Source: Novakomyces olei
Taxonomy: Eukaryota
Assembly: GCA_016906335.1 (NCBI GenBank)
Contig: JADEYG010000005.1
Coordinates: 62,001 to 126,000, forward strand
Direction: 5' to 3'
Length of the DNA stretch: 64,000 nucleotides
Shown here: positions 1-64,000 of the stretch, one piece after another
Layout of the letters: every line of letters starts with the position of its first letter
Numbering within the stretch: position 1 is the stretch's first letter
Made by a program: the position numbers and the translations under genes
The notes under the pieces: model-generated
Databases searched by the model: none
What the model saw: only the letters and a program-made list of their open reading frames with translations
Told to the model about the DNA's origin: nothing

Positions 1-115
1 GTATTGTTCTAAAGTAAACTGTTGGATTTTCCTGTATCTGGGTGGATTTTTTTCACTGCTTTCTCCCACATTTTAATATTGTGTTGAGTATGAATGTGGG
101 TTCAATACTAATCAG

Positions 116-1066
116 GCAAAAAGCCTAGTAAACATAGTTCTTTTACGCCCCTTTTCCTGGTCGACGTATTTAGGACATATGGCAAATACAAACATTGGCG
201 TATCTGAATACGACAGAAAAGTTCTTTTATTACATGACAGTGTTCTAAGGGTATTTTACTTCTCAAATAATGACGTTGGTTCTATGTCTACGAATGTCGA
301 CGTAATAGAGCTGCTCCGTGAAGTAGAAGCCTGTTTGAAACTTGAAGGAAAATCAGACATTTTGGGGGATATGATCAATTTTGTTGATTTGATACTGTTC
401 AGAATAAATAGAGTTTCTCCAATGCTTACTTCTCCTACTTTGCAGATGCGGCATAGGGCGACTCAGGCTGCAATTAGCATGGTCAGCTCTCTTTTGGGCC
501 TGTACAAGGCTAGCAAAATACAAAACATCTGGGCGGCATGTCACATCATTACTGAGATTTGTTTGTCTCTTTTGGACAGTCTCTGTGTCTCTTTAGATGA
601 ACCAGATGCAATTGAAACACAGTCGCTCACTAATTACGTAACCGTTTGCTTTACAATGTTGAAAAGTCTCACCAAAACTTGGTCACAAGCACGTGCGGGA
701 ATCAAAAGACTCGAGCTGTTCATCAATTCTGTTTTTCACGCATTTGGTCTGGAGTATGACGGTGTAGTGACGCTACTGGCTCCACAGGAAGTTCATGAGC
801 TGATTATACACAATTTAACTTTCCCTCATTGTCAAAAATACTCATCTGGAGTGGATCAAACGGGTATGATTTTACATTGCTTTGAACAGGTCGACAGTAC
901 AAATTTGAACGATTCTGTGTTTGAAAGTCCTCCGCGCGAACTAGATTTGTTGTCAATTGATGAAAGCAGTATCAATTTGCAAGACACATTCGATCACGAC
1001 GAGTTATTCGCCGCATTATTTTCGTCGGCCACAATGAAGGTTGACAAGAATATTCTTCCAACCTGA
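116..1066 (+). CDS. Terminal exon of a probable fungal Zn2Cys6-type transcription factor (C-terminal regulatory region); 5' part lies outside the window
   Basis: TACTAATCAG branch/acceptor ends at 115. The frame is open from 116 (AKSLVNIVLLRPF...) into ORF 179-1066. LLRPF resembles the LLHRP motif of fungal TF middle-homology regions, followed by a helical segment and an acidic tail. No DNA-binding domain is visible in the window. Confidence 0.5.
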   Translation, partial: AKSLVNIVLLRPFSWSTYLGHMANTNIGVSEYDRKVLLLHDSVLRVFYFSNNDVGSMSTNVDVIELLREVEACLKLEGKSDILGDMINFVDLILFRINRVSPMLTSPTLQMRHRATQAAISMVSSLLGLYKASKIQNIWAACHIITEICLSLLDSLCVSLDEPDAIETQSLTNYVTVCFTMLKSLTKTWSQARAGIKRLELFINSVFHAFGLEYDGVVTLLAPQEVHELIIHNLTFPHCQKYSSGVDQTGMILHCFEQVDSTNLNDSVFESPPRELDLLSIDESSINLQDTFDHDELFAALFSSATMKVDKNILPT

Positions 1067-1350
1067 AAAGCTTTTCCGTTCTCTGGGGGTTTTGTGCGTA
1101 AATAGATTTGATGTTGCACGACAAAGGGAAAGAAGTCTTTTGTAAGATTAATTAAATAATTTTTTATTAGACATTTCTGCGCGTAGTCTTGGATAAACCC
1201 TAACCCTGTTAATCCTGATAAGTAAATAATATTACTAATAATGCTACGACTACAAATCATCGTATTCACTACATCTCAAAACTGCTTAAGATTTAACATT
1301 TGTATCATTTATTTCTATTGAACTCAAATTAACGCCAAGTCTTCTTTTGC

Positions 1351-2832
1351 TTAGCACAGGCCTAGCATTACACGATCTTGGTCTTGTGCGCATTCTCCGT
1401 CGTCTTCTTCGGTCATTGACGGAACTGGTACATTTGCCAGGGCTGTGAGTCTGAAAGCGTGCCTACGATCGCCGGCAGGGTAATCAAGAGTTTGCGAATG
1501 CTGAGTACACCTTTGATCCCAGATGAGGACTGTCCCAGGCTGGTACGCCACTCGGCAACTAAAGTCTTGACCTCTATTAATGTGGTCAAATAGGAACTTC
1601 AGCAGGTAGTCTGAGGGTTAGTATGTAAAAACCCACCATATTGAAAAAAATCAAACTATGAATCAAATTTAAGAAATTCAAAAACGCCAGTAGCAAAGAG
1701 ACAAAACAAAACGAAAATAGACAATGAATTGAAAATATAAACTCACTTGATTCGTCTTCGTCATAGCCAACAATACTTTGCGTATACGAAGAGTTTACGA
1801 ATAGATTCTTTTTCCCAGTGAGCGGATGCACCGTTACTACAGGGTGAACTGACGAGTTGATAGGACGCCGCACTACGGATTCTGAACCATTATCACGGAG
1901 TTCCCGAGACACTGCATTGGCGGTAGAATGGACGGCAGTCAGGCCTTCCAAGCGCTTGCGAAATTTTGGCGAAAGACGTTCATAAGCTTTGACAGTCTGT
2001 AACAAGCATTAGTCAAAATCAAACATTTAAAGATTGGCATTCAAAACAATTAAAATAAATAAATAAATAAATAAATTAGACTTGAAATTAAACCCAAAAT
2101 GAATATTGAAAGAAATATGCATCAATTTCAAAACATACATTAGACACGATTGTGTCGCCACCGGCACCGGCAGGCTGTTCCAAAATAGTGAAGAAAGTCA
2201 CTCCAGGAGGTTGAGACTCCGGTGACTGATCGACATGAAACTGGATAGGGCTTTTTCTTGCCCATGACTTTCGAATTCTCAAATCACTATTTTGTTTAGC
2301 TTAAAAGTCTTCCAAATACCTACTCTTTGGAGTCGTAAACAATCACAAATTGTGGAGGCCCGGATTGAGAATGCGGCATCCAACCGTGAACGTGTAAAGG
2401 ACCTAATGTTTTAATTTAAGAAAGCATATTTAAATATACCATAGTGCCTGACAGAATTAGTTTTGATTTCTAACAATTGATAGAACTTACGAAACAATTT
2501 CCATTTGCTTTTCAAAACCAGCATTGGCAAAGTTCTGATCTCTAAAGACGAGACAGCCGCGCTCGGCCACAAGAAGCGCCAATTCGTTCAATGCCTCTTC
2601 GCCGAGTTCGGTCTTAACTTTGTTAATAAAAAGGGAAATGTTTTTTATTTTTGATGGGTCTTACCAGTTGAATGCCCAAAATCTCAGTGCCACAGCTCGG
2701 ACTGAGTTCAGTGACTTTGGTGGCATTCTTTAGCAAGTTGGGCATAGCAGGATCCGCCAAATGGCCGGGGTCCTTATGCTCAAATGGACCCACCGGCTGT
2801 ATCTTTTCGAGTGGATCATAATGAGCTGACAT
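1351..2832 (-). CDS. TauD/TfdA-family Fe(II)/2-oxoglutarate dioxygenase (Jlp1/AtsK-like sulfonate or sulfate-ester dioxygenase), about 6 exons
   Basis: Spliced pieces: ELSPSCGTEILGIQL; FHVDQS (HxD); GGDTIVSN; AYERLS; HPVVTVHPLTGKKNLFVN; IWDQRCTQH (distal His); RHAFR. Exons are bounded by GT...CTAAY...AG introns. Confidence 0.88.
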
Positions 2833-3376
2833 GTAAGAATAAGGCGTTAAACAAATTCTGTCTTACGCAAGTACGCGGGAAAAAGGGGTGCAGATTGCTT
2901 CCTTTCGTCTTCAGAAGCGGACGGCATTTTGTCGAATTTTTTATTGGAGTAGATTTGCAGTTTCCAAAAAGACTTAGTGTTTTTAATTTCTTCGAGATGA
3001 AATTCAAAAGTCTTTTATACCAACAACAGAAAGCGCAAGTAGTATGATTTTGTGTCATTTTGTCCGTTTTGAGCGCTATATTCAGTTTATTCAGTCTTAC
3101 TGACCCGAAAACTCGACTGCCGGATATCGCCGTATCCGATTGCGAATTATAGGCGCGGATATCCGCAGTCATTTGACAAAATCTGTTAAGCGAAAGAAAA
3201 CCCTGTCTGGAACCTGTCAAGTTACGATAAGGCGATAAGCAAATTTGCAATGCTTTAAAAAGACCGTGGTTTGGTCCGGTTAAGCTACTCAACCATTTGA
3301 TCAAAGAGCACTGCAAACGATCATCAATAAAGGAGCTGTCGCTTTGCATTGAGTTTTTCCACTATCTTCGAAGAAA

Positions 3377-5229
3377 ATGGACGGCTCGAAAAAATTGGAC
3401 GCGTCGGAAACGATAACCTCTGCCGGCATGGCCGACTTGGAAGGCACTAAGCCAACAAACATGGCTGCCGTCAAAGCCGTAGAGGCAGGAGATACTCGAG
3501 ATATCGATATTGGTGCAGTTATCATTGCACAAGGAGAGAAAGACGCGATTGAGTGGACGCCGCAGCAGGATAGGCGCCTGATGCGAAGAGTGGATTTTCG
3601 CCTTGTAACTATTGTATGCCAAAACACAAGACCTTTGTTTATCCTGTCCGTTCAGTGTCATTGCAGCTTTTTCTTATACTTTTTCCGTACATACTTCAAG
3701 CCGATAGGCTTTCATTCAACTTCAATACTAACTTCAGCTTTTTGTTTGCGCAACTCTATCTGGTCTTGACAAGTCTGCCATGTCTACGGGTGCTATTTAC
3801 AATATGCGCAAAGATCTTCACTTGACTGGCCAGCAGTATTCGTGGTGCGGTTCTGCTCCCTTTTTTGGAGGGCTTTTGTCTATGGGCCCGCAAGCCTATT
3901 TGTTGCAGAGGTATAACCGGGAACAAGAATAATGAATAAAAGTGGAAAAATATTATGGCTATCTCTCAACATGTTCAGCATTTCTAATATTCAAGGCTTC
4001 CGGCTGTTCCCTTTTTCGCTACAAACTTTTTCTTTTGGGGAGTTCTCGAGATGTGCATGGCTGGGTGCTCTAATTTTGGTGGTCTGTTCACTTGCCGGTT
4101 TTTGCTTGGCGCGTGCGAAGCTATGCTTATTCCTGCTGTGACCCATTTTGTAGGCATGTGGTACCGTCCGGAAGAGCAGCCTCGTCGTAACAGTATCATT
4201 CTTAACGTTGTTGCGCCTATAATCAACGGATTTATTGCTTGGCTTTGCGGCTTCAACCACCACAATTTCCCAACCTGGAAAATCATTTTCCTTGCTATTG
4301 GAGGTTTCAATATCCTTTGGTCCTTCGTAGTGTTCTTTTTCCTGCCAAGCAGTCCGCTGGATGCAAAGTTTCTGAACGACCAAGAGCGATACATGATTGT
4401 AAAGCGCAAAATGGGCGACAATACGGGAATGGAATCGAAGCAATTTAAGATGGATCAATTGGTGGAGGCAGCCAAGGACGTGAAAAACTGGCTTGTTTGG
4501 TTTGCCATTATTGCACTGCAAGTACCCAACGGAGGTCTTACAACTTTCAATACCATTCTTATCCAGAACCTTAACTTTTCGAGCAGAATCACTGCTCTGC
4601 TGGCGATGCCTCCTGGATTCATGAGTACTGCATCCGGAATTATTTTGTCTTACATTGCCTCGCGCACTCGTCGGTATCGTGTTGTGATTGTCGTCGTTTC
4701 AATCTTGCTGCCTTTGGCCGGTGCTATTATCTGTTATTGCGTGCCTCATGATAACATCGCGGGCCAGCTGGTCGGACTTTACATCCTTTACACCTATTGG
4801 GCCCCGTACGTTACTTTGGTGTCGATCTACCAGGCCAATATTTGCGGTCATACGAAGAAAATGTCATTGTAAGAGATACTATATTTTTGAATCAGTTTTT
4901 ACTCACAATTTCAAGGTACGGTTGGTTCTACATTAGTTGGACTGTCGGTAACATCATTGGTCCGCAGACGTTTAGAGCAGGTAATTTTCCCAACTTTTAT
5001 CAAATAATTCTGCTTACTAACAAATCTAGAGCAAGCGCCAACGTATACTGGAGGCACGGTTGCTATGATTGTGTGCTATGCAGTTGCAATCTTCACGATT
5101 TCACTCTACGGCTTCTTTTGCAACTTGTCTAACAAGAAACGTGCCGCCGAAATCCAAAACTATGCTGGCGAAAGCGACTTTTTGGATGTCACAGACATGC
5201 AGAATAAGGGCTTCAAGTATACTACTTGA
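3377..5229 (+). CDS. MFS transporter, allantoate permease (Dal5/Soa1, ACS) family, 5 exons
   Basis: RRVDFRL, LDK, YSWCGS, RFLLGACEA, WYRPEEQPRR, GHTKK, GNIIGPQTF, DVTDMQNKGFKYTT-stop (TGA 5227-5229). Introns start near 3614, 3911, 4869 and 4981. Confidence 0.88.
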
Positions 5230-5900
5230 TTTTTTAGATTTTTAGCTCTAGTTTCTCTTTAATTTATTTGTTACAATTTGTGGACGTCTTGAGCGAGTAT
5301 ATCCACCATATATGCGTTTAGTGCATGCTCCGGATATTCGGCCTATCACATAAACAATATTATATGAGGATAATGTTTATATCCAATGCTTTTCATCCCA
5401 GATGCGGAATCTAGCTCTATCACTATACTCAACTCTAACCCTTCGCCCAGAAAATCGTACTACTCTGTTGTCTGCGGTTACCATATAAACTTGCGTTCAT
5501 AGTTGACGATTTGGCCGGCAAATCAAATAAAGCATGTTTAAAGGCTGCGTATTCAGAATACAATCAAAAAGGCGGAACATTTAAATGAACAAAGATTTGG
5601 CCCCCAAGAACGGTTCCATTCAGATTTGATCTCTTGCACCAAACTTTTAAATCAATACCCTAAGTACATAAAACGTCTTTATCGATACAACACATGCAAA
5701 CGAGCTCTAGATACATTAATTAAAAATTTGGTAAACTGTCGTCTTGCGAGCACCAAACTGCCGTTTGGACCTCCCGATAAATCTCGATCTGATTGAGCCG
5801 TTAAGGCTCGCTTTTGCATCTCGTTTTGCCAGAATGTTGGAAGCCCTGGTCTGAAAATGTTTTGTCTATTAAGAATATTACAAATACTAGCCGATCAAAA

Positions 5901-7740
5901 TCACAATCTAGCCTGAGCGAGGCTCAGCTTTGCGTCTTCTGCAATTAGCTCTGCGGCACGTTCGCCGATGGCTAAAACAGCAACCATAGGATTAATCGTC
6001 ACCATGTCGGGAAAAACGCCAGCATCAGCAATCCTCAGGTTCCTAATGCCGCGTACTTTGAGCTGCGGATCTACCACAGCCTTTGGATCGCGGGCCAGAT
6101 TGCCCATCTTTGTCGTTCCTGCTGGGTGGTAGACGGTGTGAGCAACACGTCTCCCGTACTCTGAAAGATCTTCGTCCGTTTGCACATTTGGTCCCGGAGC
6201 AACTTCGCGCTTGATCCATTCCTTGAAAGGAGACTGTTGCGCGATCTTGCGGGCGGCCTTTAGCCCCGCTACAATAGTGGCAGCATCGTAGCCCTCCGGG
6301 TCTGTAAAGTACCGGAAATCCAAAGCCGGCTTCACACTGGCATCGCTGGACACAAGGTACAATCGGCCGCGAGAACGAGGCCGCGGGATATTGGGGGTCA
6401 TACAAAAAGCATTAATGACCTCATCGTACCCCAGTCGGCTCGTATTCAACGTGAAAGGGATCTGATAACAGTGCATCATGAGATCAGCTGCCTGACCATC
6501 AAACCCAGCAGCATCTGCCGGCTCTCGGCGCAAGAAAATCCCAGCATCAGAGTCCATTGTTGTTTGGTTTGGGGGTACTGGTTTATTTAGTTCCCACAAG
6601 ATAATACTCTCCGGATGGTCCAGCAGGTTTTCCCCGACACCAGGAACATTCTTCACTACGGGAATGCCGAGGCTGTTGAGCTGCTCAGCCGGACCCAATC
6701 CTGAGAGCAGCAAAAGACGTGGGGTATCGATTGCACCAGCGCATAGTATAGTTTCCGCCTTGGCCGAGAGTAAGTGCTGCTCGCCAGATTTTAGGACGAC
6801 ATTTACACCCGTCAAAGCGTCGCCCTCAGAGTTGAAGCAGAGCTTGGAAACCCAGGCGTTGGTCAAAATAGTCAGATTAGGCCGGCTTTCCTCGCCACGA
6901 AGAATTGGGTGAATATAGGCGACACTAGCACTGCTGCGACGTCCGTCATCAGGGTTATATGACACGTTGAAGAAACCGACTCCCTGAGTCAGCTCTCCGT
7001 GCTCCCGAATCTCGTTGTTGAAATTATCGATAATTGGGATTTTCATAGCAGTAGAACACGCCTGAATCCAGTCTTTGCACAATTGGTTTCGGTGGCGCGC
7101 GTGAACGGGCTGAATTGTATTGCGCAATTGGTCAATTAGTCGGGTAAAAGTGGCAAAGTCCCAGCCTTTACAGCCTTTTGCCACCCAATTGCGGCAGTCG
7201 TACTCGAAGGGTCGGAAACTGATCAGTGTATTATGGCTCGAACAGCCGCCCAGCACTTTTGCACGCGAATGGCGAATATGCGAGTTTCCTTTACCGTTAA
7301 CACTTGCACTTGTGGATAGAGAAACAGTTTAATTTTATCACATTATTTTGACCCATTTTTTGACCCATTTTTTGACCCATTTTTTGACCCATTTTTGGCC
7401 CATTTTTGGGCTGCGTTATTTAAGGATCCCTCAATTGCATACGAAAATGAACGGCCCATTGGATTCGGGTTACAATCTTTTTAATTCTCGACTCACCATA
7501 AGGCTGCTCCACAGTGGGGTAGTCGTAATCGAGCTCGCCGCCCAAAAGACCAAGCCATTCCCTCAAATTTAAAACTTTATCGTCCATAAAATCGCTCGGT
7601 CCACCCTCGATTACGAGCACCCGCTTTTCCGGCAGGTACTGCGCCAGGCGCGCTGCAGTCACACATCCCGCCGTTCCACCGCCCACAATTATATAATCAT
7701 AATAATTATTGCTGCCCGTCGGAAGATGATTTGTAGTCAT
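5901..7740 (-). CDS. codA: Choline oxidase (GMC oxidoreductase), 2 exons (intron 7289-7496), C-terminal PTS1-like ARL
   Basis: YDYIIVGGGTAG Rossmann motif; AKVLGGCSSHN (flavinylation His as in Arthrobacter choline oxidase); GENLLDHPE; TVYHPAGT and TINP active-site His/Asn; divergent from BADH. Confidence 0.9.
7347..7410. repeat. 12-bp tandem repeat (TTTTTGACCCAT), about 4 copies plus degenerate copies, in the choline oxidase intron
   Basis: Directly visible in the sequence. Confidence 0.9.
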
Positions 7741-9073
7741 TACGCTCGGCAGAGGTTAGACAGCGGCTTAAACCAACCCGACTTGATTGAGCAAAAAGAT
7801 TTACAAAACAATGGTTTCGAAAAGCAAGAGCTTTGGTTTTATTTTTTTATTTTGATATTTATTTTTTATTTTATTTTTTTACTTTTTTTCTTTTTCTTTT
7901 CTTTTTTTTCTTTTCTTTTTCTTTTCCTCGAAAGACTCAGAAAAGTGTCGATACGTTTGTGCAAAGAAAAGATTTAAAGCCGAATGGAAGGAACGGCAGT
8001 TTATAAAGCACTTGTGACGGCATAGAATACCGGTAGGAACAGTAACGATTAAAAGAATACTCGCCTCCTTATCTGTCTGACTCGCAAGTAATCAGGCGCA
8101 AATTTCTATAGCGCTGTGCGTGTTATGTTATTGGCGCATTGCCCTGCTGCGTTAGTTTGGCGTTACCAAATTTGTCTTACTTTATCTGTTGTCTATGTAT
8201 CCCTCCCAATACTATGCACTGCCCTTATCAGCGAGCGGTGCGTGGTAAAAAGGGCGTAAAAATGGCATTACATTCGCAGGTTTCACTAATCTCATGCCAA
8301 ACGTGGCCCAGTTCGATCGTCGACTGTTGAGTGGGATTACCGATTGCCGGCTCGCGCTGCGGAGGGTGCTCTCCGGTCCAACCAAACAAAATTCCGACCA
8401 ACGATCAATTTCGATAAGCGTCATGTCGATCGTTGAAAGGGCTTAATTATGGTTTGTCGGCGCTGTATACGTGCCTCTAAGAGTTAAAGCGGCCATTAAT
8501 GCTTGGCCACTGCCTATATTCGGCAATTTTGCTACCTGCTGCTATACTTTATGTGACCTGCTCACAATAGGCGAGCTAATTTAAAATAAAACAAAGGTCA
8601 ATAAATAGGCAAAATAAAATACTTCCTTCTTGCAACTACTGACCGCCCTATTGACCGTAATATCGGCCACACTATCGAACTCGGCTTGTCTCTGTTTGCT
8701 ATAGTGTATCAGATCAGCGGCCATTCTCCGTAGCGCCATAGCTCAATCATTGAAAAACTCGAATCATGTATATTCCAACGTACTTTCAGTATAGAACCAG
8801 AGATTGAAGGGTTCACAAGTAGCACAGACTCACAAGTAACACAGAATACTATCTAATTAATTCCTATACTGTCGCGACAGGCTGTATCGCTTACAAAGAT
8901 ACGACAATCAGAGCCCACAATCCCGACGAATGGTCTCAGATCTGGTTCGTTCTATGATTGCAGACCATTGTACGTCGGCAACAATTTAACGGGATCGGCT
9001 ACAGTTTGTTTCTACAATTATCTTGTTTGCTGAGCTTTAGCCATTCGAATTGAGTGGGTGAGTGATTCTGGCC

Positions 9074-10760
9074 ATGTCTGCCGACAAGTCTTTCCCCGAA
9101 CGAGGGCTCTATTATGACGGCCATGTTCAGTCAGCCTCCTCGGGCCGAACGTTTCAGTCAATTAACCCTGCCGATGCAACGATTCTGGCTGATATTCAGA
9201 TAGCCGCAGAGTCAGATATCGATGCTGCTGTTTCATCGGCTGAAAGGGCGTTCCCTACCTGGTCTCAAACACCAGCGATTGAACGTGCTCGAGTATTACA
9301 AAAAGCAGCTTTTATTTTGCGCCAACGCAACGATGAAATTGCACGAGTTGAAACTTTGGATTCTGGCAAAGCGTTTTCAGAAACAGCTGCTGTTGACGTT
9401 GCTACAGGTGCCGATGTGCTCGAATACTATGCAAATTTTATTGGCGGCGGCGGGTTAAATGGTGAAAATATACAGTTGCGCAAGGACGTTTGGGCATACA
9501 CTGTCAAGGCACCGCTCGGTGTTTGCGCCGGAATCGGCGCATGGAACTATCCCATCCAAATGTAGGAGACTTTGTTTGTCGTGAGCGTTCAATGTGTTGT
9601 TTTATACCAGTGTGCTCGCCACTTGTACATTTGTTTTTACATTTATTATTGGCTTTATTTTTTATTTTTTCGTCTCTTTGTCTTTTATAATCCTTTTTGA
9701 ATTGTGTTACATGCCAGTATTGCTGTTTGCATCTCTAACAATAAGCGCTTTATGGAAATCGGCAGCTTGCTTAGCGGCGGGCAATACGATGGTGTACAAA
9801 CCCAGCGAGTTTACTCCTCTCCACGGCCAAACTTTGGCCGAGATTTATACTGAGGCAGGATTACCGGCAGGAGCCTTCAACGTGGTACATGGACCAGGTG
9901 CAGTCGGAGCCTACCTGACGACTCACCCTGGTATTGCAAAAGTATCCTTTACCGGCCAAGTCTCGACGGGTAAGAAAGTAGCAGGGTCGGCCACGTCCAG
10001 CATGAAATACGTCACAATGGAACTCGGAGGCAAGAGCCCACTCATCGTTTGTCCTGATGCTGATTTGGAGACTGCCGTCGATGGAGCAATGATGGCAAAT
10101 TTCTATAGCTCAGGGCAAGTGTGCACAAACGGCACACGTGTTTTCGTCCCACGGCCAATGAAAGCAAGATTTGAACGGTGTCTGCTTGACAAAATTGGTC
10201 ACGTCAGACCGGGTCCATTATTTGACGAAAAGACAAATTTTGGTCCGCTTAGTTCAGCGGCTCACAGGGACAAAGTGGTCGAGTATATTTCACACGGCAT
10301 TTCGGTTGATAATGCTCTGCTTCTGTGCGGCGGACTGGGAAAGCCCAAAGTTCCCGCTGATTTGGAAGCCGGGTACTGGGTTAAGCCAACCGTTTTCACA
10401 GACTGCACTGATTCAATGCGTATTGTAAAAGAGGAGATATTTGGACCTGTCATGTGCGTTTTGTACTATGACACGGTGGAGGAAGCAGTAAGACGCGCAA
10501 ATGCCACTGAGCTAGGGCTAGCGGCCGGAGTTTTTACTAAAGATTTGAATTTGGCGCACAAGGTTATCAATCAACTTGAGGCTGGTATAACCTGGATAAA
10601 TACGTGGGGGGATAGTCCTGCAGAAATGGCTGTAGGAGGCTGGAAGAACAGTGGATTGGGTGTCGAGAACGGTCGGCGGGGGATAGAAGCTTGGCTGCAG
10701 AACAAAAGTACGCTTGTTGATATGAGCGGGTCTGTTGCAACAGTATTTGCAAAGCTTTGA
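9074..10760 (+). CDS. Betaine aldehyde dehydrogenase (ALDH9/BetB-like), 2 exons (intron 9562-9745), C-terminal PTS1 AKL
   Basis: [48 protein letters not shown] (catalytic Cys), [16 protein letters not shown]. Confidence 0.92.
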
Positions 10761-11436
10761 TATTTCTTTGTACTTGAAGGAAGTGAAAATAGCAGTTTTT
10801 GGGTTTTTACCTGTCCACAATTACAAATCAATCGATATCTTTCTGCTAGCAGAACTTTTCTGTTGCTATGTTTATATGCTTTGAATGGTTTCAATAGCAG
10901 TCTAGTACAAAGATAGTCGAGTGAAGTATTAAAGACTTGAAATAAACTTGAGAAATCATGAAACTATGAAATTATTGCATGGCTCGATTGGCATTGTCGT
11001 TTTAGTTAATTGTCAAGCACCCTTTTAAACTTAGTTGGCATCATTATCGTCGCCATCATAAACCTTTGAACCTGTGCGTAAAAAGGGTCTGCCTACTCCT
11101 GACCCCCCTTCTAGGTACAGGCCGAGCTCGCGAGTGATACGAGAAATATTTAATTATATTTGAGTAATACCTAGCTAACCCTAATGGCGATGCTAATGGC
11201 GATGGAATTTGGCGAGGTCAGAGCCATAATACTACGCTCTCATAAAGCCTTAATCCTTAGCGTGGGCTCCTTTTGACTCTACATATCGTCGTCCCGATTT
11301 CTGAGCAATCATTTTTTCACTACGAACGCACACGACTAAATTCAATCTGATTTAAGAGGCAAAGTGCTAGAATAAATCCATCTCACAACAAAGTAAAACA
11401 TAAAGAAGAAATACTTTTTACAAGTTTTTCTATCGC

Positions 11437-13447
11437 TCAAACTTTTGATTCGTCTCTTATCTTTCCATTTTGTGCCAAAGAAGTCTGCACGAAACCCTCT
11501 TCCCCCCGAACAGGTTGCTGATCAATTGCAGCATTTTTCCGTGGACCGATGTAATATTTATTTGCACCCGCAATCCACCAAATAAACGCAAACAGCCCAA
11601 CTCCAGCCAAAACCACAACCGCATAATTCATATTTTCCTTTGTTACCGGCATATACGTAGGGAACAGGAAAATTACAGTAACAAAACTAGTCCAAAGAAC
11701 AGCCCACAAATTAATCCAGAAAGAAAAGGGCCCAAGGTTCCACTGACCCGGTCGGTGCCCGAGCTTTTTACCCCAAATCATCCGTCCTGCGATCGGAATA
11801 CAATAACTCCAGTCTAGTGCAATCGCACATACATTGAAAATAGCAGAAATAGCGATATAAGAGCCGAAATCAATAAACCCTAGCAAAATACAGCAAACGG
11901 CCACCAGCCAAACTCCCGTGATTGGAGTTCCAGAAAAAGGGGCAACTTTTGTCCAAAAAGAAGAGAATGGAAGTGCCTCGTCTCGAGCAAAAGCAAAAGC
12001 TGTACGGCCGTTGGCTTGCATGGCAGTAATTCCGGTAAAGTTCAGGATAATAAAAGCGAAAACGGTAAAAGCGAGACCTCCGCTTTTGCCCAAGACGTTG
12101 TAAAAGATCTGTGCTACTGGTTGGCCGACGACGGAGCTGACAATATCCTCTGGGTTGCCCATCACAAATACAAGGACAATGTTAAACACCCAACCCAGCA
12201 AATACGTCAGCAACAAAGCAGAGCAAATGGCCCACGGGGCCCGTGTCTCTGCCTTTTCAATCTCCTCTGCAATATGAGCAGTGGCATCGTAATCCGTCAT
12301 GCACCAGGCAACTGAGAGAAAGCCAAACAAGAAAGAGAACCCAGGTGGATTCCATCCGCTGCTTGGTTCCACGTGAGTAAAAACGTATGACGTAGCGTGT
12401 GGCGTGTCGCACCGGACAAGCAAAGCTATTATAGCAGCAAAGACCACAATAATATGAAAAATTGCGTAGAATCTTGTAATGCGATCGAGCCAGCCGGTGC
12501 TCAACGAGTTGACGGATGCGTGAAATATAATAATGGCCGCGAATACTCCGACAGTTTGAAAATTGTTTGGCGTATAAGTGAAGTCACTACCCATGGACAC
12601 GGCAGCCAGCAGCATCTGCGCAGCTCCAAAGTCTGTCGATGCAACCCCGGCAATTTGGCCTGTCAAAGAGAGTTAGTAACTTCATGTAGGACTGGAATAT
12701 TGGATTAAGCCTTGATTTTTGGACGTCGGCAAGCAGAAGTCGAGCAAGAATAAAAAATAAATAAGTAAATAAATAAGTAAATAAGTAAATAAATAAATTA
12801 CCCAAAAAATTTAGCCAGCCGCAGACCCACGATACGATGGGCACATATGGTTTTGGAATTACTTCTCCACACACAAAGTAAAGCCCACCAGAAGTCGGGT
12901 ACGACGAAACCAGCTCGGCCACGGAAAGCGCGATGCACATGCACCCGAATCCTCCAATGAGCCACGCCCAAACAATACACGCTGCTCCGCCCGCATCTAG
13001 CGGGTACAAAAATGTTGTCGCAACTGTAGCATAAAGACCCGAAATCGAAAAGGCAAATGAAAACGTAGACAGCATTGAAAACTCGCGTTTGAACACCTGT
13101 GCATTTAGCCGACGCAATGATAACCAGAAATTGAATAACCCCGAATGTCGTGCGTCTTTGAGCGGGAAACAAAAACTACTGTACAAAGGATGGTAAACGG
13201 CAATGTAAATTAAAATTAAATAAATAAATAAAATAAAGGCACAAAGCAAAGACGCCAACGAACGACAGGATTGTGGCAGTATAGTGCTTACCGGCTTGTA
13301 GCCTAACTCGGCGAGCATGCGGTCCTCATTTGAAAGCTCCTGGAGTCCCGGTGCTTCGTTGATGGACGATTCCTTTGCACCAGACGATTCGCCCACACGC
13401 ACCCATTCCGCCGATTTGCCGTTTGCATCCGTCGAGCGAATACTCAT
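11437..13447 (-). CDS. APC-superfamily amino acid/choline (ACT: Uga4/Hnm1/Tpo5-like) permease, 3 exons
   Basis: LAELGYKP|VFKREFS, SVAELVSSYPTSGGLY, MTDYDATAHIAEE, RTAFAFARDEALPFS, NMNYA; about 12 hydrophobic segments. Confidence 0.88.
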
Positions 13448-14817
13448 TGTGTATATACAGATTACTTTTCGCGCTGTCTCTGCTCAACACTGTGCTCGAG
13501 TAACAGGTACGATCTCGAAGACTTTAGAGATCTTTGCAAGGCTGGGGAAGCCTTATAAATTGGCCTGCTCATTATTGTATGAGAGATAAACAATCAGATA
13601 TCATTTCCAGACGGAAAAAAGGCTGATATGACATCAAGTATAGTCGATCATAATTACGTTTATTGAGCAGCTATTCGTTCGGAATATGAGGGGTTTCCTG
13701 CGTTTTGATTAGTCCATTACCCACGGACGGGCCTTAACGGGTAAGCTTTGGCGCTGAGGACGCGATAAGAATATAAGCCTGGTTGCCCGCAACTGCTGTG
13801 CGACTTGACAGAGCACTAAGCCTTGGTTCCAAGTAACGCAGATGCAATAATTAAAAGGTCTAGTTATTGCATAATTTATTCATCCCACGCACAATTGCCG
13901 ACCCGGCAATATATAATAACTGAAAATATTGAAGTAATGCTATAGGCACTCGGTACCCTGGGCCTTATCGTGCCTTGGGCTAGAATTCCGAGAGAGCCGA
14001 AGAGGGTCCAAGGGCAGAAGCCTCGGATCTATGTCTCTTGATTGCCGCAGATACCGGTTGCATTTGTGGGTTGTAGACGTTGCAGATTGCCGGTTCTAGA
14101 CCATCGTATTCGGTATAGCGCGAGCATCCGCGCCAAGGTGAGACTTTTGTTCCATCCTTTTGGCGTGCTAGATAGAGTCTTGGGAGCAGCCGGGACTTGC
14201 GTACTACCCCGCTTTTCTTCAATTTTCTTGACCCTATATATTGGTAACTATAATTTTTTTGGAAAATGTACTTTTCTCGATTGTACGGATGAATTGCCAA
14301 GCTGCATGAAGAGCATGGCTGCCTATAGTGGGTGCAAAGATGTCATTTTAGAAATCCCCTTATCTTAGTTTAATTATACTTGCATCTAGACTGGAAAAGC
14401 GGCATTTGAGTGTGCAACATTGGTCAGCAAAAGCATACGCGAATGGTGTTAACCAATCATTGCATACCAATTGCTCGTTTACGTTCCCCTCAAAAGCCAT
14501 GTCACGAAAAAAGTGCAAGTATTTTCCATATTACCAGTGTCGCGAGCCAGCAACCATTCTTTCCTTAAACATAATATGCTTGAACAATCGTCATATCAAA
14601 TGGGAACGGATGCTCTACTGCGGCAAATATCAATGGCCTTAAATTGCTGATTTCTGGCAAACCTACTAGCCTTGGCTATCGTGAAACTGTACTTTTGCAC
14701 TATAGTGATATGCGTTTGTTTAAATATAACAGCTCTGCCTAGAGCCGACCGAATAAAAATAAAACCGCTTCATGTCTAAATACGTCTAAAACTGATTATT
14801 GCTGTGCATCACAATAC

Positions 14818-15950
14818 TCATTCCTCGATAATCTCCCGGTTGGAGCCAGCGATCCATTCTTCCTGCAAAGCGAAAAACTCCTTGATACGTCCCACGTTGG
14901 TCTTGTTTCCGGCAGCATGTTGCGCTTCAAGCTCTTCAAGCATGAGTTTGAGCCGGCTCTGTAAAACTTCAACTCTGTATTTGGCCCACTGATAGTATAA
15001 CTCAGAATGCTCAGTGATTGGCCGAATTGTAGTGAGGACTGAAGAGTCGGGAATAAGCGGGTCCTTGGGACGGAACGAGGTGATCATTGTAATCCGCTCG
15101 TTCCCTCCGATTGATCCGAGTGCTTGATGGAGAACGTGTCTGCCCTGCAGAATCACTGCGCTTCCCTAAAGAAAGAATTAGCTTTTATACATTTACGTTT
15201 CCAATTTGGCATTTATGTCTCCAATTTGGCATTATCTTACCATTTTAGGTCCTCGGATCTTTAATATATCTCCCGTGCCTGTTTGCAGTGCAGTTTCACC
15301 TCCCGTCATCTCCGAGGTATCGCTCATCATGACGACACAAACGAACGGATAGCTGTCATGGTGCCATTTGGTGACTGGAACATCGTCCGGGGACTGGTTG
15401 GCCTGTTTTGCAAAGACATTCTTCTGCGAATCTTCCTTTACAGAGATATTCAGATTGCCAATTTCAAGATCCATTATGGGAACGAGCTCAATGCCAGCAA
15501 TTTTCGAAACAATGGACAAAAGCTTGGGGTCATTCCATGCTTGGTACATGAATTGCGCGTACCTAAACAGATTTGTCAGTATGCAAGTTGCCTCTGAGCA
15601 GTCGCTTGTGCTTACTTTGGACTATGCGCCCGAATCTGGCAGCTGGCAAACGACGAACTGTACATGCAGTTGCCGAAGACTTCATCGGTAAAAAACTCGT
15701 TCCTCATAATCTGAATAGCATCGTCCGTGAACAGCTCAAACGGCTCAGAAACAGCGACTGGTGATATGCCCGAGTCTTCGGGAAAGCCCAAGTCTTTAAA
15801 GGTGGTTACCTTGGGGTACTCGTTGAACGACAGGTGCTGCTCGGCATTGAACTTTGAGGCGGCAGCATCGTCAAGGCTCTTGTTGCTGCGAGAGATGATA
15901 GGGTTAAATTTTAACGCGTCAAGCGGAGAAGGAACCACAACTTCACCCAT
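14818..15950 (-). CDS. Uncharacterised Fe(II)/2OG dioxygenase-fold protein (paralogue A), 3 exons (introns 15563-15615, 15166-15240)
   Basis: WHHDSYPFVCVVMMSD (HxD), GGETAL, LQGRHVLHQAL (distal His), ERITMITSFRP (2OG-binding Arg). Clean GT-AG introns restore the frame. Confidence 0.8.
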
Positions 15951-16126
15951 TCTGCTTTTCCAGGTTTTGCTTTTATATTTGCTCTTTTATATTTGGTCTT
16001 TTATGTTTCTCTTTTGACAAAGGCCTCGGCGCAAACACGTACAATACCACTCTTACACCGTCAGTGCCACAAGACCAACACTCTCTTTGCCTCCTCGTCC
16101 CCGCACCCTTCAATTTATAGTGGTAA

Positions 16127-16407
16127 AATTCCGACCCGCGTCGAGTCCTCCTTATTTTGCGACGCTTAATCAGCCTTTGTGTGCGCCGAAACGCTCTGCT
16201 CCTTTAGGAAAGATAACTAGCTGAAAGCCTGGTTCTCTTGTTCCGTAGATCCTGCAAAGTAATGCAGCAGCCAGAATTCCGACGTTATCCTAACGCTGTC
16301 TTAACTTAATCTAGTGGTACATTATCACACAAGTCTAGCCAGCAAGACTAGACGTATATATCCCACCTGTCGGATTAAACTAATCCTGTCACTCTAGAAA
16401 TTCCGAC
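16127..16407. promoter_or_regulatory. Three AATTCCGAC motifs (16127, 16275, 16399), putative Zn2Cys6 half-sites, in the 2OG-A/PhyH divergent promoter
   Basis: Exact 9-mer three times in 280 bp; a fourth copy lies at 8390-8398 in the codA/BADH promoter. Confidence 0.55.
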
Positions 16408-16705
16408 ACATAATGAAACCCGACATGGATGGATAAGGATCGAAATGGGACTTGGCAGCCCGGGATTCGTTTACCGTTCAAGTAATAGAGATTCCGAGAT
16501 ATGCCTCTAATGGATCGATGACATGGCGCTCAGCGTTGTTAAAACGGACTCAGGAGTACCATTTAATTAAAGAGTACCATTTGATTGGGACTTTTCCGAG
16601 ACAAAGCAGCCGTCTGGCCCACGAGCGTAAAGCAGTTCAGTATAAATAGCACTGCTTGTTTGTGGACACTGACGCGAGTTTCTGTATTCCTTTCCGAGAT
16701 CGGGT

Positions 16706-17774
16706 ATGGGATCTCCAGTGGCAAGGCCGCGACCGGCGCCTATTGACCCGTCCTACAAGCCAACTGCGTCAATTGCAAAGATCCCAGCGAGCTCAGACAT
16801 TTCAGATATTCTGGAGGTCATTGAGCGGGATGGCGGTGTTATTCTGACAGATTTTGTTGCCGAACCCGACTTGGCGGCCGTCGACGAAGAGCTCGATAGT
16901 TACAGCAGCAAGCAGGTCCGTACGACAGACAAGAGCGCACTGCATATAATCCCAAAAGAAACGCTTGCTATTCCCGGTCTCGTCGGCAAGTCCGACACAA
17001 TGGCCCATATCTGCAGCGAAAACCCTGTACTGGAGCAGCTGCGCACATACATTTTGGAGGACAAGTTTGACGTTAACCGCGAATCGTACATTGAGAAGAA
17101 CACGATTGATCCAATTTTGAGCATTAGTATTACTCTGCACATCGGGTATGGCGCTCCTCGCCAAGTCTTGCACCGCGACGATAACACGCATGGCACTAGA
17201 CACAGCGAAGAGTTTAATCTAAGGAAAGCCGGTCAGTTTGCCTGCTTGATTGCCGGCTCCAAGACCACTAGAGAAAATGGTGCTACTATGTTTATTCCGG
17301 GCTCGCATAAATGGGACGACAAACGGGTGCCCCGCTTGGACGAAGTTTGCTTCGCAGGTATGTTTTATTTACAACGTTTAGACGACTAAATGTTTCCCCA
17401 ATCAAAACATGGAAAAACGCAAATTACAGCTAGATATTCAAGCTCATTATATTGGTTTTGATTTTATTTCTAACCCGTTTATAGAAATGGAAAAAGGATC
17501 AGCACTAATTTTCCTGGCCTCCTGCTACCATGGGGGAGGCCACAACGCCGTACCCGACGAAACCCGTAAAATTCACGGACTTTTCTTTGTTCGGGGTACA
17601 ATGCGGACCGAGGAGAACCAGTTTTTGGCTATACCCAGAAGCAAAGTTTTGAAAATGAACGACAAAATGCTCACGCTTCTGGGCTACAAGAAGCCTACAA
17701 CTGTTTTGGGCATTGTTGAAAACGAAGATCCTGCTCAAGATCTGCAGGGAGTCTTTGCACGCAATGCCGCTTAA
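16706..17774 (+). CDS. Phytanoyl-CoA dioxygenase (PhyH)-family 2OG dioxygenase, 2 exons (intron 17358-17484)
   Basis: ERDGGVIL, QVLHRDD (HxD), ENGATMFIPGSHKW, YHGGGHN, RTEENQFL, LLGY. Confidence 0.88.
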
Positions 17775-18285
17775 ATTTTTGTTGGAGGGATATGATAGAT
17801 GAATTTGTTTAATGTCACTTTGTGCAGAGAGAAAAGTTCCGAATCGTGGTCTCAAATTACAATAGATGGCGTATTATATAAAATCTCAACACGTAATAGA
17901 TTCATGTCGGCAGTAACAATTTCAAAGTACTGTCTGCGGAATTATTGCTACTTTCAAAAGTAGAAATAACAAAAGCACATAGTTACATTTGCATTCAATC
18001 AAGCCTTCAGTCCAAATCATATTCAGGTAAAACCGACCGTTGAAATAATTCTCTCTAAAACTGTCAATTTACAGTCAAACCCCAAGTGCTGATTTTGAAA
18101 ACACAAAGGGTAGACAAAAGAATGTACCAGCGATTCTGAACTTTCCACATTCATGTCCAATTGGCTTAAAATAGCTAGCAAAGAAAACTTGACAGGCACC
18201 CATTTATCTGGTATCTTTAATTTCTTCATTCGCTAACAAAAAGACTAAATTTACAACAAGGTCATTGCTAGAGAGTACACTGTCC

Positions 18286-20217
18286 CTAGGCATCCTCACC
18301 GAAAAATTCCAAATCAAACTCATCAAACCCGGGAGCCAAATCATTTGGAATAGTACGCGCGTAATAATCGCCAGCAGCTTCAGAACCAGCAGCTTCAGAG
18401 CTACTCAATAAAAGCTCAAAAGACGAACAAAAAGACACAGCTTTGGGGTATTTGTCCACCATGGCCTGTAATGACTGGCCACATAGCCCAATACATTCAT
18501 TCATTTCCGCTTTTTTGGGATTCTGTAGAATATTAAAATTCATGCGCACGTAAATCAACGTTGTGCCTGCTAAAAACAAATTACGTGAATGCTGCCAATA
18601 AACCCTAATTTTTCGTGCATCATGTAACTTTTTGTAAAGGCATATTAAATTAATGCAGATATTAATTAGAGCAAGCCATGATGCTGGGTTCGGAGAAGGT
18701 ATTGCCGGTGAAGGTGCGTGCAAAACGCGTAAAAGATTAAGGTAGATAAGGTCAAAGGATTCTACTGGTGTAGTAGCATTTTCATTTGGTATTGCTGGCC
18801 TTTGAGAATGCCACCACTCAATTTTCGCATTAAAATTAGTGGCCCAAGCTTGAACATTAAAATCTCCATAGAGCTGAGGAGTTTTCATATACAATACTTG
18901 GTGGGCTTCAGACTGGAGTTGACGGCATCTGAACCAATGAAGAGCACACTTCTTTTTTTGCGGTAGTAAATCCTGCATATCTAATATTCCATCTTCGCTT
19001 ATATATGCATCGTTTACGGTAGACGGAAACTAGAATTTAGACAAAGAAACTAAAATTGAAGAAGTTGAGCCAAATAAATAAACAAATATAATATAACATC
19101 GCGAATAAAATAAAAGAAGGGTTTTATGAAAACGGGTGTGGTCAAAGCCCAGAGGTTAACAAAACGTACAGGGAATCACTGCTATAATCGACCTTACTTT
19201 TATATCAATAACTTCATCTGGTATGAAAAAAGGCCGTCGAAAAACAACGCATATTGTCCGTTCCATCTCGTAAAGCGTCCAAAATACTCTGCGTCGTCTG
19301 TCAAAGTACAGCACATCTTCATCTCCATCTTCTGCTACTACCTCACGGTGAAGGTCTAATTGAAGGGCTAATCGAGCGCAGAATCCTGTGGCCTGCCACA
19401 TCCCTCCACAATTTGGATGTATAAAGCCATGCTGGCATAGCAAAAGCATACTTTCAAGCCCGTTCAAGTCATCCCCAAAAACTTGAGGCACCACAAACCG
19501 AATAGCCAAGTGAAAATGGTCTTCGGAGCACGAAAAAGGGACTTTAAGGTCCTTTCTATGGCTGATCAAGTAGGCAATCGCAAACACGAGATGTAATTGG
19601 AACAGGTCCTGCCTTAGTTCAATAGAATCTTCGATGTTTGTAGACTCCTGCATATTGTAAACATTACGCACGCGATCCATGAATGTCTGGAACTTGAACA
19701 ATGGAGTTCCAAACTCGGCAAAGTCAAAATACGCGGTAACAAGAGACATTGCCGTATCAAAAGTCGGAAGGCTGAACTTGGTCTGCCGCTCTATCGGTAA
19801 CGGATCGTTTGTAGGTATGCCTACTGCACCAATCAGAGCTCTTCGAATTTCATCAGACACGCTAACTTCCGATGCTTCCTGGCTCGATTTACCACTCTTT
19901 AGCGGGACGGCTTTGCTGGGTTTGCTGCCGTCATATTGAGCAACTTTTTGCTCAAGGTCGTAAAGGTAGCTTTAGCGTTAGTTAGCCAAGTAAACAGCAA
20001 TAGTGTTTGCCAACCTTCGAGATATTTCACGGCCCGTGATACTGTCAATGGACAAGCAATCGGCACCTGCCAATTCACAGTTTGTGCACGCCTAATCGCA
20101 ATTCAATATCAATATGCACATCAGACAAAATCTTACGGGGAGTCTTTGATCGCACCGCTTTTTCCTTTTCCGACATCGTGAACAGGAAGTCAAGTTTCCG
20201 CGCGCGACAGAGGTCAT
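18286..20217 (-). CDS. Zn2Cys6 binuclear-cluster transcription factor, Ppr1/UaY-like, 4 exons; the zinc cluster is split by an intron and missed by the ORF track
   Basis: From ATG 20217: MTSVARGNLTSCSRCRKRKKRCDQRLP|ACTNCELAGADC...TGREISR|SYLYDLEQKV (C-x2-C-x6-C-x6-C-x2-C-x6-C plus a Ppr1-like linker). Fungal TF domain RLALQLDLHRE...RRRVFWTLYEMER. Confidence 0.88.
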
Positions 20218-20667
20218 TTACAAGGAACCTACATGGATCCGTCAATGGCCGCAGTTGGTCCTGTTTACCTAATATTGCGCACAGGTACATTACTATGAAT
20301 GCCCGATAATATAAATTAGGGTTAGTTAGGATTATTGTGTTTTCTGTTTAGCGGTCTTATCAGTTTCTTCATACATATTACATTTGCATCATATTTTTGT
20401 TAGTTTGATGAAAACATGGTTAACCGTCGGGATTGGACACCACCCGATTTACCCTAATCTGACTGAAAGAAATGCTGCTTTGGATCATCTAGTTGGATCA
20501 TCTAGTCTTGTACGAATCCGAGTTTTGATTATAAAGTTTTAATATAATGTATTCTATCATATGCATCCTAAAGCAGCCGAAACCCCGGTCTATTCAATTC
20601 AAAAAATGGTGCTACCATGTTCATTCCGGTTCAGACTTGCATGAAAAGAGTATTCTTACCAGTCAAT

Positions 20668-22105
20668 TCACAAATGTGCCCTTAATTCACGCATGGCATC
20701 TTTTAGCCGCGTGGTCTTGTCTATTGTCTGCTCCTGGCCCGGTTTCTTCCATGCCCATAATTTACAAAGCTCTGGGTCTAATTTACCCTCCAAGCGGTCG
20801 CATACAAAAGAACCGATGAGTGGTAGAAACTTCCATCCGTGCAAAGACCCGCAAGTAGCTGCAAAGAGTCCTTTAACGGCAGGATGAGGAGCAATTACGA
20901 AATTGCCATTAGGCGATGTGGCATCCCTGGCATTATTAGCACAGGCATTGATAAAAGTGTAATAGTTTAGAAGGGTCGCTCTCTTTTGTCGCTCTCTTTT
21001 GTCGCTATTTACGTTTCCCCTTATTTTCCTTTACTTACCAGCAAAGTTTTGTCGCAACAAAAGGACGTTCAGCGAGGGAGGGCATCATTTCGTGCAGATC
21101 TTTGCGTAAAGCGTTTTGAATGTCCATCGGAACTTGATTCTCCTTGGATTTGCTGAGAATTTCAGGCAAAGATAAGCGAGTCTGAAGCCCCCTTTGCTGC
21201 TCCGAGAAGCGAGGATGCGGGACGCTGACCGTGTTACAGAACCCGGGCCATCTTCGCAAGATCTTGACGCGTCCCTTGTGAGGGGGAAAGAGGTTAAACC
21301 CGGTACTCAGGTTTGTGGTAATAGACATCTTGGACCACTTTTTTTCTTCTGCCTCGGTGACGGGGATAAAGGCTACGGGAATAGCATAGACTTGCGTCTC
21401 TGACTCGAGATCGAGCAGCCTTGTTGACCAGGCTCCCGCAGCGACAATCACGAGCTGAGCATAAAGCACGGAACCGGATTCCAATTCAACCCCCGTAACA
21501 GCTTGGCCATCCGGCGTATAAATCAGTCTCTGCACTGCCTTTCCCGTGACAAAATGAATCGTTTTGTGGGCGAGGCATTTGTTATAATAAACACGGATAC
21601 ACTCCTCCGCGTCGGCCATAGAGGCAGACAAATTGCAGTACCCAATGTTCCACTGAGCCGGCCGGCCCAGCTCGGCCTCAGTAGGGCACTGTGCGTCTTG
21701 TCCGTGGATTCTAGTGTAAATCTCCCGGCGGCCCGGGCTCAAAGCGACACGCTGATTTGCGCGTTTAGCGTTCTCCAGTCCCGTCGTCCATTCGTCCTCA
21801 GCGTCCCCACGTGTGCCATCGTATACGAATGACATGCCCTTGTTATACACATGCTTAGACAGCTCTGGGTCCTGGGCAAAGGCCTGCTGGGCTCTTTTGG
21901 CCAGCTCAGTATAAGTCTTATCCGCATAGTCGGCTCTGACGCACCGATTCAAATCCGTACTTGCTCCGTCCGAGACCGGCGGAGTCTGACGGTCAACGAC
22001 GGTAATTCTCGTGCTCGGGTACCGCTCAGCGAGTTCAAGTGCCGTAGAGAGCCCGAAAACGCCGGCACCAACGACAATAACCGATTCTGGTGGACTCACG
22101 GCCAT
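20668..22105 (-). CDS. FAD-dependent oxidase of the sarcosine oxidase / L-pipecolate oxidase / fructosyl-amino acid oxidase family, 2 exons, C-terminal PTS1-like AHL
   Basis: VIVVGAGVFGLSTA, GASTDLNRCVRADY, VAAGAWS, KLCW (covalent-FAD Cys position). Exon 2 (about 20926-20668) reads DATSPNGNFVIAPHP...CGSLHGWKFLP...RELRAHL-stop. Confidence 0.85.
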
Positions 22106-23053
22106 ACCTCCTTCTAACGCTGAGCCAATCGGTACCAAACCCCAATCTTATTGCAGCCAAGCGGCGACGAGCATTTATATAGACGCTAAAAGTATGCACA
22201 GGCGGAGGACGTGTGCCGCCAATCAACGGTCCTCGGCGACGTCCTGTCGGCGATCGCCGTCGGAGGCCGACTCGTGCCACTAATGATAGAAAATGTAGTA
22301 CTAGTTCATTATTATATCAGAGAAAATCACGTAATGTGTTTTATTCAAGGTTTACAGTATTGGCAAGAGGGATTCAGTTTAAAAATTTATAATGCTGAAC
22401 CTGTCACTTTGCTTGAAGGCACTTTTTACACTATCGGCACTATCGGCACTCGGCTACGCTTTAGCGTTGCGATTGCCGGTTCGGCGATCAAAAGTTCCTT
22501 ATCCGCTTGCTTTGTCAAACGTGCACGTATTACATAATCTGCAGTTGGAGAGATAAAGTATGGCTGTAAACAAGTATTTTTTAATTTAGTGGTTTTACTG
22601 TAATTTAGTGCTTTAATAATATTTAGTGCGTTTAATAATATTCGGTGCTTTTACTGTAATTTAGTGAGGCTCTTACCTATTATTCAGTGCTTTTACTATA
22701 GAAAAATAACCATATAATCCAATTTTCTATCGCGATAAGAGCTCTGCACGTGTGCCTTATCTACGAACCTTCAAACGGCGGTGAATGGAGGCGCGACTGG
22801 CCAAAGTCTAATGATATCATACGGTACGCAATAGCAGCAATTACTATCGCGATAACGTGACTCTTTGAAAATTGCGTTATACATGATTTGCTGCAAGTGC
22901 GATGCGCGGGGCCTACAGCGGACTTCGGCGATCGGCGACAACTGGACGCGATACCGTTATCGACAAAACTTTATCAACGACAGAACCTGAAAACTAGGGT
23001 CGAGCGGCTTTATATAAACACATGAAAACTGACAAACTCACAAAGTAGACACG

Positions 23054-25022
23054 ATGGAGGATACCATGAAGACTCTGACGACCCAGCAAATCTCTGACGA
23101 AGGTCAAAAGATCGCTGGCAATGTGGAAACAGTCTACACCACTGAAGACGACATCAAGAAAAAGAGCGGTGGCGATGCGGCTTTGCGTTTCTTGCAAGAA
23201 AACGAAGGCACTTTTACCTTTACGGTTGAAGAGGAAAAGAAGGTTTTGCGTAAAATAGACTGGCACGTTATGCCTTTGCTTTGCATGCTTTACGGATTGC
23301 AGTACTTGGGTACGTGACTACCGCTTGGCAATTTAATCCTAACTTTTTTCAAAGACAAGATATCTCTAAGTTATACGACCGTCATGGGATTGGAGGAGTA
23401 CGCGCACTTGGCCGGGCAGGACTACAGTTGGCTTTCTTCCCTGTTTTATTTTGGGTACCTCGGATTTGTTTTCCCTGCCAGTATGATCTTGCAAAGGTTT
23501 CCCATTGCCAAAGTGCTCGGGAGCTTTCTGCTTGTGTGGGGGAGCTTGCTGCTTTTACATGCTGCTGCATCCAATTTTGGTGGGTTCGCCGCCTTGAGGT
23601 CTGTTCATACCCAAAAACGCGATATGTGACGAGTTTACTGACTTTTGTAAAGGATTCTGTTGGGCATATTTGAGAGCGCAATTACTCCAGGATTCATGTA
23701 CGCAGTTCTGCTTGGGACAACTGACTAATATTAGGCTGATTACTTCGCAATGGTACCGGGCTTATGAACAGACGACTCGCACTGGCATATGGTTTTCTAT
23801 GAACGGTCTTGCACAGATGGTCGGCGCTGTTGTGGGTAAGTTTTGGCTTTCTTTCATATATTTCGGATTGAAAAGTCTGACAGATTTAGCGTATGCTATT
23901 GCGACTGGGTCTCAAAACAACAATTTTACGGCTATTCCAGCGTTCAAATTCATCTTTATTTATCTCGGTGGTCTGACAGTTATACTCGGCTCAGTGTTTC
24001 TGTTACTGTTCCCCGACTCACCGGCAACCGCAAAATTTTTAACCAAGGAAGAAAAGATGATTGCTCTTGAGCGTATCAGAGACAATAACCAAGGAATTAA
24101 GAATGAAGAATTCAAGCGGTACCAGTTTATCGAAGCTTTACGAGATCCTTTGACCTGGCTTTACTTCTTTTCTTCGTTCATTCAGAATATTGTATGAAGA
24201 CTTTACTGCATAAAACTTTGTGCTAACTTTACACAGCCAAATGGTGTTATGAGTAACTTTACAAGTCTAATCATTGATGGCAAGATTATGATTCATATTC
24301 ACTTTGCTAACGACTTTCAGGGTTCGGATTCTCCGATACAATGTCTCTTCTGCTGCAATTGCCCGGTGGTTTCATTGAACTGACGACCTACATGTTTTTC
24401 GCTTGGCTTGCTGATCGAACCCGCCAAAAGAATCTGTGGGCAATTCTCTCTCTTCTCCCTACTATCGCCGGATTTGCAATCATGGTACCAGTCCATGGTC
24501 CTCATGATCGCGGAGTACAGCTTTTCGCGTATTACCTCACGTATACGTCGTCTGCAATTTGGCTGGTCATGCTCAGTTTGATTTCTACTAATACTGCCGG
24601 ATACACAAAGAAGGGCACAGTGAGCGCTATTAACTTGTAAGTGATTTGAGCTTCAATTGTTAAACTTTTTTTTTTCAATTCGTCTCGATTACTAATTTGA
24701 TACAGGATTGGATATTGTCTCGGAAATATTGTTGGACCACATTTGATCTCGGCTGACGACGCACCTACTTACATTACAGCAAAGACGGTGGTATGTTAAA
24801 CGGCAATTTTGTTATATTGTGAACATATCTAACTTTCAGGTTCTGGTCTTCCTTATCGTGACTGTTGTGTTTCAAGGTGTAATATGGCTTTACTGCTTCT
24901 TGGTAAACCAGCAGAAAAGACGCAGGCTGGCTGAGGCGGGAGATAGCTATACACGACAGGCAAATCAGGAATTTCTTGATTTGACGGACAGAGAAAACTT
25001 GGAATTTCTGTACGTCCTTTGA
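23054..25022 (+). CDS. MFS transporter, allantoate permease (Dal5) family, about 9 exons, one probable GC-AG intron
   Basis: RKIDWHVMP, QYL|DK, YSWLSSLFYFGYL, QWYRAYEQTTR, PDSPATAKFL, NTAGYTKK, GNIVGP, DLTDRENLEFLY. Confidence 0.88.
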
Positions 25023-26077
25023 ATTACATATATTATTTACGTACTTTTTTATTTGGATTATATGGAGGTTGTTTGCTGGGATAAGAATTGTACTTTTTAA
25101 TACATATGTTTATTATTTATTTATCTCTCCCCATGTATACACTCAAGCCCTGTTTTGTACAGACAAGTCAGCGAAACGGAGAAAAAGCATTTAAAATAGC
25201 GAAATAAAAAAGCGAAGAGGAAGTCTAACACTTGTTGCCAATGAATGTTGATGGGCCGGTTGAGTAAGGATATAAAATTCGTCTCGTAGAAAAACTGCAT
25301 CGCTACTTATAAAGACAAGCCAACTAGAAGGGCGATACTAACCTGGCTTTGGAAATGCAATTCCATCGTGCAGGTACCATGTAGTAGAGCGCATAATTAT
25401 AATCAGGAAGTGGTTTTGATTGGAAACTAAAGCAAAAAAATAAAAATCTGAAACCAAACAGAACAAAACAAAACATACGGAAAATGAATACTGACAGAGC
25501 ATCGCACATGATATAACTAATAAATAAATAAAAAACAATAATTTGCTCAATGTTAGGCCACGGTTAGTTTTCTTAGGTTGTATAGGGGGAAAATCAAGAA
25601 ATTTACCAAAATTTTGTGTAAGATAGGCAGATCAAGAGTAAGATGACCGCAAAATTCACGGTCAAGTTTCCAAAAGTTACGCGAAACGGATCATAAAACT
25701 CAGCTTTGGGTATGGCTGCCAATAGAAGTCAAGAATTCGAGTACAAAATTTGAGTCGCTCAATAATACGCATATGACAAAAGCATAGATTGAATTTGTAC
25801 TTGGCAAAAACCAGTCATAAAGCACTTTTAAACTAAAATCATCTTTGGCTCTTTGCAATGTTGTCTTTACTCCATATCGAAAGGAACAGCATTTGTTTTC
25901 CCCACATCATCTATATTTTTGGTCACGTGCTTTTTATATATAAATCTCAATGAATCGGATTATCCTTCTCTATACAAAATTATCTACAATGACGTGGGCG
26001 TCATTGACGATGAATTAACGTACAGATCGACTTTATCAGGGCTTAACAAAAAGAAACTGACTGGCAAAAATTACAAG

Positions 26078-28950
26078 ATGAGTGTAAAAGAGTCTAAACC
26101 GTCGAATTTGAATATTGCAGTCGTACCGCCGGCTGACAGAGGCAATCAATCGGATGACGATCTCTTGGTATCTAAAACATTTACTCGTCGCCGCTAACGC
26201 AGCAAGGCATCATTGGGCTATAAACCGGTAATCCGCAGTTACTTGATTTACCAATATTGCTTCTGATGCTTTACAGGTTCTTCATCGAACGTTCAATCTG
26301 TTTGAAAACTTTTCCACGTCTTTTGGTACCCCACACCCGACTATTATTCGTTTTTCAATTTTCTCGCCTTGATTGTGCGAAACGCGAGATATGTCCATTA
26401 TATTGTATCTTCCAAAATCATTATTGGTTTTTCTTGGGCTTTCACGTGCGTTCTTGGAAATCCTGAGCCCGATCCATTACTTCGCCGCTTCGGCAAGCAT
26501 TTGATTTTTTAATATTGCTTAGAAATTTGTCTGTCTTTATTTGAATTTGCTCGATAATATAATTCAAAACTATTATTAAATTTTAAGTTTTATTTTATTT
26601 TATTTTATTTTCCGATGCTTTACAAGTTCGAGCATGTGACGCCTCTTTTTCATTTTATACTAAATGTTTGATTTGGCAGTTTATCATTTTTGATATCAAT
26701 AACATCCATAACCGTCTTTTATTCTATCGCTTGAATTTTTTTAAGCTTATCATTCATTATTAATCGCCAGCTGCCTTATATTTTGTGGGTGGCGTCCGAG
26801 TAACTTTCTCCACTGGAATCGCAGCCGGTGGCCCATTGGCTTATTGGTATTTCGTCGTGGGTTTCAGCTTTATTCTAATAAAACGAGGACGAGTTACGTC
26901 GTTACGTGTTTTTTCACTTTTATTACAGCCGCCGTCGTAGCAGAAGCGTGTTCTGCGTCGCCAACAGCTGGCTCTATTTATTTATGGGCAGCAGAAGCGG
27001 GTGGACGGCGATTTGGTCGTCTTTTCGGGTTCGTCGTGGCGTGGTGGAGTACTACAGCCTGGACGACTTTTTGTGCTAGTAAGACATAGCAGAATCTTTT
27101 GTGAAGAAAAAAATTAGAGAAGATCAACAGGAATTGATTATTAAAATACATGAAATAATATGAGAAGGAAGAACGAAATGTAGTGTATGGTTTATTAAAC
27201 CTTGTGGAGGCAATACACAATCGGCTGTAAATTACATGCTCTCGGTACAAATACTTCACTTTTTTATTTATTCATATAATAGGAAATTGTCGTGTTTAAT
27301 CTCGATTTTCCGACGAATACGGACAATGTCAAATTCCGTGCCGTACAGTGGATCTGCACCGAGGTTATGCTCGCTCTTGCTGTTTTTTCAAATTTGATGC
27401 CACGTATGAATTTATATCTCTTTGCTTTGATTGTTATTAGAGGTTCAAACTTGGGATAAATCAATCTGAACTTTTATCGTTTGCATATATTTATTATTAC
27501 CGTTCTTTAAAACGTTCAATTCAACATTATCAGGCTACTTTTTAATATTACCTAATTGTTACAACAACTGATTTTCAGCGAGGCTATTTCGATACGTTTT
27601 CCTTTTCTCGACAGCCTGTGTGTTCCTCGACTTTTTCCTCAATCTAATATGGCTTCCCATTGGCGCGCATAGTACCTTGGGTCTACGTTCTGCCCATGAA
27701 GCCTTTTTAACCCAATACAACGGTACTGGAGCTAGTCCGGGCTGGAATTGGTGCCTTTCCTATTTGGCTACTGCTGGAATTCTTATAGGCTTTGATGCTT
27801 CTGGTCACGTTGCGGAGGAGACAAGAAACGCAGCTGTAAATGCCGCCAAGGGTATTTTTTGGAGTACCGTTGTCAGTGGTGTCCTCGGGTTTTGCGCCGT
27901 TATTCTTTTCCTCTTTACTATGGTAAAAGAACCAGATGTTTATTTGTTTGAATTATTTTCTGGCTTCTATTAATACTGTTCTAGCCTCCCATTGATGTTT
28001 TGTTTGCGTACGATGCACCACAGCCTTTTGTGCCCTTGTATGCCGCACTATTAGGTGAAGGTGGTCATATTATTATGAACATTTTGTCAATCGTTGCCTT
28101 ATGGCTGGTGAGTGTTCTCTTGTCTGTCTTATTCAACAGTGCTATTTCGTTGTGCTTTAAAAGCTCTCCTCTATTTTAAGCTACCACATATGTTTTCCTT
28201 ACTCCTTTAGTCTTTTAATATTTAGTTCTTTTCAAACTGTTTCCTTCCTTTTACCAATACTTATTCCGAGAATACGGCTATCGCTATAACAGCAGCCTCG
28301 CGATTAGTTTTTGCAGTTGCACGTGACGGCGTTTTACCGGGATCCAAATGGGTCGCGCGTGTTTCAGCGGCTGGTCAGCCTCGTAATGCTATTTTGGTCG
28401 TTTGGATTGCTGCATCAATAATTAGTTGTACTATTTTACCGTCTGCTGTGGCTTTCACGTCACTTGTTTCTGCTGCTGGGGTTCCCTCAGCGGCCGCCTA
28501 CGGCCTTATTAGCATTGGGAGATTATTCCTGGCTGATTCTAGCAGACTTGATGCTAAATGGTCGCTTGGACGGCTCAGCAAACCTTTTAATCTTATATCT
28601 ATTGTATGGAATGCCTGGGTCGTGGCTGTATTGTTCTCGCCCTATGCATTCCCCGTATCGGCCTCAACACTGAATTGTCCGTGGCTCTAAGCATTTACAA
28701 ATTTCACTTTGTGATTTAGTCTAAACTCACAATTTACAATTTACAGTTTAAAATTTAAAATTTTTTTTGTTTCACTTTTTGCGTGAGCAGGTTACAAATC
28801 GCAAAATTGCTAATTATAGATGCTCCTGTAATCATGGCAATTGTTACGATATTTGCTTTGATTTGCTGGATTTTTACACCAGCATCATCATGGCTACCAA
28901 AGGATCGATTGGCTGAGGTAGAACGCAATATCGAACGACGGGCTTGTTAG
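26078..28950 (+). CDS. APC-superfamily (ACT-like) amino acid/amine permease, about 11 exons including microexons
   Basis: DDDLL|ASLGYKP|VLHRTFNLFENFSTSF|AALYFVGG, AEACSASPTAGSIYLW, GFDASGHVAEET, ASRLVFAVARDG; stop TAG 28948-28950. Confidence 0.82.
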
Positions 28951-29623
28951 CAGGAGCGAATGCTTTCGAGGCAGATGTCTTTGTTGCAATTAGTTCAATA
29001 AAATTAACTACTTGAGTCGTATAAAACAGACAGGATACCGTAATAAAAAAGTATATAGTAGGGACATGTGTCGGTCTCTTGTGTTAAATTTTTTATGGAA
29101 TTAAGATTTGTTCAAGACTCATGTCAGCACCTGTTTCAAGTAATCGAAGGACCCATATATTGTCTTGAATCTGCTACAATAATATTTAGAAAACCTGTTG
29201 CTGAATGGCTCACTTGTTCACGTAAAGAAGCATCATTGTAAGTACACATATCACTATTATATTACTTGAAACCTGATTCATTGCTTCGCAAGCAAAGGAC
29301 CTTTATATCATCAATATGCATTACATATTGTGTCGAAACTCCATTTTTCCAAGGTCAAGACTCTTTGTACAATGAATAGCTCAATTGTCGGGTTTAGTTG
29401 AATTTACTGAAAGGATTGCAGTTGACTCTAAATCTTACAAATAGCTTTACATCAAACAAGAAGGATGCTAATTGTACAAATTGATTCATCGTGTAATTTA
29501 AACACAAGTCAAAAGATATAACATTCTCAGAAATCTTAAGAGTAAAGATTTCGATAGTAAACCGACCGTCCTTCAAAATAACCCATCTTAATTCCATAGC
29601 CACTCCGCAAATATCTGTATTCT

Positions 29624-31788
29624 CTACTTTCGTCTAAGAACAAAATTGTATATTTCACGGAAAAATGATTTTTCCGGCTTGTCGATGAACATCGACTCGT
29701 ACTTGTCAATGGCGGGACGGTCCCAAACAAGATCAGCTTCGTGAGACTTTACGAACTTTGTCTTTTTCAATAGTTTCCAAAAAACGTAAAATATGGGGAA
29801 AACAAAACACATTAGGTAGAATGTGAAAAATGTGCCCGTATTCCATTGTCCCGGTAGAAATGTCGTGTAGCCATAAGTTCCGACGGTCAGCGTCATGAAA
29901 ATAGCACCAAATATTGCGGAATAAGGCTGGCACCAGCCTTTATACGGCAGTGTATTGCGATCATATCCTTGTGCCTTCATAGCACGGTAAAAGAAGAGAT
30001 AAGTTATACACATCGTTATATAATTGACAATCTGTGAAGCCTCCGTAAGATTTGATAGCCTTAAAGTTAGCAACCACGCGTGAACAGAATTATTTCTGTG
30101 AACTTACCAGGTGATTCCCTGTGACGCGCTGCTGCCGACACTCAAGAATGAAAGAAAAGAAAATGCCATTGTGAGCAGGAAACAAAAGACGGGTATTCCA
30201 TTGCGAGTACAGCGAAGAAAGATTCGAGGTGCCATCCCATCTTTGGCCAGAGCATACAGAACACGGGACGCTGCAAACACATACGTGTTCCCTGCTGAGA
30301 AAATACTCGTCACCAGTAGCGCATTTGTCAAGTCTGGAAGTCCCTTTATCTTCATGTTGGTCATAGCCACGACATAAGGCGAAGTGGCAGCATTTCCAGT
30401 GTTTCCATTGTTCAAGAGATTGTTTAAAGTTGGATCGTTGTACGGAACGACAATTCCAACACACAATGCACCACCGATAAAGAATATGCCAAAGCGCAAA
30501 TAAACGGTTTTAAATGCTCGCTTGATCGTCTTGCGGGCTGAAGAGTTAGACTCATTAGGAAATTATAAAATGACTATTGTAGACAAAGCGTCCAATCAAA
30601 TTGAAATCCAATTAGACGCATAAAAACCTTGTAAAATAATTAAATGCACGAGTCGAAAAAATGCTCGCTATTGAAAACTAAAAATATGTGAAGAAAATGA
30701 AGCTTACGATGCTGTGCTTCAGCTGCCACCATGGCAATGTACTCTGGACCAACGATTGTGAACGCGCCTGTAAAGTGAGTAAACCGATCTCAAAATTTTT
30801 AACTTACCTTCATACAAAGCGGCCAGGAATCCTTCAAATCGTCCCAAGGGGCCAGTAGCCATATACTCTGCAAAGGCGCCCGGATTATTCCAATATCGAA
30901 ATCCATAAGCGTCGTGCTGTGGGTTTCCACCAACCTAATTAGATGAGTAAAAGAGGATTTCAAAGGCGAAACCAAATATTGATCAAGCACGTGCTACTAT
31001 AGCCACAGCGTCATAGAAAATTACTCACCATCGTTACAAAAGTAAACATAAATACAATGCCGATAAGTATGACTTTGCCGCCCGAAAGCCAAAACTCTGC
31101 TTCGCCATACCATCCAACAGCAACAATATTCAATAATCTATGCGAAGATCAGTAAACTGCGGCCGTATATCCAGTATTAATTTGCTGACGAAAACACTTA
31201 CGCATAAAGGACAATGCAGGCAACACAAATCGCAGCAGGCGGAATATGCGAGCTCCAATAATCGAGAACAAGAATAAGGGCTCTGTTTTCAAACGTTAGC
31301 ACTAGGCCAAGTCATAAGCAAAGCACTTACGAGATCTCAAAGGGAATGAGAAAAGCGAGATAGACAAAAAAATTCCAGCCGACAGCAAACCCAAAAGCCG
31401 GATCAACCCATTTCGCAGCCATGCGAACAAAGGACCCGTTTACGGGCATGAAGCAAACCATTTCTGCCAAGGAATTGTTTACATTGGCTATGAAAAGGCA
31501 ATAACAGATCCATGAAATGAATAGTGATCCTGGTCCACCTTCCACGAGACCCCAAGCAATGCTAACAAACAAGGCTGTACCAATTGAACCGCCAATGGCA
31601 ATAAGCTGAATCTGACGGTTTGTCAGGTTGCGTTGCAAGTCTGTTTGCTCGGAAACAATAGCCGAGTCCAGATCTTCAATGTCGCCCTCCTGCACAGACC
31701 CATCCCCAGGCCTCTCGCTTTTGTTGGAGTCCTTGCTTCCAAGCTCTTGCAGCTTGTAGCCGGACACCAATTTCTCTGTGAAGCCCAT
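29624..31788 (-). CDS. Yeast amino acid transporter (YAT) family permease, Agp2-like, multi-exon
   Basis: RQIQLIAIGGSIGTALFVSI, GFAVGWNF, YGEAEFWLSGGKV, FTIVGPEYIAMVAAE, SPYVVAM, SAGNTY, LPYKGWCQPY. Confidence 0.85.
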
Positions 31789-32401
31789 TTCGCGGGGGTA
31801 AAGCGGTGGACAAGGCTTTCTTTGAAAGTGCTGGAATTTGACGATCTTTTTTGCCCCTTAAAGCAGCTTCATTTGTTAGTATAATCGAAGCGAAGAAAGT
31901 GGTTTATATAAGCGAGAGCCAATGACGACACCAAAGTAATTAACCCGTCAGACATAAACAAATAACAAATATTACTAGCAAGTAAAAAGAATATAGAAGA
32001 ATTAATCGCCGTGCATGTCAATCAAATAAGAGAAAATAGGCGACCAATACATACAGTCAGGGCCAAACCTGTTTGGCAATGTTTTTCGATAACGACAAGG
32101 AACGAACTTACCAGCAACGGGGCCAATGCAGACTCAAATTTTCCAATGACGGCTCAGCTGCACTGTTTATATAAGAATAAAATTATCCGAGCGCAGCTGG
32201 GTTCAACCTTGTAATTGATTTCAGCTTGAGACTCTCCAGAGATACGTCCAGCGGCCATTACGTACAGGCAGATACTATAAACAGGCGTATCTATTGGCTC
32301 GGATATATGAGACGCTTGATGTGCATTTAGCTGAATACTTATCAAGCAGGGTTCGTTCCATGATAGCGGGCCCATTGGCAAAGAGACATAATAAACATAA
32401 A

Positions 32402-32805
32402 AGATAAGATCTCATGGTGGTTTAACAACGGAATTTCAGTTGTTAAGGAATTCCTACGGATGATTAAGTTTCAGTAACCAAACAAGTAAAAGAATTATTA
32501 ATAAAACAATAGGGATAAGAAACGTTTATCATTAAAAGTATTACCATAGCATTACTTGCAAGAAATAAATAATCCGCAAAAGTAATCGGTGCCCGGAAAC
32601 CGATGACGCCGGGCAGATAAGAATACGAGGTGTCAGGCAGCATGGAATTTCATTCGACACGATTATGTAATATAAGCTAGACGGAAAAGGCAATAACTTG
32701 AGTACGCAGATAGGCGAAAAAAAAATAAGCGTATATGATTGGTAGACATTGCCGACCGCAAATAAATTGCCCTTTCCAAGAGGGAATTAATGTCAGGCAG
32801 ATAAG
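32402..32805 (+). promoter_or_regulatory. Cluster of GATAAG sites (about 32402, 32514, 32616, 32800), putative GATA-factor nitrogen-regulation elements, in the Agp2-like/2OG-B divergent promoter
   Basis: Four same-strand GATAAG sites in 400 bp. HGATAR is the established AreA/Gln3/Gat1-type site. Confidence 0.55.
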
Positions 32806-33150
32806 CTGTCGACTTTCCCGGCCAAACAAAAGCCGTCAAACACGTTGAAAGAACATGGATAAAGAAAAGTATAAAGTTCTGACAGAATGCCTTAAAAGGA
32901 GACAGCAGGGCGGACGAGACCGCCGTGCAAAATATAAGGGGCGGGGATTAGTTGTGTAAATGTAGTTTGTCGTACATTAATAATCACCATTGCCCACAAT
33001 ATTTTAACCATATTGCAAATATCGTCTCCCCACGTGACGGACACAGCCAGCCAATCTCGGCGGCGTCGCTTTACCTCGATTAGATACCGCCAAGTGGGTA
33101 CAGACCAACGTTAGCTATACCCCTCGTTTTGTCGTACACGGCACCCAACC

Positions 33151-34158
33151 ATGTTGGCAAGCAATGCAGTCGATACAGCCAGAATGCCGACAAGCGTACA
33201 GTTTGATGCAGAGCGCCATCTTGCCATCGAGCTGCCGAAGCATATCGATCGGCTCTCCGATTTGGGTCTCGCTCAGGAACAAGAACTTTCAGACTTTGGG
33301 GCGTGTGCGCCTTTCCCCGTATTCACTCGCGAGGCTGTAGAGCTTATGCGGAACGATATCCTGAGCAAACCGGTTCTGGACAACTGCGTTTTTTCGCGGC
33401 CGGCTGCTCCTTGCTTTGTCAGGGGTTATGCTGGACGGTACTCGAGCTTTATCCGCGATGCTTGGATGCACCCAAAAGTACTGGCAACGCTTTCCAGCAT
33501 TGTCGGCCGTGAAGTTGTGCCTGTGTGTGACTATGAGATCGGGCACACAAACATTCAGCTGGACAATTCCGGTCTGGACGGACTGGCGTCGATACCCACG
33601 GCAATCGACACCCGTCGGGCCGAAGCTAATGTGAGCGAGAGTGAAGTGGACACTGCCCATTCGTACGACAGCAAACCCGTACACGACTGGCACTATGATC
33701 AGGTGCAGTTTGTAGCGCTTTTAATGCTTTCAGACACGTCCAGCATGCGCGGAGGACATACGGCCATTCGCTGTGGAGACGGAAGTGTTCGCAATATTCC
33801 GTGCCCTGGGCTAGGCCAGGTAGTGATTATGCAGGGTGGCCGAATTATGCACGCTGCTACCCGGTCAACAGCCCTGCCGGGCACTATTGCGCCAGAGCGA
33901 ATTGTCAGTGTGACTTCTCTGCGCTTTAAGGACCCTAATCTTCCCGATACAACGAACTTGCAAACCGCTCGGGAAGTGGAGAACCTTCAGGAAGCTTGCC
34001 GTCAGTATGCGCTATACCGAACAGAGATAATGTGCCAGAGACTCCAGGCTGCCATCCTGGCAAACAACCTGCAGACAGCAGCATTCGATCGTCAAGCATT
34101 CGCTTCATACTTGAACGAACAGATTTCGTTCATGCAACATACGGCCGCGCAAATGTAG
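33151..34158 (+). CDS. Uncharacterised Fe(II)/2OG dioxygenase-fold protein (paralogue B of 14818-15950), intronless
   Basis: FDAERHL, PFPVFTREAVELMR, DYEIGHTN, WHYD (HxD), GGHTA, MQGGRIMHAA (distal His), ERIVSVTSLR. Motif order is collinear with paralogue A. Confidence 0.8.
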   Translation: MLASNAVDTARMPTSVQFDAERHLAIELPKHIDRLSDLGLAQEQELSDFGACAPFPVFTREAVELMRNDILSKPVLDNCVFSRPAAPCFVRGYAGRYSSFIRDAWMHPKVLATLSSIVGREVVPVCDYEIGHTNIQLDNSGLDGLASIPTAIDTRRAEANVSESEVDTAHSYDSKPVHDWHYDQVQFVALLMLSDTSSMRGGHTAIRCGDGSVRNIPCPGLGQVVIMQGGRIMHAATRSTALPGTIAPERIVSVTSLRFKDPNLPDTTNLQTAREVENLQEACRQYALYRTEIMCQRLQAAILANNLQTAAFDRQAFASYLNEQISFMQHTAAQM

Positions 34159-34459
34159 CTGGCGCACGCACAAACTAGATGATGAGGGGAAAGAACCGAT
34201 TCATTGGCGGTACTCGATATCCCTGTTTTATAATGTATATTATTGGTTGTTTCTTTGTTTGTAGCGAGCTTGCGTCTTGCTCAAGTATTGTTTGTACTAC
34301 AGTTCAAAGCTATAATAGAGACTATGAATTCAAACTTAACTTTGCATAATAAATTTTGTTACTTTCCACTCGTTCGCTATAGATTGCTTTACTCCCCGAT
34401 TCAGGCAACGTCCTTAAATTGGGCAATTAGCCAACCTCTTGTTCTTTTGCTGCCTTTTT

Positions 34460-36531
34460 TCAGCATAAAATGTTTGTAAAATATTCGTCTAACAAAAAAC
34501 TGTCTATTCCACCACCAGATCCAACGAGACCATCTGGCCGTAAAATCACTATCCCGCCCTTGTCTATTGGAAAGCCAAACTTTTCGTGGGCTAAACTAGT
34601 AGTGTCGTAAAAAGTGTCCCCAAATGGATCCATCCCCAGAGTTTCGTAGGGCGAATATCCGGAAATTGCGCTTACTGTAATCCAACCCGCAGCGTTTTTA
34701 ACTTTTCCCAAATTTTTATTGCTCTCAAGATCGTGCTTTAACTGCAACAGTGATTCACGCGTGGACACCACGTTTCCCACAAAAACCAAAATCCAAAATT
34801 TGGCAAAGTTGCGCGTAATACGTTGAAGACGGATAACATGCCCTGTTCCAGGCACGCAAAGTTCCACATCAGCCGGCCGGCTTCCCGGAGGTTGCAGTCC
34901 TGCACTTGTCCCTCTTTTATTGACATCATTTGCGGGATAAGATATACCCAGCCCAGTGTTGAATGAAGCGGCTTTCTCAAAAATCTCTCCGAGTACGAGG
35001 TATGGGTCAGCATCCACATCGCCCTTGTACCACGAAGGCCACTTATGCGACATCAGTATTGAAATATCTCTGTCATAATCAATCAACTGCTGTACTGCCG
35101 TCATTCGCTCTGTTGAATACGTATCCAGAACGTTAGGTTTAGTGATATTTGCGATGTGCAGAGCAAGTTTCCAGCCTAAATTCACAGCATCATGAATACC
35201 CGTGTTTAGACCCTGTGCGGCTCCACTGCTGTGCGTATGAGCTGCGTCACCACAGAGAAAGACACGGTTCTTTGTAAATGTTGCGGCCTTTCTCTGGCCG
35301 ATTGAGTACCTGAGAACGATTAGCAGTTCATTCCAAGCTGAACACGAATTATTCAATCTGTTTTTATTCAATCTGTTTTTATTCAATCTGCTTTTATTCG
35401 GTCTATTTTTACAGTATTTTTTTAAATATTCTTTTGTCGCAAAGAGACTTACAGCGTCCACCAGTGAGTTTCTTTGAACGACACCTTGAACGGCTTCATG
35501 CACTCAATAGCTTCTTTTTCTGCTATTTCTTGTGTGATTCCGTGAGGATACTTTGAGGCAATTTCTGCGCTATAAGCATAACCGATTCGCGTTGCACCGT
35601 GATCCAGCGGCGCCCAAAGAACATTGCCATGAGTTTTGCTTTCAATGGCACTAGCAATTAGACAAGTCAAATCTAAAAGGTTTCTATAGTAATGCTCTAA
35701 TTACCCATAAGATCGGTTCAAGGGCATGTCGGTCTCCACTATTCCATCGATACGAACCCAAGCGTCACTCGTGGAATCGCCTTCAAACGGGATTCCGGCG
35801 TGTCTGCGGACAAAGCTTCGTCCGCCATCTGCTCCAACGAGATATTTGCTAAACTGTATCAGCCACCACACGCATTTCCGCATCTGACGGGTCCATTTGG
35901 AAACCAAAAATCCGCTTCTACTGCTCTCCTTACCTGTTCACACTGAACGTTTCTCCCGTACTCTTGACTTTAAAGCTCGCTTTCACGGAGTCGTTCACGT
36001 CTTGGAAATCAGTGCATTCCACTGACTGGAAATAATCTATTCCCATGCACCGTAGTTTTTCACGTAAAATTTCCTCAGTGTACATTTGACGAAGCACTAG
36101 CACAAAGTCATAGGTCGTGTCGGAAATATTCTCTATAAATGACCAGACTCTTCCGGGCAGCCTTCACGGATTAGCTGGTGCTGAAATATGAGATTCGCAT
36201 CTGAACGCAATCGCAAGACTAGGATAAAAAAATCAAACGGTTACGTATAGACGATGTCAACGTACACTCTTTCTCCGTCTTTGTAAGTTACGCTTGTTCG
36301 ACACGCAAAGCCGAGTTGGAGCATTGGCTCGATAAGATCTAATTGATCCAATAGTTCCAGAGTTCTTGGAAACAGGGCAATAGCTCTTCCGTATACGTCT
36401 TGCGTGCTTTTATCATACTGCTCCACAATACATACGCTGACTCCAAACCTTTTTAGCTGGTACGCAAGGAGCAAACCTACGGGACCTCCACCCACAATCA
36501 AAACATCGTAGCTTTCGGACTTGGGATACAT
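34460..36531 (-). CDS. Class A FAD-dependent monooxygenase (phenol hydroxylase PheA/TfdB-like), about 5 exons
   Basis: DVLIVGGGPVGL, YLVGADGGRS (DG motif), RVFLCGDAAHTHS...GLNTGIHDAVNLGWKL (GD motif), C-terminal ILRPDG. Confidence 0.88.
35349..35399. repeat. 15-bp tandem repeat (TTATTCAATCTGTTT) x3 in a monooxygenase intron
   Basis: Directly visible in the sequence. Confidence 0.9.
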
Positions 36532-37439
36532 CTCCAGTCTTGCTCGGTATTGCTTTACCGGTTTCTCGCAGAATATTGGTGCGAGCTTTATCGGTGTAAA
36601 AGAAGTAAAGTATTTCTAACAAGCTTTGCTCCTGGAATACTTTCGAGTCGAAATCCTTTAGGAAATTCAGTAAATTGGATTGTTTTCGTCTATTAGATAA
36701 AATGTCAATACCGCGTGTAACATTCGGCAATGTTTATTCCATTCAGTGAATTAGTTCCCAATAGAGAAACGTCTACCAAAAATTTGGATTTTGTTTTACA
36801 ATGTAAAGCGATGATATTGCCATATTTGCCTTTATATGGCTTTTATCCATCAATCGGCAAATATCATTATTCTTGAGGGTAAATATTATTCTATTAATTT
36901 TAAAGCGTTTGTCCTAAATTACGTTTTGTCGTCTTTTACAGCGATAGGAAACGTCCGACAGAATAAATTCGTACATATTAAAAGTCCACTATTTATAGCA
37001 CCCTTATCATATCCCACGTAAGATGTGGGGGCCAAATAGAGATTCCACAAGTACCGTTTCCGTACACGAAAACTATTTATCCGTCAAATTCTCGCGCGCC
37101 AAGTAAGCCAACCCACCGGTGTGAATAAATCCTCAAAGTAGAATACATTAATCGAAAAGATTTCGTATGTACTTGCGCATTGTTAATAGGTGCCTTAACT
37201 AGGTCAATATTAATATTTATGAACACATAGAATGGCCAAGCTATTATCATTATTGTCTAGTGTTATCGTTAAGCGTTGACATTAAAAGATTTTGTGCGGG
37301 GCGGGCGGCTATTATGAATACCCGCCCGTCCAATTTTCGTGTCTGATAACCCAATCTCACACTCTTAGTCCTCCTCTATTGCGAGACTGCTGAATTGACC
37401 AGCCTTGATTGTAGCACAGCCTTTTGATTTCCCGCGTCA

Positions 37440-39137
37440 ATGCCGATTCTCAAAGCGCGCAAGGCGGTGGCCTTTCAGGTCCAAAAAGGCCAAACTGTCA
37501 CGGTGGTGAACACCTTTGGCAAACAGGTAGTGGACTTTTTCGCATTCAATCCTCAAGACCCACATGACTACCTGTCCATGGTCCACTGCCGAACCATTCT
37601 CTTGAAGGTCTCTCTGAGCAAAGGCGACAAACTGTACTCCACACGTCGAAAGCCGATGCTTACACTGGTCGAGGATACAACACGAGGAGTCCATGACATG
37701 ATCTGGTCTGCTTGTGATCCGGAGCGGTACCATATGCAGGGCTTTCAGGGCTACCACGATAACTGTACAGACAACATGCACAAGGTGAGTGGTTTGGTGT
37801 TTTGCTGATAGTGCGGATCGCTGACGTCAGGCGTTGAATGAATATTTCCCGAATTTCAAAATTGCCGACGACTGGGTCCCCGATCCCTTGAACTTGTTTA
37901 TGAATGTTGCCATTGATCACCATGGCGGGTTGAACGTGAAAACTCCGACTAGCGAAAAGGGCGAATATGTCACGCTTCGGGCGGAGACTGATTTGATCAT
38001 TGTCATGAGCTCTTGTCCACAGGACATTGAACAAGTAAATGGAGGCGAACCAACTGACTGCGAATATACTGTCTCTGGAGGAAGCTCTCAAATCGCACCT
38101 GTGGTTAAAGCCAAAAGAGTTCCACGAGTCAAAATTTCGTTTTCCGTTGATTTTGATGGAGTTTCTCACTGGCTTGGAACTGGCTGCCATCCGGATAATA
38201 ATATGGCCGATTATAGCTCCGGTATATTTTCCGGCCAAGTTGGAGTGTACCGCCTTTTGGCACTGTTTAAAAAACATGCTATAGCGAATAAGGTGACATG
38301 GTTTGTCCCTGGTCATACGACAGAAACTTTCCCTGACGCAGCTCGGGCAGTTCTCGAATCGGGAGCGGAAATCGGTCTTCACGGATACTCACACGAGGGA
38401 ATCTATCAGATGACAGAAGAGCAGGAAAAAGAAGTTCTTTTGAAATGGTAGGTTGGCCCGAGAAGAATACGCTTTGACACGAACGATAAAGATACGGGAA
38501 TCGTGCCAACAAAATAAATTTCTGCTGCTAACAATATAGTATTGACGTTGCTACCAAACTGGTCGGTAAAAAGCCAAGGGGCTACAGAGCTCCTATGTAT
38601 ACGATTCGGGAAACTACAGTTAAGTTGTTGAGAGAGCACGAGCTCTTGTACGATTCGTCTCTGGCTCATCATGACTCACAGCCATATTTTACGCCAAACG
38701 ATCCGCCAATTAAACCAATCGATTTCTCTCAGCCAGCTTCGTCCTGGCTTAAGCCCTCTGAGATTGCCTCCCAAGAGTACCCGAAAGATCAGCATCCTTT
38801 GGTAGAGCTTCCCTGTGGCTGGTACAACGAGGACATGATGCCGCTGCAGTACCTTCCACATCTCGCGAACAGTATGGGATACATCCCAACACGCTCTGTG
38901 GAGCAAATGTGGAAAGACAAATTCATGTGGCTATGGAATAACGGCAAAGAGGGTTCAGAGTTTGCGGATTTCGTTTTCCCGGTTCTAATTCACCCTGATA
39001 CCAGCGGAATGGCTCACATTATTGGGATGATTGATAGATTCGTGGGCTGGTTGAAGAGTTTTGGTGAATCTGTAGAGTTTTGCACTCACGAAGATATCGC
39101 CAGAGGTTGGTTGAAGGCGCAGACTCAACGCTCATAG
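37440..39137 (+). CDS. Fusion protein: N-terminal DUF1989 (urea-carboxylase-associated / Tdm-type) domain plus C-terminal CE4 NodB-homology deacetylase (HpPgdA/PuuE-like); introns 37785-37830 and 38448-38539
   Basis: DUF1989: GKQVVDF, HDMIWSAC, HDNCTDN, PDPLNLFMN, SSCPQD. CE4: SVDFDG, TWFVPGH, EIGLHGYSHE, GYRAP, YDSSL, IHPD. The domain junction lies inside one open exon. Confidence 0.85.
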
Positions 39138-39540
39138 CAAAAATAAAGTCAAAATCGCTATAATTATGAAAAGTGAAGTAGTGCAGCTTAGTCGAATTTG
39201 AGTTTAATACATGAACGCGACACTCAAACTCGTTATAGAGATTGCAAGGTCAAATGGTTAGCAAGCGCGCAACGGCAGTTTACTGTGTTATAAGCATTGC
39301 CTAAAAATACAATAACTATTATAGATCTAGTGTCGCACAGCACTCAGCACGCAAATGAAAGTTTGTCCATGTTTATCGAGTCCAGATCCTGTTCTACCTT
39401 TACTTTTGCTCACACTAACGCAAATGTTTTCCGAGTGGGGTACATCTACTTTTTGGCCAAAATCTCGAAGTAGCAAATTGTGGAGACTCTTAAAATATAT
39501 TGGTCAAATAGACAAAATTAAATAAGAACGGAAAAAGCGT

Positions 39541-40668
39541 TCAGTCACCTCCAACACTACTCAAAAGCTCGGCGGACGGCATGAAGAAAACTGTTCCTGT
39601 TAACGGAGTCGAGAAGTCAAGAATTCGATCGTGGGATCCTGGAGGGTCACCGACAAACATGCGCTCCAGCATTTTTTCCGTTACCCAGAGTCGGGCCGAG
39701 TAGCCAATGAAATAAGTACCAAACACTCCATGGCCTGGCGACCCAAAAGGCATATTATCGCGTACGATATCAAACTCCTCCCCTTGTTCGTTTTGTACAG
39801 TAGCCAGAGTTTTGTGTGATTTTTGTTCGTTAGCCTTTGCATCACCGAGCTCTACGTTATCAAATTTCCGTCTGCCGATAATTCTCTCCTGTGCCTCTGT
39901 TGGAAGTTTGTTCCAGGCATCCAAAGCATGCACGTATTTTTGTACAACACAATAGGTCCCACTGGAGGCAGCTTTATCCAGCTCCTGTGTGACTAGTACC
40001 GTCTCTGGAACTGCGGGTCCGACAGGATTAGCAGTACCATCTACAAAGCCGAGGAGATCGCGAGCATCAAAGTAGCGAAACCCCTGTGTCTCATCCACGA
40101 CTTTTACTGAAGCCGCTAATGACTCCAAGATCAATCGCTCGAGTTCAAAACAAAGATCCTGGCGATCAGCCCTGATATGGAAAAGAAGATCGCCCGGCGT
40201 TGAAGGCGCTGTATGCTTATTGCCTTTAATCTCTCGGAAAGAGTGCAATTCTTTCGGCCGCTGGCAACCCTTCATAACAGAATCCCACGCATCACTGCCA
40301 ATGCCGACAGCACAAGACAATTTGGCATCGGCATCGCGAAAGCTGACATTTTTAACCAAATCTGCAATGCCGCTGACACAGTCACGTACGCTTTCAGCCG
40401 CGTCCGGTGCCTTTGTGATTTCACATACTAAAAAGGTGGCAAATGATGTGAGCGGGAGATCTACTGCCGGCTGCGGTGATGCTGAGGCTGCCATGTGACA
40501 ACTGCTGTCCACGAATGATCGTTTAATTGGCGGCCTGAAAGCTGATTTGCTGCGTAAGCCTTGCTGCTGTAATGGGCGAAGCGGTACAGTGCTGTAGACT
40601 CTGCGAATCTGACCCTTTGAATGAATGCTAAACACCGTTCTCGCACGGATCGCTGACAAATTGATCAT
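39541..40668 (-). CDS. Dye-decolorizing peroxidase (DyP), bacterial class B/DypB-like, intronless, with a basic N-terminal extension
   Basis: STPGDLLFHIRA, RDLLGFVDGTANP (GxxDG distal Asp), QKYVH, KSHKTL (proximal His), IVRDNMPFG (distal Arg), GTYFIGY, DRILDFS. Confidence 0.9.
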   Translation of the reverse strand: MINLSAIRARTVFSIHSKGQIRRVYSTVPLRPLQQQGLRSKSAFRPPIKRSFVDSSCHMAASASPQPAVDLPLTSFATFLVCEITKAPDAAESVRDCVSGIADLVKNVSFRDADAKLSCAVGIGSDAWDSVMKGCQRPKELHSFREIKGNKHTAPSTPGDLLFHIRADRQDLCFELERLILESLAASVKVVDETQGFRYFDARDLLGFVDGTANPVGPAVPETVLVTQELDKAASSGTYCVVQKYVHALDAWNKLPTEAQERIIGRRKFDNVELGDAKANEQKSHKTLATVQNEQGEEFDIVRDNMPFGSPGHGVFGTYFIGYSARLWVTEKMLERMFVGDPPGSHDRILDFSTPLTGTVFFMPSAELLSSVGGD

Positions 40669-41026
40669 AAGACGTTGGCAGACACGGAGCGAGCAATGAT
40701 CAGTGCCGTTTAAATTTATACGCTACCCCATTGGTCGGCTGGCGATCTTCTATAAATGTTGGCAACTAGTTTATATGTAAGAGGGAAGCGTAACCGACAA
40801 GCAATCGCTACCGCCGGGATTGCTTGTTCGTTATACGCGCTCTAATCTATAATCGATCGGCCTAATTAGCAGTCAGCCTTAAACCAGAGTCAATCTTAAA
40901 GCTGGTTTAGCATGACGATTACCTATAAACTATTTCAATGCAAGCAGTGTACGTGTAATAATCTCGTATACGCATAGATTATTTCCAAGCTCTGGCGTGA
41001 AAGAAACGGGCAACGCAGTACCGCCT

Positions 41027-42892
41027 CTAGTAGCCCAGGCCACCGCGGGCGCCGACGTAATCAACAAGGTCAAAAAGACTCTTCTTATAATGCCTTTCCA
41101 TGGTGGTAAGATTGACAGTTTGCATGCCAAAGTGGGAATCATAGTCACCAAACTCCCAATTGTCCATAAAACTCCAGGCAAATGCGCCGGCCACGTGAAC
41201 GCCATCCTCCCAAATCGCTTTCAAAAGTTCAGACATGAAGGATAGGTAGTACTGGCTGCGTGGGGTATCAAACAGCTGGTCAGGCAGCTCTTTATCTACT
41301 TCGCCAAACACGGGGAATCCGAATTCGGAAACGATAATGGGAGTCTCAAACGTGTTCCAGAGATAAGACAGGTATTCCCGGAGATACGTGGGCGTGTTGT
41401 ATACGTACGAGTAGGAGCGATATCCAATGTTCCAACCAAAACTATTTGTCCACTCCTGTACCACACAGTACGGATACAGTGGGTTAACACTAGCATTTTG
41501 TTGCACACAGGCCTCAATGCCCTCAGCGGGCACATACACGGACGTAGCAGTATAGGCATCAATACCGAAAAAGTCGGTAGTGTTGCCAATGTACGCCAGT
41601 TCCTCCGCGCTCAGAGGTTTGGCCCCCGGCAAAGTTGTCAGCAAGGCGTCCGGATACTGCTGACCTAGGCAAATGGGGTAGGCAAACCCACCGAGTTGCA
41701 TGTCGTTAAACCTTTTGGCCGCAGCAACTTCCGTTTCGTTGTCGGGGTGTTTGGGCACAGCAAAATTGTCGTTCAACTTGAATCCAACTTGTCCAGTGCC
41801 ACACAGGGTGTCGTGATAGTAATGGTAAAGAATTGCGTGGGCATGAACAACGTTATCGATACCGGCAAAGTCGTACGAGTAAAGCAGAGGCTCGTTTATC
41901 GTTACCCAATAAGGTACACGGTCGGCAAAGTGGGTGAACAGAATCTTGCCATAATGGACAAAAGCTTCAATGAAATCCGGGTGGTGGTAGCCACCATTGG
42001 CATTTCCAATTGGTGGAATGGCTGTAATGTTTTCATTTTGAACGAAATAAAGCGGTGTGTCGAAATGCAGCATGGAAACAACCGGGACCATCCCCACCTG
42101 CAAAACGTAATCGATCAAGTCCTGATAGTGTTGAATACCCTGCTGGTTGATTGGTGTTCCCGGAAGGGTAAAGGGGAGAATGCGTGACCACGAAATTGAG
42201 AAACTGTAATATTTTATGCCCATCGCCGCCAGACGGTTGATGTCCTGCTTGTACAAGTAGTAGCTTTCCGTGCCCACGTAATCCTTAGCACGGGAATCAG
42301 GTATAAGTTTTTCCATGATAGAAGGTCCACGGCCTTCCAAACCAATTGCTCCCTCAATTTGAGCAGCAGATCCAGCCACACCAAACAAAAAGTCTGGGGG
42401 GAAAGTGTAATTGTCAGTAGGGCCAAAGTAATCAGCTGGCGGAAGTATCAATTCGCTGGACGGGACTGGAGTTGGTGCAACCGTAGCTGAGTAAATCCCA
42501 GCTTGCGTATAGTTGATTAGCTTTGCATTTTGCCAAAGCGAAGACCAGGCTGCCTGGCCGTAAGGGTCAGCCCAATCTTGAGCAGTGATTTGTGTCTGGT
42601 TGGGCAGCCATGATCCATAGGTGGTCGTTATCAATGGGAAGTCGAGGCATTGCTTAGCTTCATCGTACGAAGCTGCGTACGTGGGCGTAGCGGTGGCCGG
42701 GGGAATCGATGATGCATAGCGAACAGTATCGCTTAACGAATACGAAAAGGGTTTGTGGTAGTACGTGGGACAGGCAGTAGCCCTCACACGGTCCGCCGTT
42801 GTTGTGACATAGATCTCTTGCGCCTGTGCCAGGGCAGCCAAGAATAAAATTAATATCATTTTTAACATCTCACAGAACCGAAAGCTCGACAT
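41027..42892 (-). CDS. Secreted glycoside hydrolase family 1 (beta-glucosidase/beta-hexosidase) with a long Thr/Pro-rich N-terminal extension, intronless
   Basis: Signal-like MILILFLAALAQA; FGVAGSAAQIEG, FSISWSRI, TINEP (acid/base Glu), VSEFG (nucleophile Glu), WSFMDNWEF. Confidence 0.9.
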   Translation of the reverse strand: MSSFRFCEMLKMILILFLAALAQAQEIYVTTTADRVRATACPTYYHKPFSYSLSDTVRYASSIPPATATPTYAASYDEAKQCLDFPLITTTYGSWLPNQTQITAQDWADPYGQAAWSSLWQNAKLINYTQAGIYSATVAPTPVPSSELILPPADYFGPTDNYTFPPDFLFGVAGSAAQIEGAIGLEGRGPSIMEKLIPDSRAKDYVGTESYYLYKQDINRLAAMGIKYYSFSISWSRILPFTLPGTPINQQGIQHYQDLIDYVLQVGMVPVVSMLHFDTPLYFVQNENITAIPPIGNANGGYHHPDFIEAFVHYGKILFTHFADRVPYWVTINEPLLYSYDFAGIDNVVHAHAILYHYYHDTLCGTGQVGFKLNDNFAVPKHPDNETEVAAAKRFNDMQLGGFAYPICLGQQYPDALLTTLPGAKPLSAEELAYIGNTTDFFGIDAYTATSVYVPAEGIEACVQQNASVNPLYPYCVVQEWTNSFGWNIGYRSYSYVYNTPTYLREYLSYLWNTFETPIIVSEFGFPVFGEVDKELPDQLFDTPRSQYYLSFMSELLKAIWEDGVHVAGAFAWSFMDNWEFGDYDSHFGMQTVNLTTMERHYKKSLFDLVDYVGARGGLGY

Positions 42893-43976
42893 TAGAACTT
42901 GAGCTGGTTTTGGTACCAGAAGTTTATTTTAATTTTTATTTGTTCCCCCTCTTTCTGTATGATTAACCCGCTGCTGCTTTTTTAGTTTTCCTCCCGGTCG
43001 GCTCTCGTCTATTTATTTATAGGCTGATTAAATCCGTTTAAATTCCATTCGTGTTTCTCCATTGCATACGACAAAAGACCATTCTCAATTGTTCCTATTG
43101 CAGCTGCAAAATTTTCGCTTAGAGTGACTGCCTCGCATGTGTTTCCTAGCTGAATGCCGTGTTTGCCAATCGATTGTGGTACTTCAACCGCTGCTCCCAC
43201 CCAACGCTTTCCTTTTTGGGATTGCGGGGATAATAATATTAAATCGCAACAATTTTTCATTCTAGTACTTAAGCCCACATTCAAGTAATCCCATATTTAG
43301 AACGAAACTGTCGCACCCCAAGAATGATAATTAAATCGTTCGAACGCTTTGGGATCCAGCTTCCATCGCTTTTCCAAACGGAGAAATATTTTTTTCTACA
43401 GGATATAATCGGCGTCCGAGGGAAACCATCAGATGTAAAGTAGATAATATTAAGCGAGCGATGCTATAATGTATGCGGGCGTGTTATCGGCAGTTGCGTA
43501 CCGTTTATAGCAAAAACGTGAGGTACCAATAACAAAAAACAAAAATAGACAATGATGCATCATTCCTGACCCCGCATCAAGGAACATATATTTGTAATCA
43601 AAAATATTTGCTTTAGCAATTGCTTTGAGGTGATAGTCGGTCAAAATTATACCGATTAAGGCCGCAATAGTTGCATTGTTTGTTGACGCCGTTGTATACT
43701 CCGAAAACATCGGTCGTAAAACAATGCAAAGACCAGCCTATTTGAAGTTTGATGTGTAAAATGCTCATTGCAGCAATCTTTTGCTACTCGTAAGCCTATT
43801 TTCTATATGAGAAGTTAAACAGGTCCCTCAAAAAGAAACATTGGAGGCTATTAAGCGTTAACGCTGAGAATCTGTCGTTTAGTTACTCGGAAAAATACAA
43901 GCACTATATTAAAGGAGGAGAATCTATACGGAGAATAAACCTAATAATAACCTACAGCAAGACAACAAGTTATGCC

Positions 43977-45833
43977 CTAAAATTTGTCAGTCTTTGGATC
44001 GACCGTAACTTGGACGACTTGACCGTCAATATAATCTTGCTCATAGCCTTGCTGAAGTGATTCCTGGTGCGGAAAGATATGGCACAACAAAGTGTACAGT
44101 CCGCCCCCAACCGCAATTCCTACGAGGTAATTCAAGTCATAAATATACTGTGCTCCGCCTATATTGACATTGGGGTTGACGCTATTGATGAGGCCCGGCA
44201 TGTTGAGCGCAATTGCAGAGACCAGTGCAATGACAGCACGGAAATTGGTGCCTTTGTAATAACGATAGCATCCCCTCGGATCATAGAGAGCCGGCACATT
44301 AATTTTACCCCGTTTCACAAAGTAATAATCTGCAATACAAATTCCAGAAATAGGAGCAAGAAATATGGCGAGAGCAGATATGAAAGTGACAAGCTGCGGC
44401 GCACTACCAGAAATTTTCCAGGGGACCATGACCCAGCCGCCTACGATTGTGCCAATCAGCGCAGAGCGGCGAATATTCAAATAAGATGGGTAAAGCGTCG
44501 ACAGGTCGTTGGCAATGGAAATTACGTTGGCGGACATGTTTATACCAATCTGTGCAGCACAAAAGGAAATGCCACAGAAAAAAGCAGCAGCCCGTCCTGC
44601 AGGACTTGTCCAGTGGCTCAAAAGCTCTGCAGGACTCCAAATAAAAGTCCCGTACAGCACTCGGCCAGCACTACAGGCAATCATGCCCATTGTACCGATG
44701 TAAACTCCCATTATTGGTAAGCACGCAGCTTGTAATACCTGGCTTTTCGGTTTTGCAACGTAGCGGGAAACATCTGCGATATTGGTCGCCATTGTCGCCC
44801 ATCCACAGGTTGTCTCAAATACCATATAAACCGTCATCCATCTTCTTTCTGCTCCTTGAACAGTGGCGCTTTGATGAAACATTTCACCAGAACTTCCAGC
44901 CCTCACTGTCATACCAATAACAATCCCAATCGTGGTAGCTAGCATCATAACGGTTTTGGCATGGAAGAACCATCGCATCTTGTGTGGAGGGATAAGAACA
45001 AATGGCAGTTGTATTGTCCAAAAGATGAAATGAGCAACTAGTGTTTTCGAATCCACATCCTGGCTCGCAGGTACAGGGTTGTTTATGTGTCGGAACGACG
45101 GCCATATGGCAGCAATTACCTCCACCATGACTTGTGAGCCACTGTACGTTTGTAATGCATGCCAAAATATGGCAGTAACTGTTTGTTAGGCGCGTGCGCG
45201 ATTGACAATGGTATAAATGAGCAGGCATAGCGGAATCATAAGCGGAGAATAGTTAGATTTGCGCATTCTGCGTTGAACGACAAGTATTGAAATTTCGATT
45301 CGTAGTCATAAAAGACGTAAATTGGAAGTTTAAACTTACTTATTCGAATGATGACAACTACACGTGCAAAATAATACCCGAAACTGCTGCGGGCTTGGAC
45401 TGGGAAGGGAATACGTAGCTGAGCACCGATGTAACCATTAAGCACGACCGGGACGGCAATGAAAGCATCGCCAATGGCAGTGCAGTAGAGAGCCTCGCGA
45501 AAAGTCAAGCCCACCTGAAAATTGGTTAGTTTTGTCTTTGCTCGATCGTGGTAGATGGGTATAATTTCAAAAGGTTCTTGCACTTGATTATAGAATGAAT
45601 TGCGATACCCCAATAATAGTAGACATGGACTCCCATCCTTGAATAGACAGAATATCACTAAACCAGTAGGCAACAACTGTATACGGTTGCCATGTTTGTC
45701 GTTCTTTTGGCGTTGGATCAATATCGATATTAGTTTTGACATACGCGGGCGCTACAGCGCTCGGCTCTGTCTGCAGCTCCCAGGCGCGCACGCTGGTCAG
45801 CCGCCGCTTTAATTCCTTTTTGCTCCACAACAT
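43977..45833 (-). CDS. NCS1 nucleobase:cation symporter (Fur4/Dal4-type uracil/allantoin permease family), 3 exons
   Basis: NIDIDPTP, PFPVQARSSFG, ATNIADVSRY, NMSANVIS, PSYLNIRR, PWKI, FLAPISGICIADYY, NFRA. Confidence 0.88.
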
Positions 45834-46818
45834 ATCTCTTTTGGTCGGAAGCACCGAGTCTGATCTTGATTTATATAGAATCCTCCTCCTGGTTATTTCA
45901 TAATCCTATTTATCTCAAGCCTCGCAGAATACTAAATTTATACGCCAGAAGATTCATCATCGGATAACCATCGCGCTTAAGCCAATCGGGTAATTTGACA
46001 GCTCTAGCAGATAAAGATAACCCACGCCGACGGAGTGGGGCGATATAGATAGGGTTTATTTCTTAGGGTTTTTTGGAGATAAAGAGGGCTTCATCGTGGA
46101 AGAAGCATATTTTAAGGGGCGGAATATTATGAGTAGAATATTATGGAGTAGAAGAAATAAAAAAAGGAGACGATCAAATTTTGAGCCTCGTTTTGTATTA
46201 CCAGGAGGTGCTTCAAATGAGCAACAACGAGCAAACGGTAAATTGAGCAGTACGAGAATTGAATACTCTGAATGCATTTAGTTTGGCAATTTTGTATTAT
46301 CAAACTTTACGTTATCGTCAAAATTTCACGACTTGTTTATCTCAGGTACTAGACACGTGTAACCCCGTCGGCTATCCAGTCATTCGTCTATAACACAAAC
46401 GGTTAGACAAGTCACATAGAGCGCCTATTATGTGAACGACTGCAGGGTTAAAATTAAGATTAAGCCATCCAGAACTACAAGGTCATTTCTCCTGTTTATT
46501 GTTGTTCGTAGGACAAATGAGGGAAAAAATGCATTAAAACCGATTTGTTCAAATTAAACAGCCAAAATGAGATATAAAATTAGACAATCCGCTACTGGTT
46601 TGAATCAATCCGAATAAAAGACTATGGCCACAGCAGTTTATGATATGCCTTACATTAAATTGAGCCTAGACCTGCTCATATCTTATATTTATTATTTGAT
46701 GTTAATCATTGCGAAGCATGTACTGAACAAGATTGGATTGATCCTCGAAATATCACCATCCTGAAGATTCTCAAATAATGCTTAATTAATTAATATCCAT
46801 CTGCTTGGAGATCGAGTC

Positions 46819-47421
46819 TCAGATATCCTTGTCCTGGAGTATTGCGAATAATTTCCCCAAAGCACTATCTAATGCCTTTGTTGATCCGTCAGATTCCCAA
46901 GTCTGAAGAAAAGTGTCAGGCAGCTCATGAGGCGGCGACGGCGTAACTTTTATCTGAAAAGAAGGCATTGGTTCAACAGCTAAAAGTCCCACAGCATGAG
47001 AAATTTGTTTCCAATGCTGAGCGGCCTTTGTTCCGCCGTGGCCACCATAGGTAACGATCACGACTGGTTTGTCTTGCCATTCGTGATACAGCAAATCAAT
47101 TGCATTCTTCCCCACAGCCGGTACAGACCAATTGTATTGAGGCGATACAATGATAAAGCCAGTGCTTGCTTTGACGCGACTTGACCAGTCACGTGTCTCC
47201 TCTTTGATGTAATGTGGAGTCGGATTACTCTTAGGAAGAGCTTGTGGAATATTGGTTTCTTCATAAAAAGGTAAACGGTTCTCTGCCGCCCCGAGATCAA
47301 CAGTTTCTAGCTCAATGTTTAGAGGCTTCAGCGCTTGGGCTGCGTTCAACACATACTTTGTTATTAGAGGTCCTATGCGTTGCGGCCTTCCACTGCAGCT
47401 GATCACGAGGACGCGTCCCAT
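46819..47421 (-). CDS. NADPH-dependent FMN reductase / flavodoxin-like quinone reductase (Lot6-like), intronless
   Basis: SCSGRPQRIG P-loop-like motif, SPQYNWSVPAVGKNAID, TYGGHGG. Confidence 0.85.
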   Translation of the reverse strand: MGRVLVISCSGRPQRIGPLITKYVLNAAQALKPLNIELETVDLGAAENRLPFYEETNIPQALPKSNPTPHYIKEETRDWSSRVKASTGFIIVSPQYNWSVPAVGKNAIDLLYHEWQDKPVVIVTYGGHGGTKAAQHWKQISHAVGLLAVEPMPSFQIKVTPSPPHELPDTFLQTWESDGSTKALDSALGKLFAILQDKDI

Positions 47422-48183
47422 TATAAATCAAATAATAAATGTGCTAGTTATATTATCTGTATTTATATGATCGTTCAAAGGATAAACCAGCGTGATAAAC
47501 CAGCGTAGATTAAAAACATGCCAATTACTTGCATATTTATACGCTGAAAAGGGAGACATTAACCGATAAGGACTCTATCGCCGCTGATAAGGGCCTTTCT
47601 CCGCAATCTATTATGGTAAGGCCGACTGGAAAGCAAGTACTATATTACCAGAATTTCAGCTCAATAAAAATGAATCGAGAGCGGCCAGCAGATTAGTACG
47701 ATTTAAAAAATTGAAATTCAGGTACGTAAAATCATCGTCCAATGGCAAAGCTACCAAGCCAGCTTTACCAGCAAACAAGTAACGTTGAGTGCCAGTGCAC
47801 TTTTGTCGTAACTGGTGTAGAAGGCCGGTGTCGTCACTGCGGAGATGGCTTTGTGAAAAAAGCGATAGTTCATATAGCCGCACCGACTGACGAATTGTAG
47901 ATGATTTTATATTGTGTTGAGACCTAGAATTGTAGAACTTGTATATAGTTACAAAGGAATGATTAGGTTGGCTTCACTGGCTCTAGTTGTCATTCTTCGA
48001 TCTGCCTTTAAAGACTGACAGATTTTCCTATTTATCCTCTGTCTGGTATACTCTTATGCAGAAATGCACTGTATTCTACGAATGCTGATATAATTTGTGT
48101 TTCAAGAACGGATTCATCTTTGTATCGCACTCTTGATGGTATCCGTTTTTTAAGAAGCTATATTAATTTGACCATTACAGTCT

Positions 48184-50351
48184 TTACATAGTCAAAGAAA
48201 ACGGATTATACAGGCGCGACTTTATGTATTCCACGAGTTCGTTCTCGCTCTTACCTTCCAACTCCTTATTGCGGCAGACACCGTCATGAAGAGCACTGAT
48301 AATAACTTCTTTGGTAACACTGACAGCAATATCTCGGATTCGCTCTGCCCTTGGATAAATAAGGCCATGCTCCCGCTCTTCGTTCGTAACCAAATCTGAA
48401 ACGCCTTTTGCTGCTGCGTAAAGCATATCATCTGTCACATGACTAGCCTTGGATATTATAACGCCTTGTCCCAAACCGGGGAACACGTAATAGTTGTTGC
48501 CTGTCGTCAGCATGAAGATATAAAATAAATAAACACGAATCACCAAAACTACCTTGACCGGGCTCGTAAACTTTCCCTTCGTATTTGAAGCGCTTGAAAG
48601 GGCTGCCACCTGCAAAAAGCACTTTACCATTGGTATACTTGATCGCATCTTCGAATGTACACTCTGCATTTCGAATAGGATTGCTCAAAGCAAATATGAT
48701 TGGCCGACTGGAAAAATCACACATTCTGTTAAGAACACCTTTGTCAAATGCTCCTCCCTTGAAGATCAGAAGTCATCATTTGATAGATTTTTATTGTTAT
48801 TTTTATTTGTTAAATATTTATTTGCGATCAATAAATAAGAATTTTCCATGTGAAGCTTACCACTGTCGATAAGCCGATTAGCGCTGTAGGCTTTATGTAT
48901 TCCAAAAGATCATTAATGCCTTTCACTTGATGGCCATAGTTGTCCCTGCGTACAAAGAACGATTCCATTTCTGAAATATTTCCGCGGTCCTCTGTTACAA
49001 GTCCATCGATATCGCAAAGATAAATAGTGCTTTTTGCCTCTTCCTCACTCAAATGGCCTTCTCGTCGAAGCCATAGAGTTATTGCTTTTGCGCAACCAAC
49101 AGAGGCAGAGCCTGCCCCAAAGAACATAATTCGCTGAGACTTGAGAGTTATATTGGGATCGTGTTGGTTTTGGATGTGAAATGCAGCTCGGAAACCTGCC
49201 AGCAGAACAGCGCCAGTGCCCTGAATATCGTCATTAAAGCACGTGTATGTATTAATATAACGATTTAAATAATAATTCGCATATTTCGTTTCGAAATCCT
49301 CAAACTGTTTGCCTCAGTACTGCTTATTTGTGCACATTATCTCAAATTCATGCTTTTTCATTTAATTAAATACATTTGTATTTTATTGTTCCTAAGCCTT
49401 ACCTGAACAAGACACCCCGGAAAGACTTTATGGCATGCACTCATAAACTCGTCCAAAAATTCGTGCTGAACATTTTCAGGAGCCCGATGTTCGCGAACAC
49501 CAATGTAGAGCTCGTTTTTCAATAGCTCTTCGTTATTTGTACCAAAGTCTATTGTTATCGGCAGTGTCTTCTCCGGATAAACTCCAGCGCACGCAATGTA
49601 CAGGCTTAATTTTCCCTTCGATAAGTATATACTATAGAAAATATGTGTAGACTTTACTTGAGGTATTCCCATGCCATTGGCCCCGAGGTCTCCCAGCCCG
49701 AGAATACGTCCGCCGTCCGTCACAACAATAATGTCAGGCTTTTTGTTCCAATTTTTTAAAACTTGTGCAACGCGTCCTTTATGCGCAAGACAAAGAAAAA
49801 GACCATCGTTGTTTAGAAAAATCTCGGAATACTGTAAGCATGCATCTCCAACTGTTGGTGTATAAAGTAACGGGACCATTTCCTGTACAGTTAGATAAGT
49901 CGGGTCATCGATCTCTGCCTTACAACAACCCGTTCCATCACCAACTTGTACAGTAAATGAGGATTAGTAAACCTTAAGTGTGCCTTTAAAATTTAAAAAT
50001 GTTAGCTTGAGCTTCGATAAAAGACTGAAACTATTGAATTTAATTTTGCAAACTTGCCAGAAATTGGTATTTGTCGAGATCAGACGACTGTTTTTCTACC
50101 AATGCAAGAAGCCGCCGGCTTTGGGTTTCCCATTTTTCAAACGAAGGTGTGACTAATCCTTCAATAGCTTGATTTCGTCGTGTCTGATGATCGAAGCCTG
50201 TATCAATATTGTTCCATTTCAATTGCAGCTGACTGCCTTTATCTGGCGGATTCTCCACGGGTAAACGCGGCTCAAAAGCTTCAAGAGCTTCAATGCCTGC
50301 TTCATGAATACGCTGTAGTCGCTCCTCTGCAGTAATCAGAAAATTTTCCAT
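48184..50351 (-). CDS. Malic enzyme (NAD(P)-dependent malate dehydrogenase, decarboxylating), about 8 exons
   Basis: PLLYTPTVGDAC, VVTDGGRILGLGDLG, QFEDF, FNDDIQGTG, FGAGSA, PIIFALSNP, GNNYYVFPG. Confidence 0.92.
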
Positions 50352-51399
50352 CTTTGTCAAAGTTCCAAGGTTTGCGAGATGAAAGCTAAAACGATCTACA
50401 AATATCCCGTAAACTTGCCGCAGGGATCGCCTTTATGAATGAAACACTGATAATCACGTGACATACCTGCCGTTGCAGAGGGGGTTTATTATCAGTCGAC
50501 TTTGCAGCCTAAAATAGACGGGGCCCGTGTACTTAAATAAACGATATACTAAGCACATTTAGTATTACCTCTAGATTGGCTGTCATTGCAGACAGAGAAT
50601 ACTATTTTCCACAATTAGACAAAGGGAGCAGTAGAAACTTGCCTTGCGCAATACAATCAGTCTGTAGATTGCCATGAAGCGGGCCCGTCAAATGTGATTT
50701 TTCAAGTGCAGCCTTGGTAAAGCCAAGAAAAATAGAAGATTATTGATTAGCCAGTTTGAGTAATATAAAGCGTGGAATGCGGAGGGCTAAAATGTAAAAA
50801 TGTGCCATTTACGCCATGCATAGGCTTTATCCAGTACTAAATATCAATGGCTTTATTTGGGGGCAGAATAATATTATATCTTCTGTATTGACTTTGAATC
50901 AGCCATGGACGCTAGTTTTTGTTCTAGTCTCTCTTAATCAAACGCGTCAAACCAACAGCTAATTGAATAATTCATGCTTTACATAGCTGCCAAGAAACCC
51001 AGCGAATAAAGTGGCATTACGCCGCTACACCGTCTCACTAAAAAGATCTGATAAACAAGAACAGTACATTTAAAATGATTTAGAAATAAGTAATATAAAA
51101 TAAAAACATGGAAATAATCAAAGTCATTCTAGTGCTAGCTTTCTTTTTAAAGCAGCCATAAGCGGACGGGGCCCGTCTTTATAATAATCACGGTAACTTG
51201 TAGCATACAGCAAGTACAATCAAGTGACTCAAATGAAGGTCAGATATAAATTAAAGGCAGAAGCCAAGCGAATATTTTATTATTGTTAATCGGCGAGACA
51301 GATATAATAAATATGCATAATAATCTAAAACATTATTGTGAATAAACATTAGACGTTGGCACTATAATCCACAACTTTACCAACTCGACCCATAGCAAG

Positions 51400-53064
51400 A
51401 TGCGAGTACTGGCGCGGATACGCGGCCAATGCCGGTTGTATCCGACGCATAACTACCTCAAGCCCCAAATGCGGCAAATAGCGACACGTTCCCAGGCCGC
51501 GGAGAATGGTTATAATAGAATACGAAACTTTCTGTACGGCACTGCGACTCTAGGAGCAATTGGAGCCGGATACCTTTATCTTTCCGACTCACGGGCTGCT
51601 TTCTACCGTTGGATCGCAATGCCATTAACGCATCTGCTACTTGATGCAGAGACGAGCCATCATTACGCTATCAAAGCTCTGGCGACCGGTCTAGGTCCGA
51701 AAGACAAGGTGCAAGATCCGGAGGAGTTACAGGTCAAAGTATGGATAAAACAAGTCAAATGATTGGGAACTCAAGTTGACCTTTAGGCTTTTGGTAAAGT
51801 ATTTGAAAATCCTGTAGGCCTATCTGCCGGAATGGATAAGCAGGCCGAAGCAGTGGATGCGTTATTCGACTTGGGATTCGGCTACGTGGAGATCGGATCT
51901 GTCACGCCAGAGCCACAGGTATTCATTTTCTGTTTCTTAAATATAATTTATGGGGTTTTAGTTTATGAATATTTCAATTGTACTGAAATTTTTCGTTTAT
52001 CGTTTTCGTTTTTGCTTTTCCTTATGTATTTGTTTTTGTGTTCCTATTTTTGTTTCCCCCTTTTTTTCCCTTTTTTGTTTACAATCATGGCTAATGCAAG
52101 CCCGGAAATGATCCACCTCGTGTTTTCCGCTTGCCCGAGAACGAAGCTATTGTCAATCGGTACGGGTTCAACTCAGAAGGCCATCAAGCCGTCATTGGAA
52201 GGCTTCGAGCTCGACTTCGACACTTTTTGTTTCATGTTTACGGACCCGAGGACGCTGGATCGCAGCCTCGTAGCTTAAGGCCTGGAAAAGTTTTGGGTAT
52301 TAACTTGGGGAAGAACAAGGAAGGCGATGCGCTTGAGGATTATGCTAAGGGAGTACAGAACCTTGGAAAGTACGCAGATTTACTCGTTGTCAATGTTTCA
52401 AGTCCCAATACGCCTGGTCTTCGCGATCTGCAAACACAGTCCTCTTTGACAAAGCTTCTTTTGGCGGTATGGCTGATTATGATGATGATCAAAAGAAAAG
52501 TCAAAGAAATTAAAAATATTGAAAACTAAAAAAACAATATTAAATAATGACACGAGAGAGTTTACACGAATAGAGCTAACTTTATCCGGACAGGTGGTCA
52601 AAGAGCGCAATAAACTGGAAAATCGTCCCTCAATTCTTGTAAAAATTGCACCAGATCTGAGTCCGTCTGAAATTGAAGGCGTGGCCACCTCTATTGTTGA
52701 GAGCAAAGTTAATGGTGTTATCGTGGCGAATACAACGGTGCAACGGCCGTTAGCGCTTTTGCCCGAAGATCATATAATTGAAGCCGGTGGCCTTTCCGGA
52801 GCGCCTCTAAAGCCGATAACTTTATCAGTTTTACGGCAGCTTCGGACTTTGCTGCCTTCCGATATTCTGATTGTCGGATGCGGTGGAATTCGCAATGGCA
52901 AAGATGCAGTTGAATATGCTCGTGCAGGTGCAACATTGGTCCAAGCTTATACGGCATTTAGCTACGAAGGACCAGTATTCCCACGCCAGCTTAAAGACGA
53001 GATCTTGCAAGAACTTGGTGGTAAAAAGTGGACTGATATTGTTGGCCAGGATTTAGTAAAATGA
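51400..53064 (+). CDS. URA9: Class 2 mitochondrial dihydroorotate dehydrogenase (quinone), 4 exons
   Basis: Arg-rich presequence plus TM anchor; [55 protein letters not shown]. Confidence 0.93.
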
Positions 53065-53655
53065 GCCGCCTTTAGAGCCGTTTTACCAATTGAAAACTCA
53101 TAAAACGTCATAGCAACATACAAAAACCTATTGCAAGTTGCAGTAAGAGCAATTTAAATAGAATATTAATTAGATGCTGACAACTAGTCAAAGACGGACT
53201 AGTCAGCAGAAGGAAATTGAAATCAGCCTCGAGTTATTTAAGCTCGTTTCAGATCGTCACTAGTCGCAAAGATGACTTTCAGGACCTATAAATGAAAACT
53301 AATTCCACTGCTCAACTGCTATTCTGGCTTTTAAACATACTACAATTATATATTTTATGCTCTAATATTGAATAATAATTTTAATGCGTTAGCGCAGGCT
53401 CCACTGTAAAGTTTATGACCTCAATAATGCAAGGAAACAGACAAAAGAAGGAAAATTCAGTGTGAAAAACTATTGGTATATTCATTGAGGCTGAAATACA
53501 AATTAAAGCCACTCCCTGGCCTCCATTTTATTCACTTTAAATTTATCAAGGTTTATTAAATTTTAGTTTATTCAAAAGTAGCGGCTCCTTGTCAAATGTA
53601 AACCCTTACAGCGAGAATCAGCCCCCTTCAATCGCTAAATCAATCAAAACAACGT

Positions 53656-56205
53656 CTAATCAGCTTTCCCAATTTGGCCAGTATGCAAAAACTTTGAAAT
53701 CAAATGCCCCGGGCCCGAGGCCGACCCTTGCCCCAGGCTTGAAGATCTGGTCCGTGCGTACCCCCATACACCTCTAGCGCCATCTGAGCGTCTGCGTAGA
53801 CAATTACGCAAGCCTGTCACAGCAATCATTGCCAGTACAATCCCTCCAATCATAAGCAGAGGATGAGCCTCCAACAAGTCGGTGATATTAAAGTACCATT
53901 CTTGCAGCCAATTGCCCGTAGTCTCTGGCGTCAATCTGGGAGGGATTATCGTAATAAAGGGCAGAGTTTCCAAAATCTGCTCCTTGTCTACCAGCAAGAG
54001 ACGGCCCTTCCTGTCCCGGGGCCAGTACCTACGTCGATCGGTGTTTGTAACTACAACTCTGGCAGCTTTTCCATTTTCCTCGCCTTTTCCAGAGCTTGAA
54101 TCCACCAGATTATACTGCTCCTCAAGCCAGTTGCCCCAGACAAGACCATCTATCCAGGCAAAAACTACTCTGGGCGGATCAGGGACGACTACACGCTGAT
54201 TACGAGCATCCCTAGCTCCGTCATCATCATCCCGGGCTTTTGCTTCATCAACCAGTTTTTGTTTACGCTCTCTCTGCCTCCGTTTCTCCTGCATTGTATC
54301 CTGATCAACCTTATCAGCATAAGCATAGGCAGTATCCTTTAAGGTTTGATAATCAGCGGCAAAAGTTGCACTGTTGCGATCCAAGGCAGCCAGAACGACG
54401 TACTGGCTCTGCAGTATTACTTCTCCAGCATTTGCCGAAGTAATCTCGGTGACAATCGGCCTCCAAACAGTCTTGAACCAATTGAAAAGCCGTGTCTGGT
54501 CCCTCAATTCAGCAGGGCCCAAAGCGTTGTAGTACACGGGCCGATCATCGCGGACGACGAGCAGCCGGGGAAAAGTGGTTACGCGGTACTTGATAGCCAA
54601 GATGTTAGAATTAGACTTGACGATTGGAGCATGGCCCAGTAGGAGCATAGAGGCCCTATCAATTGCCTCGAAATCTTCCGGGCTGGTTGCTCCATCGTAC
54701 ATATAGAGAAAAGTGACATCATTTGCCTTTCGAACAGCTTCAAATTGGGCCACGTCGACGTCCTTTACACCTCCCTCCACTGCAGCATTGGCAAAGGCAA
54801 CAAGGTCACCAAACCCTCTCATCCCCTTGTACATGACTCTCTGTCTGTTTTTGAAAAACACGAGAGAAGGGTAGCCGGTGAAGGCCAGGTCCTTGCACAG
54901 CTGCCTTTCCTGCTCACAATTAACCTCCCCAATACTGAGCAGACCTTTCATGGCCGCTGCCAACTCGTCCCATACCGGTTCCAGTGCTTGGCAGTGATGG
55001 CACCAGGGAACGTAGAATTTGACGAAATAAGCATCGTTTGTTTGGGAGATTAGTTGCGAAAATTTTATGCTGTTGAGCGGTACTGATTGACCTAGCGGGT
55101 TGACGGCTGGCAGGGAATTCTGAAGCAAAAAAGACGAGTCCTGGTTTTGTTTTGCTTTTGTCTTTTCTTGCTCTGTAATGCGGGGTTCTTTGCCATCAAG
55201 CACCTCGCTTACATCGTCTTTTAGCCCTATCTTATCACCTTCTCTTGCCAGTGTTTCAAAATGGCCCTTGTCCTTGCTGACCGCGTCCAGCGCTGGATCA
55301 GATGAGGCGCTTGGTTCGTAATCTATTGCGGCGCTTGAAGGCTCAAAGGGCTCAATGGGGATCTGCGGGATGGCAGGATATGTCGCTGGCACTGCGCTTG
55401 CTTCTGACTTTATATCTGCGCCGGGCTCGTTGGGTGACGCTGTTGCTATAGCAAGCTCTGGTACTGAAGAAGCCTTGGCCGGTGCTGAAGAAGAATCGGG
55501 CGCATGGTTCACCAGCTCTTCCACGAACTTTTGCATTTGCAACGGTGTATCGTCTTTGCCTTGGAAAATAAAGGAATCCATTATTTCTCCATCACGCATA
55601 AGATTTATGGCCGGGTACCGTGTCACGCTGTGCTTGACACAAATATCTTGAGATTAGTATCAAAATAAGAGGATAAAAAGGATCGAAAAATCTCAATTTT
55701 GAAAGCTTCGCGCCTAGAAATCCTAGTTTTAAACGGAAGAAACTTGACGCTAGTGTCAAAACACCTGAGCCAATTTTCTATATTATTCTTCTATTTTGTC
55801 TTTTCCTTGATTTTGTCTTTGCTTACCTCCATAAGCTTCGCAGTTGACAATTCCAAAAGAAAGGTTTCGCTGTGCGGCCCAGGACGCATCAGACGAAGTT
55901 GGAGCTCGCTCAGTGACTTCTTGCACAAAAGCGTTCCAGTGCTTTGCAAACTCCTTGCAGTGAGGGCAACGTGGCGAATAGTGATCTAAAAGCCTGTTTT
56001 GAGAAACAAATATCGGGTTAGCAATCTGTACTGAAACTGTAAAGCAAGCGCCGCCCTACCAATAACCATGAGATACAGCGTCGAGATTTTCAGGTGTAAT
56101 TATAACACTGTCTTTGGCTAAGTGTTCGCCAAAGACAGGATCGTCTCCGGCGACAAGGAAAGCCGAAAGGCACAGCCATAGCGAGACCAACCTTAGCCAG
56201 ATCAT
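53656..56205 (-). CDS. ER membrane thioredoxin-domain protein disulfide isomerase (Eps1-like), 3 exons
   Basis: Signal peptide MIWLRLVSLWLCLSAFLVAG from ATG 56205; CPHC in exon 2; WCHHC in exon 3; C-terminal TM helix and cytosolic tail ending GKAD. Confidence 0.82.
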
Positions 56206-56325
56206 ACCGCTCTGTACTTCCTTTGGCTCAACGCCAGGATTGAATATGTAACCAAGGACAGCTAATATATGGAGAGTGGTAATTTTTTGTTATTTCGCTC
56301 ATTACGCTTTTTATTATATATATTT

Positions 56326-56484
56326 TTTTATTGTCTTGTGTTTTATTGTCTTGTGTTTTATTGTCTTGTGTTTTATTGTCTTGTGTTTTATTGTCTTGTG
56401 TTTTATTGTCTTGTGTTTTATTGTCTTGAGTTTTATTGTCTTGTGTTTTATTGTCTTGTGTTTTATAGTCTTGTGTTTTATTGT
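56326..56484. repeat. 15-bp minisatellite (TTTTATTGTCTTGTG), about 10.6 copies, upstream of the Eps1-like gene
   Basis: Ten full units (two with single substitutions) plus a partial unit; no spacers. Confidence 0.95.
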
Positions 56485-57361
56485 TTTTATTATATTTGAA
56501 GCATTTCCCACATATTCCTCTCCTGATTGTCGTCATATTAAACTCCTCTTTTGCGCTCTACTCATTGCATGGATATAGCTTGTGTGTATATACAAGTATA
56601 CAAAACTGCTAATAAATGTCTCTAGTCTAAAGTCGAAAGTACCACGACCAAGTGTTTATAATAAATATTTCTAATGAATAATTTTCTTCCAAACCAGCTA
56701 TTTTCTCTTGATTAGAGGCTGTTGAGAAAAGGTCATAAAGGTAAGCTGAGGGAGGATAACACAAATTCTTCGTAATGCCAGATTCAACTTTTCCACAGTC
56801 TGCTTATTTGATGAAAATTACCTTCAATATATATATAGGAAGTGCCGGCCGAGCAGGGTCAAGTACTCTGTGCAGTGAGCCGATACCGGGGTCTCTGAGA
56901 ATCAGACTGTGCCAGAAGCTTTTTCGTTTAATTTACTCGCGTTTGAACTTTTTTGGAAAAGCCGCTAACTTTAGCAGATAGTAATAGATATAATTGCAAA
57001 GGATAAAGCCGAGAGAATTCGAGTTTTGTGGCAGCACACTGTGTGTACAGTACAGAACTATACCCGTGTTCTATTGCTGAAGGAAAACAGGTGCGAGAAG
57101 AAAGTCTGCCATATACATATTGGCGTGCTCGTGATTGTCGACACGTTTGCGCAAAGAATTGGCAGAGACAGATATTTAGGATAGATAAAGCTAAAAGAAA
57201 TGGAAATGTTTATGAATCGTGTAGCGTGTGTGTATTTCTTGGCAATAGCGCCGTAATCTATTAATCTAAATGTCGTTGTATGCTCAGCTTGCCGCATTGT
57301 GCTCTGCTCATGGAGCCCTCCCTTATCCAATTCCATACTCTACAGTACTTGCCCCGTACAG

Positions 57362-57467
57362 CCAATTTATTCGCCATTTTATTCCCCAATTTATTCGCCA
57401 TTTTATTCGCCATTTTATTTCCAATTTATTCCCCAATTTATTCCCAATCTATTCGCCATTTTATTCC
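57362..57467. repeat. Degenerate 11-12-bp tandem repeat (TTTATTCGCCAT / TTTATTCCCCAA) just 3' of HUT1
   Basis: Directly visible; about 9 alternating units. Confidence 0.85.
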
Positions 57468-57503
57468 TCGTGTATCGCGTACTAATCATCAACGGTCAAC
57501 GGC

Positions 57504-58575
57504 TCATTTCACTTTACCCGTTTTCCCATTGGCACTCTGTCGCAGTTTCAGGAGCGACTCTAGGGAAATGCCACACAGCACAAGCAGCACACCACTCCAC
57601 ATTTGCCACGTGAGTTTGTGTTTAAAATAGACAATACTCAGCAGCATGGTAAAGATTTTCCGTGTCAGTGTGACCGTTACGAGCCGCATGCTGCCGAACC
57701 TTTCGAGGAAAGCAAATATAAAAATTTGTCCAACAGCCCCGCATACGGCAAACGTTGCCAGATCGTGGGCAATGAGCGGATGCGCCCTTATAAAGCTCAA
57801 TCCCACGTGCAATTCGCTCGTCACATGCGACGCCAAGTAAGCGGCAAGCAGCAGTGCGGATACACTGTTCATTCCGACCATCATTTGCGCTCCGGAAACA
57901 TGTAGTGTTTTAAACACTTGATCCTGAGTGGAGTTTGTAAACCCGTCCAGCACGAGGCTCACAAAAAGCAGAGCCAGGCCATGAATACTGTTTGCACTAG
58001 CACGTGCTGCTTTCCGTGAGGGCGTGAAGAAAGTAAAGAGGAAGACGCCCGTCGTAACGAGGCCAACAACGAAATACTTGTGAGGAGGGAAAGAGGTACG
58101 GTACAGGAGCAGGTGTACGGCCATAACGGGCAGCAGTTTGCACGATTTCCCAAGGACAAGAGTCAAGTAGTCTAAATGCTTGAGACTGGCATAGCTAAAG
58201 GGGCTCGCGATCGTGGAGGAGAGTGCTACCAGCAGATACCCCCGATTTGTCTCTGAATCACGGAAAACTTGTCGAAAAACGCGAGATAATCTCGCCCGCT
58301 CAAACGTGCAGGTGTACAAAACGCCTACAAGCACTGCCGCCAGCGCTTGCAGCAGATTGAGGATCGCCGTACACCGAAACACACGGCCGTCAGCGCCATA
58401 GGGCGTAGTTGCGATTTTTTCTTGGTAGAACGCCCAACTGCACACGAGTTAGATCGCTAATTGCTATTAAATTCGTTTCTTTTCGCTCGTACAAACGCTT
58501 ATTCTTTGTTTACCTTAGAAAGCTCGCATATATCCCGGCAATGCATACAAATGCCTCACACACGCTCTTGCGCAT
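57504..58575 (-). CDS. HUT1: UAA-family nucleotide-sugar transporter (Hut1/SLC35B1), 2 exons
   Basis: GIYASFL|SWAFYQEKI, KSCKLLPVM, LDGFTNSTQD, GAVGQIFIF, VTLTRKIFT; dilysine-type tail GKVK. Confidence 0.87.
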
Positions 58576-58738
58576 ACCTGCAATGCTCCACGTGTCGCGC
58601 AGCACTTTGCATCTGCGTGTAATAAATATACTATAACCTTTTGCTAATCCAAATTATATGAAATTATTTTAATTATTCTAATTATACGAAATATACTCAA
58701 TTATATCGTAGACTAATGCCACTCTAAAAGATAATGTA

Positions 58739-58756
58739 TAGGGTTAGGGTTAGGGT
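58739..58756 (+). promoter_or_regulatory. Interstitial telomere-like TAGGGTTAGGGTTAGGGT (telo-box) in the HUT1/PRP16 divergent promoter
   Basis: About 3 TTAGGG units roughly 55 nt upstream of the PRP16 ATG; function inferred. Confidence 0.55.
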
Positions 58757-58810
58757 CAAATTTTAGTAATAACAAAGTATTAGATACAAAAGAAAGCAGC
58801 CAAAGCACGT

Positions 58811-61800
58811 ATGGACGAGCTGCGAAAAGCGCTTGAAAACGGCCTCAATCGGACGTGTAACGATGCGTTAGTGCAGCGTGTAGTTTCGCTGTCGCATGCG
58901 CAAGCAGACTATACTGCCTTTGCGCGGATACTGTCGACCTTTGGCCGGTTCGATGAGGAGAAAGGCCGTTTGATTTACACGGCAGCGCGAGCGATTCCAA
59001 GCTCTGCCCAAGTTGCCTCCGCTGCGGCCGCGTTCGAGCCTGGAGAACGGTTACAGCAGGAGAGTCTTCCTTCTGTAGGAGGATTACTGGCAGCGCCAAA
59101 GTCGCGATTGCAGGCGAACGGATCAGGTGGGGAAAGGCCAAACAGACCCTCACTTTTGGGCCTCGACCGTTTGGCTCAGCAGAAGCGGCAGGAGCAAGCG
59201 CGGCAGCAGGATGGAGGCGCGCAGAGTGTAAAAGCAGTGGAACAAGAGTTAGAAACTGGCAGCGGCATTGGAGACAAGCGCCGTCGACTCGAACGAGACA
59301 AAGATCGATCCGAGTTTCGACGGCCGGCCTTGAGCAAAAGAGACCATGTCTCTCGGCAGAGAAGGCCAGAGACGCCCACTATGGGCTCTGGTCTGAGCCA
59401 AACAGCCCGGCAAAACTTGCAAGACTATTTGCAAAGGAGGGAGCAGCAAAAGAAACGGGTCGGTTCTGTTGTCTCTAATTCTGCTGTCTCTAATTCTGCT
59501 GTCTCTAATTCTGCTGTCTCTAATTCTGCTGTCTCTGTGTCGGGAAACGGCGCCGGTTCTGGCCGGCAGCAGAGCAGTTCTTTTGCTCCTGATTACGCCC
59601 GTACATCCTCCCGGCATTCAGGGCGGCAGGAGGAACGGGAGGGCAAACGGTCTATGGCTGCCCACGAATACACACGGCCCCCGTCGACTTTAATGGTTCA
59701 GCACGGAGCCGGCAGGCTCCGGCCTTCGCCGACGCCGACGCCGATACTCCCCGATCATGCGTGGGATGAGAGGGATGTAGAATACCCGGAACAAGACGTG
59801 GAACCCGTGGCGGATCGGCGAGAGTGGGAGGCAGAGCAGTCGCGACTGGACCGGGAGTGGTACATGTCGGACGAGTTGGGCCCGGGAATTTTTGGTGACG
59901 AGATTCATAACCCCTTTGCGAGCTATACTGCCTTTGATGCAGAGCAAGAGCAGCAGATGGCGGACAAGAAACGTGCTTCTTCAAGAGCAGAACTCCGTCA
60001 GGCAGAGCGTGTTAAGCAGACAGATCTATGGGAATCGCATCTAATGAACCGGACTGGTGTTGGAGCCCGTGATGCCATCAGGATGGAGGATTTGGATGCA
60101 GAGAGTGATGAGAATAGGGTGCATTTGCTAGTACATCAGCAAAGGCCGCCCTTTCTCGATGGTCAGCAGCTTTTCACGAAGCAGGTAGAACCAGTGTCGG
60201 CAGTTCGAGACCCGCAAAGCGATCTGGCCAAGATTTGTGCTCGCGGGTCGCGTGTAGTGAAAGAGCGGAGAGAGCAAAAAGAGAGGCAGGCAGCGGCAGC
60301 CAAAGCAGCTTCTGTGGCAGGAACTGCACTGGGAAATGTAATGGGGGTCAAAGACGAGGAGATGCTGGAGCAAGAGGCAGTACAGGGCAATGAGGAGGGA
60401 TCGGCACGGGCCAAAAACAGGTTTACCAACTTGGAGGGAAAAGAGACGGATTCGAAACAAGATGATAAAAGCGCCCAGTCAAGCTCAGCGTTTAGTCGGA
60501 CGAAATCGCTGCGAGAGCAAAGAGAATTCTTGCCAGCGTTTGCAGTTCGAGACCAGCTGCTCGATGTTATAAGGGACAATCAGGTAACGATCGTTATCGG
60601 CGAGACGGGTTCCGGCAAGACGACGCAGCTGACACAGTTCCTTTACGAAGATGGGTACGCACGGCACGGCTCTCTGATTGGCTGTACTCAGCCGAGACGC
60701 GTGGCGGCCATGTCTGTGGCCAAGCGGGTATCGGAAGAAATCGGGTGTCCGTTGGGCGGGGAAGTCGGGTACGCTATCCGCTTCGAGGACTGTACGAGCC
60801 CGGCGACGCGTATAAAATACATGACAGACGGTGTGCTCCTGAGAGAGTCATTGGTCCAGCAGAATCTGGAGCGGTACAGTGTGATTATTATGGACGAGGC
60901 GCATGAACGTGCACTAAACACTGATATTCTATTGGGTCTGTTAAAGCAGATACTCGCTCGGCGAATGGACATGAGGCTGATTGTAACATCGGCCACTATG
61001 AACGCAGACAGGTTTGCCCAGTTTTTTGGATCGGCGCCCACGTTTACCATCCCCGGGAGAACTTTTCCAGTGGACGTTTTGTTTAGCAAAAGCGTCTGTG
61101 AGGACTATGTGGACGCGGCCGTTCGGCAAGTACTGCAGATCCACTTGTCCGGTCCAGCCGGCGATATTCTAGTGTTTATGACGGGTCAGGAGGACATTGA
61201 AATGTGTGGAGAGATTGTACAAGAGCGGCTTGAGCAGCTGGACGACCCGCCAAAGCTGCTCGTTCTCCCAATTTATTCGCAAATGCCCTCAGACTTGCAG
61301 GCAAGAATCTTTGCTGCTGCTGAGCCGGGCGTACGTAAATGTGTAATTGCCACGAATATAGCGGAAACGTCACTCACAGTTGACGGGATAATGTACGTAG
61401 TTGACTGTGGCTTTTGTAAACTTAAAGTGTATAACCCTCGGGTGGGAATGGACGCTCTGCAGCTAACCCCAATCTCGCAGGCGAATGCCGGCCAAAGGTC
61501 GGGCCGGGCGGGAAGAACCGGAGCGGGTACGGCCTACCGGCTGTATACGGAATCTGCCTTTAGGAACGAGCTGTACGCCCAAACAATCCCGGAAATCCAG
61601 CGGACTAATCTGGCAAACACGGTGCTTCTACTCAAAACTCTGGGTGTCCAGGATCTGTTGCAGTTTGAGTTTATGGATCCGCCTCCGCAGGAGACAATGC
61701 TGGCCAGTTTGTATGATCTGTGGACGCTTGGGGCTATTGACAATGCCGGCAGACTGACCCGGCTGGGCCGGCAAATGTCTGCTTTCCCATTGTTCCCGTC

Positions 61801-62692
61801 AATGGCGAAGCTGATTATTGTCGCCCACGAGTTTGGGTGCAGTGAGGAGATGGCTACAATAGTGGCAATGCTCTCAGTCCCCAATGTATACTATCGCCCA
61901 GCGGAAAGGCAGGCAGAGGCGGATGCGCAGAGGGAAAAGCTGAGCGTCGCAGAGTCGGACCACCTCTCCCTGCTGTACACTTTTAATGTATGGAAGATGC
62001 ACGGGTACCGTGACCGTTGGGCAGCAGAGCATTTCCTGCAGCCGCGAGCACTACGCAGAGCTCGAGAAATTCGGCAACAGATTACCGATATTATGCGCAA
62101 AGCCGAGATGCTGCCCAGCTCTTGCGGACACGACTATGACGTCATTAGAAGGGTACTTTGTACAGGGTATTTTCACCAAGCAGCACGAGTGAAGGGTTTG
62201 GGCGAGTATGCGCATCTGCGCACGGGGGTCCCGTGCCATTTGCACCCAACATCGGCGCTTTACGGACTCGGGTTTCTGCCAGAGTACGTTATCTACCACG
62301 AACTGACCTACACCAGCCGCGAGTACATGTCCGTAGTGACGTCAGTGGACCCGCGGTGGCTGGCAGAGATGGGCAGTATGTACTACACCATCAGGGAAAA
62401 GGGGTCCGGCACGACTCGAGCCGCTCAGGATAAAGTGATTGCAATGGCAATGCAGAGAGATGCAGAGAAGGATAAAGGAGGTATTGAACAAGTGGAGATT
62501 GAACAAGTGGAGATTGAACAAGTGGGTCAGAAGGCCGATACCAGTGATGGCAGCAAGTCTTTCGGGGGTAAAGAGTCTAATGTTCCACGTGCCAAAAGCG
62601 CAATTATCAGGCCGGGACTTGATCGCGGTCGGGTGGGGAGTAGAACGCCACAGAGACGCGCTGAGACGCCGAGGCGAAGGTACGGAATTTGA
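58811..62692 (+). CDS. PRP16: Pre-mRNA-splicing DEAH-box helicase Prp16/DHX38, single ORF
   Basis: LDREWY, PPFLDG, GETGSGKTTQ, TQPRRVAAMSVAKRV, DEAH, TSATM, QRSGRAGRTG, HLHPTSALYG. Confidence 0.95.
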   Translation: MDELRKALENGLNRTCNDALVQRVVSLSHAQADYTAFARILSTFGRFDEEKGRLIYTAARAIPSSAQVASAAAAFEPGERLQQESLPSVGGLLAAPKSRLQANGSGGERPNRPSLLGLDRLAQQKRQEQARQQDGGAQSVKAVEQELETGSGIGDKRRRLERDKDRSEFRRPALSKRDHVSRQRRPETPTMGSGLSQTARQNLQDYLQRREQQKKRVGSVVSNSAVSNSAVSNSAVSNSAVSVSGNGAGSGRQQSSSFAPDYARTSSRHSGRQEEREGKRSMAAHEYTRPPSTLMVQHGAGRLRPSPTPTPILPDHAWDERDVEYPEQDVEPVADRREWEAEQSRLDREWYMSDELGPGIFGDEIHNPFASYTAFDAEQEQQMADKKRASSRAELRQAERVKQTDLWESHLMNRTGVGARDAIRMEDLDAESDENRVHLLVHQQRPPFLDGQQLFTKQVEPVSAVRDPQSDLAKICARGSRVVKERREQKERQAAAAKAASVAGTALGNVMGVKDEEMLEQEAVQGNEEGSARAKNRFTNLEGKETDSKQDDKSAQSSSAFSRTKSLREQREFLPAFAVRDQLLDVIRDNQVTIVIGETGSGKTTQLTQFLYEDGYARHGSLIGCTQPRRVAAMSVAKRVSEEIGCPLGGEVGYAIRFEDCTSPATRIKYMTDGVLLRESLVQQNLERYSVIIMDEAHERALNTDILLGLLKQILARRMDMRLIVTSATMNADRFAQFFGSAPTFTIPGRTFPVDVLFSKSVCEDYVDAAVRQVLQIHLSGPAGDILVFMTGQEDIEMCGEIVQERLEQLDDPPKLLVLPIYSQMPSDLQARIFAAAEPGVRKCVIATNIAETSLTVDGIMYVVDCGFCKLKVYNPRVGMDALQLTPISQANAGQRSGRAGRTGAGTAYRLYTESAFRNELYAQTIPEIQRTNLANTVLLLKTLGVQDLLQFEFMDPPPQETMLASLYDLWTLGAIDNAGRLTRLGRQMSAFPLFPSMAKLIIVAHEFGCSEEMATIVAMLSVPNVYYRPAERQAEADAQREKLSVAESDHLSLLYTFNVWKMHGYRDRWAAEHFLQPRALRRAREIRQQITDIMRKAEMLPSSCGHDYDVIRRVLCTGYFHQAARVKGLGEYAHLRTGVPCHLHPTSALYGLGFLPEYVIYHELTYTSREYMSVVTSVDPRWLAEMGSMYYTIREKGSGTTRAAQDKVIAMAMQRDAEKDKGGIEQVEIEQVEIEQVGQKADTSDGSKSFGGKESNVPRAKSAIIRPGLDRGRVGSRTPQRRAETPRRRYGI
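59471..59536 (+). repeat. 15-bp coding repeat (GTCTCTAATTCTGCT) x4.4 encoding (VSNSA)n in the PRP16 N-terminus
   Basis: Perfect units, in frame. Confidence 0.95.
62483..62525 (+). repeat. 15-bp coding repeat (ATTGAACAAGTGGAG), about 3 copies, encoding (IEQVE)n in the PRP16 C-terminus
   Basis: Directly visible in the sequence. Confidence 0.9.
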
Positions 62693-62769
62693 TTTGATTT
62701 GAGCAGGGGGGGAGGTATAGCACCAGAATTGTACAGATAAAGATCAAGGCCGAGTGGGTTTTGGCTATG

Positions 62770-62897
62770 AATTGCAGTTATTTTATTTTATTTGATTGCA
62801 GTTATTTTATATGATTGCAGTTATTTGATTTTATTTGACTCCAGTCATTTGATTTTATTTAATTGCAGTCATTTAATTTTATTTGACTGCAGTTATT
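62770..62897. repeat. Degenerate ~20-bp repeat (core TGCAGTTATTT) between the convergent PRP16 and CDC73 ends
   Basis: About six recurrences of (A/G)(T/C)TGCAGT(T/C)ATT separated by T/A tracts. Confidence 0.7.
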
Positions 62898-63166
62898 GCT
62901 ACTCAAACGACTCGATGCGTACGGCTGAATGAAAAGCGCAAGTGAGCGAACTGTCCATGTTTTGTCTATATAATAAATTTACCCCATTTTGTGATCAAAC
63001 CGAATGGTTTATTCATGATGAGATAGATCTCGCATTAAGGCTTTGCCTTGTAATTAAAATAATACATTGCTTCTATATAATACATTACTTCTAAAGCTCT
63101 TACCAGAATACAACCCTTTTATCAGATGGGTAAGATATTTAAAACAATTTTCCTATTATTCAACTT

Positions 63167-63805
63167 TTAATTGTGCTTTGCAAAAGCCGGCCATAAAGGC
63201 CACTTGTTCTCCATCCAGCGCTCAATTTTGTCCCACACATAACTGGCGACCTCTCTGTCTGTGTGCCGCTTGTACCGCTCAATCCAAATTGGCTGCACGT
63301 TCCACTCTTTCGTTGCTGGATGAGGAGCATCGCCAACGTATTGTGTAAGAAAACCCTGGTAAGTGTGGAAGAGCTTTGCTGGATTGGATTCCCTGTATTC
63401 GCGAAACTGCCACGACTGGCCGGTAGTGAAAATGCATACGACTCGGTCCCTAGTCATTAGATCATATGATTCGGGTTAAAAGAAGGAGGCAAATAGAAAG
63501 ATTATGTATTCGATAAAAGTATCGTAAAAGCACTGTAAAAAAAACTTTGCACTATTAATAGAGAGCGTACCAGTAGTCAGGTTTGAAACGCTCGACACCT
63601 TCCACAACAACAAACCGCACTTCTCCACGACTAGCACTCGGCATTTTATGTGAAAAAGCGATAAATTCGGGTCCGTGTCCCCCGCCAGCTTGAGCCGCGG
63701 CCGTCTCTGGCGGCACAAAGACTCCCTCTGATAAAAAGGCTTTAATATTGTGCATAGTCAAAAGGGAGGATGCTGAAGGCGAGAGAATGATAATAGGATC
63801 CTTGT
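63167..63805 (-). CDS. CDC73: Paf1 complex subunit Cdc73, C-terminal exons (63571-63805 and 63167-63449); the gene continues beyond the window
   Basis: DPIIILSPSASSLLTMHNIKAFL, KPDYW|DRVVCIFTTGQSWQF, RHTDREV. Confidence 0.88.
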
Positions 63806-63860
63806 CTGGGATGTTAGCATGTGGCACAAAGAAATAAATTGATTGATAAAAATCGAATTG

Positions 63861-63914
63861 ATTGATCAAATTTCAATTGATCAAATTTCAATTGATCAAA
63901 ATTTAATTGATCAA
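63861..63914. repeat. 15-bp tandem repeat (ATTGATCAAATTTCA), about 3.6 copies, in a CDC73 intron
   Basis: Directly visible; the unit contains the palindrome TTGATCAA. Confidence 0.9.
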
Positions 63915-64000
63915 TTTTGACCTGTAGTACAATCAAAATAGAACAATATAAATGAAACAATGTGACACGGTATGGCCAACAGCCAAAAACACAAATTGCG

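What the first reader, a model, noticed from the sequence alone, without database searches (positions are those of the whole stretch)
5901..25022. Extended choline/betaine catabolic cluster with candidate enzymes for the steps after glycine betaine
Seen: choline oxidase and BADH (head-to-head) are followed directly by an ACT-family permease, an uncharacterised 2OG dioxygenase, a PhyH dioxygenase, a Ppr1-like Zn2Cys6 regulator, a sarcosine-oxidase-family flavoprotein and a Dal5-type transporter. Established: the choline oxidase/BADH pair is known as a cluster in filamentous ascomycetes and yields glycine betaine; Fe/2OG enzymes can hydroxylate N-methyl or alpha carbons; MSOX-family enzymes demethylate sarcosine to glycine. 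To my knowledge the fungal step that degrades betaine itself is not well defined. Inference: this block may encode uptake, choline -> betaine, 2OG-dependent demethylation (or C-N cleavage) to dimethylglycine/sarcosine, then glycine, as a nitrogen-source pathway.
Basis: partly seen in the sequence, partly recalled or inferred. Interest (0 to 1): 0.85.

Follow-up and report, generated by a model that had tools for sequence, protein, structure and literature searches.

The report
Choline genes beside an unknown dioxygenase pair
A fungal choline-to-betaine gene pair lies next to a separately conserved pair of iron/2-oxoglutarate oxygenases of unknown substrate, so the idea that the block is one betaine-breakdown pathway is possible but not supported by gene order in other fungi.

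Summary
Choline oxidase and betaine aldehyde dehydrogenase (BADH) are clear orthologues, head-to-head. The 'uncharacterised 2OG dioxygenase' (DiOx) matches no Pfam model. A model of a 60%-identical homologue has the 2OG-oxygenase fold, closest to free-amino-acid hydroxylases/halogenases (HalB, Z 15.3). The PhyH gene is closest to the swainsonine enzymes SwnH1/SwnH2 (E 1.5e-62).

New result: DiOx and PhyH form a conserved head-to-head pair.
- Consecutive locus tags in 6 genomes.
- Directly seen in one metagenome contig, L018, followed there by a YAT amino-acid permease whose best window match lies at 29624-31857.

Choline oxidase does not travel with the pair:
- Different contig lengths in 3 of 3 genomes where both could be compared.
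- No choline oxidase, BADH, sarcosine-oxidase-family or Dal5-family match in any of the 80 related loci kept.

Best reading: two modules lie side by side. One is a known choline-to-betaine module. The other is an undescribed amine or amino-acid oxidation module, substrate unknown. Betaine demethylation is not excluded (about 0.1). I could test neither expression nor enzyme activity.

The parts
5901..7740 (-). Choline oxidase (codA orthologue), one intron
   Evidence: GMC_oxred_N and GMC_oxred_C. Best solved match is choline oxidase 2jbv at E 9.8e-101. 84% identical to a Penicillium protein; a Talaromyces hit is named CodA. Start codon read.
7741..9073 (.). Divergent intergenic region shared by choline oxidase and BADH (1333 bp)
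   Evidence: Gene starts, gap. One CGG-N10-CCG site at 8360, not significant.
9074..10760 (+). Betaine aldehyde dehydrogenase
   Evidence: Aldedh domain. Best solved match is BADH 8skf at E 1.5e-127. Best NCBIfam models are the BADH equivalogs NF009725 (6.4e-148) and TIGR01804.
11437..13447 (-). ACT-family (amino acid/choline transporter) permease
   Evidence: AA_permease_2. TIGR00907 at E 4.1e-135. No relative in any of the 80 DiOx-related loci.
14818..15950 (-). Fe(II)/2OG dioxygenase with no Pfam family (DiOx), 3 exons, 334 aa
   Evidence: Introns at 15615-15563 and 15240-15166; 198 of 332 positions identical to P0001. H, D and H are invariant in 26 sequences. The model of P0001 has a DSBH fold; HalB 7u6i gives Z 15.3. 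It falls in the clade whose members pair with PhyH.
15951..16705 (.). 755-bp divergent promoter region shared by DiOx and PhyH
   Evidence: Head-to-head arrangement. L018 has the same arrangement.
16706..17774 (+). PhyH-family dioxygenase, close relative of SwnH1/SwnH2
   Evidence: PF05721. SwnH1 9osa at E 1.5e-62 and SwnH2 9otb at 1.5e-59; the next solved match is 5.3e-13. Orthologues are 65-71% identical in many fungi.
18286..20217 (-). Zn2Cys6 / Fungal_trans regulator
   Evidence: PF04082. Six-cysteine pattern read across an intron. No relative in the 80 loci. L018 has a Fungal_trans_2 regulator instead.
20668..22105 (-). MSOX / fructosyl-amine-oxidase-family flavoprotein
   Evidence: DAO domain. 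Solved-structure ranking. TIGR01377 at E 4.4e-16 but only 58.6 bits against a cutoff of 479.65. Atlas neighbours are named N-methyltryptophan oxidase, peroxisomal sarcosine oxidase and fructosyl amino acid oxidase.
23054..25022 (+). ACS-family (Dal5-type) MFS transporter
   Evidence: MFS_1. TIGR00893 on two exons, E 3.1e-24 and 9.4e-16. First exon read.
26745..28690 (+).
   Evidence: AA_permease_2. TIGR00907 at E 1.4e-18 on one exon. Only 24% identical to the first ACT permease. Ends are ORF limits, not a gene model.
29624..31857 (-). YAT-family amino-acid permease, best window match to the permease that abuts the DiOx-PhyH pair elsewhere
   Evidence: AA_permease; TIGR00913. The L018 permease and the permease part of the Fonsecaea nubica model both match best here, at 48-71% and 58% identity. 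Ends are ORF limits.
33115..34158 (+). Second, distant DiOx-family gene (single exon)
   Evidence: tblastn with P0001 and P0003 gives 33-35% identity. Long branch in the tree. Ends are ORF limits.

Best explanation
The block is two modules side by side, not one conserved pathway.

Module A (5901-10760, possibly with the ACT permease to 13447) is the known fungal choline -> betaine aldehyde -> glycine betaine route.

Module B starts at 14818. Its core is a conserved head-to-head pair of unrelated Fe(II)/2OG oxygenases. One is DiOx, a Pfam-less enzyme with a fold like free-amino-acid hydroxylases. The other is a SwnH1/2-like PhyH enzyme. In other fungi the pair sits next to a YAT amino-acid permease.

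In this genome a Zn2Cys6 regulator, an MSOX-family amine oxidase, an ACS-family MFS and a second ACT permease lie between the pair and that permease. Module B probably therefore runs to about 31857.

Inferred mechanism (not shown):
1. A small nitrogen compound is imported, either an amino acid or a cyclic or N-alkylated amine.
2. The two oxygenases, transcribed from a shared 755-bp promoter, hydroxylate or desaturate it at carbons near the nitrogen.
3. The flavoprotein then oxidises a secondary-amine C-N bond, giving assimilable nitrogen.

The substrate is unknown. The gene identities and the conserved pairing are shown by tool results; the order of reactions is inference.
For: **Module A**
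- Choline oxidase and BADH are assigned by large margins.
- The same two genes are neighbours in A. fumigatus by locus tag (PMC4551469, passages).

**Pair conservation**
- DiOx and PhyH have consecutive locus tags in 6 genomes: A1O5_00280/00279, PV04_04656/04657, Z520_05858/05857, H2200_000808/000807, LTS17_001734/001735 and Z519_00289/00288.
- The pair is seen directly, head-to-head, in L018.
- In the 28-row tree, 12 of the 16 rows of the window's DiOx clade (the window included) have such evidence. The clade has 97/93 support.

**Permease link**
- L018 has a YAT permease directly after DiOx.
- The Fonsecaea nubica gene model AYO20_02498 is a PhyH plus AA_permease chimera.
- Both permeases match best at window 29624-31857.

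**Both oxygenases look catalytically competent**
- The HxD...H residues are invariant in DiOx; in the PhyH set the HxD and an Arg are invariant and the distal His is nearly so.

**Chemistry of relatives**
- SwnH1 and SwnH2 hydroxylate a cyclic tertiary amine and also desaturate it (10.1101/2024.09.26.615303, abstract and section 10).
- The DiOx model is closest to HalB, HalD and BesD. The Atlas points to HalD-bearing clusters.
Against: - Synteny rests partly on a proxy. Contig length stands in for contig identity, and the length shown is the longest contig of a 90% cluster.
- Only one orthologous locus (L018) could be read with its flanks.
- For 4 of the 16 clade rows no PhyH partner appeared. 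Only the best 120 of 345 PhyH hits were listed, so this means unknown, not absent.
- In Coleophoma the only listed PhyH relative (54% identical) has a different contig length from DiOx.
- The HalB match is not clearly separated: ranks 2-5 have Z 13.9-14.4 against 15.3. None of the 6 homologues matched Pfam HalD.
- Close physical packing here (gaps of 450-1722 bp from 5901 to 31857) would also fit one co-regulated island that includes choline oxidase and BADH.
- No expression data exist for this organism.
Confidence: 0.55

Rival explanations
1. The block is one extended pathway: uptake, choline -> betaine, then 2OG-dependent N-demethylation or C-N cleavage of betaine by DiOx and/or PhyH, then sarcosine -> glycine by the MSOX-family enzyme.
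For: - All the genes are tightly packed, with gaps of 450-1370 bp across 5901-25022.
- The nearest characterised relatives of the PhyH enzyme oxidise carbon next to a tertiary amine nitrogen to an iminium. That is formally the chemistry needed for dealkylation (10.1101/2024.09.26.615303 section 10).
- The flavoprotein belongs to the sarcosine-oxidase superfamily.
- No fungal enzyme for this step turned up in print.
- None of the 61 window ORF pieces carries a Rieske, BHMT-type or aminomethyltransferase domain, so no known betaine demethylase type competes in this window.
Against: - Linkage of choline oxidase with the pair is not conserved. Contig lengths differ in 3 of 3 comparable genomes, and 0 of 80 loci hold choline oxidase or BADH.
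- The best choline oxidase hits are Penicillium, Aspergillus and Onygenales. The best 120 PhyH hits hold no Penicillium or Onygenales and only Aspergillus at 55-57%. The closest DiOx hits from these genera are 46-48% identical and fall outside the pair clade.
- The flavoprotein is nearer to fructosyl-amine oxidases and FmpA than to sarcosine oxidase.
- The conserved partner of the pair is an amino-acid permease, not a choline-pathway gene.
Confidence: 0.12
2. Same two-module picture, but with a specific substrate class. Module B catabolises or modifies lysine or a lysine-derived cyclic imino acid such as pipecolate.
For: - The best fold matches of DiOx are enzymes solved with lysine or ornithine: HalB, HalD and a BesD hydroxylase homologue.
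- SwnH1 and SwnH2 act on an indolizidine. The preprint's section titles name SwnA as a lysine 2-aminotransferase (outline only).
- The flavoprotein's Atlas neighbours include 'peroxisomal sarcosine oxidase'. I recall this as the pipecolate oxidase family.
- The only solved relative of the L018 permease is a lysine-specific permease.
Against: Each hint is weak.
- The fold ranking is nearly tied.
- The permease hit is the only solved member of its family at E<=1e-10, so it cannot discriminate between substrates.
- No saccharopine or aminoadipate pathway gene was seen among the 61 ORF pieces.
Confidence: 0.2
3. Module B is a remnant or variant of a swainsonine-like alkaloid (secondary-metabolite) cluster, not a nutrient pathway.
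For: - The PhyH gene is a close SwnH1/2 relative.
[quoted passage not shown] The window has two ACT-family permeases.
Against: - None of the 61 ORF pieces of 110 aa or more across the 64-kb window carries a PKS/NRPS, NmrA-type reductase or aminotransferase domain.
- The PhyH orthologues are widespread and 65-71% identical across classes. That fits a conserved primary or catabolic role better.
Confidence: 0.05
4. The genes are neighbours by chance in a transporter-rich, fast-changing region. Beyond choline oxidase/BADH and the DiOx-PhyH pair there is no functional unit.
For: - The window from 1 to about 47 kb is dense in transporters and oxidative enzymes of many kinds.
- The regulator, flavoprotein and MFS have no relative in any of the 80 loci.
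- No motif is shared by the five promoter regions beyond what shuffled sequence gives.
Against: The regulator, flavoprotein, MFS and second ACT permease lie between the conserved pair and its usual permease partner. That placement is easier to explain by growth of one cluster than by chance.
Confidence: 0.08

Closest known systems
Aspergillus fumigatus codA/badA pair (AFUA_8G04090 / AFUA_8G04080)
   Same: The same two enzymes are adjacent. Window orthologues are 76-84% identical to listed Eurotiomycete and other ascomycete choline oxidases. The best solved BADH match has E 1.5e-127.
   Different: No published extension of this pair to later steps was found. The primary paper (Lambou 2013) is not held, so I could not read it.
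SwnH1 / SwnH2, swainsonine-pathway Fe/2OG dioxygenases (PDB 9osa, 9otb)
   Same: PhyH family. E 1.5e-62 and 1.5e-59 over about 210 residues, far above the next solved relative at 5.3e-13.
   Different: There is no SwnK synthase or SWN reductase in the window. The partner here is an unrelated dioxygenase rather than a second PhyH enzyme.
BesD / HalB / HalD family of free-amino-acid halogenases and hydroxylases (Pfam HalD, PF23169)
   Same: Best fold match for the DiOx model: HalB 7u6i, Z 15.3, rmsd 3.4, 205 residues aligned. Foldseek gives E 3.6e-07 to 3.8e-06. The Atlas lists HalD-bearing clusters at 0.95 and 0.84. DiOx has the HxD triad of a hydroxylase.
   Different: No sequence-level match: 0 of 6 homologues hit PF23169 at E<=1, and there is no solved-structure hit by sequence. 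The family is eukaryotic, with an extra C-terminal helical pair.
MSOX / fructosyl-amine oxidase / N-methyltryptophan oxidase / peroxisomal sarcosine oxidase superfamily
   Same: DAO fold, with family-level matches.
   Different: Only remote from every characterised member: the best is 3.2e-20, and 58.6 bits against a subfamily cutoff of 479.65. Specificity is therefore open.
Bacterial betaine catabolism (GbcAB Rieske oxygenase, DgcAB, SoxBDAG; recalled)
   Different: None of those protein types is in the window. None of the 61 ORF pieces carries a Rieske or aminomethyltransferase-type domain. A 2OG-dependent version would be a different enzyme solution.

Membership tests
Choline oxidase (GMC oxidoreductase, CodA type) | GMC N- and C-terminal domains with an FAD-binding N-terminus | tested here: met
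   PF00732 at 6e-30 and PF05199 at 6.7e-36. The first exon matches FAD/NAD-binding models.
Choline oxidase (GMC oxidoreductase, CodA type) | Closer to proven choline oxidase than to other GMC enzymes | tested here: met
   2jbv at 9.8e-101, against 3.5e-53 for the next different enzyme. Named CodA orthologues are 78-79% identical.
Choline oxidase (GMC oxidoreductase, CodA type) | Oxidises choline | not testable with these tools
   Needs an enzyme assay.
Betaine aldehyde dehydrogenase | Best match to BADH equivalog models and to solved BADHs | tested here: met
   NF009725 at 6.4e-148 (493 bits on a 391-aa piece; whole-protein cutoff 593). The 9 best solved matches are all BADH.
ACT (amino acid/choline transporter) family, TC 2.A.3.4 | Match to the family model TIGR00907 | tested here: met
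   4.1e-135, 451 bits on a 411-aa piece (cutoff 598 for a whole protein). That the model's name '2A0304' stands for TC 2.A.3.4 is recalled.
Fe(II)/2OG oxygenase superfamily (for DiOx) | DSBH fold with HxD...H iron ligands | tested here: met
   The model of the 60%-identical homologue P0001 has pLDDT 84.1. 96 solved chains give Z>=8; I read the top-ranked ones as 2OG oxygenases. H177, D179 and H230 are invariant in 26 sequences. The window has WHHD and GRHVLHQ.
HalD/BesD family (PF23169) | Sequence match to the family profile | tested here: not met
   0 of 6 homologues at E<=1. DiOx is therefore not filed as a member, only as the nearest fold.
HalD/BesD family (PF23169) | Fold closest to family members | tested here: inconclusive
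   HalB ranks first at Z 15.3, but ranks 2-5 are 13.9-14.4.
PhyH family, SwnH1/2 subgroup | PF05721 domain with HxD...H and a 2OG-binding Arg | tested here: met
   PF05721 at 3.7e-14. H153, D155 and R251 are invariant and H230 nearly so in 30 orthologues. That this Arg binds 2OG is recalled.
PhyH family, SwnH1/2 subgroup | Lies in a SWN cluster with the SwnK synthase and the SwnN/SwnR reductases | tested here: not met
   No such domain in any of the 61 ORF pieces of the window. It is a relative of SwnH1/2, not a swainsonine gene.
Monomeric sarcosine oxidase subfamily | Reaches the subfamily model's cutoff, or is nearest to sarcosine oxidase | tested here: not met
   TIGR01377 gives 58.6 bits against a cutoff of 479.65 (370-aa piece). 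Fructosyl-amine oxidases at 3.2e-20 outrank MSOX at 4.7e-08. Superfamily membership holds; sarcosine specificity does not follow.
Monomeric sarcosine oxidase subfamily | Cysteine for covalent flavin before the GHG-type motif (recalled feature) | tested here: inconclusive
   The C-terminal exon reads CGSLHGWKF. The motif is recalled, and no alignment to a solved enzyme was made for this exon.
ACS family MFS (Dal5 type, TC 2.A.1.14) | Match to TIGR00893 | tested here: met
   3.1e-24 and 9.4e-16 on two exons. This is family level only; no substrate can be inferred.
Zn2Cys6 fungal regulator | Six-cysteine binuclear cluster plus a fungal transcription-factor middle domain | tested here: met
   CSRCRKRKKRC and CTNCELAGADC read in one frame on either side of a short stop-containing stretch taken as an intron. 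PF04082 at 3.8e-13. 'Ppr1-like' was not tested.

The most novel reading that the evidence does not exclude
The conserved DiOx-PhyH pair could be a previously unrecognised fungal Fe/2OG route for oxidative dealkylation of betaine-type methylated amines. Here it would have been recruited next to choline oxidase and BADH, so that choline nitrogen is carried through to glycine with the MSOX-family oxidase. That would supply the missing fungal betaine-degrading enzymes.
Probability: 0.1. Interest if true: 0.8.

Novelty: new variant of a known kind. Interest (0 to 1): 0.45.

Why it matters
- The enzymes that fungi use to break down glycine betaine are not defined in the literature I could search. 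A candidate locus would make that question testable.
- Apart from that, the work shows a conserved pairing of two unrelated 2OG oxygenases, usually with an amino-acid permease, across at least three classes of ascomycetes.
- One partner belongs to a family with 1287 cluster representatives at E<=0.001, and none of the six members scanned matches a Pfam model.
- The other partner is the closest non-cluster relative of the swainsonine hydroxylases.
- Finding the substrate would assign a function to a sizeable unannotated family. It may also show where the swainsonine tailoring enzymes came from.

Tried and rejected
- **Whole genome.** None is held for this window, so paralogues and other betaine-pathway genes elsewhere could not be searched.
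- **Earlier scan notes.** Four look-ups returned nothing.
- **Expression.** No RNA holder is listed for 14000-23000, so co-induction could not be examined. DNA contigs of a second run (X2) cover all 30 bins, with 39 of 44 pieces 99% or more alike. This is the same or a nearly identical organism, so it says nothing about conservation of linkage.
- **Shared regulator sites.**
  - I scanned 48 CGG/CCG spacing patterns in five promoter regions.
  - CGG-N11-CGG has 8 of the window's 25 sites in four promoters. CGG-N10-CCG has 3 of 13 in three promoters.
  - After allowing for 48 patterns this is marginal.
  - Shared 8- to 10-mers do not exceed shuffled controls.
  - I rejected this as evidence either way.
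- **Wider DiOx family neighbourhoods.**
  - I scanned 144 ORFs of 140 aa or more within 5.5 kb of DiOx in 26 representative loci. I dropped near-duplicate and short loci and treated L018 separately.
  - The scan gave no PhyH, DAO, GMC, Aldedh or amino-acid permease domain.
  - 9 of the 26 loci have a NatB_MDM20 gene upstream. These loci belong to other branches of the family and say nothing about the window's clade.
- **Complex prediction of DiOx with PhyH.** The job was never accepted because the queue was full. There is no result.
- **Lambou 2013.** The paper could not be read.
- **Pipecolate-hydroxylase literature search.** One search gave nothing relevant to this family.

Full report
**1. 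What is there**

The window is fungal: genes carry short introns, and the best protein matches are ascomycete. I scanned 61 stop-to-stop ORF pieces against Pfam (20, 41). Gene limits refined are:

| Gene | Coordinates | Strand |
|---|---|---|
| Choline oxidase | 7740->5901 | - |
| Betaine aldehyde dehydrogenase (BADH) | 9074..10760 | + |
| ACT-family permease | 13447->11437 | - |
| Pfam-less 2OG dioxygenase (DiOx) | 15950->14818 | - |
| PhyH dioxygenase | 16706..17774 | + |
| Zn2Cys6 regulator | 20217->18286 | - |
| Sarcosine-oxidase-family (MSOX-family) flavoprotein | 22105->20668 | - |
| ACS-family MFS transporter | 23054..25022 | + |

Gaps between neighbouring genes are 450-1370 bp.

**2. 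The choline module is solid**

- The GMC protein matches solved choline oxidase at E 9.8e-101. The next different enzyme scores 3.5e-53.
- Its best 120 database hits are 75-84% identical. Penicillium is highest at 84%, and a Talaromyces hit is named CodA.
- The aldehyde dehydrogenase matches solved BADHs best (E 1.5e-127) and the BADH equivalog models.
- The two genes are head-to-head with 1333 bp between them.
- A. fumigatus has the same neighbours by locus tag (PMC4551469, passages seen). The primary paper on them is not held.
- The next gene is an ACT-family permease (TIGR00907, E 4.1e-135). This fits choline uptake but does not prove it.

**3. The two dioxygenases**

DiOx:
- It has three exons and 334 aa, and is 60% identical (198 of 332 positions) to the Cladophialophora protein P0001.
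- Six homologues gave no Pfam 2OG family at a meaningful E-value. P0001 gave no solved relative by sequence.
- A profile of 26 family members finds 1287 cluster representatives at E<=0.001, of which 857 are at E<=1e-10. The family is sizeable and unmodelled.
- An AlphaFold model of P0001 (pLDDT 84.1) has the double-stranded beta-helix fold. The invariant H177, D179 and H230 fit the iron-binding triad.
- The best structural match is HalB (7u6i: Z 15.3, rmsd 3.4, 205 residues). Ranks 2-5 are close behind at Z 13.9-14.4.
- Foldseek puts HalD, HalB and BesD among the first ten hits. The ESM Atlas lists bacterial clusters carrying Pfam HalD at 0.95 (14% of members) and at 0.84 (100% of members, a lead only).
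- I therefore describe DiOx as resembling free-amino-acid hydroxylases, not as a member of that family.

PhyH:
- It matches SwnH1 and SwnH2 at E 1.5e-62 and 1.5e-59. The next solved relative scores 5.3e-13.
- Those enzymes hydroxylate a bicyclic tertiary amine and also desaturate it to an iminium (10.1101/2024.09.26.615303, abstract and section 10).
- The window holds no swainsonine synthase or reductase.

**4. The new observation: a conserved pair**

I compared the hit lists for DiOx (33 proteins) and PhyH (best 120 of 345).

- The two genes have consecutive locus tags in Cladophialophora psammophila, Phialophora macrospora, Fonsecaea multimorphosa, Cladophialophora chaetospira and Exophiala oligosperma. 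A cluster look-up added C. bantiana.
- I built a tree of 28 family members. I left out 7 short or partial hits: P0011, P0018, P0023, P0024, P0025, P0027 and P0032.
- The tree puts the window's DiOx in a 16-row clade (97/93 support) that holds all these paired genes. 12 of the 16 rows have pairing evidence.
- For the other 4 rows no partner was listed, which is unknown rather than absent.

A scan of metagenome contigs found 199 relatives and kept 80 loci, of which 31 are 10 kb or longer.
- Only L018 carries a close orthologue, at 50-67% identity per exon.
- In L018 the PhyH gene is head-to-head with DiOx, as in the window.
- It is followed by a YAT amino-acid permease and a Fungal_trans_2 regulator.
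- A Fonsecaea nubica gene model is a chimera of the PhyH protein and an amino-acid permease.
- Both permeases find their best window match at 29624-31857, at 48-71% and 58% identity.

So in this genome the regulator, the flavoprotein, the MFS and a second ACT permease sit between the pair and the permease that usually abuts it.

**5. Is the choline module linked to the pair elsewhere?**

Not in what I could see.
- Choline oxidase and the PhyH gene (with DiOx in the first two) have different contig lengths in Aplosporella (1255061 versus 630843), Xylona (1905886 versus 3129946) and Diplodia (380783 versus 212261, PhyH only).
- I ran tblastn with 23 window ORF pieces against the 80 loci. There was no match to choline oxidase, BADH, the ACT permease, the regulator, the flavoprotein or the ACS MFS.
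- The genera with the closest choline oxidases are Penicillium, Aspergillus and Onygenales. The best 120 PhyH hits hold no Penicillium or Onygenales, and only Aspergillus at 55-57%. Their closest DiOx hits are 46-48% identical and fall outside the pair clade.

Limits of this evidence:
- Contig length is a proxy for contig identity.
- The hit lists are truncated.
- Only one orthologous locus was read with its flanks.

**6. The flavoprotein**

- It belongs to the MSOX/fructosyl-amine-oxidase superfamily.
- It is remote from all characterised members: fructosyl-amine oxidase 3.2e-20, FmpA 4.4e-19, monomeric sarcosine oxidase 4.7e-08.
- It scores 58.6 bits against the sarcosine-oxidase subfamily cutoff of 479.65.
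- Atlas neighbours carry several names in this superfamily.
- Sarcosine is possible, but no more likely than another secondary amine.

**7. Reading**

The best-supported picture is two modules side by side.
- Module A is choline -> betaine, which is already known.
- Module B is a conserved two-oxygenase core with an amino-acid permease. Here it is enlarged by a regulator, an amine oxidase and two more transporters.
- The mechanism I commit to at 0.55 is import of a small amine or amino acid, oxidation by the two oxygenases at carbons near the nitrogen, then flavin-dependent C-N oxidation. The steps are inferred from relatives, not shown.
- Hints point weakly to lysine-derived or cyclic substrates: HalB-type fold, SwnH relatives, peroxisomal-sarcosine-oxidase-like neighbours, and a lysine permease as the only solved relative of the partner permease.
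The chemistry is plausible and the question is open in print. However, its one testable prediction available here, conserved linkage, failed.

**8. What could not be done**

- No whole genome is held.
- No RNA run is listed.
- Promoter-motif tests were inconclusive.
- The complex prediction never ran because the queue was full.
- Supplementary tables of the swainsonine papers were not opened. They might list non-cluster SwnH homologues.

Noticed in passing
window 33115-36615: A second, distant member of the DiOx family lies at 33115-34158 (single exon, 33-35% identical to P0001 and P0003). It is divergent from the YAT permease and 301 bp from a phenol-hydroxylase-like FAD monooxygenase at 34460-36615.
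   Followed up: partly
window 1586-4872: Upstream of choline oxidase lie a TauD/TfdA-type 2OG dioxygenase piece (1586-2008, -) and another ACS-family MFS (3988-4872, +). This dioxygenase is not of the gamma-butyrobetaine hydroxylase type: its best solved matches are phenoxypropionate and taurine dioxygenases.
   Followed up: partly
window 11830-12742: Both DNA runs hold a second version of part of the ACT permease gene (406 bases with 53 differences), and word depth there is about double. No such copy is in the window. A diverged paralogue probably lies elsewhere in the genome.
   Followed up: partly
window 11437-13447 and 26745-28690: [quoted passage not shown] The window has two ACT-family permeases near its SwnH-like gene. 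Whether either is a SwnT relative could not be tested.
   Followed up: no
L022, L023, L040, L043, L046, L059, L067, L070, L080: In 9 of 26 representative metagenome loci, a more distant DiOx-family gene sits a few kb downstream of a NatB_MDM20 gene, and several of these loci have a RING-finger gene after it. This is a conserved housekeeping-type position, unlike the window's clade.
   Followed up: partly
window 37428-47427: Further downstream lie a DUF1989 plus polysaccharide-deacetylase gene, a DyP peroxidase, a GH1 glycosidase, a cytosine/purine-type permease and an FMN reductase. The first 47 kb of the window is a dense run of transport and oxidative catabolic genes.
   Followed up: no
window 8360, 16461, 22203, 32587: CGG-N10-CCG sites occur in the choline oxidase-BADH, DiOx-PhyH, flavoprotein-MFS and YAT-paralogue divergent intergenic regions. 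These are 4 of the window's 13 such sites. This is suggestive of a shared Zn2Cys6 site but not significant.
   Followed up: partly
P0424 (Fonsecaea nubica AYO20_02498): This public gene model fuses a PhyH dioxygenase (residues 39-240) with the C-terminal part of an amino-acid permease (381-458). It is probably an annotation merge of two neighbouring genes.
   Followed up: yes

What the first reader, a model, noticed from the sequence alone, without database searches (positions are those of the whole stretch)
37440..39137. DUF1989 fused in frame to a PuuE/PgdA-like CE4 amidohydrolase
Seen: the junction (...CPQDIEQVNGGEPTDCEYTVSGGSSQIAPVVKAKRVPRVKISFSVDFDG...) lies within one exon, so the fusion does not depend on splice prediction. 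The DUF1989 half keeps three spaced Cys (SAC, DNC, SCP); the CE4 half keeps DFD and HGYSH; there is no signal peptide. Established: DUF1989 occurs in carboxyguanidine deiminase CgdAB and as the Cys-Zn domain of bacterial TMAO demethylase Tdm; HpPgdA/PuuE-like CE4 proteins include small-molecule amidohydrolases (PuuE allantoinase). Inference: a bifunctional cytosolic enzyme for two consecutive steps on a nitrogen-rich small molecule, co-regulated with the divergent flavin monooxygenase. I know of no characterised example of this architecture.
Basis: partly seen in the sequence, partly recalled or inferred. Interest (0 to 1): 0.75.

Follow-up and report, generated by a model that had tools for sequence, protein, structure and literature searches.

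The report
Fungal DUF1989–cyclic-imidase fusion enzyme
A real fungal gene joins a zinc enzyme of unknown role to a ring-opening amidase, and the same two enzymes sit side by side in bacterial operons, pointing to an undescribed two-step route for breaking down small nitrogen-rich ring compounds.

Summary
Window 37440-39137 (+) is one three-exon gene of 519 aa. The DUF1989/CE4 junction lies inside exon 2, and intronless fungal copies carry both domains in one open frame.

The fusion is conserved across Pezizomycotina: 76 of the 120 listed protein clusters carry both domains. All are unannotated as to function, and my literature searches found nothing on it.

- **C-terminal half:** a full-length HpPgdA-type CE4. 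This is the subfamily of the Aspergillus cyclic imide hydrolase HxnM.
- **N-terminal half:** a 3ORU-type Cys3-Zn DUF1989.
- **Active sites:** the residues of both halves are kept in 59-62 of 62 fused proteins.

New support for functional coupling:
- In 8 of 60 listed bacterial plasmid records, DUF1989 and CE4 genes are adjacent. Of the 7 I inspected, 6 include an amidase, 3 an NCS1 permease and 5 a flavin reductase.
- In two divergent fungal metagenome loci the fusion sits beside a beta-alanine-synthase-type carbamoylase.

Best reading (0.5): a cytosolic bifunctional enzyme doing two consecutive C-N hydrolytic steps on a small N-heterocycle. The likely order is deimination, then ring opening.

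Coupling to the divergent monooxygenase is not conserved.

The parts
37440..37784 (+). Exon 1 (aa 1-115): N-terminal two thirds of the DUF1989 domain. Carries D32, C92, H106 and C109.
   Evidence: PF09347, 5.8e-34; aligned to 3ORU and to TMAO demethylase 9Q59.
37785..37830 (+). Intron 1, 46 nt, GTGAGT...CAG, phase 0.
   Evidence: Removing it restores a colinear alignment with homologues.
37831..38447 (+). Exon 2 (aa 116-321): end of DUF1989 (C177, D180), linker, and start of the CE4 domain (D222, D224, H299, H303). It contains the fusion junction.
38053..38124 (+). Interdomain linker, about aa 190-213 (…EPTDCEYTVSGGSSQIAPVVKAKRVP…). It lies between the end of the 3ORU alignment and the start of the HpPgdA alignment.
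   Evidence: One search gives the alignment limits; in the AlphaFold2 model of homologue P0003, residues 200-213 have pLDDT below 50.
38448..38539 (+). Intron 2, 92 nt, GTAGGT...TAG, phase 2.
38540..39137 (+). Exon 3 (aa 321-519 plus stop): C-terminal two thirds of the HpPgdA-like CE4 domain. Includes the 'arm' region and H472/D474.
   Evidence: homologue P0002 against 3QBU, E 3.5e-64 over the whole CE4 half.
34463..36531 (-). Divergently transcribed FAD monooxygenase (FAD_binding_3 + Phe_hydrox_dim). This is the same two-domain make-up as the phenol-2-monooxygenase-like HxnV. Multi-exon; the ATG is about 908 bp from the fusion gene's ATG. The link to the fusion gene is not shown.
   Evidence: The neighbour is not conserved beside fused genes elsewhere.
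43980..45751 (-). NCS1 family permease (Transp_cyt_pur; nearest NCBIfam models are ncs1 and allantoin permease). It is a possible accessory, because NCS1 'cytosine permeases' sit in 3 of the 7 inspected bacterial DUF1989-CE4 clusters. Class-level resemblance only.
   Evidence: One search shows only weak similarity to the bacterial permeases.
46822..47427 (-). NADPH-dependent FMN reductase (FMN_red). It is a possible accessory, because flavodoxin-like or OYE flavin reductases sit in 5 of the 7 inspected bacterial clusters. The family differs from theirs and no orthology is shown.

Best explanation
The gene encodes a cytosolic, two-domain zinc enzyme. It carries out two consecutive hydrolytic C-N cleavages on a small nitrogen heterocycle used as a nitrogen source.

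**C-terminal domain.** It is an HpPgdA-type CE4 amidohydrolase, of the kind that opens cyclic imide or ureide rings. HxnM opens 3-hydroxypiperidine-2,6-dione, and PuuE opens the hydantoin ring of allantoin.

**N-terminal domain.** It is a 3ORU-type DUF1989 whose Cys3-Zn site binds and polarises a heteroatom of the substrate. Its characterised relatives are carboxyguanidine deiminase CgdAB (acyl-guanidine to acyl-urea plus NH3) and the catalytic core of TMAO demethylase.

**Most likely order (inferred).**
1. DUF1989 converts a cyclic acyl-guanidine or acyl-amidine (creatinine-, glycocyamidine-, cytosine- or isocytosine-like) into the matching cyclic acyl-urea or imide, releasing NH3.
2. The CE4 domain opens that ring to an N-carbamoyl acid or half-amide.
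3. A separately encoded carbamoylase (fungal loci) or amidase (bacterial operons) finishes the breakdown.

**Shown:** the gene structure, the domain identities, conservation of both active sites, conservation of the fusion, and the recurrent genomic coupling.

**Inferred:** the chemistry, the order of the steps and the substrate class.
For: 1. **One gene.** The junction lies in one exon, and intronless fused ORFs occur in three fungal metagenome loci.

2. **The fusion is conserved.** 76 of the 120 listed clusters carry PF09347 + PF01522, from Sordariomycetes, Eurotiomycetes, Leotiomycetes and Dothideomycetes.
   - In the CE4 tree the 30 fused rows need only one change of label. 28 of them fall in a 96* clade, and all 30 in a 99* clade.
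   - All 28 fungal DUF1989 rows form one 99* clade.

3. **Both active sites are kept** in 59-62 of 62 fused proteins.
   - DUF1989: D32, C92, H106, C109, C177, D180. D32 aligns with the D220 of Paracoccus TDM that is mutated in PDB 9Q5A. The cysteines align with the 3Cys:Zn motif.
   - CE4: D222, D224, H299, H303, H472. These match HpPgdA D12, D14, H86, H90 and H247.

4. **CE4 subfamily identity.** HpPgdA 3QBU scores E 3.5e-64 over the full length. HxnM carries the same CE4_HpPgdA_like domain and is a genetically and metabolomically assigned cyclic imide hydrolase.

5. **Bacterial coupling.** 8 of the 60 listed plasmid records (820 had a match) have both halves adjacent on one strand. I inspected 7.
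   - Variovorax: DUF1989-CE4-amidase with overlapping genes, in the same order as the fusion.
   - 6 of 7 include an amidase; 3 of 7 an NCS1 cytosine permease; 5 of 7 a flavin reductase; 3 of 7 an ABC importer.
   - A further chromosomal case is L129: LysR-DUF1989-Amidohydro_1-CE4-amidase.

6. **The coupling arose more than once.** 7 of the 8 operon CE4s belong to a different deep CE4 clade (98*) from the Variovorax and fungal ones.

7. **Fungal neighbours.** In two fused loci whose proteins are 73% identical, the neighbouring gene is a beta-alanine synthase / hydantoinase-carbamoylase-family amidase. It scores E 6e-52 against 1R3N. This is the enzyme expected to act on an N-carbamoyl ring-opening product.

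8. **Precedent.** In TMAO demethylase a DUF1989 catalytic domain hands its product to a fused second domain.
Against: - No activity data exist for any member.
- HpPgdA itself was inactive on every substrate tried, allantoin included.
- Coupling is a minority context in bacteria. 0 of 80 loci of the closest prokaryotic CE4 homologues had a DUF1989 within up to 8 kb. Only 1 of 20 loci of the closest alphaproteobacterial DUF1989 homologues had a CE4 within 6 kb.
- This window holds neither an amidase nor a carbamoylase detectable with the bacterial and fungal queries.
- Its permease and FMN reductase resemble the bacterial accessory genes only at the level of class.
- The AlphaFold2 model gives no confident domain packing: pTM 0.52, with a disordered linker. 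A shared or channelled active site is therefore not supported.
- Standalone ~200-aa DUF1989 proteins nested among the fused ones occur in Fusarium and other fungi. The DUF1989 domain can apparently work, or at least persist, without a covalently attached CE4.
- The Cys3-Zn site is also structural in TDM, where cysteine-to-alanine mutants aggregate. Its conservation alone does not prove catalysis.
- The order of the steps and the substrate class rest on chemical analogy only.
Confidence: 0.5

Rival explanations
1. The partners are the same but the order is reversed. The CE4 domain first opens a cyclic imide or ureide. The DUF1989 domain then deiminates or deamidates the open-chain ureido, guanidino or half-amide product, much as CgdAB acts on open-chain carboxyguanidine.
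For: The only hydrolytic DUF1989 enzyme characterised so far, CgdAB, acts on an open-chain substrate. In the Arthrobacter operon the gene order is CE4 then DUF1989, with no amidase present. Leisingera and Rhizobium have the order amidase-CE4-DUF1989.
Against: 6 of the 7 inspected bacterial clusters, and both informative fungal loci, already encode a dedicated amidase or carbamoylase for the open-chain product. That leaves the DUF1989 step more naturally upstream. In the fusion and in Variovorax and Aminobacter the order is DUF1989 then CE4. Gene order is weak evidence either way.
Confidence: 0.15
2. A hydroxypyridine or nicotinate-like (Hxn-type) side pathway. The divergent HxnV-like monooxygenase hydroxylates a pyridone. 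After reduction, the CE4 domain opens a glutarimide-type ring as HxnM does. The DUF1989 domain adds an accessory step such as deamination of an amino-pyridone.
For: The CE4 half is of the HxnM subfamily. The neighbouring monooxygenase has the HxnV domain make-up. The cited paper reports hxnV-plus-hxnM remnants in Sordariomycetes and HxnM paralogues in all dikarya. Sister fungal CE4 clades are fused to SDR domains, recalling the hxnW-hxnM couple. OYE reductases sit in the Streptomyces and Nocardia clusters, as HxnT does in the Hxn pathway.
Against: The monooxygenase is not found in any of the 7 other fused loci, though only L142 has substantial upstream DNA. No HxnW, HxnT or HxnN counterpart lies beside the gene here. 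The fungal neighbours seen elsewhere are carbamoylases, which points to ureides rather than glutaramates.
Confidence: 0.12
3. The DUF1989 domain performs Tdm-like chemistry on an N-oxide or N-hydroxy compound rather than hydrolytic deimination. The CE4 domain then deacylates or deformylates the product.
For: In TDM the Cys3-Zn site binds the N-oxide oxygen, and D220 (D32 here) is important. NCBIfam's best DUF1989-type match for both exons is the Tdm model, though far below its cut-off. Unchecked earlier notes of this scan report DUF1989 next to haem N-hydroxylases in bacteria.
Against: There is no GcvT/THF domain, and no N-hydroxylase lies nearby. The recurrent partners are amidases, carbamoylases and nucleobase-type permeases, which fits hydrolytic ureide or imide catabolism.
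Confidence: 0.08
4. The DUF1989 domain is a non-catalytic module for oligomerisation, stability or regulation. It is attached to an otherwise ordinary cyclic imidase.
For: In TDM the cysteines are structurally essential, and the DUF1989 domain forms oligomer interfaces. CgdAB is cited as including an inactive cognate subunit. Sister fungal CE4 clades carry degenerate SDR-like N-terminal domains with no Pfam match, so N-terminal appendages of this CE4 family can decay.
Against: Non-ligand residues of the TDM active site (D32, H106, D180) are kept in 60-61 of 62 fused proteins. Bacteria keep DUF1989 as a separate, co-transcribed gene next to two different CE4 lineages. That would be hard to explain for a mere scaffold.
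Confidence: 0.08
5. It is a chitin, peptidoglycan or other polysaccharide deacetylase, as the database names say.
For: It matches Pfam Polysacc_deac_1, and the sources name it so.
Against: There is no signal peptide. The closest structure, HpPgdA, has a closed small-molecule pocket and showed no activity on GlcNAc or chitotriose. The neighbours and operon partners are small-molecule nitrogen catabolism genes.
Confidence: 0.03

Closest known systems
HxnM (AN6518), cyclic imide hydrolase of the Aspergillus nidulans nicotinate pathway
   Same: It is a fungal, cytosolic-type member of the CE4_HpPgdA_like subfamily that opens a small cyclic imide and feeds an amidase. The CE4 half here is a full-length member of the same subfamily with all metal and catalytic residues.
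   Different: HxnM is a stand-alone 307-aa protein with no DUF1989, and it belongs to an hxn cluster. The paper gives HxnM as more than 60% identical to a Pseudomonas putida imidase. The CE4 half here is at most 40-45% identical to any prokaryotic homologue I found, so it is probably one of the 'HxnM paralogues' the paper mentions.
HpPgdA / HP0310 of Helicobacter pylori (PDB 3QBU, 4LY4)
   Same: It is the best solved-structure match over the whole CE4 half (E 3.5e-64 with homologue P0002). The Zn ligands D14, H86 and H90 and the catalytic D12 and H247 are all matched, and the 'arm' region is present.
   Different: HpPgdA is a single-domain bacterial protein whose real substrate is unknown. There is no DUF1989 partner in the structure.
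PuuE allantoinase (PDB 3CL6, 1Z7A)
   Same: It has the CE4 fold and opens a small cyclic ureide (a hydantoin ring). It is a more distant relative (E 5e-16).
   Different: The NCBIfam PuuE model scores 22 bits against a cut-off of 424.6. PuuE is described as not binding a metal, whereas the ligands are kept here.
Carboxyguanidine deiminase CgdAB (DUF1989; UAAP1/UAAP2)
   Same: It belongs to the same Pfam family and is a hydrolytic deiminase of an acyl-guanidine within a nitrogen-scavenging pathway. This is the chemical analogy behind the proposed first step.
   Different: CgdAB is a heteromer of two paralogues working with guanidine carboxylase and allophanate hydrolase. Here there is a single DUF1989 domain, the NCBIfam scores are 52 and 48 bits against a cut-off of 284.7, and no carboxylase was seen among the ORFs scanned.
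TMAO demethylase Tdm/TDM (PDB 9Q59)
   Same: Its DUF1989 catalytic core has a 3Cys:Zn site and a conserved Asp, and it is fused to a second domain that takes its product. The alignment confirms the equivalent residues.
   Different: The fused partner is a GcvT/THF domain rather than CE4, and there is an extra N-terminal pseudo-DUF1989 domain. The reaction is not hydrolytic. The NCBIfam score is about 57 bits against a cut-off of 1100.
Structural-genomics DUF1989 protein, PDB 3ORU/3SIY
   Same: It is the closest solved relative of the N-terminal half (E 1.6e-50 with P0002 and 2.5e-29 with exon 1; about 50% identical) and has the same three cysteines.
   Different: It is a stand-alone bacterial protein of about 230 aa with no known function.
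Hydantoinase-carbamoylase (hyu-type) gene sets with an NCS1 hydantoin permease (recalled from memory, not from a call)
   Same: The logic is the same as that seen around DUF1989-CE4 pairs: an NCS1 permease, a ring-opening amidohydrolase and an M20 carbamoylase.
   Different: The ring opener there is an amidohydrolase-superfamily hydantoinase and the extra enzyme is a racemase. Here the ring opener is a CE4 and the extra enzyme is a Cys3-Zn DUF1989.

Membership tests
DUF1989 (Pfam PF09347) | Profile match above the gathering score | tested here: met
   117.6 bits (exon 1) and 51.2 bits (exon 2) against a cut-off of 27. Together they cover profile positions 3-168 of 168.
DUF1989 (Pfam PF09347) | Three-cysteine zinc site | tested here: met
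   C92, C109 and C177 align with the cysteines of 3ORU. C92 and C109 also align with TDM C285 and C301. The cysteines are kept in 60-62 of 62 fused proteins.
Carboxyguanidine deiminase CgdA/CgdB (TIGR03424/TIGR03425) | Score above the NCBIfam cut-off | tested here: not met
   51.6 and 48.1 bits against 284.7; 27.2 and 37.1 bits against 205.95.
Carboxyguanidine deiminase CgdA/CgdB (TIGR03424/TIGR03425) | Two paralogous subunits beside a urea/guanidine carboxylase and an allophanate hydrolase | tested here: not met
   There is a single DUF1989 domain. No carboxylase or amidase appeared among ORFs of 110 aa or more between 18 and 56 kb. No amidase appeared in the whole window by tblastn.
TMAO demethylase (NF053776) | Score above the cut-off, and a C-terminal GcvT/THF domain | tested here: not met
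   56.9 and 56.1 bits against 1100. The C-terminal half is CE4, not GcvT.
CE4, HpPgdA-like subfamily (cyclic imidase type: HpPgdA, HxnM) | Full-length homology to HpPgdA | tested here: met
   homologue P0002 residues 211-517 against 3QBU residues 31-319, E 3.5e-64; window exon 2 against 3QBU, E 1.4e-26.
CE4, HpPgdA-like subfamily (cyclic imidase type: HpPgdA, HxnM) | Asp-His-His metal triad plus catalytic Asp and His | tested here: met
   D224/H299/H303 and D222/H472 match HpPgdA D14/H86/H90 and D12/H247. They are kept in 61-62 of 62.
CE4, HpPgdA-like subfamily (cyclic imidase type: HpPgdA, HxnM) | Hydrolysis of a small cyclic imide | not testable with these tools
   This needs an enzyme assay. 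For HxnM the evidence is genetic and metabolomic.
CE4, HpPgdA-like subfamily (cyclic imidase type: HpPgdA, HxnM) | Orthology to HxnM itself (clustered with hxn genes; more than 60% identical to the P. putida imidase) | tested here: inconclusive
There is no hxn cluster here apart from an HxnV-like monooxygenase. The best prokaryotic identities are 40-45%. The paper's phylogeny supplement could not be read.
PuuE allantoinase (TIGR03212) | Score above the cut-off | tested here: not met
   22.1 bits against 424.6.
Secreted polysaccharide (chitin/peptidoglycan) deacetylase | Signal peptide and an open polysaccharide groove | tested here: inconclusive
   No hydrophobic N-terminal leader is visible in the sequence, but no predictor was run. 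Groove geometry was not assessed, because the model's arm region has low confidence.

The most novel reading that the evidence does not exclude
The DUF1989-CE4 pair, fused in fungi and operonic in bacteria, is the core of an undescribed, ATP-independent pathway for cyclic guanidine or amidine heterocycles. Candidate substrates are creatinine, glycocyamidine, 2-iminohydantoins, and cytosine- or isocytosine-type bases. DUF1989 deiminates the ring to a hydantoin, dihydropyrimidine or imide. CE4 opens the ring. A carbamoylase or amidase releases the remaining nitrogen. This would give the large 3ORU-type DUF1989 subfamily its first function and identify a natural substrate class for HpPgdA-like CE4 enzymes.
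Probability: 0.25. Interest if true: 0.75.

Novelty: new variant of a known kind. Interest (0 to 1): 0.6.

Why it matters
Two widespread enzyme families lack a settled physiological role. The 3ORU-type DUF1989 proteins have solved structures but no known function. The HpPgdA-like CE4 enzymes include a Helicobacter protein named a peptidoglycan deacetylase that shows no in vitro activity.

A conserved fungal fusion, together with independently assembled bacterial operons, ties the two families together. It also ties them to amidases or carbamoylases and to nucleobase-type permeases. This turns 'unknown function' into a short, testable list of substrates and a defined two-step assay.

If confirmed, it would add a new route of nitrogen scavenging from cyclic guanidines, ureides or imides in soil fungi and bacteria. 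It would also supply ATP-independent ring-opening biocatalysts of the hydantoinase-carbamoylase kind.

Tried and rejected
- **Whole genome of the window:** none is held, so paralogues and a distant amidase could not be sought.
- **RNA evidence:** no RNA holder was listed for 37300-39300, so splicing and a single transcript remain unverified.
- **Domain docking:** the complex-prediction job (DUF1989 domain against CE4 domain of homologue alignment A1) was counted but not folded.
- **AlphaFold2 of homologue P0003 with a 29-row alignment:** pLDDT 72.1, pTM 0.52. This is too weak for domain packing, so no fold search was run.
- **Prokaryotic CE4 neighbourhoods:** asparaginase was next to the CE4 in 5 of the 22 loci whose neighbours were scanned. 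Branched-chain-type ABC transporters, CN-hydrolase, amidase, hydantoinase A/B, isochorismatase and GntR regulators were also present. This is a small-molecule nitrogen context, but none of the 80 loci had a DUF1989.
- **Neighbourhoods of the closest alphaproteobacterial DUF1989 genes:** mostly acyl-CoA dehydrogenase, SDR and DSBA-like genes. They were uninformative for this question.
- **Whole-genome survey with the fused protein:** only 3 candidates per genome were scored, so adjacency could not be counted from it.
- **Degenerate-DUF1989 idea:** I considered that the ~540-aa CE4 proteins without PF09347 carry a degenerate DUF1989. hhalign rejected this (probability 0.1). They look like decayed SDR domains.
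- **Recent transfer of a bacterial pair:** I considered that the fusion came from a bacterial DUF1989-CE4 pair. The CE4 tree argues against it. The fungal CE4s form one 100* clade, and 7 of the 8 operon-linked bacterial CE4s lie in another deep clade.
- **Paper supplements:** those of PMC8478523 (the HxnM phylogeny) could not be read. They may show whether the authors saw fused paralogues.
- **Earlier notes of this scan:** none lie near this place or resemble exon 2.
Full report
**1. The observation**

The stop-to-stop ORF list and the sequence show three in-phase open stretches on the + strand, joined by two canonical fungal introns.
- Exon 1: 37440-37784.
- Intron 1: 46 nt, GTGAGT...CAG.
- Exon 2: 37831-38447.
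- Intron 2: 92 nt, GTAGGT...TAG.
- Exon 3: 38540-39137, stop included.

Splicing by coordinates in a script gives 1560 nt, a 519-aa protein. It aligns over residues 1-519 with ~526-aa fungal proteins at 72-76% identity.

Pfam places DUF1989 on exon 1 (5.8e-34) and on residues 8-56 of exon 2. It places Polysacc_deac_1 on residues 141-201 of the same exon.

Three metagenome loci from fungi (L141, L142, L143) carry intronless copies with both domains in one open frame. No RNA data could be found, so the single transcript is inferred from DNA only.

**2. How widespread it is**

I searched with exon 2 for longer proteins. It returned 205 proteins at E ≤ 0.001 among 1601 candidates, of which 120 were listed.
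- 76 of the 120 carry both PF09347 and PF01522. Source names place them in Sordariomycetes, Eurotiomycetes, Leotiomycetes and Dothideomycetes. All are named 'hypothetical', 'NodB homology domain' or 'polysaccharide deacetylase family'.
- 26 of the 120 join the same CE4 subfamily to an SDR domain instead.
- A further set of ~540-aa proteins has an N-terminal region with no Pfam match. It is not a DUF1989 (hhalign probability 0.1).

*CE4-domain tree* (109 rows; I subsampled the fused and prokaryotic rows and left out four probable fragments):
- The 30 fused rows need only one change of label.
- 28 of them form a 96* clade.
- All 30 lie in a 99* clade whose other members are the degenerate-N-terminus forms.

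*DUF1989-domain tree* (52 rows):
- All 28 fungal rows form one 99* clade.
- The stand-alone ~200-aa fungal DUF1989 proteins (Fusarium, Cadophora, Xylogone, Xylariaceae) are nested among the fused ones at three or more places.
- This looks like secondary fission, loss of the CE4 half, or split gene models.

**3. What the two halves are**

*CE4 half.* With the 76%-identical homologue P0002, this half matches Helicobacter pylori HpPgdA (3QBU) over its whole length (E 3.5e-64). PuuE allantoinase is far weaker (5e-16).
- According to the passages I read, HpPgdA binds Zn through D14, H86 and H90, with D12 and H247 holding the water. It has a closed, small-molecule-sized pocket and was inactive on GlcNAc, chitotriose, acetyl-dipeptides and allantoin.
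- The equivalent residues here are D224, H299, H303, D222 and H472. They are kept in 61-62 of 62 fused proteins.
- The only characterised fungal member of this subfamily is HxnM of Aspergillus nidulans (domain CE4_HpPgdA_like). HxnM opens 3-hydroxypiperidine-2,6-dione to alpha-hydroxyglutaramate, which the amidase HxnN then hydrolyses. The authors note HxnM paralogues in all dikarya (passages).

*DUF1989 half.* It matches the structural-genomics protein 3ORU (E 1.6e-50) and, more weakly, TMAO demethylase.
- In Paracoccus TDM the DUF1989 core carries a 3Cys:Zn site (C285, C301, C365) that binds the substrate oxygen. D220 is important, and the product passes through a tunnel to the fused THF domain (passages).
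- Exon 1 aligns C92 and C109 with C285 and C301. It aligns D32 with D220. That position is confirmed because the deposited D220A mutant chain differs from the wild type exactly there.
- D32, C92, H106, C109, C177 and D180 are kept in 60-62 of 62 fused proteins.
- The protein does not reach the NCBIfam cut-offs for CgdA/B, Tdm or PuuE. It is a member of the two broad families but of none of the characterised equivalogs.

**4. Context in this window**

Pfam on ORFs of 110 aa or more between 18 and 56 kb (plus three shorter monooxygenase exon ORFs taken) gave the following:
- a divergent FAD_binding_3 + Phe_hydrox_dim monooxygenase (34463-36531, -), with the same domain make-up as HxnV;
- a DyP peroxidase (39544-40722, -);
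- a GH1 glycosidase (41030-42928, -);
- an NCS1 permease (43980-45751, -);
- an FMN reductase (46822-47427, -);
- a malic enzyme;
- a DHO_dh-like gene (51346-53061, +);
- upstream: amino-acid permeases, an MFS transporter, a DAO-type oxidoreductase and a Zn2Cys6 factor.

No amidase or carbamoylase was found in the whole window by tblastn.

**5. Context elsewhere: the new evidence**

*Most bacterial homologues are not paired.*
- The closest prokaryotic CE4 homologues (80 loci, 35-40% identity) never have a DUF1989 within up to 8 kb (0 of 80).
- The closest alphaproteobacterial DUF1989 genes rarely have a CE4 nearby (1 of 20).

*A subset is paired.* A tblastn of the fused homologue against 72,556 plasmid and chromid records found both halves adjacent on one strand in 8 of the 60 listed records, out of 820 with a match. 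I inspected seven of them.

| Organism | Arrangement |
|---|---|
| Variovorax paradoxus | DUF1989-CE4-amidase with overlapping genes, divergent from a polyamine-type ABC importer |
| Leisingera | ABC importer-amidase-CE4-DUF1989, beside a flavodoxin-like NAD(P)H oxidoreductase |
| Streptomyces | PucR regulator, then DUF1989-OYE reductase-CE4-MBL hydrolase-amidase |
| Nocardia | amidase, then DUF1989-OYE-CE4, then PucR and a cytosine permease |
| Rhizobium leguminosarum WSM1325 | cytosine permease, then NAD(P)H oxidoreductase-amidase-CE4-DUF1989 |
| Aminobacter | ABC importer with BMP-family binding protein-oxidoreductase-amidase-DUF1989-CE4 |
| Arthrobacter | CE4-DUF1989-cytosine permease |

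The chromosomal locus L129 adds LysR-DUF1989-Amidohydro_1-CE4-amidase.

*The pairing arose more than once.* In a tree with these CE4s added (70 rows):
- seven of the eight operon CE4s form a separate deep clade (98*);
- only the Variovorax one falls with the HpPgdA-like prokaryotic group (96*);
- the fungal CE4s are a 100* clade of their own.

So DUF1989 has been paired with CE4 enzymes of two different lineages in bacteria and, separately, fused to a fungal-lineage CE4. That is a much stronger sign of functional coupling than a single conserved operon.

*Fungal neighbours.* The two fungal metagenome loci with flanking DNA (L142 and L143; fused proteins 73% identical) both have an orthologous beta-alanine-synthase / hydantoinase-carbamoylase-family (M20) gene next to the fusion, in different orientations. 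It scores E 6e-52 against yeast beta-alanine synthase 1R3N, and NCBIfam gives 'hydantoinase/carbamoylase family amidase'. Neither locus has the monooxygenase.

**6. Mechanism**

The recurrent set is:
- a nucleobase- or hydantoin-type permease, or an ABC importer;
- DUF1989;
- often a flavin ene- or quinone-reductase;
- a CE4 ring opener;
- an amidase or carbamoylase.

This is the logic of cyclic ureide or imide catabolism. From memory, the classical hydantoinase-carbamoylase gene sets with an NCS1 hydantoin permease have the same layout.

Because a dedicated enzyme for the open-chain product is nearly always present, the DUF1989 step most naturally precedes ring opening. The one hydrolytic DUF1989 enzyme known, CgdAB, turns an acyl-guanidine into an acyl-urea plus ammonia. 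I saw this only as passages and a reference entry; the original paper was not read.

The same chemistry applied to a cyclic acyl-guanidine or acyl-amidine would yield exactly the kind of cyclic acyl-urea or imide that PuuE- and HxnM-type CE4 enzymes open. Creatinine to N-methylhydantoin to N-carbamoylsarcosine, and cytosine-type bases to (dihydro)uracil-type rings to N-carbamoyl-beta-alanine, are concrete examples. The classical enzymes of those routes are recalled, not taken from a call.

The order of steps, the substrate class and any channelling are inference. The AlphaFold2 model (pLDDT 72.1, pTM 0.52, linker 200-213 below 50) gives no support for a fixed interdomain geometry. The complex job gave no verdict.

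**7. Comparison with what is known, and novelty**

Each domain belongs to a known family, and the CE4 half to a subfamily with one characterised fungal enzyme. The fusion is present in public databases under generic names.

What I could not find in print is any description or characterisation of the DUF1989-CE4 architecture or of the DUF1989-CE4-amidase module.
- 'DUF1989' gave 3 papers, none on this.
- 'urea carboxylase-associated' plus 'polysaccharide deacetylase' gave 0 papers.
- 'cyclic imide hydrolase', 'half-amidase' and 'imidase' gave only the two versions of the Aspergillus paper.

The library lacks most subscription journals, and the supplement with the HxnM paralogue phylogeny could not be read.

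I rate it a new variant of a known kind: an imidase/hydantoinase-type nitrogen-scavenging module with an extra, uncharacterised Cys3-Zn step.

Earlier unchecked notes of this scan mention DUF1989 beside creatinine-like catabolic genes, beside an ATP-dependent ring opener, and beside haem N-hydroxylases. The first two are in line with my reading, and the last feeds a rival. I tested none of them.

**8. Verdict**

- **Observation:** confirmed.
- **Interpretation:** partly supported. The bifunctional small-molecule amidohydrolase reading is supported, and is now backed by independent genomic coupling. Linkage to the monooxygenase is not supported.
- **Interest:** 0.6. The finding is not a new kind of system. 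It does make the function of two orphan enzyme groups directly testable with a short substrate list.

Noticed in passing
Proteins P0081-P0120; P0085, P0088-P0091, P0097, P0100, P0105, P0108: The same fungal CE4 subfamily is fused N-terminally to an SDR domain in 26 of the 120 listed clusters. In a sister group of the DUF1989 fusions it is fused to a ~250-aa region with no Pfam match that looks like a decayed Rossmann/SDR domain. This recalls the divergent hxnW (SDR)-hxnM couple of the nicotinate cluster.
   Followed up: partly
Proteins P0228-P0252; tree: There are stand-alone ~200-aa fungal DUF1989 proteins (many Fusarium species, Cadophora, Xylogone, Xylariaceae), some named 'polysaccharide deacetylase family' although they have no CE4 domain. 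They nest inside the fused clade, which suggests fission, loss of the CE4 half or split gene models.
   Followed up: partly
L121, L122, L123, L126, L132, L137, L139: In 7 of 20 alphaproteobacterial loci the closest stand-alone DUF1989 gene lies beside an acyl-CoA dehydrogenase. An SDR, a DSBA-like protein, a carboxyltransferase or a thiolase is often nearby, giving a leucine/isovalerate-like catabolic setting. The genomes may be related, so these are not independent observations.
   Followed up: no
L008, L062, L073, L078, L079: Prokaryotic and archaeal HpPgdA-like CE4 genes lie next to an asparaginase/glutaminase gene in 5 of the 22 loci scanned. Three of these also have a branched-chain-type ABC transporter. 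This suggests an imide to half-amide to acid route without DUF1989.
   Followed up: no
window 43980-53061: A run of genes that could relate to nucleobase or heterocycle use: an NCS1 permease (nearest models ncs1 and allantoin permease), an FMN reductase, a malic enzyme and a multi-exon DHO_dh-like (dihydroorotate/dihydropyrimidine dehydrogenase-type) gene. Whether any of them works with the fusion gene is unknown.
   Followed up: partly
window 39544-40722 (-) and 41030-42928 (-): A DyP-type peroxidase with a long N-terminal extension, and a GH1 glycosidase with an apparent signal peptide, lie directly downstream of the fusion gene.
   Followed up: no
window ~35250-35480: A short tandem repeat lies inside the monooxygenase gene region. 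It is read as ...NKSRLNKNRLNKNRLNN... on the minus strand and as FNLFLFNLFLFNL on the plus strand. It is probably intronic.
   Followed up: no
window 33115-34155 (+): An open frame of 347 aa with no Pfam match at E ≤ 0.001, convergent with the monooxygenase gene.
   Followed up: no
L227 (Arthrobacter sp. NicSoilB8 plasmid): A minimal three-gene unit, CE4-DUF1989-cytosine permease, with an IS3 transposase directly downstream. It lies on a mobilizable plasmid.
   Followed up: no
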